Assembly (NCBI GenBank): GCA_001830395.1
Contig: MHZN01000269.1
Location: forward strand, 1 to 45,156
DNA length: 45,156 bases
Direction of reading: 5' to 3'
From: Pseudomonadales bacterium RIFCSPLOWO2_12_59_9
GTDB lineage: Bacteria > Pseudomonadota > Gammaproteobacteria > Pseudomonadales > Pseudomonadaceae
The notes under the pieces: model-generated
Seen by the model: the letters and a program-made list of their open reading frames with translations, nothing else
What the model was told of the DNA's origin: nothing
Database searches by the model: none
In this document: positions 1 to 45,156 of the stretch, in pieces
Layout: every line of letters starts with the position of its first letter
Numbering within the stretch: the stretch's first letter is position 1
Translations under genes and position numbers: made by a program

Positions 1-714
1 CGGCACCACCGGCGCGGCGGCAGCACTGGCAGCAACGCCCTTGGTGATACGCGCCACCGGCGCCATGGGCATAAAAACGGTGGCGTCCTCATCGTGCGCC
101 TGGACAACCTCAACCTTTGGCCCAATGACCAACAAAACCACTCCGCCCATTTGCATCTGATCGCCAGCCTGCAAAGTTGCCGCGGTTATTTTGCCGCGAT
201 TAAGCAAAACGCCATTGGCCGAACCGAGATCCTTAACCTCCAGCACGCCATCCTTGAGAAAGAACTCGCAATGACGGCGCGACAACTCGGCGTCGTTAAA
301 GCACAGCTCACACTTAACCGAACGGCCAAAGGTCATGGAACCCGACAGGGGATACTTCTTGCCCTCGTTTTCGCCTTGAATCACCTGCAAGAACCACTTC
401 TTGCTGCTGTCCGGCTTGGCCGAGGCCTTCAGTGGATCGATAAACTGCAAGGCCACCGGACCAATCTGCAAGCTGTCATCCGCACGAATCTGGTAGCGAC
501 CGCTGATTCGCTCGCCATTAATAAAGGTCCCCGCCTCACTGGCGCAATCGCTCAGATAATAATGACCGGCATCGCGTCGAATCTCGGCATGAAACAAACT
601 AACGCCATTATCCGCCAACACCAAATTGTTACGATTATCTTGCCCAAGGGTAATACGCTCATCCGCCAACCAGATTGGCGCCTGACGCGAGTCTTTAAAT
701 TGCAGTTTGAGCAT
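1..714 (-). CDS. Tandem FHA-domain protein (3' end runs off the left edge)
   Basis: Manual translation from ATG at 714: MLKLQFKDSRQAPIWL...LGQDNRNNLVL..VSLFHAEI...GTFINGERI, then a second FHA domain FGRSVKCELCF..LSRRHCEF..EVKDLGSANGV. No stop within the window, so it is absent from the ORF track. Confidence 0.9.
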   Translation of the reverse strand, partial: MLKLQFKDSRQAPIWLADERITLGQDNRNNLVLADNGVSLFHAEIRRDAGHYYLSDCASEAGTFINGERISGRYQIRADDSLQIGPVALQFIDPLKASAKPDSSKKWFLQVIQGENEGKKYPLSGSMTFGRSVKCELCFNDAELSRRHCEFFLKDGVLEVKDLGSANGVLLNRGKITAATLQAGDQMQMGGVVLLVIGPKVEVVQAHDEDATVFMPMAPVARITKGVAASAAAAPVVP

Positions 715-786
715 AACGTATAAAAACCCTGTTTAAAGATTGAAAAACTGTACTAGCACAGCAACTAAAAAACGATCCAGCACCGA

Positions 787-2343
787 TCAATCCATACCGT
801 TACTTAATATATGATCCCACAATCTGGAAACCGGATTGGAGCTATCCTCGATGGGTTTAGTTGTTTGACTCTTGGCTGGCACTGAACTGGTTGCGGTGCG
901 CGCCGCAACCCGTGGAGCGATGCGTTGCGTAGCACGTTTGACATAGCGCGCATGACCGCTCGCCATCTTCAACAGCTGCGGATTTTCTGGCTGCACCTGC
1001 AAACCCAGCTGAATATTCTCCAAGGCCTTGGCAAACTCCCGGCTCGCATAGGCGGCATTGGCCTGTTCGATATACAGCTCGGCAATTTGCTGAAAGCCGT
1101 TAAGAGCCTGTTGATTATCCGGAGTCAGCGCCAATGCCTGCTGGAAATAAAACAGCGCATTGTCTTCAGCTGGACTGGTCAACTGCAGACTGGCAATGCG
1201 CAGCTGCGCCAATTTGATACTGGCTGCCGCCCGCGCCGCTATGACGCGCTGCAAGCCTGCTTGGGCGGCAAGGTTCTCCGGCTCAAGCAACAATACCTGG
1301 CCGAAAAAATAATCGGCATTATCCTCCGGCGGCATGAGCAATTTATCTTCGCTTAGGCGAACCTCCGCCTTTGCCAAGTAATCGGCCACCTGCATATTTA
1401 CCTTCAACAGATAGCCCGCGTAGCCAAGCCCTGCCAGCAAGAACAACCCAAACACCAACGCCAGCGCTTTAACCCCAGCACTGCGTTTGGCTGCCGGCGG
1501 CGGCAGGCTCAGCGCGGCACTGAAGCGCGTCGCACTGAGATCATCATCTTGCAAAAGCGCCAAACTCTGCAGCAGCTCGCGGCAGTTGGCAAAACGCTGA
1601 GTGACATCTTTGGCCAGCATCCGTTCCAGCACAGCCTGATAAGCACCCAGATGGGCCGGTAATTGTGGAATCGGCATTTGCACATGGTTCATCACGGTCT
1701 GGGTATAGCTGGGGCCGCGAAACTCGTTAGTGCCGGTCAGCATTTCCAGCAACAACACACCCAGACTGTAAATATCCGTGCGCTGATCCAGCGGCTGGCA
1801 CTGCGCCTGTTCAGGGCTGCTGTAAGCCGGGCTGCCGACCGCCACCCCAAACTGGGTGAGTTCATTATCGATAGCCAGATCTTTAGCGACGCCAAAATCG
1901 GTAATCACCACCGAGCCATCTTGACGAAAGAGAATATTCGCCGGTTTTATATCGCGATGCACCAAGCCCTGCTGATGCACCACCTGCAAGCCTTCGGCAA
2001 TTTGCTGGGTAATGCTCAGCGCGTGTTGCGCAGTTAAAACTTGCCCTTTGTACTGAGTCAGATCACCACCGGCAATAAACTCCATGGCCAAATAGTGGCG
2101 ACCATCGGCCAGCTTATCAATATCGTAAATCGTCACAATAGCCGCATGATGAAGCGAGGCGACGATATGTCCCTCATTAATAAAACGCTGACTGAACTCA
2201 TTCTCCACCGAACTGCACAGTACCTTAATGGCCACTTTACGCTGCAATGAATTCTGGGTTGCCAAATACACCTCAGCCATGCCGCCTTTACCCAGCTGGC
2301 CATGGATGGTGTAACCAGCGATCTCAATCAACTTATCGTTCAT
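787..2343 (-). CDS. Hanks-type Ser/Thr protein kinase with TM helix and helical-repeat C-terminal domain
   Basis: LGKGGMAEVY, VAIK, HRDIKPANIL, TDFG and YSSPE motifs; hydrophobic LALVFGLFLLAGLGYAGYLL; repeated LxxPxEDNA. Start placed at MNDKL. Confidence 0.93.
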   Translation of the reverse strand: MNDKLIEIAGYTIHGQLGKGGMAEVYLATQNSLQRKVAIKVLCSSVENEFSQRFINEGHIVASLHHAAIVTIYDIDKLADGRHYLAMEFIAGGDLTQYKGQVLTAQHALSITQQIAEGLQVVHQQGLVHRDIKPANILFRQDGSVVITDFGVAKDLAIDNELTQFGVAVGSPAYSSPEQAQCQPLDQRTDIYSLGVLLLEMLTGTNEFRGPSYTQTVMNHVQMPIPQLPAHLGAYQAVLERMLAKDVTQRFANCRELLQSLALLQDDDLSATRFSAALSLPPPAAKRSAGVKALALVFGLFLLAGLGYAGYLLKVNMQVADYLAKAEVRLSEDKLLMPPEDNADYFFGQVLLLEPENLAAQAGLQRVIAARAAASIKLAQLRIASLQLTSPAEDNALFYFQQALALTPDNQQALNGFQQIAELYIEQANAAYASREFAKALENIQLGLQVQPENPQLLKMASGHARYVKRATQRIAPRVAARTATSSVPAKSQTTKPIEDSSNPVSRLWDHILSNGMD

Positions 2344-2373
2344 AGCCGACCACATTTAAAATTTTAATTAATA

Positions 2374-3156
2374 TTAAACTTTGAGCTTTAGCAGTTTTTT
2401 AATAAAACCAAGCTTCGGCACTGCAACTACTGGCGCTACAGCCAATTCACTCATCAATAGCGCACAAGAAATATTATCCTTGCCGCCGGCGGCATTGGCT
2501 GCGCCGATCAACCCAAGTACCGCCGCATCAAGTTCGCCACTCGCAGCGAGCCTTAACATACGTTGATCGCTTAATTCACCATGCAGGCCATCGCTACAAA
2601 GCAGCAAGCGTTGCCCCTTCTGGAGCACGCCGCGCAGCACACCAACTTCGAGCTCAAGGGACTGGTAACCCAGACACTGGGTAATTTCATTTTTACGCGG
2701 ATGAAGACGCGCCTGAGCCACGTTTAATTGGCCAAGATCAATCATCACCTGCACCCAGCTGTGGTCTTTGCTCAGGGGGACAATCGCATTGCCCGTCAGC
2801 AAGTAGGCGCGGCTGTCGCCAACCCAGGCCAACTCATATTCAGCGCCATCAAATTTGACCGCCACCACGGTGCTGCCCATGCCTTTACTGGCCGGATCAA
2901 GCTTTGCCGCCTGAATAATCGCCTGATTGGCCGCATGCACCGCCGCTTCCAGGCTGGGCTGCTGGCGAAGACTGTCGGCGATAGCCGCAACCGCAATGGC
3001 GCTGGCCACCTCACCGCGCTGATGACCGCCCATGCCATCGGCAATCACCCACAAGCTCAATTCGGGGCAGCTGAGAATGCTGTCTTCATTGTGCGCACGC
3101 ACCTGTCCCGGCACGCTGTGAATGGCATATTGGATTTTATTATCGGTGCCGGTCAT
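2374..3156 (-). CDS. PP2C/PPM-family Ser/Thr phosphatase
   Basis: RAHNED, ADGMGGH, WVGDSRAY, LCSDGL and GGKDNIS motifs. Start uncertain (3156-3198). Confidence 0.93.
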   Translation of the reverse strand: MTGTDNKIQYAIHSVPGQVRAHNEDSILSCPELSLWVIADGMGGHQRGEVASAIAVAAIADSLRQQPSLEAAVHAANQAIIQAAKLDPASKGMGSTVVAVKFDGAEYELAWVGDSRAYLLTGNAIVPLSKDHSWVQVMIDLGQLNVAQARLHPRKNEITQCLGYQSLELEVGVLRGVLQKGQRLLLCSDGLHGELSDQRMLRLAASGELDAAVLGLIGAANAAGGKDNISCALLMSELAVAPVVAVPKLGFIKKLLKLKV

Positions 3157-3422
3157 TGATTTAATCGTCCGCAGCCGCCGCAATATCGGCATGGTCAAAG
3201 TATAAGCGGCGCAAGCATGCGGGCACGCCCGGCACAGCGACCATCCCCAACCACAGATATTTAGCCAAAATGTTAACCGGTCGGATATTTACCGACCGTT
3301 CTTGGCGGGGCACACCTGATTTACGCAACGCCCGCACGGTTGCTGGCTGACGCGCCTAACCGCCGAGACACAATTAAAAGCACGATTAAAGAATCGAGCC
3401 AAACAGCCTGGCGCAGAAACGA

Positions 3423-3446
3423 CAAAGCCCCATTTCTGGGGCTTTG
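3423..3446 (-). terminator. Hairpin, probably the original tRNA-downstream terminator
   Basis: caaagcccca-tttc-tggggctttg perfect 10-bp stem, just downstream (minus strand) of the tRNA 3' remnant. Confidence 0.6.
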
Positions 3447-3454
3447 CGTTGTAG

Positions 3455-3479
3455 ATATGGCGGAGGCGATGTCCGCCAT
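3455..3479 (-). repeat. Island att site: duplicated 3' end of tRNA-Ser (probably TGA)
   Basis: Reverse complement of 3458-3471 is CATCGCCTCCGCCA, a CCA-ending tRNA 3' end matching the Pseudomonas tRNA-Ser(TGA) end from memory. No tRNA body follows. Forms the inverted repeat atggcgga-(7 bp)-tccgccat. Confidence 0.75.
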
Positions 3480-3588
3480 CTTTACATCCACAAAAATCCA
3501 CAGAAGTTCTTTAGCCCTATGTAATACGCAGCTTTCAGCCTACTATCCATCCCGTAGAGTCCACTGCGATCCGTAGCAATCCTACCCT

Positions 3589-3612
3589 AAGTGGGGGAAC
3601 AAGTGGGGGAAC
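3589..3612 (+). repeat. Perfect 12-bp tandem repeat, putative integrase arm-type sites
   Basis: aagtgggggaac x2 between the att site and the integrase start. Confidence 0.6.
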
Positions 3613-3634
3613 AAATCAACAGGCGGAGTATCTC

Positions 3635-4903
3635 TTGGGCAAGCTATCCCAGAAGCAAATCGACAATCTAAACAGCCCCGGCACATACGAGGACGGAGAC
3701 GGACTGCGTCTAGTTATTAAGCCAACCGGGAAAAAGTCCTGGGTACTGCGCTTCCAGCTCTCGGGCAAACGCCGCGAAATGGGGCTTGGCAGTTATCCCA
3801 AGCTAGGTCTGAAAGCCGCTCGGCTAGACGCCAGCGACAGACGTCGATTGCTGCTTGAGGGACTTGATCCACTGGCTGCTCGCGACGCAGAGCGCACGGC
3901 AAGGCAAGTGGCTGATCAGAATCAAAAGAGTAAGTCCGTAACATTTCGCGAGGTATCTGCCGATTACATAAAGTCGCATCGTGTCGGCTGGAAAAACATA
4001 AAGCACTGCCAGCAATGGCAAAACACACTGAAAACCTACGCAGATCCCATTATCGGTGACTTGCCGGCAGCAGAAATCACGACTGATCATCTCTTAAAGA
4101 TCCTGACCCCTATTTGGTCAAGCAAAGCTGAAACAGCCAGCCGTGTTCGCAATCGAATTGAACTGGTGCTCGACGCAGCCAAGGCGCGCGGGCTACGCGA
4201 AGGCGAAAACCCGGCACGCTGGCGGGGGCATCTCGACAAATTGCTTCCGACCCGCTCAAAAACCAAAGGCACGCTTAACCATTCGGCACTGCCTTATCTA
4301 GAGCTGCAGCCCTTCATTCAAGCGCTTAAGACTATTGATGGGTTATCAGCGCTCGCATTAAAAATGACGATACTTACAGCCTGTCGAACCAGCGAAGTCC
4401 TAGCGGCAGAATGGGCAGAAATAGACCTTAAGACCAAGCTATGGACTATTCCTGCGATACGAATGAAAGCTGAAAGAACTCACGCCGTACCACTCTCAGA
4501 CGCCACCATTGCATTGCTCACAAGCCTTCCCAGGGTTACTGACAGCACGCTGGTATTCCCCGGAGCACGGCAAGGACGGCCCATCAGCAACATGGCCATG
4601 CTGATGACCTTGCGTCGAATGGACGTAAAAAGCACCGACGACGGTGGTAAAGGCTGGCGCGGCAAGGACGGGCGCGTCATTACCGCACACGGATTCCGCA
4701 GTACATTTCGAGACTGGGCGGCTGAGTGCACTCATCACACGAGGGAAGTCTGCGAGATGGCCTTAGCCCATGTTGTCGCAACCGGCGCCGAGGCTGCCTA
4801 TTGGCGCAGCGACCTACTCGAAAAGCGGCGAACCCTGATGAATGACTGGGCCGCTTTTGTTACATCAACGCCTGCGGGGAAAGAGATCGCTCTCGTCAAG
4901 TAG
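3635..4903 (+). CDS. P4-like tyrosine recombinase/integrase
   Basis: Arm-binding N-terminus (DGDGLRLVI..GKKSWVLRF..GKRREMGLGSYP); catalytic ACRTSE, RMK, HGFRSTFRDW, LAH, AAY; TTG start after ggag RBS. Confidence 0.96.
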   Translation: MGKLSQKQIDNLNSPGTYEDGDGLRLVIKPTGKKSWVLRFQLSGKRREMGLGSYPKLGLKAARLDASDRRRLLLEGLDPLAARDAERTARQVADQNQKSKSVTFREVSADYIKSHRVGWKNIKHCQQWQNTLKTYADPIIGDLPAAEITTDHLLKILTPIWSSKAETASRVRNRIELVLDAAKARGLREGENPARWRGHLDKLLPTRSKTKGTLNHSALPYLELQPFIQALKTIDGLSALALKMTILTACRTSEVLAAEWAEIDLKTKLWTIPAIRMKAERTHAVPLSDATIALLTSLPRVTDSTLVFPGARQGRPISNMAMLMTLRRMDVKSTDDGGKGWRGKDGRVITAHGFRSTFRDWAAECTHHTREVCEMALAHVVATGAEAAYWRSDLLEKRRTLMNDWAAFVTSTPAGKEIALVK

Positions 4904-5081
4904 GTCTGATTTGAATTTTTCGTTAGCACAACTGAATTGTGCCCTAGTTTAAGGCTTGGAGGTGCCTACAAAACCAGGGGTGATTCACTTTATTAAAATA
5001 TGAAACTTAAGAGCTAGCCGATGGGTGGCAGAGCTCGGTTCGCCTCTCGCCGAAGTTGGAATTTTATGGCTAAAAATTTGT

Positions 5082-5714
5082 TTACTCCATATTGGTAGCC
5101 CCTATTCGGGCTGTAAGGAAGGTTGACACAGCGATCTCCGACTTGGTTCGTGCCGTATGCTGCTTGACTTTTCGACTGTTCATCTTCGCATGGTGTACCG
5201 CTCGATCACGCTCCATCTCGTCGCGACCAATTAATCCGAAAAACAGTTTAAGTAAAATATCGCTCATTGATCTCATGCCATTGTATTTTTGTTTAGCCCC
5301 GACATGCAGGTGATCATAAAAATGTTGTACGCCAAGCCCGTGCTCAATTAGTGGAGCGAATTCATTGCTGTCAATGTGCACCACTTTATTACCCTTAATG
5401 AATGATAGCTTGGCACCATTAACACCGTGAGTATCGGACGCCATAGTCCCCCAAGCAAACACTACAGGACAACCCGAAAGTTTTTGCACATCCATTGCTT
5501 TTTCAATTTCAATCTGGCTTGGGCATGGCCCTTTGACCTCTAGGTAAGTACTTGCACCATAAAGAAAAAAGTCAGGAAGGTACATTCCATGCCTTGTCTC
5601 ATATAGCTTATGCTCATATAGCCATCGAAGCTCCAGCGCATCCATCATCAAGGCCCACCTAGCCTCAGAATACGAGCGCATCCAATAATCTTGATGAAGA
5701 ACAACAGAGCTCAT
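5082..5714 (-). CDS. PD-(D/E)XK nuclease-family protein
   Basis: RSYSEARWA...YE...YLPDFFL...YLEVKG signature; AT-rich. GGAG RBS favours ATG 5714 over 5729. Confidence 0.75.
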   Translation of the reverse strand: MSSVVLHQDYWMRSYSEARWALMMDALELRWLYEHKLYETRHGMYLPDFFLYGASTYLEVKGPCPSQIEIEKAMDVQKLSGCPVVFAWGTMASDTHGVNGAKLSFIKGNKVVHIDSNEFAPLIEHGLGVQHFYDHLHVGAKQKYNGMRSMSDILLKLFFGLIGRDEMERDRAVHHAKMNSRKVKQHTARTKSEIAVSTFLTARIGATNME

Positions 5715-6158
5715 TACATAGTTCTCCATGAATTGTTATAGCCAATTCATTTTTTAATTATTTTGACTATCGAATATATTCTTGAAAACAGCAAAATACA
5801 ATAATTTGCCCCCCCCTTAGAGCCAACGCTGAGCGGTATAGGCTATGCGTTGGGCATGCTAGCATGTCGTTTTTCCTGAGTGGCACCTGCAATTCGGGGG
5901 AAAAGCGTGGAGCATTGAGCGCTGCCTGTTACCGCGATGATCATCCGCATCAAGGAACTTAACGTTACCCGGCGGCCCTAGTCAAAAATTGGCTACAATC
6001 CTTCAACCTAATCAACTTCGCGCTTCGCTTAGGGTGCAGCGAGTCAACTTGAGCGACGATCAGCCTTCTGCATGGCGGCTTCTATCTAGTATAGGATCGG
6101 CGTTCATACAAGTTATGTATTATCTACTTTCCTTAAGCGCTCACGTAGACGCATCCCA

Positions 6159-8108
6159 ATGCCAGCCTCCATCATCAGCGACGACCATTACTTTCTCCCT
6201 CTCAGCCCTGAAACGGCACAGCAGTTGGTGCAGAGCCACCACGATCTGCCCAGCCTTCAGCTGCCAGAACTTGCAGCTGTACTACTGATTCAAAATTTGC
6301 CGGCCCTAGTGCGCGCGGGACAGACGGCACCCAGGATCGAGGCGGCCCTGGCTAAAGCACTGAGCACCGGGTTGGATTCAGATGCTGAATATGGCGCCGA
6401 TACCTTTGTTCAGGCAGTTGCGGAGCGCTTCTCGCCGGCAGCTTTCAAGGAAGGGCTCGGTCTGCTTGATGGCCTGATGTTTAACCTACTGGAAGTGAAT
6501 GAGGTTGCAGAGCGTAAGTATCTGGAGTCCGACGGCAGTTGGAACTTCAACTTCCGCATTGAGCACGCCGCCCAGCTCAACCCCCTAAAGGAAGCTATCG
6601 CAACCGCGTCGGGTGAGACGATTTTCTTGTCGACACCGCAGTTTCGTATTTTCAAGACACTGCGCAGCGAGCTGGACGAGCATCTCCACCTGCAGGGGTT
6701 GGCCGGCGTCGGTAAAACGTCAATGATTAGCACTCTACTGGAGTACTTAAAGCCAGAAGAAACGTTGCTTTTGGCTTCTACTTCTCAACAGCTACATGCA
6801 CTAACTGCTCGCCTAGGCAGTAAAAAGTTCGTCGGCATGACTTTTGGCCAGCTTGCGAGTCAACTGCTATTCACGCCGCCCACGGTTTACAGCAGACCGG
6901 ATAGGCAACGCTACCAACCGACTTATCAGATGGCGGACGCGGATGTTGCCAAAATTCTGAGTTTCCAGCCGGTTGGTAGCTTTTCGATTACGCGAGTAGC
7001 CGATATCTGCCGTCGCATCGTGCAAAGCTTCTGCTACTCAAGCAACAGAGAAATTTCTGCAGACAACATACCGTTAGTAGACGGAGGTCTGAGCGGTGCT
7101 GACAGAGCGGCGTTGCTCGGCTATTCCAATTTGATGTGGCAGGAAATCACTCAGCCTCGTCTTCTATTCGAAGGTAAGAAAACTCACCTCCCGATTCGTG
7201 TTTATCATCTTTTGAAGTTGCTATCGCTCGATACCAGCATTTCTCTCAGCCTTGCGGCCTATCGCCACATCTTGATCGACGAGGCTCACGACCTATCTGC
7301 TCCGCTGCTGCAGTTTCTTGATCGTTGTCCCCAGGCAACCTGCACCCTCGGCGATATCTGCCAGCGTCTGGACGGTCTGCCTGCGCGGCGTGGAATGCAT
7401 GTCCGGCAGCGGGAAATCTCGCAGTCGGTGCGTTCCGGGCGGCAAATGGAAGTGATTTTGAATCCCCTCATCGCAGCACATCCGCGTGCAGAACTAGCGC
7501 CGCTGGTCGGTGCTCGAGATAAGAAAACGATCATCGAGTACTACGACCGATCGGACATTCCTGACGACGGCACAACCATTCTAGTGAAGAGTGAGTGGGG
7601 GGTATTCGAGTGGTTCCAGCGTCTTGCCGGTGCTGACGCTAGCTTTTGTATGATGCCTGAATGCGAGAAGCAGTTTCGGCGCTTTGTTAACGACTGCATC
7701 GAGCTTTATCACCACGGTTCGCCGCCCAAGCACGCCGTTCTGTTCCGACACAGCACCTGGGACGGCTTGGCGGCAACTTACGCCAACGACTACTCGTTCA
7801 AGACCATTGAGACAATGCTGGAGCGGGGTTACAGCTCAAACGACTTCGAGCGTTCAATGGAGAAAATGGATCGTACAGGGCACGCCAAGATCCTCCTGGG
7901 GCGGGTTAGTGACGCTCGCAGCCTAGAAATGGATAAAGTTATGCTGGGGCGAGATCTGCTCTCCCCCATTCGGACAGGCGATATCGACGAGGCGGCGAAG
8001 ACGTTTGCTGGGCTCTATACCGGCGGCTCGCGGGCGCGCTACAAACTCATTGTGCCCGGGCACATGCGCGACTGGATGGTTGACCAAGCAGCTAAAGTGA
8101 AGAAGTAG
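6159..8108 (+). CDS. Superfamily 1 (UvrD/Rep-like) helicase with N-terminal extension
   Basis: Motif I GLAGVGKT, II ILIDEAHD, III LGDICQ, IV QSVR, V ARSLEMDKV, VI LYTGGSRARYKL. Confidence 0.8.
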   Translation: MPASIISDDHYFLPLSPETAQQLVQSHHDLPSLQLPELAAVLLIQNLPALVRAGQTAPRIEAALAKALSTGLDSDAEYGADTFVQAVAERFSPAAFKEGLGLLDGLMFNLLEVNEVAERKYLESDGSWNFNFRIEHAAQLNPLKEAIATASGETIFLSTPQFRIFKTLRSELDEHLHLQGLAGVGKTSMISTLLEYLKPEETLLLASTSQQLHALTARLGSKKFVGMTFGQLASQLLFTPPTVYSRPDRQRYQPTYQMADADVAKILSFQPVGSFSITRVADICRRIVQSFCYSSNREISADNIPLVDGGLSGADRAALLGYSNLMWQEITQPRLLFEGKKTHLPIRVYHLLKLLSLDTSISLSLAAYRHILIDEAHDLSAPLLQFLDRCPQATCTLGDICQRLDGLPARRGMHVRQREISQSVRSGRQMEVILNPLIAAHPRAELAPLVGARDKKTIIEYYDRSDIPDDGTTILVKSEWGVFEWFQRLAGADASFCMMPECEKQFRRFVNDCIELYHHGSPPKHAVLFRHSTWDGLAATYANDYSFKTIETMLERGYSSNDFERSMEKMDRTGHAKILLGRVSDARSLEMDKVMLGRDLLSPIRTGDIDEAAKTFAGLYTGGSRARYKLIVPGHMRDWMVDQAAKVKK

Positions 8109-8267
8109 TTGGCTGGAAGCGGCAGTTCGTTCCCGGACTCGGAACTGAACTAACGCAGTTACGCTAGCTCACATTAGGATACATTGGCCTGTCAGCAGTG
8201 GTGCGCAAGCGTCTGTATCGAACTGAATCGGCCGAGGTTTCGTTAACACATTTGAATGACTACTTCT

Positions 8268-8456
8268 GGCCGACTCTATTGAAAAAGTCGGCCTTGGTTA
8301 TCAGGCGACTGAACAGTTGGCGCCTGAGATTTAAACCCCTAAAACTCGGCAGAGGTTTGCGGACTCGGATCTCACATAACGACGCGCAGAAAAGGCGTTT
8401 TCATTGATCACTATTGGGGTCGTTCGGGCAAAGCAACCTTTTCAGCAGAATCGGCC
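8268..8456. mobile_element. ~190-bp MITE-like element with IS1182-like terminal inverted repeats
   Basis: ggccgactctattgaaaaagtcg ... caaccttttcagcagaatcggcc: 18/23 inverted match, GGCC at both ends, no transposase. Confidence 0.65.
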
Positions 8457-8541
8457 GAAGGCAGATATTGGAGCCCCATTCAAGTTGAGCCATGGTCAGT
8501 GCTTTGTGGAATCGACCAGCTTCCGAGCGGAGTGCCATCAA

Positions 8542-8979
8542 TTAGTTCAAGCCGATATGCAGGCTAAAGAGGCGGGTGCCTAGCCCAAGTGCCTCGGCAA
8601 CCAGCGAGCGGGCAAGTTCTTTGCCACCCTTGGTCGCGACTTCATTAAGTCTCTCACCGATTGATGCCTTCCCTTGTAGGCTGGCAGGCACTGCTCGCAA
8701 GACTTCTAGACCTTTGCTTGTCAAAAGGACATCAGCGACATACAGCTCATTTTCAGCTTTGGTTGTGATGTAACCAGCGCTTTCGAGCCAGCGTATGCAG
8801 GCAAAAAAGAACTCAGCTTCTTCGCTCGGGACGTCGCAACCGAGGTGTTCGTTTGCTACCGACGGAGTTGCTACATAGTCTCCTGCTTTCAGCAGGCAAG
8901 GCACAGGAAAGTAGCTATAGAGTTTTGCGAAAACCTCACCTGCAATTTCGTCAAATCTTTCAATATTGGACGCTGACAT
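8542..8979 (-). CDS. Hypothetical protein, possible winged helix
   Basis: 145-aa ORF with ggaag RBS; IRWLESAGYI...LTSKGLEVL pattern typical of wHTH-like domains. Confidence 0.7.
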   Translation of the reverse strand: MSASNIERFDEIAGEVFAKLYSYFPVPCLLKAGDYVATPSVANEHLGCDVPSEEAEFFFACIRWLESAGYITTKAENELYVADVLLTSKGLEVLRAVPASLQGKASIGERLNEVATKGGKELARSLVAEALGLGTRLFSLHIGLN

Positions 8980-9499
8980 CTGTATCTTCCCTCTCGATCA
9001 TCCATTGTTGGCAAACAAGTGAACACTGCTGCCAACTCTACGTTTCCGACCCAAAGCTGCCACCACCACTAACTCCTTCGACAGCGTTTGGCCAATGTCT
9101 GCTCGTGAAAGCACAATGCCGCATGCAAGTCGAAGAGCCCTGCCCCCCCATTCTCATCAGCATCAAGATAGCGGAGTTGGTCAAGTTCACTCTCGACAAC
9201 ATTAACGCTCGCTCCCAGTCGAAAAGGTTCTCGTCGGCTGCTCTTGGCACATGCACTCTCCATTGTGACTCACTGCGGACGGTACACCACGCCTGTACTA
9301 ACGGCAAAGCTGAAAGCAACCATGTGAGGCCGAGGGGGCTGGTTAAAACGTTGATTTGAACATCCGCTTCTGGCTGTGGATTCAACCGGTAGAGCCTGTC
9401 AATTTCCTTATCCAAACCGATTCCAGAATTGTCGATTCAACTCAAAAATATTTCAGCCATACATCACCGCAATGACATCCCCACCCCGGAGCTCAAACC

Positions 9500-9838
9500 A
9501 TGTCATCGCAGTGTCCTTGCTGTTACTCCAAACGAATTGCCTCACTCAGAACAGCCATGAAGATCGGCGCTACCGTCGGCACGGTTGGTGGCGCTGCCAG
9601 AGGCATTAGTGGCGCCTTAGCAGGTGGCCAGATCGGCGCAGTCGCTGGCTCATTTATCGGACCAGTCGGTTCTACCCTCGGAGCCCTTTCTGGGGCAATC
9701 CTAGGCGCGCTGGCCGGTGGTGTCGGCGGCTGTGCCCTCGGCGCTCAGCTAGGTGACCAACTGGATCGCCACGTACTGGCCAATAACCTCTGCCTCGACT
9801 GCGGCCACCGCTTCAACCTGCGCTACGCCCCGACCTAA
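9500..9838 (+). CDS. Glycine-zipper membrane protein bracketed by Cys pairs (putative Zn ribbon)
   Basis: ggag RBS; N-terminal CPCC, long GxxxG run, C-terminal CLDCGHRF. Confidence 0.8.
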   Translation: MSSQCPCCYSKRIASLRTAMKIGATVGTVGGAARGISGALAGGQIGAVAGSFIGPVGSTLGALSGAILGALAGGVGGCALGAQLGDQLDRHVLANNLCLDCGHRFNLRYAPT

Positions 9839-9925
9839 TACCGCCACCCCTCTTCTCTTTAACCATCAGGCCAGCTGCGCAGTGCGCAGCGCTTATGCCT
9901 GCCTGCTCGAAAAGGAATCTCATTC

Positions 9926-10894
9926 ATGGCACATCTAATCGAACAAATGGCTTACGTTGGCCAAACCCCGTGGCATGGCCTCGGTAATCAACTCACGCAG
10001 AAACAGCCCATCGAAATCTGGCAGCGCGAAGCCGGCATGGACTGGCAGATTCAAGACAGCCCCGTCCATTTCAAAGCCGACAGCATCGGCCCGCTGGGCA
10101 CCATTCACTCGTTCCCGGAACAGAAGGTGCTGTTTCGCTCCGACACCAAAGCGCCGTTGTCGGTGGTCTCTAACCGCTACCAAATCGTTCAACCCCGCGA
10201 GGTGCTGGAATTTTACCGGGATCTTTCCGAGGTCTCTGGCTACGAGCTGGAAACCGCCGGCGTGCTGAAAGGTGGCCGTAAGTTTTGGGCACTGGCTCGC
10301 ACAGGCCAATCAGCGGTACTCAAAGGCAATGACGAGGTAAGTGGTTACTTACTGCTGGCCACGTCCTGCGATGGCACGCTGGCCACCACCGCCACGCCCA
10401 CCACGGTACGGGTGGTGTGCAACAACACCCTGAGCATTGCTCTGGATGGTGCTTGCCGGTCGATCAAAGTGCCGCACAACACCCGCTTCGATCCGCAAGC
10501 GGTGAAGAAACAGCTCGGCATCGCCGTCTCGCAATGGGACGAATTCATGTACCGCATGCGTAATCTGGCCGAGCGGAAGGTGCAGTGGCATGAGGCGATG
10601 GGCTTCTTTATGAACGTGCTGTGCGACGTGAGCCCCAACAGCAAATTGCCTGAAGTACTGCCCAACGAGCGCGCACTGCGCAAAGTGCAGGCGCTGTATG
10701 AAGGCCAAGGCCGAGGTGCCACGCTGGCGTCAGCCAATGGCACTGCCTGGGGTTTGCTCAACGCCGTAACCGAGTACGTCGATCACGAACGCCGTGCTCG
10801 CAGCACCGAATACCGGATGGATTCAGCCTGGTTCGGTCAGGGCGCGCAGATCAAGCAACGCGCACTGGATGCTGCACTCACGCTTGCAGCTTAA
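9926..10894 (+). CDS. DUF932 (phage/plasmid-like, TIGR03299-type) protein
   Basis: MAYVGQTPWHGLG, YQIVQPREVLEF, TAGVLKGGRKFWALA, RVVCNNTL, GTAWGLLNAVTEYVDH. Confidence 0.9.
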   Translation: MAHLIEQMAYVGQTPWHGLGNQLTQKQPIEIWQREAGMDWQIQDSPVHFKADSIGPLGTIHSFPEQKVLFRSDTKAPLSVVSNRYQIVQPREVLEFYRDLSEVSGYELETAGVLKGGRKFWALARTGQSAVLKGNDEVSGYLLLATSCDGTLATTATPTTVRVVCNNTLSIALDGACRSIKVPHNTRFDPQAVKKQLGIAVSQWDEFMYRMRNLAERKVQWHEAMGFFMNVLCDVSPNSKLPEVLPNERALRKVQALYEGQGRGATLASANGTAWGLLNAVTEYVDHERRARSTEYRMDSAWFGQGAQIKQRALDAALTLAA

Positions 10895-10967
10895 CTTCCA
10901 CGCCACTCAATGACGCCAGGTCGGCCTTGTGCTGGTCGGACGTTTTTATGTCTGCAAGGAATTCATC

Positions 10968-11966
10968 ATGAAGACTCAACCGAATACCAGCAGCAAGCCC
11001 CGCCCCGCCCTGCGCCTGGTCACCACCAAGGCCATGCCCCGAGATGAATGGCTGGCCGTGCGCAAGGGTGGCATCGGCAGTTCGGATGCGGCCGCTGCCG
11101 TTGGCCTCAACCCGTACAAATCGCAGTTAGAGCTTTGGCTGGAGAAAACCGGACGTGACGCAGCCCTCCCGAAAATCAACCCACACGATGAAGAGTCACC
11201 AGCGTACTGGGGCAACATTCTCGAACCCATAGTGGCCTCGCACTACAGCAAGCGCACCGGCAACCGCGTACGCCGCATCAATGCCGTGCTGCAGCATCCC
11301 GACCCTGAGTTGCCCTGGATGCTGGCCAACATCGACCGTGAGGTCATCGGTGCGGATGACGTGCAAATCCTCGAGTGCAAAACAGCCGGCATAAACGGCG
11401 CGCGCCTCTGGAAAGAGGGCGTGCCCGAGTATGTGCAGTTACAGGTGATGCACCAGTTGGCCGTCACTGGCAAACAGTCAGCTGATGTAGCGGTGCTGCT
11501 GGGTGGTCAGCATTTGGAGATCCACCGTATTGAGCGCGACGAAGGAATGATCGCTCGCCTGATAGCGCTGGAACGCAAGTTCTGGGACTACGTGGTGACC
11601 GACACCCCGCCGCAGGCCGATGGCTCGGACTCGGCTGATCAGGCGCTGCGCTGCCTTTACCCAGAAGACAGCGGCCAGGTCGTGGACTTCAGCGCTAACC
11701 CGGCGCTGGCCATTGCGTATGTTGAGCTCAAGTCTGTTCGCCAAAGCATCGCCCAGCAGGAAAAGCGCGAATCTCAGCTCAAGCAAACCCTGCAGCAGGC
11801 CATGGGTGAAGCTACCCGCGCGAAGTTTTCCAGCGGCTATATCACCTGGAAAAAGGCCAAAGACAGCACCGCGCTGGATGTAGCTACGATGCTGAAAGAG
11901 AAACCTTACCTGCAAGTCCGCTACGCCATGGTCAAGGAAGGCAGCCGCCGTTTCCTGATCGCCTGA
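10968..11966 (+). CDS. YqaJ-like viral recombinase / lambda-exonuclease-family protein
   Basis: WLAVRKGGIGSSDAAA, WGNILEP, LANIDR, ILECKT, QVMHQLAVTG; aagga RBS before ATG 10968. Confidence 0.92.
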   Translation: MKTQPNTSSKPRPALRLVTTKAMPRDEWLAVRKGGIGSSDAAAAVGLNPYKSQLELWLEKTGRDAALPKINPHDEESPAYWGNILEPIVASHYSKRTGNRVRRINAVLQHPDPELPWMLANIDREVIGADDVQILECKTAGINGARLWKEGVPEYVQLQVMHQLAVTGKQSADVAVLLGGQHLEIHRIERDEGMIARLIALERKFWDYVVTDTPPQADGSDSADQALRCLYPEDSGQVVDFSANPALAIAYVELKSVRQSIAQQEKRESQLKQTLQQAMGEATRAKFSSGYITWKKAKDSTALDVATMLKEKPYLQVRYAMVKEGSRRFLIA

Positions 11967-12049
11967 CATGCCCAGCCACCCAACCCAGCCACCCTGACAG
12001 TTAGCGCTGTCTCGGTGGCTTTTCTATTTTCAGATGAAGGAAAGCCAGC

Positions 12050-12940
12050 ATGCTTAAAGGTCTCGCTATCACCCCGCCTATTCTCGGGCGGATTTCCATC
12101 GGCAAGGTCGTCGAGAAAAACGGCAAACGCCTACCCGAGAAAGACGATCAATTCACCATTACCTCGCAACTGCAGAGTAGGGACGGCTGGCTACTGCATC
12201 CGCTCGATGAGGCGCTGCGTAAAAATCAAGAAGGCAAGCTGCGCAGCATCCCAATCCGGCTGCTGTTCAACGAGCCTGATCTGAACTTTCGTGCCGAGTA
12301 CAGCCTGTTCGACCGCGCCACCGGGCGACCGGTTTGCGTGGGCAATGGCGAGACCTGCAAACGGCAATGCGCGGATGGGATTCAGTCGCTGCCCTGCCCT
12401 TCACCGGATGGTTGTTCACTGGCGCAGGGTGGTGCCTGCAAACCCTACGGGCGGCTTAACGTGGTGATCGGTGATGAGGATTCGTTGGGCAGTTTTGTGT
12501 TTCGCACCACCGGCTTCAACAGCATCCGCACCCTGACGGCGCGCCTGCACTACCTACAAGCCATTTCAGGCAATCGACTGGCCTGTCTGCCGCTGGAGCT
12601 GCGTCTGCGGGGTAAATCCACCCGGCAAAGTCATGGCACGCCAATCTTCTATGCCGACATCACAGTACGCAGTGGCATGAGCATGGAGGAGGCATTGCTG
12701 GCTACCAGACAACTCGATCAAGAACGGCAAGTCGCTGGTTTCGACCAGGCCGCGCTGGACACTGCCGCCCGACAGGGCTTCAGCAACGGCGCGTTCGAGG
12801 ACAACGAGGAGGACAGCAGCGCTATCGCCGAAGAGTTCTTTCCTGCTACCGAACAGCTGCTATCCGTGGCTGTAACCAGAACGCCACCTTCACTGGCTGA
12901 AAAGCTGGAATCGCTGGCGACTGAGCAGCCGTCCCATTAA
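12050..12940 (+). CDS. Gp3-like / putative metal-binding recombination-associated protein
   Basis: GRISIG..LPEKDD.F, CVGNGETC..CPSPDGC..CKPYGRL, FRTTGFNS; the usual neighbour of YqaJ in such islands. Confidence 0.75.
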   Translation: MLKGLAITPPILGRISIGKVVEKNGKRLPEKDDQFTITSQLQSRDGWLLHPLDEALRKNQEGKLRSIPIRLLFNEPDLNFRAEYSLFDRATGRPVCVGNGETCKRQCADGIQSLPCPSPDGCSLAQGGACKPYGRLNVVIGDEDSLGSFVFRTTGFNSIRTLTARLHYLQAISGNRLACLPLELRLRGKSTRQSHGTPIFYADITVRSGMSMEEALLATRQLDQERQVAGFDQAALDTAARQGFSNGAFEDNEEDSSAIAEEFFPATEQLLSVAVTRTPPSLAEKLESLATEQPSH

Positions 12941-13122
12941 CGACCCGCCCTCACGCCTTGAATCGCCAGAAATGGGCTCAGGGTGACTGATCCGCAGCAG
13001 CCTCCATAACACTGCTTCGCTTGCATCAATCACCCACTGCAATGAGCGCTCACTGAGGCGCTCTTGCTTCTTTCGACATGCTTGAACAGGAGTAGCCAAC
13101 ATGACGACAAGCGATGACGAAC

Positions 13123-13368
13123 TCAAAGCGCTGCATCAATGAGCAAGTCAGACGGCTTACATTGAATCGCTACTGCGATGCGGAGAATATTCAAGAACGT
13201 GACATTTCGCTCTCCACGCTCAATCTTCCCCATGTGAGACCGATCTACCCCCGCAGCATCAGCCAAGGCCTCCTGAGACATGCCTAGCGCCATTCGGCGC
13301 ATCCGTACAGCAGCCCCAAGCTTCACGAGATTACGGTCTTTATCCAGGTTCGCAGAGATTCTTGTCAT
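13123..13368 (-). CDS. XRE-family HTH transcriptional regulator
   Basis: LGMSQEALADAAGVDRSHMGKIERGERNVT. Start may be GTG 13383. Confidence 0.88.
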   Translation of the reverse strand: MTRISANLDKDRNLVKLGAAVRMRRMALGMSQEALADAAGVDRSHMGKIERGERNVTFLNILRIAVAIQCKPSDLLIDAAL

Positions 13369-13533
13369 GGCAAGAATCGTCACGCTATGATGCGTATACG
13401 GCCACGGTATTTACGACCCATAAAAAGAGGTTTTCCCTCCTTTTTCACACAACCCTACCCGCATGAGCGGCCCTATAAGCAGCTCATGCTCGCTTTGCAT
13501 AAATTCCGCCTCATCTACACGGAGAGTGACCCC

Positions 13534-13890
13534 ATGAGCATTCCAAAAATAACTGGCTTAGACGTTACACAAATAGACTCTTATCTAAAAACAAAGTCAT
13601 CTTTCGAAATCATAGGGCTCCGAGGAAACTTTATGTCCAGCATAAAAAACATAGAAATAAGAATAGAGTCACTAGGATTAAAGTGCCGAGTTATTAGCGA
13701 CACCCAAATTATTTTGGCGCAAGCCGGAAGCTTGGGGGTTATCGCAGGATTATCTGTAGCTATATCTGGAGTTGCCGCAATTATAACTGGTACAACCATT
13801 GCCGCACACAGGATAGCAACATACGATCCAGATTACGAAATCATCAAAGACTACACAAATAGAAGACTAATCATTCAATACAAAAAGTAG
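13534..13890 (+). CDS. Hypothetical membrane-associated protein
   Basis: ggagag RBS and ATG 13534; AT-rich; hydrophobic Gly/Ala hairpin followed by AHRIATYDPDYEI. Confidence 0.7.
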   Translation: MSIPKITGLDVTQIDSYLKTKSSFEIIGLRGNFMSSIKNIEIRIESLGLKCRVISDTQIILAQAGSLGVIAGLSVAISGVAAIITGTTIAAHRIATYDPDYEIIKDYTNRRLIIQYKK

Positions 13891-13950
13891 ACACCAATAT
13901 CTCGATTTTAAAAATACATGTTCGATTTCTTCAATGGCTAGGAGAGTCAC

Positions 13951-14142
13951 ATGAGTCTAATACGCTTTATTTTTATGCTGTTCGCCTTCATTGGCGTACT
14001 AGCTGCCTGTGCTGTAGCCGTGCTTTTAGGGCTCGTCATGCTGCGCTTCTTGCCGGTTCTGATCTGTGTGGTATTGGCATGCATGCTGTTCAGGTGGCTG
14101 CTTAAAAAGGCCGCCGTTCGCATTACTGTAGATGAACGCTGA
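13951..14142 (+). CDS. Small hydrophobic membrane protein
   Basis: aggagag RBS; 63 aa, almost entirely hydrophobic with a basic tail. Confidence 0.6.
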   Translation: MSLIRFIFMLFAFIGVLAACAVAVLLGLVMLRFLPVLICVVLACMLFRWLLKKAAVRITVDER

Positions 14143-14348
14143 TGACATAAATTTGAGTACGACGATCACGAGCGGCGCGCCAGAAATACTCAATACCGCA
14201 TGAGCTGCACTTGGTTTGGCCAATGCGCGGCAGTCAAACAACGCGACCTGTATGCAACCCTGAAGCCAGATCACAAAGCAATAAAAATACGACATCATCG
14301 CACACGAAATCTTGCAACTAAAAAATCAATACCTCAGAGATAAATAAC

Positions 14349-14996
14349 ATGAAATCGATTAAGTCCCCCCTACTGATGTTGGCTACACTGCTGTTTACCA
14401 GTTTTGCATTTGCAGCACCAACTTATAACGTGTGTAACAAACAGAAATCCACTATTAACACCATGCCGGTGCTTGACTGCGTATTTAATAAAAACCAGCC
14501 CTGGAACATGGAAGCGGAAGTGCCCGACCTAGAAGATGGCGGCACTAAGCTGATCAAAGTGAACAGTGCGTACATTGTGCGCTGCAATAACAACCATCGC
14601 TGTGGAGTGGTGTTTTCGGACACTATTAAAAAAGGTGCAGTAGTAGGTAATAGCCCTCCCGGCGACTATCGTTTGGATTATGACCACTACATTGATGTCG
14701 ATGCTGCTGGTAACGCTACCGAATATCTCCGTGGTACAGGTCCACTGGCCGGTGGTGCCGTGGCAAGGAGTGATGCAGTCCCTAGTGCAGACGGCAAAGT
14801 AACCGTAAGTGAAGCCAGTTGTGAACCCCTGATGGACGATGCATGTACCATCAACCACAAGCCGGTCGCTAAAGCAGATCTGGGCAAGTACCTGCCAGCG
14901 GTTAATGAAGCTGATGTACAGTCCGCTGGTGGATTCTGCGAATACCCAATCTGCTATAACTCCGCTAACAACCCGGTAGGTATCCGTGCAGACTAA
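14349..14996 (+). CDS. Secreted Cys-rich hypothetical protein
   Basis: Signal peptide MKSIKSPLLMLATLLFTSFAFA; 8 Cys; followed by a strong terminator. Confidence 0.8.
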   Translation: MKSIKSPLLMLATLLFTSFAFAAPTYNVCNKQKSTINTMPVLDCVFNKNQPWNMEAEVPDLEDGGTKLIKVNSAYIVRCNNNHRCGVVFSDTIKKGAVVGNSPPGDYRLDYDHYIDVDAAGNATEYLRGTGPLAGGAVARSDAVPSADGKVTVSEASCEPLMDDACTINHKPVAKADLGKYLPAVNEADVQSAGGFCEYPICYNSANNPVGIRAD

Positions 14997-15132
14997 CGAA
15001 AAGGAAATATCGAACTATCATTGCCACTAAATACAGCGACCATGCCTTGAAGTGCTACATGCCATTGCATTCACACCTGAGTTGATTATTACACTTGCAA
15101 GTTGGAATCCCAATTAGACTGGCAACATAAAT

Positions 15133-15172
15133 GACAGAGGGCTTCGGCCCTCTGTCTATTTTTTCTTTTTTT
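15133..15172 (+). terminator. Rho-independent terminator
   Basis: gacagagggc-ttcg-gccctctgtc followed by a T-tract. Confidence 0.85.
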
Positions 15173-15528
15173 GATACGATCAAAATCTTATCGCAACCGC
15201 ACATTGCAATAGCCGGCGCTTACTTGGACTCTAAGTTTCTGCAAAACCAAAGGCACAAGCACTTCCAGAGGCTTCACTGGGAGTTCAGGACGCTCGGCTT
15301 ACCTTCACATAAACCCCTACACCCAGATTGAGCAACGTGCCGAGCTCAAGCTGAATCACAGCGAAGCTCGAACCCAAGGCGCAGCAGATCGGTTCTGCAC
15401 ACTCACTCGTGCTCGACAAACCATCAAGCGCAGACTGTATTAAAGCGGTTCACACCCCTCAGATACCCAGACATAAAAGCTAAGCGTCGACTCCGCCAGA
15501 AGAAATCTTTCCTGTCCCGAGGCCGCGC

Positions 15529-15593
15529 GCCCTGCATTTGCCCTGACTTTGCCCGGTGCTTGCCCTGCGTTTGCCCTGTGCCGCCCTGCAGGG
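15529..15593 (+). repeat. Six-unit tandem repeat with 11-bp period (GCCCTGnnnTT)
   Basis: GCCC starts at 15529, 15540, 15551, 15562, 15573 and 15583. Confidence 0.75.
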
Positions 15594-15673
15594 CTTGGCG
15601 AGGCTAGAAAAGGCCTGCAAAAAACCGCAATCGAGAGCTGCTAGGCGCAAGGTAATCGGCTAAATCGCGGCTG

Positions 15674-15700
15674 AAAAAAGCCCAGCGCATGGCTGGGCTT
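15674..15700 (-). terminator. Rho-independent terminator of the rhs-immunity operon
   Basis: aagcccagc-gcatg-gctgggctt with an A-run on the left (U-tract on the minus strand), ~25 bp past the immunity stop. Confidence 0.8.
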
Positions 15701-15724
15701 AGGACAACTTGAACAGGTGGAAAG

Positions 15725-16210
15725 TCAATCTGTCCGGCTATTAAGTGGCGCGGGGCTCACCAGCCCTACCTGGCTAAACTTCAGTGATATATAACCATCA
15801 TGCGAGATTGACAACATCCAGCTAATATCCTCACAAAATAACTCAATATCATCGCTGCCTGGATACCATATGTAAGAAAAATACTCACAAAGGTCCTTCA
15901 GTTTAAATCTGTCAATTTTATCAAACCTATACCAGTTTACATATATTTCACCAGCAGGGTTTAAGTTGAAATATTCAAAAACGCTAGTCAAGTTAAAGTT
16001 GGGAGAGTCGGCCCTAATTTTACAACCTTCCTCCTCGATCAGCTGGAAACGATCCATTGACTCAGGAAGTCGAACGCCAAAGACCCTGTAGAACAGTTCA
16101 AATATTTTATCTTGCAAAGAGCGAAGCTCAATTCCATTCACGCGCACATGCAAAGGAAAATCTATCTTGCTATTTTCCCGCTTGAAATTTTCAATTTTAT
16201 AATCTTCCAT
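15725..16210 (-). CDS. Putative cognate immunity protein of the Rhs toxin
   Basis: AT-rich, 11 bp downstream of the toxin stop, ggag RBS; aromatic/acidic IWYPGSDDIELF..WMLSISHDG. Confidence 0.8.
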   Translation of the reverse strand: MEDYKIENFKRENSKIDFPLHVRVNGIELRSLQDKIFELFYRVFGVRLPESMDRFQLIEEEGCKIRADSPNFNLTSVFEYFNLNPAGEIYVNWYRFDKIDRFKLKDLCEYFSYIWYPGSDDIELFCEDISWMLSISHDGYISLKFSQVGLVSPAPLNSRTD

Positions 16211-16221
16211 TATTCTGGCTC

Positions 16222-18966
16222 CTAGCACTGAAATGGTGATGGAACTGCTGGACAGCCAAACATATTTGGATTTTCTTCACACGCTTCTTCAAGGCCTGGA
16301 GGTAAAAATAGTGGAGGTATTGCCTCTAATATCTTCTCGGCTCCTGACTTTCCACCGCTTCCTCTTTTCCCCTTCGTAAAATCCCACCAGTTAATATGTG
16401 GACCTGACTCAGGATCGCCAGCTGGACGGTTTGGATGTCCTGGATCGAGTCTGTAGCCTTTCTTGCCGTCGCCTGCCTGAGGACTGCCAAATTTCCCGGG
16501 TTCTCCCTTTGGCAATCGCCCGCCAAGGGCCTCATGTACTTTTCTCAATGCCTCTTTAATTTTGCTAATGCTTGGTGCCAGGCCGTAAGGATCACTAAAC
16601 CCAAGTGGATTACCGTCCACATATCCGTAAGTATTCAGCCCACCATCCAGCCCAATCGGATCACTTTCGACGTAGCGTCCAGTCGCCGGATCATAGTCCC
16701 TGAAGTAGTTGTAGCTCAGGCCGCTGTGGCCGTCGTATTGCTGGCCGGGGAAGCGCAGTGGCATGTCGAGGACGATGCCGTCGCCATCCACATCACCATT
16801 CACTGTACCTACGCCAAAGGCGTCGCTGTTCCAGCTCCACAGCAGTTGCTGGCTGGCGCCGGTGGCTTGGCGTGGGGTGTTGAGGTGATCGCTGTGCAGG
16901 TAGTACTGCTTGGTGCTGGCGACTGTGGTGCCGTTGCTGGCGAACTTCTGCTCAATCCCCGCTAGTGGCAAGCCGTCGAGCCAGATCCAGTATTGCGCGA
17001 AGGTCTTTTTGCCGGTTGAACCGTACTTCACCTGGCCGAGCAGCTGGCCATCGGCACCGTACAGGTAGCTGTAGGTGGCGCTTGGGGTTGTGGCGTTGGT
17101 GCTGCTGTACACCCGCTTCAGGGTGCGCTGGCCGAGAGCGTTGTAGCTGTAGTTGGCGTACAGGTTGGTGGGGTTACGCACCTCGTGTAGGCGGCCTTGT
17201 TCGTTGTACACATAGGTTCGGCTGGTGGCCTGCTGCAGGGTGTTACCGGCGGCGTCGCGCAGTACCACGAAACTGCCATTTTTCAGCAGGCGGTTGCTGT
17301 CGGGCGCGGTGGTCAGAGTTTGGCTGGTGAGTTTGCTTTCAACGCCGGCAGTGGTGGTGTAGCTGACGCGCTGCTTGCGGTTGCCGGTGGCGTCGTAGCT
17401 GTAGGTTTTGCGCTGGGCGGTGTCCTTTTCTTCAGTAAGACGATCAAGGGCGTCGTAGCTGTAGTTGAGGTTGCCAAACAGGCTGTGATTGCGGCCCTTG
17501 ATATTGCCGTTGGCGTCAAAGCTGTAAGTGCTCTGCCAGGAACCGATGATCTGCTCGGCCAGTTGATAGTCCTGGTCGTACTGACGGTCGAGCTGGATGC
17601 CGTTGCCCCAGGTCAGACTTTTCAGTGGACCGAATGGCAGGTAGCTGAGGTTGCTGGCGATGCTGCTGGCAGGCGCGCTGCCAATGGTCAGGTTAACGCC
17701 AATCACTTGGCCGGCGCTGTTGCGCGGATAAGTCACGCTAAAACCGCCGGGGTAGCCGATGCCGGTCAGTTGGTTGGCGTTGTCGTAGACGTAATTGAGC
17801 AGCTCATCCTTGGGCAGTGTGGCCACCGTCAGCGAGCGGGCCTGCTGCTGCAAGTTACCACGCGCGTCGTAGCTGTAGCCCATCAAGCCACCGGAGTCTT
17901 GCAGCGCGGTCAGTCGGCCGATGCCGTAGTTGCCGCCGGAGGTCATGTCATAGGCGTAGGTGACGTTCAGCGCAGGCTTGGCCGGATAGGTACGCTTGGT
18001 CAGGCGATTGAGGGCGTCGTACTGGTACAGGGTGATCACGCCACGGGCGTCGTTTTTTTGCGTGACGTTGCCGGCCGCATCGTGCACGTAGGTGTTGATG
18101 CCGCTGTCGGGGCTGCTCAACTGGGTCAGGTTACCGAGGCCGTCGTATTGATAGTCGGTGGTGACGTTGCGCGGGTCTTTGACCTGGGTGAGGTTATCTT
18201 GGCCATCGTATTGGTAACTGGTGATGCCGCTCAGTGGGTCGGTGTTTTGCACCAGGCGATTGAGGGCGTCATAGGCTTGGCTGTTGTTGTGATTGAGCGG
18301 GTCAGTGCTCAGCGTCGGGTTGTCGTTGAGGTCGTAGGCCTGTTTGTGGGTTTGGTTGCCGGCACCCACGCTCTTCATAAAGCGACCGAGTTCGTCATAG
18401 ACCCAGGTGTTCTGTTTGGTCAGGTTGTTACTGGCGTCTTTGAGGCGCTGGGCGGTGCGGTTACCCATGGCATCGAGACTGTATTCAACCGTCTCGCCGA
18501 GGTTATTGGTGATAGCCGTCAAGCGGCGCGCATCGTCCCACGTATAGGTCAGTGAACTACCGTCGCCACGGGTGACCTTGGTTATGTCACCCACCGCGTT
18601 GTGCTCAAAGCTGGTGGCGCTGCCGGCGGTGCTGATAGAGGCCAGCCAACCTTGCGGCGCGTAAGCCAGGCTGCTGCTGACGTTGTTAGCATCGACCATG
18701 GTTTGCGGATGGCCGAGGGTGTCGAAGTTGCTCAGGGTGGTGACGTGACCCAGCGCATTGGTGACGGTGGTCAGGTGACCTTGGGCGTCATAGGCGTAGC
18801 GGGTAATGTCCGAGACGTCAGTACGCGGGCCGTCGGCGGTTTCGATCAGGCCAAGGGCTGTATAGGTGTAGGCCCAGCTGCGCTCGTCAGCGTGGGCCAG
18901 CGAAACGCCAATGGCGCTGCTCAACGCGAGCGATAACAGGCTCGCGCGGTAGAGGTGTTTGTTCAT
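16222..18966 (-). CDS. Rhs protein, C-terminal half: own Sec signal peptide, YD repeats, Rhs-associated core, 118-aa toxin tip
   Basis: MNKHLYRASLLSLALSSAIGVSLAHA; many YD repeats; HSDHLNTP, LRFPGQ, YNYFRDYDPATGRYVESDPIGL...NPLGFSDPYGL. Confidence 0.93.
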   Translation of the reverse strand: MNKHLYRASLLSLALSSAIGVSLAHADERSWAYTYTALGLIETADGPRTDVSDITRYAYDAQGHLTTVTNALGHVTTLSNFDTLGHPQTMVDANNVSSSLAYAPQGWLASISTAGSATSFEHNAVGDITKVTRGDGSSLTYTWDDARRLTAITNNLGETVEYSLDAMGNRTAQRLKDASNNLTKQNTWVYDELGRFMKSVGAGNQTHKQAYDLNDNPTLSTDPLNHNNSQAYDALNRLVQNTDPLSGITSYQYDGQDNLTQVKDPRNVTTDYQYDGLGNLTQLSSPDSGINTYVHDAAGNVTQKNDARGVITLYQYDALNRLTKRTYPAKPALNVTYAYDMTSGGNYGIGRLTALQDSGGLMGYSYDARGNLQQQARSLTVATLPKDELLNYVYDNANQLTGIGYPGGFSVTYPRNSAGQVIGVNLTIGSAPASSIASNLSYLPFGPLKSLTWGNGIQLDRQYDQDYQLAEQIIGSWQSTYSFDANGNIKGRNHSLFGNLNYSYDALDRLTEEKDTAQRKTYSYDATGNRKQRVSYTTTAGVESKLTSQTLTTAPDSNRLLKNGSFVVLRDAAGNTLQQATSRTYVYNEQGRLHEVRNPTNLYANYSYNALGQRTLKRVYSSTNATTPSATYSYLYGADGQLLGQVKYGSTGKKTFAQYWIWLDGLPLAGIEQKFASNGTTVASTKQYYLHSDHLNTPRQATGASQQLLWSWNSDAFGVGTVNGDVDGDGIVLDMPLRFPGQQYDGHSGLSYNYFRDYDPATGRYVESDPIGLDGGLNTYGYVDGNPLGFSDPYGLAPSISKIKEALRKVHEALGGRLPKGEPGKFGSPQAGDGKKGYRLDPGHPNRPAGDPESGPHINWWDFTKGKRGSGGKSGAEKILEAIPPLFLPPGLEEACEENPNMFGCPAVPSPFQC

Positions 18967-18984
18967 AGTTAGTCCGTCCTTGGC

Positions 18985-20622
18985 TTAAAGAGCTGTGCTG
19001 GTGCTGATCTGGCTTAACTGGCGACCTTGCGTGTCATAGGTGTAAGTGGTGACGCGGCCGGGTTCAGTTACCGTCAGTGGTAAAAAGAAATCCGTGTGCC
19101 AAGTGGTCGTCGTGGTGCGCGCTTGCGGCGTGCCAGATGCTTCGGTGCGAGTGGTTTCTAGGCCTCGGTCGTTGTAGTCGTAACTGGTGACGAAACCCTT
19201 GTTATCGGTCTTGGTCTTGAGCAGGCCACGGGCGTCGTAGGTGAAGGTGGAGTTGCTATTAGGACAATTGGCCGATGCGGCGCCTGACAGCGAAGTGACG
19301 CGTGCTGCCCCCTGAATAGTTTGGAACGTGTAGGTGGCTGTCTTCAGTAGAGGATTGGTCAGGGTAGTGGAGCCATTACCGTTGTAGGCGAACAGGTATT
19401 TTTCGGCCCCGCCGTTGAGTTCACTTTTAGTGGCGCGGCCTTGCGCATCATAGGCCCAGGTGACGTAACGGATGTTGCGTTCATCGGTGATGCCGGTCAG
19501 CCAGCCGCCCTCGCGAGCGTCCTCATAGTGGTAAGTACGTGACAAAGTCTCTCCATTCTGAGTACGAGCTGCCTTGGTCACGCGGCCAGATGCGTTGTAG
19601 ATGTAGGCCACTTGTAGCGAGCCCGCAGTCAGCCCTGTCAGGCGCTTGCTGGTATTGAGTGTGAGGGTCATCGACCTACCGAGCGAGTCGGAGACCACAA
19701 TCTGGTTAGTGCCGTAGACCAGGGTTTCGTAAGTGCCGTTGGCACGCTCAATACGAGTCAACTGCCCCAGAGTATTGAAATATTGATGCTCATTTTGAGC
19801 ACTGTCGTAGCGCCACCCGGATGCAATTATCGCTAGACGCCCCAACTCTTTTGGAGACGCTGTGACCGTCGTGCCGGAGACGGTGAACAAGCTTTCGTGC
19901 CCATCTTCGCTGATCAGTAAGACCTTGGTCGGAGATACCTTCAGCTTGGCCGAGTAGGTATGGGTCCAGTTGGCTGTTTTGCTGTTGTAGAAGCGTGCAA
20001 AGCTCAGCTGTGTACCTGGAAGCCCTTTGTAGTCGACCTCGACCTGATAGCTATTGCCGTTGGAGACATTGATTGGGTCGCCCTGCGCTTGGCTGGGGGC
20101 GCCTGGCGCAGCGGCTTGAACGGGGCAAGCACCGGGAAGATCAGGATTGCCTATACCGCTGACCTCCGGGCAGAGCAACTCTGCGGAACGATCATAGAAA
20201 ACAGGGCCGGCAAAGACATCAAAGTGGGTCTGATTGGCTCCTGTATAACTCGTGGCTGCGACCCCATCGACTGAGCCCGTAAAATTGTCGTGAAGCACCA
20301 CTGCGTGGGTCTTACAAGTGTTGGGGAACACGCGGCGCATATTGGCGCTGGATTGTTTGAGCGTCGCCAGCATCTCATCGGGGGTGTACCAATTGCTGGT
20401 CTCTGTCCACTTGATAACCTTGCCGCTGGAACATTGCAGGCCCGCAATCTTGTACAGGTACTGCCCGGAGCCGTTCGGGGCTTGCGGGGCCGCATAGACC
20501 TCGGTGCCGAAGTAGCTGACGCCGCCGGTCGTACAGTTCACTGCCGCAGAGGCGGATTGGCAAACAATGGCACCGGCTGAAAAAACGAAAGCGAGACTGA
20601 GTTCGCGATAAGAACGATCCAT
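18985..20622 (-). CDS. Rhs protein, N-terminal half: signal peptide, Cys-rich variable domain, DUF6531, YD repeats
   Basis: MDRSYRELSLAFVFSAGAIVCQSASA; GDPINVSNGN..LSFARFYNS..WTHTY; YD repeats up to the stop; no Rhs core. Confidence 0.88.
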   Translation of the reverse strand: MDRSYRELSLAFVFSAGAIVCQSASAAVNCTTGGVSYFGTEVYAAPQAPNGSGQYLYKIAGLQCSSGKVIKWTETSNWYTPDEMLATLKQSSANMRRVFPNTCKTHAVVLHDNFTGSVDGVAATSYTGANQTHFDVFAGPVFYDRSAELLCPEVSGIGNPDLPGACPVQAAAPGAPSQAQGDPINVSNGNSYQVEVDYKGLPGTQLSFARFYNSKTANWTHTYSAKLKVSPTKVLLISEDGHESLFTVSGTTVTASPKELGRLAIIASGWRYDSAQNEHQYFNTLGQLTRIERANGTYETLVYGTNQIVVSDSLGRSMTLTLNTSKRLTGLTAGSLQVAYIYNASGRVTKAARTQNGETLSRTYHYEDAREGGWLTGITDERNIRYVTWAYDAQGRATKSELNGGAEKYLFAYNGNGSTTLTNPLLKTATYTFQTIQGAARVTSLSGAASANCPNSNSTFTYDARGLLKTKTDNKGFVTSYDYNDRGLETTRTEASGTPQARTTTTTWHTDFFLPLTVTEPGRVTTYTYDTQGRQLSQISTSTAL

Positions 20623-21024
20623 GTTCTGAATCCTGCAGTGGGTAAGGGAGGTGACGCACTGTAGCGATGGGGTTCAGGTTTGGCGATAAAACGATGAGAA
20701 AATTGAGCAGCTATATGCATTTAGCATTGTCGTAGCGCTCTCTGGGAAGCTTAAAGCCAAGCAATGCCGTTATGCACAACTCCTAAGCCACGCGACGGAA
20801 ATAGCCGCTCCAGCCCGACTGCGCTTGCCGTGCTGCAAGTGATGGCCGCAAGTCATAGCGTACAAGCGCAGTGCCTGGAGATAGTCGAGGTGAATGCCAC
20901 CCACCATGACGGCTACGCCTCGGCATGGACTGCATTGAGCAACCAACCCATTCTAGGAGGTCGATGCTTGCCAGCCCTTTCTTCAGCGGGGCAGAGGCAT
21001 CTGTGACCCTAACTCACCAGCGCT

Positions 21025-21294
21025 CGGCCAGCAGCACAGTCGAGCGGTGCTGCCCCCTTCTATTGGTCGTATTTCAAGCTCAGCGTTGACCCGCCACTCG
21101 GCGGCGCTGAGCTCGCGCGTTGCCTAATGTGTACTTGCGGTGGTTGAGCTTTGTTTGCTGGCTTACATTCGCAATGTATCTACATTACCCATCCGGCGTA
21201 ATTCGCCAAATTCCCCCAGGTAACCGAGCCCTTTAAGGTGCTCAAGCGCTGCGCGATCTGAAAGCCGCGATGCAATAGAGCGCAGTACCCGCAC
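21025..21294 (-). repeat. Diverged direct-repeat copy 1 (decayed paralog of 30446-30716)
   Basis: Shares identical blocks gcggtggttgagctttgtttgctg (24 nt) and tctacattacccatccggcgtaattcgcca (30 nt); indels break the reading frame. Confidence 0.9.
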
Positions 21295-21518
21295 AGAGGT
21301 AATAGTCTCCGACTCAACCTTCAGACCGTTACTGACACTACCTAGTGTTGTTAGTGGTACTGCAGAGCAACAACTGGTCCCATTCTGAGCACCCTAGCCA
21401 TATGCCCCGCTATTCGAATGATCGTCACCACTACACAAGCATGGCATCCACACTCGCCAGGCGAGTTCTAGCCAAGACGCAGCGCCTAAGAACAAGGCTT
21501 TCTTCATACGGTTTTTCT

Positions 21519-24500
21519 TCAAGGAATGCTGGATTCCGCGCTGAGCTGCCGCCGACGCATCAAGCGGTAGGCCGCGGGAATGACAAACAATGACAACAAG
21601 GGCGCGGTGAGCATGCCGCCGACCATTGGTGCAGCGATGCGGCTCATCACTTCGCTGCCGGTGCCACTGCCCAACAGGATCGGCAGCAGCCCAGCGATGA
21701 TCACCGCCACCGTCATGGCCTTGGGCCGCACGCGCTGCACGGCGCCTTCGCGAATCGCGGCGAGCAGTCCAGCTTCGCTGCTGTCACCGGAGTCCTCTCG
21801 CTCAGTCCAGGCGCTCTTTAGGTACAGAAGCATAATCACGCCAAACTCGGCGGCTACCCCGGCCAGGGCGATAAAGCCGACACCGGTGGCCACCGACAGA
21901 TTGAAGTTCAGCCAATAGAGAAACCACACCCCGCCCGTAAGGGCGAACGGTAACGAGGCCATGATCAACAGGGCCTCGTCGAAACGGCTGAACGTCAAGT
22001 AAAGCATCACAAAAATGATCAGCAGGGTCGCCGGCACCACCAGTTTGAGCCGGGCATTGGCCCGTTCGAGAAACTCGAATTGCCCCGAGTAGCTCAGGCT
22101 CATGCCCGGCTGCAACTTGACCTGCTCACCCACTGCTCGGCGTAGGTCGGCGACCACCGACGCTATATCGCGGCCCCGTACGTCGATATAGACCCAGCCG
22201 GAAGGTCTGGCGTTTTCGCTCTTCAACATGGGGGGACCATCACTAATCTTGATCTTCGCCACACTGCCAAGCGTGACCTGAGCGCCCTGCGCGGTATATA
22301 TCGGCAGTTGCTCCAGAGCATCGAGGGAGTCGCGCCACTCACGGGGGTAGCGCACGTTAATCGGGAAGCGTGCCAGCCCTTCGATGGTCTCACCGACGTT
22401 TTCACCGCCAATGGCGCTGGCCACGATCGACTGCACATCGGCAATATTCAGCCCATAGCGGGCGGCTGCCTGGCGGTCGATGTCCACGTCGATATAACGT
22501 CCGCCAGTCAGGCGCTCGGCCAGCGCCGAACTAACCCCAACAACACTTTTGGCGGCACGCTCGACGGCCTGGGTGACCTGGTCAATCTCCAGCAGATTAG
22601 TGCCTGCGACTTTGACCCCGATCGGGCTTTTGATCCCGGTGGCGAGCATGTCGATGCGGTTACGGATCGGTGGAATCCAGATATTAGTCAGCCCCGGCAC
22701 CCTAACCACCCGATCCAACTCATCCACCAGCATTTCCTGGGTCATCCCTGGCCGCCACTGCTCGCGCGGTTTGAACTGGATGGTGGTCTCGAACATCTCC
22801 AGCGGCGCCGGGTCGGTGGCAGTTTCAGCGCGTCCGGCTTTGCCAAACACGTGTTCGACCTCCGGCACCGTCTTGATCAGGCGGTCAGTCTGCTGGAGCA
22901 AGTGGAACGCTTTCTGCGTCGACAGCCCCGGCAGAGCCGACGGCATATAAAGCAGATCGCCCTCATCCAGCAGTGGTAGGAACTCACCGCCGAGACGCGA
23001 GATCGGCCACAGCGCACTGAGAAACACCAACAGCGCTACTAGCAGAGTGACTTTCGGCCAGCGCAGCACCGCGTCGAGGACCGGTTGATAGACCGCGATT
23101 AGCCAGCGGTTCAACGGGTTCTGTTGTTCCGTGGGAATCCTTCCGCGAATCCAGTAGCCCATCAGCACCGGCACCAGGGTCACCGACAACCCGGCCGCTG
23201 CCGCCATGGCATAAGTCTTGGTGAAGGCTAGCGGGCCAAACAAACGACCTTCCTGGGCTTCCAGGGTGAACACCGGGATGAATGACAGAGTGATGATCAA
23301 CAGGCAGAAGAACAGCGCCGGACCGACTTCCACCGCAGCTTCGGTCATCACCTGCCAGTGCTGCCCGCCTTTCAGCTCTTCGCCAGGGTGGGCCACATGC
23401 CAGGCCTCGATCTTCTTGTGGGCGTTCTCGATCATCACCACCGCAGCATCGACCATGGCACCGATAGCAATGGCGATCCCGCCGAGGGACATGATGTTGG
23501 CGTTGATGCCCTGATAGCGCATGACGATAAAGGCGATCAATACGCCAATCGGCAGCGAGATAATCGCGACGAGCGAAGAGCGTAAGTGCCAGAGAAAAGC
23601 TACGCAGACCAGGGCAACGACAATGAACTCCTCAAGCAGTTTGTGGCTGAGGTTGTCCACGGCGCGATCGATCAGCTTACTGCGATCGTAGGTGGTGACG
23701 ATTTCCACTCCGACCGGCAAGCTGCGCTTAAGGTCCTCGAGCTTAGCCTTGACCGCTGCGATGGTCTCGCGGGCGTTCTTGCCACTGCGCAGAATCACCA
23801 CACCGCCGACCGTTTCACCCTCACCGTCCAGCTCGCTGATGCCACGGCGCATTTCCGGTCCTTGTTGAACAGTGGCCACGTTGCCGAGTGTCACCGGCAC
23901 TCCCCCGGCCCCGAGCCTGAGAGGGATCGCGCGAAAGTCATTCAGCGTCTTCAAGTAGCCGGAGGCGCGCACCATGTACTCAGCCTCGGCCATCTCCAGT
24001 ACGGCACCACCGGTTTCTTGGTTGGCTTTACCAATGGCCTCGATCACCTCGGCCTGGGTGATACTCAGGCTGGCCAGCTTGAGCGGGTCAAGCACCACCT
24101 GATACTGCTTGACCATGCCGCCGATGGTCGCCACTTCAGCGACATTGGCTAGAGTCTTCAGCTCGAACTTTAGGAACCAGTCTTGCAGCGCGCGCAGTTG
24201 CGCCAGGTCGTGTCCACCGCTGCGATCCACTAGGGCGTACTGGTAAATCCAGCCCACGCCGGTGGCATCCGGCCCCAGGGCCGGTTTTGCGCTGGCCGGC
24301 AGGCGACTCTGGATCTGACTGAGGTACTCCAGCACCCGTGAGCGTGCCCAGTACAGGTCGGTGCCGTTCTCAAAGATGACATAGACGAAGCTGTCGCCGA
24401 AGAACGAGTAACCGCGGACCGTCTTAGCTCCCGGTACCGAGAGCATGGTAGTGGTAAGTGGATAGGTAACTTGGTTTTCGACGATCTGCGGTGCCTGGCC

Positions 24501-24662
24501 CGGATAAGGGGTGCGGATGATCACCTGCACGTCAGAGAGGTCGGGCAACGCATCAATCGGCGTATTCTGCACCGACCAGACACCCCAGGCGGTGACGAAC
24601 AGGGTGACCAGTAGCACCAGGAAACGGTTGGCCACCGACCAGCGAATAAGAGCGGCGATCAT
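21519..24662 (-). CDS. cusA: CusA/CzcA-family heavy-metal RND efflux transporter (Cu/Ag type)
   Basis: [56 protein letters not shown]. Confidence 0.96.
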
Positions 24663-26152
24663 GGCTGCTCTCCGAGCTTCTCCAAGCGCTCAACCTGCAA
24701 TCCAGCGTCAGTTTGGCTCACTGCCACCCGCACCTTGTCACCAGCCTTGAAGCCCTCCGCCAGCATGGGAGCCGCCAGCTGAAAGGTCATGGTCATTCCG
24801 GGCATACCCAGGGTCTTGAACGGACCATGGGCGATGGTCACGCCCTCGTGTTTGATCTCAACAATCTGCCCCTCGGCCTCATGCAAGACGGGACTGGCTG
24901 CGGCCGGCATCGGCGCAGCAATTGAGACTAAACCTTTGAGGCTGGCTTCGGAGTCGAGCAAAAACTGTCCGGAAGCAACCACCTGCTGCCCCTCCTCAAG
25001 CCCTTGCAGCACCACCGTTTTGCCGTCGCTTTCCCGTCCGAGCTGCACGTCGACTGGGCGATAGCGCCCGCCAGCTTCGGCGAGCATTACCAAAGCACGG
25101 CGGCCGGTGCGGATCACGGCTTCGCTCGGCAGCCACAACAGGTCTTGCTCGCCAGGACGATTCAGGCGCACCTGCGCCGTCAAGCCCGGCCGCAAGCGAC
25201 CGTCCGGGTTGGGCAGTTCGACCCGCACCCGAAGCGTACGACTGTCGGCATTTGCCTCGGGCAAGATGGCACCGACCTTGCCACTGAGCACTTCGCCAGG
25301 AAAGGCTGGTAGACGTGCCTCGACCGTCTGACCAATCGCAAGAGTGCCCGCTTGTGCCTCTGGAACGGCCACCGCGAGCCAGACGCTGTCCATGCCATTG
25401 ACGCGGGCCAAAGTGTCGCCAGCCGCCACACTCATCCCCGCACGCACATTGAGTTCCTGCAACACACCGTCAATCGGACTGCTGATGGTCAGGATGGGCT
25501 GGGCCTTTCCGCTACGTTCTACCTGGGCAATCAGTGCCGCTGGTATCCCCAAGAGGCGCAGCCGATGGCGTGCTGCTACCAACAAGTCAGTATCGCCATT
25601 ACGCTTCAGGGCGAGGAATTCTTCCTGGGCGGCGGCCCATTCCGGTACCAAAAGGTCAGCCAATGGTGCATTGGCTTTAAGCAAATCGCCTGGAGCACGG
25701 GCATACACGTGCTCGACAAAACCTGCGGTTCGCGCCTGCACCACGGCGATATCCCGCTCGTTGAACGTCAACACGCCAACCACCTCCTGGCTGCTGGCGA
25801 CGGCCCCGCGAGTCACCTTGGCCAGACGCAGGCCGAGATTTTGGGTCAGACTGGGGTCAATGCTGATGGTCGCGCGGTCCCCAGCGGCATCGGCGCTATC
25901 TTCTTCGGCATAGCGCGGCACCAGCTGCATGTCCATGAAGGGTGACTTCCCTGGTTTATCAAACCTCTGCTGCGGGGACATCGGGTCGTACCAATACAGC
26001 ACCGGGCGCTGCTCTGGCGTGCTGCTGACCGGCTCAATTGGCGCCCTGGGTACTGCTGGCTGGTGCTGTTGAGCAAACCAGTAGCCGCCGACGACGCCCA
26101 AGGTGATCGACACACCAGCCAACATCACTGCGCTGTAGATTCGGCGGCTCAT
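24659..26152 (-). CDS. cusB: CusB-type periplasmic adaptor with fused C-terminal CusF-like domain
   Basis: [22 protein letters not shown]; MFP core; [12 protein letters not shown]; C-terminal [19 protein letters not shown]. Confidence 0.92.
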
Positions 26153-27405
26153 TGGCTGGTATCCCCATAACTGAAATGCAACTGGGCACTGATCAGCGCC
26201 CGTTGTTCTTCGAAATCAATCTGTTTGAGGCGCGCTTCGATCAACTCGCGTCGAGCGTCGATAACGCTCGCCAGCTCACCTTTACCAGCGCGGTAACTGG
26301 CCATGCTCAGCTCAACTTTTTCTTTGGCCAACGGTAGCAAGCGGTCCTGACTGCGACGCACGGCTCGCTCAAGGCGCAGGTAGTTGGCCAGGTCATCCTC
26401 CAGTTGCTGCGCATGCTCGCGACGGATGACTTCACGCTCGGCCTCCAACTGGTTCAGTTCGGCATGCCGGGCCGAGATCTTGGGGTCCTGCCGGGAACCG
26501 GGAAATATCGGTAGATCGACGCTGAACTGCACGCTCACCATGTCGCCAAACTCTCGGCCCCGCTGCTGGTAATCGACCTCCCAACTCCAGTCGGAGTCTT
26601 TGTCAGCCTCCGCTTCACGCACCTTGGCCTCAGCCTCGCGGGTAATAGGGACGAAGGCTGCCAGTGCAGGGTGATGGAGTAGCTGATCACTGTAGCCAGC
26701 GGTATTGATTGACCATTGCGGCCAACTGCCTGCCAGCGGTTCATTAGCGGCCGGTCCAATCCAGCGTTTAAGAGCCGCACGGGCCTGGCTGCGCAAGCGG
26801 ACCAACTCGTCTTGTTGCTCTTCCAGTAGTGCGGCCTCCTGTTTTGTGGTCACGGCATCGACGGGCTGTGCACGTCCACCAGCGATCTGCGCGCGGACAC
26901 TATCGGCCAGCAAGCGGTTCTCACGGAAGAAGTCCTCGAACAGCGCCTGCTTGCGCTCCACCGAGTAACTGCTGATCCACGCCAGTGCGGTGGCCTGGCG
27001 AACATTGAAGCGCTCCACCTGGCGCTCTGCGGTGGCCCGGTCAATGGCGGCCTCGGCCACCTCAATGCGCGCCCGGCGCTTGTCGCGGTCGGTCACCTCC
27101 TGCATGACCCCAACCATGCGCATGGTCATGAAGTCCTGGTCGATACTCCAACGGTCGGGACCACCAATGGGATAGTTCTGCACACCCAGCAGCAACTTGG
27201 GATCGGGCAACTCCCCGGCAGGCATGGCGGCACTGGTGGCAGCTTGCAGCTTGGCCGTTTGGGCGCTCAACGAAGGGGCATTGTCTTCAGCCAACCGTAA
27301 GGCTTCGGCGAGGGTCAGTGGCGCAGCCAAGCTCGGCAATGCCAACACGATTGCCACCAGGGCAGCCGCAGCGGGCCATCCAGTGCAATAGCGATTGCAG
27401 TTCAT
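26149..27405 (-). CDS. cusC: TolC-family outer-membrane efflux channel
   Basis: Signal peptide, ELPDPKL..MTMRMVGVMQE, helical OEP repeats; 4-bp overlap with cusB; cagga RBS before ATG 27405. Confidence 0.88.
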   Translation of the reverse strand: MNCNRYCTGWPAAAALVAIVLALPSLAAPLTLAEALRLAEDNAPSLSAQTAKLQAATSAAMPAGELPDPKLLLGVQNYPIGGPDRWSIDQDFMTMRMVGVMQEVTDRDKRRARIEVAEAAIDRATAERQVERFNVRQATALAWISSYSVERKQALFEDFFRENRLLADSVRAQIAGGRAQPVDAVTTKQEAALLEEQQDELVRLRSQARAALKRWIGPAANEPLAGSWPQWSINTAGYSDQLLHHPALAAFVPITREAEAKVREAEADKDSDWSWEVDYQQRGREFGDMVSVQFSVDLPIFPGSRQDPKISARHAELNQLEAEREVIRREHAQQLEDDLANYLRLERAVRRSQDRLLPLAKEKVELSMASYRAGKGELASVIDARRELIEARLKQIDFEEQRALISAQLHFSYGDTSQ

Positions 27406-27411
27406 GTTGTG

Positions 27412-27505
27412 GATTCCTGTGATCATTCGCTGCATGCAACGCAAACGCGCACGCATGCCAACCTTTTCGCCAAGGCGAAAAAGACATCAATGTTTAGCAG
27501 GAATC
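27412..27505 (-). promoter_or_regulatory. Structured leader that can sequester the cusC Shine-Dalgarno
   Basis: On the mRNA, GAUUCCUG at the uORF stop pairs perfectly with CAGGAAUC (SD). Internal hairpins are ttttcgcc/ggcgaaaa and gcatgc..gcatgc. Confidence 0.6.
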
Positions 27506-27845
27506 AAACGCGGGGCGGTCGCCATACCCCGGAAGGGGTCTGAATAGGCAGCAAGGTGCTGGAGAGGGAAATCACAACGGGACAAGACAAGGCGACTGGA
27601 GGATTCATCGTAGCTACTTGCAGCAAGCTAGCACTCTTGCATTCCTGACCCGACTTACAGGGCTTGCCGTGCTCGGATGGGCCACCCATATCCTGGCAAC
27701 AGTCCGCCGCTGTATCTGCCATTGTCACCATGCCTGCAGCTTTCATCGGGCAAGGATTTACCTGCACTTGGACACCCGCCATCCCGCTCAAGGGAAGAGC
27801 TAGGCTGATCAGAAAAACAAGGCAAAGTTGCAGAGAGCGTTTCAT
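27504..27845 (-). CDS. CopL/DUF2946-like Cys/Met-rich leader protein with C-terminal RPP motif
   Basis: Signal-like N-terminus, CPM..M..M..DCC.DM..H..CK..QEC, ends SGVWRPPRV; directly upstream of cusC. Confidence 0.75.
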   Translation of the reverse strand: MKRSLQLCLVFLISLALPLSGMAGVQVQVNPCPMKAAGMVTMADTAADCCQDMGGPSEHGKPCKSGQECKSASLLQVATMNPPVALSCPVVISLSSTLLPIQTPSGVWRPPRV

Positions 27846-28033
27846 GCTTCTCAGTCTAGTCACCGATGTCGTGCTCAACAATGCACAGGATAACCATTGA
27901 TGCTGAAAAACCAGCACAAATCAGCTGGAGCTGAGAAGGGTCTACTGTACGGTGCTTCGCGTTTGTCCCGCCGTCTAAGAAAGAGTGGAACATCCGAGGC
28001 GCAGAAAGCGCACTTAGCGATGGAATTGAGCGA

Positions 28034-29083
28034 ATGAACTGGAAGAAAGGGCTTGGGCAACCCGGCGTATTGGCAGCTCTCGGGGCTGCCGTACTCTTCG
28101 GGGCTGGTACGCCATTGGCGAAACTGCTGTTGAATAGCGTCAGCCCTTGGTTACTGGCGGGGCTGTTATACCTGGGGTCAGGGCTGGGGCTAACGCTCTA
28201 TCGCGTACTGAGCGGCGCGCCAAGCGTAAAGCTTCCGCGCCAGGAAACACTCTGGTTTGCGGGTGCAATTGCAGCTGGCGGCGTTGTGGGGCCGGTGCTG
28301 TTGATGGTTGGGCTAACCGGCATGCCGGCATCCGGCGCGTCACTGCTGCTGAATGCCGAAGGCGTGTTTACCGCGCTGCTCGCATGGTTCGCTTTCAGGG
28401 AGAACTTTGACCGGCATATTGCTTTGGGTATGGCCGCCATAGTGGCCGGCGCGCTCGTCCTGAGTTGGCCAGGCGAAGCGCATTTCGCCGGTCTATGGCC
28501 AGCACTGGCAATCTTGGGCGCTTGCTTTGCCTGGGGCATCGATAACAACCTGACCCGCAAGGTGTCGCTGACAGACGCGACCTGGATTGCTTCGATTAAA
28601 GGCTTGGGCGCGGGCTCGGTCAATCTGGCCTTGGCTTTGGTGGTGGGGGCGACGTTACCGCCGCTGCCTAACTTGGCCGGCGCGATGATAGTAGGCTTTC
28701 TTGCCTATGGCGTGAGCTTGGCGTTGTTCATCATCGGCCTGCGCCACTTGGGCACCGCCCGTACGGGAGCTTACTTCTCTGTGGCTCCGTTTCTGGGAAC
28801 ACTGCTTGCGGTTGCAATGGGCGACCCCGTTACGCTGCCGCTGTTAATTGCTGGATCGCTAATGGCCGTTGGCATCTGGCTGCACCTGACCGAGCGCCAT
28901 GAACATGAACACCGACACGAGACGCTGGAACATGAGCACGAGCATGCCCACGACGAACACCACCAACACCCACACGATGAACCCATCGCGCCGAACACCA
29001 AACACCGACACCGGCATCAACACGAGCCACTGACCCATTGCCATCCGCACTTTCCTGACGCGCATCACCGGCACAATCATTAA
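28034..29083 (+). CDS. DMT/EamA-family transporter with His-rich C-terminal tail
   Basis: About 10 TM helices in two EamA repeats; tail HEHEHRH...HFPDAHHRHNH. Confidence 0.9.
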   Translation: MNWKKGLGQPGVLAALGAAVLFGAGTPLAKLLLNSVSPWLLAGLLYLGSGLGLTLYRVLSGAPSVKLPRQETLWFAGAIAAGGVVGPVLLMVGLTGMPASGASLLLNAEGVFTALLAWFAFRENFDRHIALGMAAIVAGALVLSWPGEAHFAGLWPALAILGACFAWGIDNNLTRKVSLTDATWIASIKGLGAGSVNLALALVVGATLPPLPNLAGAMIVGFLAYGVSLALFIIGLRHLGTARTGAYFSVAPFLGTLLAVAMGDPVTLPLLIAGSLMAVGIWLHLTERHEHEHRHETLEHEHEHAHDEHHQHPHDEPIAPNTKHRHRHQHEPLTHCHPHFPDAHHRHNH

Positions 29084-29099
29084 GAGTGATGTGGCTGAC

Positions 29100-29450
29100 T
29101 TAGAACACCAGCACTTTGTCAGCTTCGGCCGTCCAGTCGGCCAACTGGGCAAGGGTTGACCGTTTGGCGCCGTCGACCATGTCGGCGTCGATCATCCCAC
29201 GCGCATCCATGCAGGTGCCGCACAGCCCAACCTCGCCGGAGCGAAGTACTTTACCCAGCATCAGCGCCACGTTGTAATAGCCTTGGGGCAACTTCTGCCC
29301 GCTGCGGGCACAGCCAACAGCGTCGGCCAACAAGAACACCCGGACTTGCTGACCTTCACGGGCGCAGAGTGCGCCAGCCAGGCGCAGGGCGTTGTAGGCG
29401 CGCTCATTACCGTAGGGGCCATCATTGATGATGAACAAGGTAGAACCCAT
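29100..29450 (-). CDS. DsrE/YchN-family protein
   Basis: PYGNERAYNALRLA, VFLLADAV, LCGTCMDARG, ADKVLVF. Confidence 0.88.
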   Translation of the reverse strand: MGSTLFIINDGPYGNERAYNALRLAGALCAREGQQVRVFLLADAVGCARSGQKLPQGYYNVALMLGKVLRSGEVGLCGTCMDARGMIDADMVDGAKRSTLAQLADWTAEADKVLVF

Positions 29451-29534
29451 GACCTGTCTCCTATCTTGCGGCTAAAGCCGACTATCGACAGCCGGCTATT
29501 TCTACTGGATGCAGCGAACGCTCATCTTCAAGCG

Positions 29535-30110
29535 TCAGCGCCTGGCGATCAGAGCAAAGTGATAGGGACAGAACGCCTGCACATTGACCAACTCGATGTT
29601 CACAAAGCCGGCGGCTTGCAGCCATGACTGGCATTCTTCTGGCCGTGGGCGAATATCGAGGGATGGCCCGCGCGGTGTCGGTATATCGCTACGCCAGTGC
29701 ATGATCGACACGATGCCAGCATCGCGCAGCACCCGGTGTGCTTCGCGCAACAATGCCTGCGGTTGCTCTAGGTGCAGTAGGTTGAAAATCATCGCGTGAG
29801 CTTGCGAACCAGTATCCAGTCCCGTGCCTTGGCTGACAAAATCTCGCACCTGCGCCCGCACGTTGGATAACCCCTGAGCCTCGGCCTTGCGTCGTACGCA
29901 ATCGACCATCTGCGGCTCAATGTCCAAAGCAGTCACCATACCGTGCGTACGCCGCGCAGCCGGCAGGGTGAATGTGCCGTAGCCACAACCGAACTCGACC
30001 AGATCGCCTGCCATAGTGCCGGCGCTGAACAGTGTTTCGAGCACGCCGTCGGCATCGAAGAAGCTCTGCCAATAGGCCTCTTCCGGCATCCCGCTTTCAC
30101 GTCCTTTCAT
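29535..30110 (-). CDS. Class I SAM-dependent methyltransferase
   Basis: VEFGCGYGTF motif I, ALDIE, LLREAHRVL. Confidence 0.88.
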   Translation of the reverse strand: MKGRESGMPEEAYWQSFFDADGVLETLFSAGTMAGDLVEFGCGYGTFTLPAARRTHGMVTALDIEPQMVDCVRRKAEAQGLSNVRAQVRDFVSQGTGLDTGSQAHAMIFNLLHLEQPQALLREAHRVLRDAGIVSIMHWRSDIPTPRGPSLDIRPRPEECQSWLQAAGFVNIELVNVQAFCPYHFALIARR

Positions 30111-30212
30111 TGCCTGCCCCTAATGCGACGTTTTTTCGATGTCATCGGCGCAACAATCTCAGGCCATTAAAGACCGCATTGACGTAACCAGAAGCTGTGC
30201 ATTGCACACCCG

Positions 30213-30317
30213 TTACCCAATTCGGTAGAAGTCATCGGCCAAGCGACGCAGACCGTCAATCTCGCCTGCAGCCTGATACGAAGCATCACCAACACCAAAG
30301 GGCTCGGTACTGCTCAT
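30213..30317 (-). pseudogene. 5' remnant of a group II truncated hemoglobin
   Basis: Manual translation MSSTEPFGVGDASYQAAGEIDGLRRLADDFYRIG* resembles the trHb N-terminus (Y..AGG..GL.RLVD.FY), then stops. Confidence 0.6.
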
Positions 30318-30445
30318 GGCGCACACTCGCTAAGTAAATTGACCTTGGTAAACAACCGAATATCGCTCTCAGAATACAGACGCTGGCAGCTCGTTACCTG
30401 GGTGATTTTTGGCTCTTCAGCGCGACATAGGCATATATGTCTCTA

Positions 30446-30716
30446 CGGCCAGTAACACAGCCGAGCTGTCTGCTCGGCTATTGGTCGCATTTCAAGCTCA
30501 GTGTTGGCCTAGACGGCACTGAATTCGCGCGGCGCCTAACCTGTACTGGCGGTGGTTGAGCTTTGTTTGCTGACTTACATTCGCAAGTGTCTACATTACC
30601 CATCCGGCGTAATTCGCCAGATTCTTCTAGATAGCCGAGTCTTTTAAGCTGCTCAAGCTCTGCGTGGTCATCAGCCTGCATGAAAGCCGCTATGCAATAG
30701 AGCGCGGCACCCGCAC
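30446..30716 (-). repeat. Diverged direct-repeat copy 2
   Basis: Collinear with 21025-21294, same orientation. Confidence 0.9.
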
Positions 30717-30777
30717 GCTGTGGGCAGCGTGCAATCGTTACCACGCTGGATTTTCCAACAACGGGTTTGAAGTTCAA
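30478..30777 (-). CDS. Small hypothetical protein (open copy of the repeated unit)
   Basis: 99-aa ORF with TTG start after ggaaggga; its stop codon is conserved in copy 1. Confidence 0.4.
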   Translation of the reverse strand: MNFKPVVGKSSVVTIARCPQRAGAALYCIAAFMQADDHAELEQLKRLGYLEESGELRRMGNVDTCECKSANKAQPPPVQVRRRANSVPSRPTLSLKCDQ

Positions 30778-30824
30778 TATGGCATCCCTTCCATTTCGTG
30801 CAGGTTGAATTAACCCGTGTCATT

Positions 30825-30957
30825 TACCTGAACCAGCTCACCTTCTGGTACAACGTCGTGCGCCCGCACCAAAACCTGAACGACCTGGCGCTGGATCGAT
30901 CCCTACCGCCAAGCGCCGAAATCAATGACTTGGTTTTCAGCTTGGGACGGGTTAACA
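30825..30957 (+). pseudogene. C-terminal remnant of an rve/integrase-core (IS3/IS481-like) transposase
   Basis: FWYNVVRPHQNL in one frame, then IDPYRQAPKSMTWFSAWDGL after a frameshift. Confidence 0.6.
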
Positions 30958-31080
30958 CCGTGGGATTGCTCTGCGATGGCGATACATCTGTCCACGGGCG
31001 GGACGGAAAAGCTCTCCTCGCTGGTGGGGAAAGCGGAAATTCAGGAATAAATCTGCCCACTTTCCCCTACGGCTCTATAA

Positions 31081-31932
31081 CTAACTCCCGAACAACCCAA
31101 ACCATTTCCGTTTCTTTATTTCAGGTCGCGGCTTATGGGTACTTGGACCGTCTGGCCGGAGTAAGTCGCCCGGATAATTTTCGTGACCTAAACACTGACT
31201 ATCATCAAGGCCAAAGACCTTTGCAGATACTGCAGCTTCAATACACCAACGACCAAAGTAACTGCCCATTTCCAGCGGATGCTTTTCTGGATCGCCATAC
31301 AGGTACCACCATGGCTGCTGCTTTCCACGGCGGTTTAACTCTGGATACCAGTACTCAACGAACTCTCTTAGTAGCGCTGCTTGTTGCTGTTCGGGTGCGT
31401 CGATAGCTTTTAGAAGCCGAGCATAGGGCTTGACATGCAAAAGTTCAGCCCCAATCACTCGTTCAGGCTGGCGACTGGCAATAACTCTATCCAGCAATAC
31501 ATCCCGTCCCTCTTCGCCAACAAGCACTAGCAAGCGCTGCCATAGATCATCCGGTATTTTCAGCAATAGGGCGAGACCAGCCACCCAAAAGCACCAAATG
31601 TAGTGATTAAGATCCGACAAGTCGAACACCCAATCACGACATGTTTTTAAATTATGCTTTGCACATATTTCATCGGAGAGACGATTAGAAAGTTCCCAAG
31701 CATCCAGTAAACCAGGGAACAGCTGACTCAGCTCAGAAGGCTGATCACCAAGAGAATAGCGCCGAAGCATAAGACGCAAAATATCCCGCGAAATATCCAA
31801 GGTGAACTGAGGATCATATTCAGGATTCTTTGACGGCCCAGATAGAAGCATGTTTGCATTTTCTATCCACGCAGTATCCTTAGCAACCCGCTCGCACCAA
31901 TAGTTTAGATCCCCTAATGAATCGCGAATCAT
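31081..31932 (-). CDS. PoNi-type immunity protein (DUF1910/DUF1911)
   Basis: RRYSLG, GRDVLLDRVI, PYARL, YFGRWCIEAAVSAKVFGLDD...YPGDL; 4-bp overlap with the upstream toxin fragment. Confidence 0.87.
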   Translation of the reverse strand: MIRDSLGDLNYWCERVAKDTAWIENANMLLSGPSKNPEYDPQFTLDISRDILRLMLRRYSLGDQPSELSQLFPGLLDAWELSNRLSDEICAKHNLKTCRDWVFDLSDLNHYIWCFWVAGLALLLKIPDDLWQRLLVLVGEEGRDVLLDRVIASRQPERVIGAELLHVKPYARLLKAIDAPEQQQAALLREFVEYWYPELNRRGKQQPWWYLYGDPEKHPLEMGSYFGRWCIEAAVSAKVFGLDDSQCLGHENYPGDLLRPDGPSTHKPRPEIKKRKWFGLFGS

Positions 31933-32396
31933 GGCCTAGCACCTGAAAGGTTAGTTTTCAACGCCAATATGTTGGATGTATCGACTGATTTTACCCTACC
32001 TAAAGAGTCCAATACTTGTATTTCCGTAGAACCGTTCGCAGTCGTAGTTACAACCCATGTTTCAGTACGACCCGTCTTCACCGCTGTCGTAACATCCCGC
32101 GTAGCGTCAAGGCCAACCGCCTTTTCTATGCGCCCAGAACCCAACGTCCAGCTCTCACTCCCCTGCCTACCATCGTTTGTATAAATCAGGCCTGAAGAGC
32201 CGCCCTTATTCGAATCGCCGATAAATTTATATTCGATGACTACATAATCGACGTCTGGCCGATTGACCTTATACAAATCATCGATACCAGTGTCTCCGGC
32301 GCCCTGAATTCTCGCCAGCTTCTCGCCATCTGGAATTATTTTTCCGACCGTTAACAGAGATAGGGGAGAGACCACGGTTAATTCTGGATACCCCAA
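31929..32396 (-). pseudogene. Orphan PoNe-type PD-(D/E)XK DNase toxin tip (5'-truncated)
   Basis: GIDDLY...YVVIEYKF...DGRQGSESW; no delivery domain; weak TTG start. Confidence 0.78.
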
Positions 32397-32455
32397 GGAA
32401 AGCGTGCCCCCCTATTGCCCTTCCAATCGACAACACTCTTATTTTCAGACGTCCC

Positions 32456-32764
32456 CTAAGGCCAAAATAAAAAAAAAGAAAAGGCCACTAAAGAAAATAT
32501 TCCAAATGCCAGCCTTACTGATAAATTATCATCCTTTTCAACCCCCCCGCCACCAACTAAAACAATTCTCCCCCCCCTAACAAATGAATACAATGCCTGC
32601 CCCGACCAAAAGTGGCCTATAGCAACAGTATAAAAATCAACCCACTCACCAAAAAACCGTAACGCGCTAACAATGGCGCACAAAACAATGAAAGCCAAAA
32701 TAACATAGCGATGTTTATTCAGGAAAACCAACAAATCAATCACCACTAAAAAAATCCTTCCCAT
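32456..32764 (-). CDS. cdiI: Putative membrane CdiI immunity protein
   Basis: AT-rich, overlaps the cdiA stop, ~3 hydrophobic segments. Start is ATG 32764 or GTG 32743/32746. Confidence 0.7.
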   Translation of the reverse strand: MGRIFLVVIDLLVFLNKHRYVILAFIVLCAIVSALRFFGEWVDFYTVAIGHFWSGQALYSFVRGGRIVLVGGGGVEKDDNLSVRLAFGIFSLVAFSFFLFWP

Positions 32765-35700
32765 TATCAACGATAGTGTCCCAAACACCTGCTGCGTTCA
32801 AGCCACTAGCCAATTGCTTTGCAACCTGAGCGCCAACTCCTCGACCCACGGCATACCCTTCAAATCCCGCACTTAAAACCTCTTGAGTTATTGCCCCCGG
32901 TACATCTTGCTTTAAATACCCAGAAAGAAGACTGCTAGCCATTGATAGATTTGCCAAGGCGACTGTCGCCCCACTAGGCGCTATTGCGCCAGCACTTAAC
33001 ACCCAACTTATATCACTTAATGATTTTGCATCTGCAGCTCTCATCCAGTGCAAAGTATTTACATCGCTAAAATCAATATTTGCCCCACTTGCTATACACT
33101 CAGAACTACCACACGGATAAAATCGAGGACTATAAGTAACCCCTTCTATAGCAACTGGAACCCTGTAACCACCACCCTCATCTAAAGCATAGCCTGTAAG
33201 ACGATCTCTATTGCCGGGACCAGCTTCAGACACGCCAAACCAGTCAGGCTTAGGCGGCAGTGAATAACCATATTCAGCCTCTGGAGTCCAGGAATAGGCC
33301 GTAGTAGTTTGGTTTATATAGGCAATTATCTCTTTGTTCGCCGCCGCAAAGTTTTGAAGGTAATTATCACCACCTAAAGATATCCAGTTACCGTCCGGAT
33401 CGTATATTCCATTTGCTTTTACCACCAAATCAGTAGTTGGTGTGATATCCGTCCCAGTTATTGACGACAGACGCATCTGTGCCTCTATTTCCTCAGCACT
33501 ATATTTTCCACCGCTTGCCTCAGCCAGCTGACGGGCAAGTTCTTTTTCATTCGGGTGCAGCTGCCGGTTGTATTGAGTGCTGTTCTGCGCGACCCACGCC
33601 CCAGTTTGCAGCTTATCCGTGTCCGCATCTGGGTCTTGGAGCGCCGTGGTCAGCACGCCAATCAACTGCGAGTTCATCACCAGTAAGCGGTCTCTGTCCG
33701 CCTTGGGCATATCGGCATATTGCTCGGCCAAGTGCCCAACTAAAGCTTCGTTAACTCCACCTACGAGTGCACCTGTTTTAAAGTCGCCGCCCGCGGCCTC
33801 AGCCGCCAAGCCACCCATTAAGGCATGCAATCCGATTTTGCTAAGGCCACCTTCCTGCAGATGGTTTTCTACCCCGACATCGCCCACAAGGTTGAACCCA
33901 TACGCTGTAAAAGCATTAACCAGGCTTGTTTGCAGGGCATCACCGAGACTGCCATCACGCCCCAGCGCTTTATTGAGCACTGCCGAGGTGGTGTTTTGCA
34001 GCGCCTGGTTAGCGGTGAATTGACCAACACCTTGCAAGCTACTCAAACCACCGGGGTTAGACACTACGACTTGCCCACCGTTGGCCAATGCACCACTGGT
34101 TGAGTCAGTCAGCGCAGTGCCTTCGCCGGTCTGGGTACCAGTCCACTCGTTGAATAGACCTGCAGTCAGGCCTGCCGTGGCACCCCCTACGATGTAGTTT
34201 TTCAGGTTGTCGCTGCTGAAGGTTTCTTTCACTGCTGCGCCTACATCTCCTTTGTTGTTGATGGTGCTAACGGTGGCTGTACTGGCGGCAGAAGCGGCAA
34301 CCGCTGATAAGGCGGCGTTAGCCCAGCCAGCTGACGCGGTTGCCGTTGCGGCTGCCATGGAGCCGCCCGCTGCGCCGGCAGTGGTTCCTGCTGAAGCGGC
34401 CCCAATTGCTCCAGAAGCTGCTCCCGCCGTGAAGTACGTGACGATGATAATGATCACAATCATCGCCGGGCCACCCAGCCCTGAATGGCTTTCATGCCAA
34501 CTGTCATGTAGCTCTTTGACCTGGCGCCAGTCCACATCACCGCGCGCTTCGGCGTCTTTCAGCCAGGCCATGCTCGGGTCGGCTTGCACCATGGCGTCGA
34601 TAGACTGGCTAACGGTTTGTTGGTTGATTTGATTGACGTCGATATGCAGACCGTTAACAGCATTAATCAGGACTTGGCCTTTGGCAGTCAATTGGCTTTG
34701 ACGCAGGGTTTCGTCAACCGTGCCTTTACTGTCCATGCTGGTCCACGCCCAGCTATTACTGCTCTCGTCGTGGCTTTCTTGATGCGAGTCTTTGACTGCT
34801 TCAAAGGTGATGGAGCCACCACTGTCGAGGGTCAGATCTTTGCCGCTGTCGAGCTTGGCGCCCTGATACAGCTGGTCGCCACCGCTGATCAAGGTCAGGT
34901 CGCCGCCGGTTTTGATTTCGCTGCCCACTGCCGTGACGTTGGTCACTTCGTCGCGCTTAGTTTCCTTGCTGCCCCAGGAGCCTTTTTTCTTCATGTCATA
35001 GAGGTAGTAATCGCTGTCATTGGCACTGATCAACGACAGGTCGTTGCCTGCTACCAGGTAGGCCTCATTACCGGCCTCAACTTTACTGGCCAGCAAGGTC
35101 AGGTCGTTTCCAGCACTGATAGCCACATCACCACCGGCTTTCAGTACGGTGCTTTGTTGCTCGACCTTGTCCCGCTGGAAGGTGATGTCCTTACTCTTGG
35201 AGGCGTCGTGCTCTTCGTTGGCGGCGGCCGCGAGGGTTACGTCACGGCCTGCACTTAAGGCGATATCACGCTGCGCCTCAATCTTGCTGGCTATAGCCGT
35301 TAGGTCGCGCCCTGCATTAATTTCCAGATCACGCCCGGCACTGACTTCACTGCCCAACTGAGTGATCTGCTCACGCTGAACACGCGTGCCATTGGCATGC
35401 GCATTACGCTCCTCAACCGAAGCCAAGATGACATCACGGCCGGCATCAATACTTAGATCACCGCGGCTTTGCAGCACACCACCGAAGTTACTGACATCAC
35501 GTCCGGCGCTGATATCCAGGCGATTGCTCGCCTCGATGCGCGCGGCGCTGTCAGCAAAGTCACGCTCATGCTCACGGCCGCTGCCCTCAGCGGTCCTGTA
35601 TGCCGTGACGGTGCGCTCGTTGATCACATCGCCGGTGAGAGCGGTCAGGCTGACATCACGCCCGGTAATAACTCCACCCTGAGCGTTACGGATGCTGTCG

Positions 35701-38700
35701 GTCGCCAGCAGATCGAGGCGTTGTCCGGCCTCCATCAATCCGGCGTTGTTGATGCTGGTGGCACTGGCTGCGAGGTTATTTTTGGCATGCAAGGTGCCGG
35801 AGTTTTTCAGCTCATTGCCGGCAATCAAAGTGACATCGCTGCCGGCAATCAACGCACCATTAGGCGCCAAACGATTATTGGCCTGGGCCAGGTACAACAC
35901 CGGCACCAAAACCTTCTCACCGTTGACCACGACCTCTTCCATCCAGACGATGTCATGGGTCAGGGCCGCGACTTGGGCTGCGGTCAGGGTGACGCCAAAT
36001 GCCAGGTCCAGTGCAGTCTTGCTGGCGATGGCGTTGCCCATCAGGTAACGGAACATCGCTTCGTCGCTGGTAAGCCCATCGATAAAGCGCTGGCCGGTGC
36101 GGGCGACGATGGCATCACGAATCAGGCGCTGCTCGTACAGACCGTCCCCCAAGCGCTTCTGGGTGTTGTCTGGATCAACGCCGAGCAAACCCAGCAGGTA
36201 ATCCGAGCTCATGAATTGCTTGAGGTCGGTGATCACCGGGTTGGTTTCGATCAGGTACTTGTGGCCATTACTCGTTTTGGTGTTGCTGGGCAGACCCTGC
36301 ACATGGGGCACACTGCCCCCCAGCCCAGCAACGTCGGTTACATCACTGCCCGTAGTGTCGGTGGCGCTACTGGAGCCCAGGGTGTTCTCACGCTGGCCGA
36401 TATCGATCTGGCGACCACCGATGTCCAAACCTGCTGAGCCTGTAGCGGCGCCACTGGCCGAGCCTTCTTGTGCATCCTGACCACTCAGCCTAAATAAGCC
36501 GTTCTGCCCGGTTGGTAAGCTAAAGCCTGGCAAGGTTGTCGGATTGATCTGCTGCTGAGCCAGGTCAGGTGGCAGCTGCGCATTGAGCACCACAACCGCT
36601 TGTGTAGCCTGATTAACACCTGTGCTTTCTACGCGACTGGAACCACTGTTAATGGCGCTGTTGGGCGCTGTGACGATGTTGCTGATGTCGTTGGTGGCGG
36701 TGATAGAGACATTGCCACCCGCCTGAATGATGGCCGGCGCGGACTGCTGACCATCGGGGGTGATTTGTATCGGATCGTTAATGCCGGCATAAACGTAAGG
36801 ATTGAAGCTAGCAAGCAATGCCAGGTAGGCCGCCTCAGCGAACGTCGCCTGCGTCCCGTAATTGGCATTGAAGTCGTCCACATCCGATACGTGCTGGTAG
36901 TAAACGCTTTTGTCTTCCTTCGGCGCAGCCGTAGCGATGCGACTTCCCGAACCAGAAAGTGAAACGGCCCCTTCATTTTTTACATCGGTGGCCGTGATGC
37001 TCAGGTTGCGCGCGGCTGACAGCACGCTGTAATGGTTAAAGACGGTGTCGCCGACAATGTTTAAATCACGCCCTGCCGTAATGGTGCCGGCCTGAGAGTC
37101 TTGTGTGATAGTCGAGGTGTAGTTTTTATACAGGGTTACCTGCCCCCGAGCATCGCCCCAACTGCTGCCGCAATGCTGCACACATACGATGCTGATGCTG
37201 CCAAACAGCAACTTGCTTTCCATTTCGAAAACGGCCTTGGCATTTTCGAAATCAGCCACCGCTATGCGCATGTCGCCGGCGCTTTCGATGGTGCCTGACA
37301 AGTTTTTGAGCATTGCGGCTTTGTTACCCAAGTCATCAAGCGCAATGTCCAACCCGCCCAGGCTGTACACATCGGCATAGAGGTTGGTGAAATTGCTCAC
37401 CCGCAGCGCCATGTCCGCGCCGCTGAAAATCAGCCCATTTTCGTTCAGCAGGTTAGTGGCGTTGACGCGCAGGGCATCGGCACTGCCGAGGGTGCCGTAG
37501 TTGTTCAGGTTGACTGCACTGGCCGTCAAGTCCGCCATCGAGGTCATGCGACCATGGTTGGTCAACGTGCCACGGCTGGTGATTTGAGTATTACCGCCGC
37601 CCATGATCTTGCCGGCCGTGCCCAGGTCGATGCCGCCGGCCACCAGGGTCAGATTACCCAGGCTGTTCAAATTGCCCGCACCGCTATATGTGCCGGTCAA
37701 ATCAAGATCAAAAAAACCGTCACTGGCCAGCAGGCCATCGTTAACCCAGTTTGTGCCGGTGCCGGTAAAACCCTGTGCGGCAAGCAATTGGCCGTTGGCG
37801 GTCTGGGTGAAGTTGGCGATATTCAGGTTCAGGTGACCAGCCTGCAACACACTGCTGTTGGTCCAGCTGTTGGCGATCATGGTCAAGGTGCCGTTAGACA
37901 CCACACTGCCACCCGCCTCCATCACGTTGGCGGCTGACAGCCCAAAGATGCCACTGCCGGTGTGCAGGATGCGCCCACCGCCGTTGCTCAGGCTGGTGAT
38001 CTGTAAATCCAGATCCTGGTTGGCACTTTCCAGCACGCCATAGCCATTGCTCAGCGAGCCGGCAACGATCTTCGCCGTGCCGGTCTGGCCCAAGGCACGC
38101 AAGCTGCCCACCACGTTATTGATGCTGGCGGCACTGAGATCTAGGGTGCTGTCGCTTTCGATCAGGCCGAACTGGTTGTTCAGCGCCCCGCTCAAACTAA
38201 AATTGATCTGTTCAGCACCAACCTTGCCGCCCTGCCCCAAAGCTGCACCCTGGTTGAAAAACTTCTGCCCAGTGACTTTGAGCAAGGTGCCGGCAAACAG
38301 ACCGCCGCCCTGATTATTGAAGTCCGCCGTGACAATAAGGTTCTCACCGGTCAGCGCCGAGAGATGGCCGCGGTGGTTATCGATACCAAGGTCTGCTTTG
38401 ATATCTAACGACTGCGCCTGGATGATGCCCGCGTGGTTATCAAACACGCCCGCCGTGACCAGCTTGATCCAGCCCTTAACGCTGTTGAGGATACCGCCGG
38501 CACTGTTATCGACACTGCCTGCTTGCAGATCGAGGTTACCGTTCAGGCTGCTGATCTGGCCCGCCTGGTTGCTCAGGGCGCCGCTGATACGCAACTGGTT
38601 GTCGCCCTCGCTTTGCAGCGTACCGGCGTTGTTATTAAGGCTTTGTGCAGTGACGAATAGTTTGCCCAGCTGACTGAAGATCAAACCGTCTTGCTGATTG

Positions 38701-41700
38701 TTCAACGCACCTGTGAGGTTCAGGGTCATGGCCTGCTGGCTGGCCAGAGTACCGCCGGCGGAGTTATTCAACGCCCCGCTGGTGATGGTTAACGTGTCCT
38801 GACTGATCAGTTTGCCGGAACGGTTGTCGATGCTGGCGGCCTTGAGGGTCAGTGCGCCACCGCTGGCCAAGCGAGCCAGGTTGGCGTTGATCAGGGCGCC
38901 GATCAGGGTAATATCCAAAAGCCCCTGGCTGGTGATCTGACCGGCGCTGTTATCCAGGCTATTGCCCTTGAGCAGCAGGCTGGCACCGCTCAATTGACCG
39001 CTTTGATTATTGATGTCGGTGTGTACGCCTAACAGCGCCAGGTCTTGTTTGGCCGAGATCAGGCCATTGGCGCTGTTGTTCAGTGCCCCGGCAACATCCA
39101 GGGAAAGGTCCGCTTCAGTCGAAAGAATGCCGTTGCGGTTATCCAGGCTCACAGCACCAATCTGTTGCTTGCCGAGGCTGACCATCGCACCTTGGTCGTG
39201 GTTATCCAACGCGCCGGTCAGGTTGACCGTCAGGGTGCCTTGCTTGCTCGACAAGGTGCCACTTGCGGAGTTATCCAGGCTGCCACCTTGCACGATCAGG
39301 CCTTGCCAACCGGAAAGCAAACCACCATTGGCATTGCGCAAAGTGGCGGCGTTCAGTACCAGAGCGCCGGCGCTGATCAGCCGACCTTGCTCGCCGTTGT
39401 CGATGAGATTGGCCTGCAGGGTGAAGGACTGCTGACTGGAGATTTCACCCAGATCGCGGTTATCCAGTGCTGCCAGGTGTGCAATGGTCAGCGGGCCATG
39501 GGCACTGAGCAAACCACCACGGTTATCAAAATTACCGCCGCCCAGATCCAGGATCACCGCCTGTTCGCCAATCAAACGCCCTTGGCGCTGAATCAACTGC
39601 GCCACGGTCAGGCGCAAGTCGCCCTTGGCCGAAATCTCACCACCGAGGCTAGAGTCGAGGTTGTGGCCGGTGATGGTCAGATCACCTTCGCTACTGATCA
39701 GACCACCCACTTGGCCCACGGCAGTGGCGCTGTTGTTGATGTCGCCACTGGTCAGCGACAGCGCTTGTTTGCTGCTGATGGTCCCGCCCTGATTGTTCAG
39801 GTCCGCGGTCTGCGCCGTCAGGGTCGCCTGGCTGATGATCTGGCCTTGGCTGTTATTGGTGGCACCGCTATGCAGTTGCAGAGCCTTGCCACTGGAGAGC
39901 AGGCCTTTATTGCTGTTGTTCAGTGAGCCGACGTTGACCGTGAGGTTGCCGCTGGCCAGCACCGCGCCGTCATTGTGGTTATCTAACGCGGCCTGGACAT
40001 CGACCTGCACATCCCCCCGGCTGCTGAGCGTGCCGCCGGCGGAGTTATCCAGGCTGGCCGCACTAACGATCAGCCCTGTGCTGCCCGAAATCGTGCCTTT
40101 TAGGCTATTGAGCAAGTAGCCAATAATCCCCAGCTGCAGTGCACCGCCACTGATGATCTTGCCGCCACTGTTATCCAAGGAGCCAGTGAACAGGCTAAAG
40201 GCGCTGGTACTGGAGATTTCGCCGCCTAGGCTGTTATCGACTGAGCCAATGTGAGTCAGCAGCAGTTTGCCAGGGCTGGCAAGCAAGCCGCCGTTGCGGT
40301 TAATTAGTTGGCCATTAGCCAGATCCAGATTAATGCCTGTACTGCTGACCAGTTCACCCTGGTCGTGCTGATCAAGGCCACTCAAGGTCGCGTCTATTTG
40401 ACCCAGGCTGGAAATACGGCCCTTAGCGCTGTTATTGACCTGCCCGCTACTGATTTTTAAGCCCGCATTACTGGTGATGCGACCGGCCTGACTGTTATCC
40501 AGATCGGTGCTGGTCAACACCATGGCACCGTTGGCGCTGAGTACCCCAGCATGGCTGTTATCAAGGTGGCCCGTGCTGACGGTCAAGCTACTGTCAGTGA
40601 GCAGTTTGCCGCCTTGGTTATTCAGTGAACTGCTCACCACCTGTAGAGCACCGGCGCTGGACAGAACACCGGCCTGACTGTTGTTTACGCTGGCGGCTTT
40701 AACGTTGAGGCCACCTTCGCTGATCAGGTTGCCGAGGCCGTGGTTATCCAGAGCACCACTCAAATCAAGCAGCAAGGACGTCTGGCTGCTGATCAGTCCG
40801 CGCTGGCTGTTATCCAGGCTGCCACCCTTAATAGTGAGAACACCATTGGCGACCACTTGGCCGCCTTGGTTATTTGTCGTGTTGCTCTGCAGATTGAGGG
40901 TGCCCTTGCTGGAGATCAGCCCGGCCTGATGATTGTCGATCTGCCCCGCGTTGAGCTGCTGATTGCCATGGCTGATCAGATTGCCTTGATCGTGGTTATC
41001 CAGCAGGCCCTGCACATTCATCGTCAGGGTGCTTTCGCTGAGCACCGTGCCTTGGGCACTGTTATCAAAACCGGCAGCTTGTAAGTCGAGAGCATTGACG
41101 GCCGAGAACAGACCCAGACGGTTATCGATCAGGCCGCTGGCGATCACGCTCAGCTGTTCACCAATGACCTTGCCGCTGCGGTTGTCCAGGCTCCCCACGC
41201 GCAGGTCTGTACGTTTGGCCGACACTTCGCCGGCCTGGTTATTCAGGCTGGTGGTGGTGGTGAGACTGACCTGTTGCTGGCTGGCGAGCAGGCCATTGCG
41301 GTTATCCACCAAGGCCGCATGCGTATCTAAAGAACCAAGGCCAATCACTCGGCCCTGGTTGTTATTCAGTGCGCCATCGACGGTTAACGTCGTACTGCCT
41401 TGGCTATGCAGCAGACCGTTCTGGCTATTGTCCAGGCTGGCGGCCTTGGCCTTCAGTGTCGATGTGGCCAGTACACGGCCCGAGCGGTTGTCCAGCTGGC
41501 CAGTGGTGATAGTGGTGTTTACGGCGCTGAGGGTACCGACCTGGTTATTGACGCCCTGGCTGGCCTGAACCATCAGATCCCGGCTGGCCAGGACGCTGCC
41601 GCTGTTGCGCACGCTCTGGCTGACAATACTCACATCACCATGGGTGTTGCGGGTGTTATTGGCTTCAACGCCGGCTTCGATCAGGCTGCGGTTGTCCAAT

Positions 41701-42734
41701 TGCACGGCGGACAGGTCGATACGTTCACGTGCGGCCAAACTTTGATTGTTGATCAGTGCACCGGCGCTCTGCACGGTGAGACTGTTACCCGCATAGACCT
41801 TGCCGTTGAGTTCGGCGCTGGCAGCCTTGAGCTGAATGTTATTGCTCGCGGCCACCTGGGTCAGATTGAGGTGACCATTGCTATCGATCTGGATATCGCC
41901 CGCACTGGCAGCCATATCGCCGGCCAGTTTTACACCCACACCGGCTTCGGTACCGACCAGGCGAATCGCGCCGGCGTACATGCCGCCCAAGGCCGAGCTG
42001 TCGATAGCCAGTTGCGGTTTAGCCGATCCATCGTCGGCCTTGGCAGTGGCGGCCAGGGTGGTGGCATCCACCTGGTTACGCCCGGTGATTATGTTCAGGC
42101 GATTGGCGTAAATCTCCGCGTTGAGCTTGGTGCTACGGGTAATCAGGTCGAACTGCTCGATATTGCTGGCGTTGAGGCCGGCGCCTTCGATGGTAATAGA
42201 GCCGCCATTCACATCGAAGCTGCTCAGGCGTCCGTTGTCGATCACCGGCTTACCCGTGGTCAACGTGGCGTGTGGGGTGTTGATAAAACCACAGCCATCA
42301 CAGGTAACGCCGTGCGGGTTGGCGATTATGACGTGGGCCGCCTGGCCGGCGACTTCGGTGTAGCCTCGCAGCTGACTGGCATTGCCGCCGGTGACCTCGT
42401 TCAAAATCAGACCGGCAGCGCCATTAGCAAGGTTGGGGTTGCCAACGATGATGCCGCCCAGTTGGGTGCCCTGGGTTCTGCCGGTAACGTTGTTGAGGAT
42501 CAGCCCTTGCGTCTCGACGTTGTAGTCACTGAACTTGTTGTGCGACAGGCCATTGCCATTGGGGGTGGCTATGTTGACGATAGGCACGCCGTTGCCGGCC
42601 TGGCCCAGCTGGGTATTGCTGCCTGCCGCAGCATCAATGGTCAGTTCAGCTGCCGTTGCAACAATCGGATTAAGAAACAAAACACCGATCAATACAGTGG
42701 CTACGTTTTGAAAAAACGGGCAGCGAACATCCAT
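32736..42734 (-). CDS. cdiA: CdiA filamentous hemagglutinin-family CDI exoprotein with DUF637-like pre-toxin region
   Basis: MDVRCPFFQN leader; TPS domain (NIATPNGNGLSHNKF, ANPHGVTCDGCGFIN); LDN..G repeats; RLGDGLYEQRL; WVAQNSTQYN boundary before an AT-richer 276-aa tip. Confidence 0.93.
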   Translation of the reverse strand: MDVRCPFFQNVATVLIGVLFLNPIVATAAELTIDAAAGSNTQLGQAGNGVPIVNIATPNGNGLSHNKFSDYNVETQGLILNNVTGRTQGTQLGGIIVGNPNLANGAAGLILNEVTGGNASQLRGYTEVAGQAAHVIIANPHGVTCDGCGFINTPHATLTTGKPVIDNGRLSSFDVNGGSITIEGAGLNASNIEQFDLITRSTKLNAEIYANRLNIITGRNQVDATTLAATAKADDGSAKPQLAIDSSALGGMYAGAIRLVGTEAGVGVKLAGDMAASAGDIQIDSNGHLNLTQVAASNNIQLKAASAELNGKVYAGNSLTVQSAGALINNQSLAARERIDLSAVQLDNRSLIEAGVEANNTRNTHGDVSIVSQSVRNSGSVLASRDLMVQASQGVNNQVGTLSAVNTTITTGQLDNRSGRVLATSTLKAKAASLDNSQNGLLHSQGSTTLTVDGALNNNQGRVIGLGSLDTHAALVDNRNGLLASQQQVSLTTTTSLNNQAGEVSAKRTDLRVGSLDNRSGKVIGEQLSVIASGLIDNRLGLFSAVNALDLQAAGFDNSAQGTVLSESTLTMNVQGLLDNHDQGNLISHGNQQLNAGQIDNHQAGLISSKGTLNLQSNTTNNQGGQVVANGVLTIKGGSLDNSQRGLISSQTSLLLDLSGALDNHGLGNLISEGGLNVKAASVNNSQAGVLSSAGALQVVSSSLNNQGGKLLTDSSLTVSTGHLDNSHAGVLSANGAMVLTSTDLDNSQAGRITSNAGLKISSGQVNNSAKGRISSLGQIDATLSGLDQHDQGELVSSTGINLDLANGQLINRNGGLLASPGKLLLTHIGSVDNSLGGEISSTSAFSLFTGSLDNSGGKIISGGALQLGIIGYLLNSLKGTISGSTGLIVSAASLDNSAGGTLSSRGDVQVDVQAALDNHNDGAVLASGNLTVNVGSLNNSNKGLLSSGKALQLHSGATNNSQGQIISQATLTAQTADLNNQGGTISSKQALSLTSGDINNSATAVGQVGGLISSEGDLTITGHNLDSSLGGEISAKGDLRLTVAQLIQRQGRLIGEQAVILDLGGGNFDNRGGLLSAHGPLTIAHLAALDNRDLGEISSQQSFTLQANLIDNGEQGRLISAGALVLNAATLRNANGGLLSGWQGLIVQGGSLDNSASGTLSSKQGTLTVNLTGALDNHDQGAMVSLGKQQIGAVSLDNRNGILSTEADLSLDVAGALNNSANGLISAKQDLALLGVHTDINNQSGQLSGASLLLKGNSLDNSAGQITSQGLLDITLIGALINANLARLASGGALTLKAASIDNRSGKLISQDTLTITSGALNNSAGGTLASQQAMTLNLTGALNNQQDGLIFSQLGKLFVTAQSLNNNAGTLQSEGDNQLRISGALSNQAGQISSLNGNLDLQAGSVDNSAGGILNSVKGWIKLVTAGVFDNHAGIIQAQSLDIKADLGIDNHRGHLSALTGENLIVTADFNNQGGGLFAGTLLKVTGQKFFNQGAALGQGGKVGAEQINFSLSGALNNQFGLIESDSTLDLSAASINNVVGSLRALGQTGTAKIVAGSLSNGYGVLESANQDLDLQITSLSNGGGRILHTGSGIFGLSAANVMEAGGSVVSNGTLTMIANSWTNSSVLQAGHLNLNIANFTQTANGQLLAAQGFTGTGTNWVNDGLLASDGFFDLDLTGTYSGAGNLNSLGNLTLVAGGIDLGTAGKIMGGGNTQITSRGTLTNHGRMTSMADLTASAVNLNNYGTLGSADALRVNATNLLNENGLIFSGADMALRVSNFTNLYADVYSLGGLDIALDDLGNKAAMLKNLSGTIESAGDMRIAVADFENAKAVFEMESKLLFGSISIVCVQHCGSSWGDARGQVTLYKNYTSTITQDSQAGTITAGRDLNIVGDTVFNHYSVLSAARNLSITATDVKNEGAVSLSGSGSRIATAAPKEDKSVYYQHVSDVDDFNANYGTQATFAEAAYLALLASFNPYVYAGINDPIQITPDGQQSAPAIIQAGGNVSITATNDISNIVTAPNSAINSGSSRVESTGVNQATQAVVVLNAQLPPDLAQQQINPTTLPGFSLPTGQNGLFRLSGQDAQEGSASGAATGSAGLDIGGRQIDIGQRENTLGSSSATDTTGSDVTDVAGLGGSVPHVQGLPSNTKTSNGHKYLIETNPVITDLKQFMSSDYLLGLLGVDPDNTQKRLGDGLYEQRLIRDAIVARTGQRFIDGLTSDEAMFRYLMGNAIASKTALDLAFGVTLTAAQVAALTHDIVWMEEVVVNGEKVLVPVLYLAQANNRLAPNGALIAGSDVTLIAGNELKNSGTLHAKNNLAASATSINNAGLMEAGQRLDLLATDSIRNAQGGVITGRDVSLTALTGDVINERTVTAYRTAEGSGREHERDFADSAARIEASNRLDISAGRDVSNFGGVLQSRGDLSIDAGRDVILASVEERNAHANGTRVQREQITQLGSEVSAGRDLEINAGRDLTAIASKIEAQRDIALSAGRDVTLAAAANEEHDASKSKDITFQRDKVEQQSTVLKAGGDVAISAGNDLTLLASKVEAGNEAYLVAGNDLSLISANDSDYYLYDMKKKGSWGSKETKRDEVTNVTAVGSEIKTGGDLTLISGGDQLYQGAKLDSGKDLTLDSGGSITFEAVKDSHQESHDESSNSWAWTSMDSKGTVDETLRQSQLTAKGQVLINAVNGLHIDVNQINQQTVSQSIDAMVQADPSMAWLKDAEARGDVDWRQVKELHDSWHESHSGLGGPAMIVIIIIVTYFTAGAASGAIGAASAGTTAGAAGGSMAAATATASAGWANAALSAVAASAASTATVSTINNKGDVGAAVKETFSSDNLKNYIVGGATAGLTAGLFNEWTGTQTGEGTALTDSTSGALANGGQVVVSNPGGLSSLQGVGQFTANQALQNTTSAVLNKALGRDGSLGDALQTSLVNAFTAYGFNLVGDVGVENHLQEGGLSKIGLHALMGGLAAEAAGGDFKTGALVGGVNEALVGHLAEQYADMPKADRDRLLVMNSQLIGVLTTALQDPDADTDKLQTGAWVAQNSTQYNRQLHPNEKELARQLAEASGGKYSAEEIEAQMRLSSITGTDITPTTDLVVKANGIYDPDGNWISLGGDNYLQNFAAANKEIIAYINQTTTAYSWTPEAEYGYSLPPKPDWFGVSEAGPGNRDRLTGYALDEGGGYRVPVAIEGVTYSPRFYPCGSSECIASGANIDFSDVNTLHWMRAADAKSLSDISWVLSAGAIAPSGATVALANLSMASSLLSGYLKQDVPGAITQEVLSAGFEGYAVGRGVGAQVAKQLASGLNAAGVWDTIVDNGKDFFSGD

Positions 42735-42780
42735 GTAAAAACACTCCAAACAACAAGCTAAAACGGAAAGTTAGGGCGAC

Positions 42781-44484
42781 TCAGAAGAACGCTTCAACCC
42801 GGAAATACATCGGGCTTTCTGGCTCAGTGATGTACGACGGGCGTTCAAGTGACTGCGAAAAGGTTACCGACGCCGCCAGATATTGGCCGCGTGCGCTGAG
42901 TTCCAGGGCATTGCCACTCATACGGCCATGAGCCACTGGATTGAACGGACCGTGCTCGATAACCCCGACGTCATAGGCCAGGGTCGCGCCGTACTCTTGC
43001 AGCCAAGGCTGTAGGCTGGTCCAGGCTATCGGCCGACGCCAACGCAGCTGATTGCGCCAATAGCCACCACTGTCACCGGACAGCGACTGCTCCTTGAAAC
43101 CGCGCACCGACGACAACCCACCAATGCTGATGCGTTGCGGGCTGAACAGCACGTCTTCACTCTGTTGGCCGGTGGCCAAGCTGTCGACACTGAACGACTC
43201 GTCCCACAACTGAAAGGGCTGCAGGTAGCTCAGGGTCAGGCTGTATTTGTTGTAGCGGGCAACTGGTTCTGCGCCTTGGGGATGGTTGTTCGCATCCGCG
43301 CCAAAGAGCCCAATGCCACGCTGCCAACCGGCATCCAGGTTGACGAATGCCGAGCCGATACGGCGACCATGGTTAAAGCCCACTTGGCTTTCGGAAAGAT
43401 CCTGACTGGAAACATCTACCAGGCTGTCTTCGATGTAGTTACGTGTACTGGTTTCGCTGACACCAAGGCTGGCGGCGGTCTTGCTCACGCTATCGCGATG
43501 CAACACGCGCTCGGCACGCAGTTGCTGGGTTTTGCTGTCGCCTTTTTGCTCGAAATCAAAATTCGAGGCCTGGCCCAATGAGCGATAGAGGTTTTGGCTG
43601 TAGTTGTAGTTAAACGTCCACCAGCCATAGGGCAGGCTGTAGCCAAGGCTCTGGTTATTGGAGTGGCGCCAGGTATCACTGACCGTGTCGCCACCGGCGC
43701 GCAAGTTCAGCTGATCAGCCAACCCCAATGGACTGTCCCAATCTAGGCCCGCACCCCATTGCTGTTCGCCGGTGCTGTCTTGACCGTCATTGTTGCGATT
43801 GAAATTTACCCGCCATGGTTTGTCGCGCTGGCCCTTGAGCTGTACACGACTACCGCCGACTTCCTGACCGGGTAACAACTCCATCTGCGCCTGGCGCGAT
43901 GGCAAGCGATTAACCTGATCGACCAACTGCTCCAAATCGCGCAGGTTAAGCACTTCGCCGACTTGGCCGGGGAACGTCATACCCAGTTCACGCGGGCTGA
44001 CCACCTCGGAGCTTTCTAAGCCTTCGAGCTTGCCTTCCACCACCATGATTTCCAGCTCGCCATCCGATAGATCCTGCTGCGGCAGGTAGGCGCGAGTGGT
44101 TACATCGCCACGATCAATATATTGATTGGTGATGACCTTCAGCAGCTCATTAAGCTGCCCGGCGCCCAGGCATTTACCCAGGAAGGGTGCCACCAACTCG
44201 TTGCGCACCGATTCACTGAGATGCTCTGCACCCTTGAGCGTAATGCGCTGAATGTCGAAGCAACGGCTATCCGGCGCGCTCGGCGTAACTGGCGTAGTCG
44301 GCGTTACTTGCGGTAGTTGCTGGAGGTCATTGAGGCGTTGCTGCTGCTGCTCAAGCAAGCGTTCCTGGCGTTGACGGATCAAGTCTTGATCGCCTGGAGA
44401 AGGCGGTAGCGAAGCGGCGCTTGCCGCACCACACAGAAGCACGCAAAGCGTCGAAAGAGCACAGAGATGGCGAAGAAAAAGCAC
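42781..44484 (-). CDS. cdiB: CdiB / ShlB-FhaC-HecB two-partner secretion transporter
   Basis: POTRA (CFDIQRITL..YIDRGDVTTRAYL), LNLRDLEQ, SVRGFKE, terminal Phe; likely GTG start at 44484 with signal peptide. Confidence 0.93.
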   Translation of the reverse strand: MLFLRHLCALSTLCVLLCGAASAASLPPSPGDQDLIRQRQERLLEQQQQRLNDLQQLPQVTPTTPVTPSAPDSRCFDIQRITLKGAEHLSESVRNELVAPFLGKCLGAGQLNELLKVITNQYIDRGDVTTRAYLPQQDLSDGELEIMVVEGKLEGLESSEVVSPRELGMTFPGQVGEVLNLRDLEQLVDQVNRLPSRQAQMELLPGQEVGGSRVQLKGQRDKPWRVNFNRNNDGQDSTGEQQWGAGLDWDSPLGLADQLNLRAGGDTVSDTWRHSNNQSLGYSLPYGWWTFNYNYSQNLYRSLGQASNFDFEQKGDSKTQQLRAERVLHRDSVSKTAASLGVSETSTRNYIEDSLVDVSSQDLSESQVGFNHGRRIGSAFVNLDAGWQRGIGLFGADANNHPQGAEPVARYNKYSLTLSYLQPFQLWDESFSVDSLATGQQSEDVLFSPQRISIGGLSSVRGFKEQSLSGDSGGYWRNQLRWRRPIAWTSLQPWLQEYGATLAYDVGVIEHGPFNPVAHGRMSGNALELSARGQYLAASVTFSQSLERPSYITEPESPMYFRVEAFF

Positions 44485-44853
44485 GCGTTTCAGTCCATTG
44501 ATCGGCAAAGGGGCGCGATAGTAACAAGATGTGAGCGAATTGAGTATGTGCTCTCCATACTTGCCCCGATGAGCGGGCACCATATCGCTTGGGCCAAGCT
44601 CAACTTGGTATCGGGGCAATCGCTTTTGGCAAAAGAACGTTTATGCAAATACCAAGGATAAGTGATCGACGCTTAACAGCTCAGCTCAGCCCTGTAAACG
44701 TCGAAGGTGCTGCCATCCTTTTTTCGACACTAAGCAGGCCTACAGGGAATCAATCACCACCCGATGAAATCTTGACCATTACAAGGGCGGTCATCAGACA
44801 GCGCCAAGCGCACGCAGCTTGACGCGCCCCTAGGACTCAGCAGCCATAGCGTA

Positions 44854-45156
44854 TTACTGTATATCCTCGGCCTGCTGCTGTGGCAGCGTGGCACTCCAGA
44901 TGACATACAGCGTTTCCACCCTCGTCTGCCCCTTCTCATAAGCATCGAACGCCGCCTCTACAACAACGGGCTTATCAGGCCATGATTGGCTCACCCCTTG
45001 CGCATCGAAAAGCCGACGCTTGGATGCCTGACTGATGAAGCGCGCCTTGATATCGTCCTCAATCTCTTTGCGATTAGACAGCAGGTGCATGCCGGCATCC
45101 GTGGGAAATGCCACGCATGCCAAGTTGTTCTCCTCAGCGATTTGCGTGGCTACGTC
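44854..45156 (-). CDS. 3' part of a hypothetical protein (start beyond the window)
   Basis: Frame is open from the right edge to the stop at 44854; no recognisable motif. Confidence 0.5.
   Translation of the reverse strand, partial: DVATQIAEENNLACVAFPTDAGMHLLSNRKEIEDDIKARFISQASKRRLFDAQGVSQSWPDKPVVVEAAFDAYEKGQTRVETLYVIWSATLPQQQAEDIQ

Follow-up and report, generated by a model that had tools for sequence, protein, structure and literature searches.

Two adjacent genes, A and B, lie on the minus strand of the window (the whole stretch of 45,156 nucleotides that was analyzed) and have the makeup of a split Rhs toxin. They are listed here with their parts and with the gene that follows them.

18985..20622, minus strand: gene A, 545 amino acids, cap subunit of the split Rhs
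20545..20622, minus strand: A signal peptide, predicted Sec/SPI by heuristic, residues 1 to 26
20083..20544, minus strand: A variable Cys-rich N-domain and linker, residues 27 to 180, predicted targeting or display domain
19885..20082, minus strand: A DUF6531 plug, residues 181 to 246
18988..19884, minus strand: A first turn of the YD shell, residues 247 to 545
18967..18984, minus strand: A-B spacer, 18 bp, holding AAGGA as the ribosome-binding site for B
16222..18966, minus strand: gene B, 914 amino acids, body subunit with the toxin tip
18889..18966, minus strand: B signal peptide, predicted Sec/SPI by heuristic, residues 1 to 26, ending between AHA and DER
16579..18888, minus strand: B YD shell and Rhs-associated autoprotease core, residues 27 to 796
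16327..16578, minus strand: B tip, predicted BECR-type RNase toxin domain, residues 797 to 880
16225..16326, minus strand: B tip tail, 34 residues with 3 Cys
15725..16207, minus strand: predicted cytoplasmic immunity gene, 160 amino acids from an ATG behind AGGAG, reading frame open from 16228

A first-pass annotation had described two genes 18 bp apart, the second with its own ribosome-binding site, with no PAAR domain in either and no VgrG, EagR, or Tc genes in the window. The coordinates, the AAGGA in the spacer, and Pfam/NCBIfam scans bear out this layout. Gene A, whose C-terminal end reads ...TYTYDTQGRQLSQISTSTAL, matched DUF6531 (residues 181 to 246) and RHS repeats, and gene B matched RHS repeats and an Rhs-associated core (residues 728 to 796). 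The scans found no PAAR domain in A or B, no SpvB or TcdB_toxin_mid domain in A, and no VgrG, Eag, or Tc family among the 28 window open reading frames scanned. There was no TcA among the conserved neighbors, and no accessory or export gene recurs beside the pair in 40 loci beyond the chromosomal context common to kin. No tRNA was found within the window, and no RNA holder was listed. The spacer measures 15 to 26 bp in 30 of the 32 genus rows that give a value, some of these rows being duplicates. Contigs from three of four runs span the junction with no indels, in two variants, and one of those runs may be the source sample. The genome also carries a second locus, in the order A1-A2-B, on contig C108.

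Parts of the two proteins

The N-domain and linker of A contain five cysteines (Cys 30, 64, 103, 151, and 166), and the N-domain (residues 27 to 180) gave no Pfam match. N-domains fall into 61 families among 127 A proteins. Neither a fold nor a ligand was found for the domain, whole-model searches being dominated by the shell, and for that reason we infer the targeting role of A. An N-terminal autocleavage position is predicted at D182-P183, where P183 and residue 1 of Tse5 line up in a weak stretch of the alignment; cleavage before DUF6531 is described for other Rhs proteins in the available text of PMC12704120 and PMC8765631. A cysteine within the first YD turn, C453 (codon 19264-19266), is invariant. 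The AF2 model of A (pTM 0.81) superimposes on RhsA residues 271 to 686 with a VIA-align Z of 27.8 and an rmsd of 3.0 Å over 351 residues.

The core of B matches TIGR03696 and ends in DPxG, and D769 and D792 are invariant across 107 aligned B proteins. The AF2 model of B has a pTM of 0.75, with residues 752 to 914 at low confidence; in Foldseek it matches Rhs cages at an E value of about 1e-42 and also Tc TcB-TcC / YenB-YenC.

The tip of B is likely a BECR-type RNase. Its domain has 235 relatives at E <= 0.001, mostly the C termini of Rhs and HINT carriers, and its profile matches CdiA-CT 5T86_A (E of 2.4e-5 over 47 positions), which is BECR by the description given in the available text of bioRxiv 10.64898/2026.05.10.723254. 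The invariant residues are a G-Y-R motif, two His, and a Trp; AF2 folds the tip without confidence, and an atlas search with it returned nothing above 0.82. The 34-residue tail is missing from most other carriers of the same toxin domain, and no second locus with this tip was found in 400 phylum genomes. Tips as a whole are hypervariable, with 42 families among 107, and those of the split class include Tox-HNH-EHHH, Ntox33, Ntox37, Ntox44, and DUF4329. The gene directly after the tip, with a GC content of 0.40, is predicted to confer immunity. An atlas search pointed, at 0.93, to clusters of DUF6756/DUF2947/DUF4275, a lead that the tool itself rates as weak, and there was no significant match among PDB sequences.

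Cysteine counts follow a pattern of their own. The count is odd in all 107 parsed B tips, and it is also odd in the tips of 22 of 22 prePAAR-type T6SS Rhs proteins and in those of 73 of the 76 single-chain relatives that were parsed, which rules out an odd-cysteine tip as a property unique to the split class. A bond between the spare tip cysteine and C453 of A is unsupported, as 26 of the 29 single-chain relatives without that cysteine still have odd tips. Among single-chain relatives, which as kin are not independent of one another, an odd number of N-domain cysteines is seen in 23 of the 26 that have a single cysteine at the position of C453 and in 5 of the 19 that do not. Thus, C453 covaries with the N-domain rather than with the tip. 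Homology between C453 and RhsA C538 was sought and is unsupported. The cysteine pattern, the A genes in tandem, the extra domains at the seam, and the spread past one genus all lie beyond what the first-pass annotation had described.

Conservation of the seam and exchange of parts

Both halves had been proposed to carry their own signal peptides, and this was upheld by a heuristic of basic residues, a hydrophobic core, and an A-x-A end, all of which the N termini of A and B have. The 11-residue Kyte-Doolittle means of the cores are 2.4 for A and 1.9 for B. Leaders resembling that of A were found in 127 of 151 anchored A homologs. Nearly all of the best B homologs (114 of 120) are B-type proteins starting at the same seam point. 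A hydrophobic stretch lies immediately before the mature start in 113 of these 114, small residues occupy -1 and -3 in 112, and the leader is 23 to 28 amino acids long in 110. Because a hydrophobicity threshold of 1.4 taken alone is also reached somewhere in 63 of the 114 mature shells, it is the position, length, and n/h/c pattern that serve as evidence for a leader.

The B N terminus was matched in 23 of 400 genus genomes, at 28 places, none of them within a reading frame of more than 968 amino acids. Across the order, 29 loci outside the genome itself comprised 15 split loci with a leader-bearing B (11 seen directly and 4 confirmed on refetched sequence), 8 fused, and 6 unresolved, and split loci occur in ten families. 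Neither the window pair nor the split homologs run from signal peptide to tip as a single polypeptide. The first-pass annotation had taken fused close homologs as the case that would speak against it. Such proteins do exist, making up 6 of the 120 best B matches, but in a quick tree that recombination could distort they fall within the split clade, at three points. Several close fused proteins join the end of A straight to the mature start of B, and the six look like re-fusions; single-chain members of the signal-peptide Rhs class are likely the ancestral state. Since single-chain versions exist, the split is not obligatory.

Across the homologs, the split point and second leader are kept and the A N-domain and B tip vary, as had been anticipated. 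In a set of 39 A domains in 29 families and 28 tips in 24 families, the A-domain family of the window occurs with 7 different tip families, which shows, at the level of sequence families, that A domains and B tips pair independently. Up to four A genes stand in tandem at one locus (L053 and L165). Orphan A genes lie downstream in L065 and L076, A occurs without B in L155/L166, and one genome (G324) has two B genes without an adjacent A (L068 and L069). At three loci (L158, L159, and L161), A has gained C-terminal TSP3-like repeats and an unnamed domain and is still followed by B, and at L160 another domain was added to A after the seam. The added C-terminal domain of L158 had no significant match among PDB sequences.

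The complex of A and B was modeled with a score of 0.86 (best control, 0.00), passing a mark that 116 of 157 solved complexes attain, as do 2 of 215 mismatches, although this pass may reflect likeness to solved single-chain cages. Contact agreement is at least 92%, and partner pLDDT is at least 87. The last strand of A (A534-539) pairs in the model with the first strand of B (B31-34), and the turn of A is predicted to stack on the first turn of B. A contributes the plug and B the autoprotease end; from plug to DPxG the two together span 1133 residues, versus 1037 to 1052 in single-chain T6SS Rhs proteins. Seam conservation, phylogeny, independent pairing, and the complex model together support the earlier proposal that A and B are an evolved two-chain cage rather than a broken gene.

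Export route, alternative readings, and known systems

Secretion genes differ among the carriers. TssC is present in 18 of 24 high-quality carriers and absent in 6, VgrG is absent in 2 of 5 carriers checked, and two carriers have neither, one of them (G379) a single contig, 100% complete, with an intact locus, the other G162. GspE scored over the cut-off in 22 of 25 carriers, and the genome of the window has GspD and GspG. The exit routes suggested earlier were the T2SS, vesicles, and surface display; because two carriers with intact pairs (G133 and G335) have no GspD, GspE, or GspG above the cut-off, a strict T2SS route is counted against.

We favor, with a probability of roughly 0.8 based on sequence and models, a conserved two-gene Rhs whose halves would be exported separately by Sec and assemble, likely in the periplasm, into one YD cage holding a predicted antibacterial RNase, with no use of the T6SS. 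The Cys-rich domains would undergo DsbA-type oxidation, and a disulfide from the linker to C453 would keep the variable domain of A attached to the cage once the chain is cut ahead of the plug. The tip, autocleaved at DPYGL, would sit inside the cage. Exit across the outer membrane would most likely use the T2SS, to which we give about even odds, or otherwise vesicles, lysis, or another secretin. The variable domain of A would then select or bind the target, the plug would open, and the tip would pass into the competitor cytoplasm, kin being protected by the downstream gene. The advantage would be combinatorial, with several caps per body and a free A C terminus for adhesive domains.

A single Rhs gene broken by mutation or assembly error, with a chance sequence for the B leader, would fit the decay common at Rhs loci, which extends to relatives frameshifted elsewhere (L002, L063, L075, and L077), and the existence of fused homologs. 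This reading has practically no chance of being correct. It is refuted by a seam, spacer, ribosome-binding site, and leader kept across ten families; other assemblies also span the junction, some A proteins carry domains acquired beyond the seam, and the close fused proteins branch from within the split clade. The conserved seam and leader, the order-wide split loci, and the bridged junction likewise rule out a pseudogene or assembly artifact. Alternatively, the two proteins might be secreted and act apart, B as a stand-alone, open-ended Rhs toxin and A as an adhesin or decoy, as the B genes without an adjacent A (L068 and L069) and the A genes that lack a B or lie downstream of one (L065, L076, and L166) might suggest. 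We consider this improbable: B has no plug and A no core, their sum is one cage, direct A-B fusions exist, and the complex model is strong. Moreover, the lone copies occur in genomes with other loci (G324) and could pair in trans.

It is unlikely that the assembled cage stays on the producer surface or in vesicles, as an adhesin or contact-dependent display, or acts on eukaryotic grazers, rather than acting as a released antibacterial toxin. The TSP3-like domains added to A, the absence of a T2SS in two carriers, and the precedent of surface-displayed teneurin-like proteins in the available text of PMC13018210 point that way. However, neither A nor B of the window has an evident lipobox or membrane anchor, and the hypervariable tips, with families of nuclease type among them, the immunity-like gene, and the orphan tip modules are in keeping with conflict between bacteria. 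Loading onto the T6SS, whether from the periplasmic side or by way of an unlinked adaptor, would agree with the TssC encoded by 18 carriers and with T6SS Rhs proteins being the closest solved folds. It is very improbable given the Sec-type leaders, the lack of a linked PAAR, VgrG, or Eag, and the two carriers that have neither TssC nor VgrG.

The favored pair shares with the T6SS Rhs proteins compared (P. protegens RhsA 7Q97, P. laumondii Rhs1 7PQ5, Tse5, Tse15, and RhsP) a DUF6531-type plug, a YD cage, a DPxG autoprotease core, and a variable tip followed by an immunity-like gene. Those are single chains on VgrG/PAAR, whereas the pair has two genes, predicted signal peptides, and a Cys-rich variable N-domain. 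In Tc TcB-TcC / YenB-YenC, one RHS shell is likewise built from two separately encoded chains, of which the second bears the protease core and the cargo, according to the available text of PMC11067744; for the pair, the two genes are known and the joint shell is predicted by the model. Unlike Tc toxins, the pair lacks SpvB, propeller, and TcA parts, and its seam falls after the first YD turn behind the DUF6531 plug. Tc toxin chains are not known to carry Sec leaders. Tc toxins are assigned a type 10 route (PMC13018210, available text).

WapA (S. suis WapA-CT1 and B. subtilis WapA) is a Sec-exported Rhs toxin, as is predicted for the pair, and the S. suis barrel ends as two fragments, DUF6531-Rhs1 and Rhs2 (PMC12704120, text as available). 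Unlike the pair, WapA is one gene cut by autoproteolysis, Gram positive and wall anchored, with SecF-like and sortase partners. Bacterial teneurin-like proteins (9IFO) are Sec-signal YD shells with polymorphic toxic C termini (PMC13018210) but are single chains with a teneurin superfold and surface anchors. A T6SS-independent proteobacterial class of "T2SS/Sec" RHS polymorphic toxins was predicted from signal peptides (PMC3482391), and T6SS-independent Xanthomonas and Ralstonia Rhs families were predicted from gspG linkage (bioRxiv 10.1101/2025.05.08.652813). The portions of these two sources available to us describe no two-gene cage or second leader, and gspG was not among the conserved neighbors of 40 loci of the pair. 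The first-pass annotation knew of no experimental description, and we likewise found none of a two-gene, two-leader Rhs in the literature searched, subscription journals and bioRxiv supplements lying outside it. The halves are named in databases as unrelated "DUF6531" and "RHS repeat" proteins, which has probably hidden the class.

How Rhs proteins without T6SS features exit, are targeted, and open their cages is posed as an open question in the available text of PMC13018210, PMC11606950, and bioRxiv 10.1101/2025.05.08.652813. In this pair, the predicted targeting cap is naturally separate from the body, which makes each step testable by single-gene deletions. More speculatively, and we hold this to be doubtful, the pair may represent a widespread and so far undescribed combinatorial two-subunit class, in which a single body gene draws on arrays of interchangeable caps, also acting in trans, with periplasmic assembly and T6SS-free release. 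An unpaired thiol conserved on each payload would then set off or anchor delivery by exchanging disulfides with the cap or the target envelope. The odd-cysteine tip, found also in prePAAR-type T6SS Rhs proteins, points to an unrecognized step in Rhs delivery. If the favored reading is true, two Sec-exported chains would be able to complete a YD cage between them, and polymorphic toxins would diversify at both ends, by arrays of tandem caps in addition to orphan tips.

Gene pair and predicted assembly

The Rhs system of the window lies in two genes.

18985-20622, reverse strand: gene A, 545 aa, with leader, Cys-rich variable N-domain, DUF6531 plug and first YD turn
16222-18966, reverse strand: gene B, 914 aa, with its own leader, remaining YD shell, DPxG autoprotease core and toxin tip

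The two ORFs, their 18-bp spacer containing AAGGA and a leader on each, as described in the first-pass annotation, were all borne out on re-examination, and its claim that PAAR, VgrG, Eag and Tc families are missing agreed with a scan of 28 window ORFs. That scan identified DUF6531 and RHS repeats in A, and RHS repeats and the Rhs core in B. A low-GC immunity-like ORF directly follows B. The A-B junction was spanned with zero indels by contigs from three public runs. At window position 18912, 3/3 covering runs had G instead of T, changing B residue 19, inside the leader, from Ile to Leu; this is a strain variant or an assembly slip and leaves the interpretation of the locus unchanged. The genome, 74% complete, carries a second split-Rhs locus (contig C108, 3575-7600), in which two tandem A genes with differing N-domains precede a B gene that is truncated by the contig end and 89% identical to the window B over its start.

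The pair adjoins a mobile-element module (3635-12940) of integrase, AAA protein, DUF932, YqaJ recombinase and Gp3-like genes. Immediately upstream of A is a CusCBA-type heavy-metal efflux operon (21519-27456). The window also holds a second polymorphic toxin locus, a CdiB/CdiA-type two-partner system followed by a PoNi immunity gene (31081-44619), and a PP2C phosphatase adjoining a Ser/Thr kinase with TPR (787-3198).

AlphaFold2 models showed a YD shell in both proteins. A superposed on the RhsA plug and first turn (residues 271-686; Z 27.8, rmsd 3.0 Å, 351 aligned) and B on the remaining part of Rhs cages. The complex prediction proposed as a check, using A(165-545) and B(27-640), gave a score of 0.86, versus 0.00 for the best control, with contact agreement of at least 92% and partner pLDDT of at least 87; the score mark was attained by 116/157 solved complexes and 2/215 mismatches. 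A534-539 paired with B31-34, with ring-to-ring contacts behind. This score shows fit, not binding, since two parts of an already solved fold may reach the mark through resemblance. The plug-to-DPxG length was 1,133 residues for A plus B versus 1,037 to 1,052 in Rhs proteins classed by motif as prePAAR-type. We put the probability that A and B form an assembled two-chain, Sec-exported toxin at roughly 0.8.

Conservation and origin of the split

The first 99 residues of B were matched in 23 of 400 genus genomes (threshold 1e-12), and no frame exceeding 968 aa was found among those matches. B-type leaders were mostly 23 to 28 aa, judged heuristically by basic residues at the start, a hydrophobic core and small residues at -3 and -1, and the A-B spacer was 15 to 26 bp in 30 of the 32 rows giving a value, some of them duplicated. 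With the C terminus of A as an order-wide query, 54/401 genomes gave matches; at 29 non-own loci, A ended at the seam and was followed by a B with a leader in 11, and in 4 more once refetched; 8 were fused and 6 unresolved. Split loci represented ten families and fused loci seven. The seam and second leader were thus kept among homologues, as the proposed check had asked, and 114 of the 120 best B homologues were B-type. The objection that close homologues might be single fused ORFs holds for the other six, but these nest inside the split clade: a quick maximum-likelihood tree of 50 B-region sequences placed them at three positions within it and distant fused forms outside. This pattern suggests fission of a single-chain, Sec-type ancestor with later re-fusions, and recombination could mimic part of it.

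That the pair is evolved rather than a broken gene, as originally argued, is upheld by these nested fusions and by the architecture of the loci. One to four complete A genes precede a single B (four at L053 and L165), and A genes also lie downstream of B at L065 and L076. The predicted independent variation of N-domain and tip was likewise found, the A domain family of the window occurring with tips of seven families, and each of three tip families being joined with differing A domains. At four loci, A runs beyond the seam into added domains, with a leader-bearing B still next.

A chains extended past the seam
L158, 2327-4660; L159, 5070-7556; L160, 4656-6758; L161, 3384-6611: TSP3-like repeats (in three of the four) plus unnamed domains, repeated in L161

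Broken genes do not gain domains at the break, which argues against simple disruption.

Other arrangements were also observed. At L038 (1-3180), a different Rhs N-terminal half (frame >1,059 aa, leader-like start, weak TPR) immediately precedes an ordinary B and closes with the same terminal strand motif. Intact B genes lacking an adjoining A at L068 (5373-8054) and L069 (7951-10746), whose genome matches B at five places, are candidates for pairing in trans. L079 (5835-10427) encodes an interrupted Rhs, lacking a second leader, whose N terminus appears by eye pilin/TadE-like before a DUF6531-type motif.

Cysteines, toxin tip and export

Of 114 B proteins, 107 (42 families) had tips that could be parsed, every one with an odd cysteine count, and the B shell lacked Cys in 102. 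C453, in the YD shell of A, was invariant across 104 aligned A proteins, and N-domain counts were odd in 123/127 parsed (of 162; 58/61 families). Among controls, the window's toxin domain in other carriers was odd in 22/68 parsed (of 150), genus non-prePAAR Rhs were even in 14/17, and prePAAR-type T6SS Rhs tips (control loci L087-L126) were odd in 22/22, with Cys in the first three or last four tip residues in all 19 with positions given. This pattern may be a general feature so far unrecognised. In single-chain relatives, N-domain counts were odd in 23/26 with a C453-equivalent Cys versus 5/19 without, kin not being independent; tips were odd in 73/76 parsed (of 118) irrespective of that residue. 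Because N-domain parity follows the C453-position Cys, a disulfide within A, from linker to C453, is likely on sequence grounds, and because tips are odd either way, the tip Cys would be left unpaired. The accessible text on RhsA reports a conserved wall Cys of undefined role (PMC8765631); comparable disulfide or cysteine discussion was not found in the accessible portions of other Rhs structure papers.

The tip of B (797-880) belongs to a family that many Rhs and HINT carriers have at their C termini. The family profile matches CdiA-CT 5T86 (E = 2.4e-5), described as BECR-fold in the available part of bioRxiv 10.64898/2026.05.10.723254, and the tip would probably act as an antibacterial, cytoplasm-acting RNase. 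Further tips among 52 B proteins scanned included Tox-HNH-EHHH, Ntox33, Ntox37, Ntox44 and DUF4329. Two B proteins (P0078 and P0112) have a Serum amyloid A domain (PF00277) as C-terminal tip.

TssC was not found in 6/24 high-quality carriers, and VgrG was also absent from two (G162 and G379) of five carriers checked. GspE was above cut-off in 22/25 carriers, yet pairs were intact in two genomes (G133 and G335) in which GspD, GspE and GspG were not found. No neighbouring gene was conserved beside the pair. For the outer-membrane step, the T2SS would be our best single guess, not a requirement.

Relation to known systems

A two-gene, two-leader Rhs was not found in the literature as accessible, where supplements or subscription journals could hold a mention. 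In the accessible portions of the sources, precedents exist for a shell from two genes (TcB-TcC; PMC11067744), a Sec-exported barrel cut in two (Streptococcus suis WapA; PMC12704120) and the export class (predicted T2SS/Sec Rhs; PMC3482391; bioRxiv 10.1101/2025.05.08.652813), each covering parts of the A-B system only. By the features tested, the pair is neither a T6SS effector nor a Tc component, and it is predicted to function as an Rhs polymorphic toxin.
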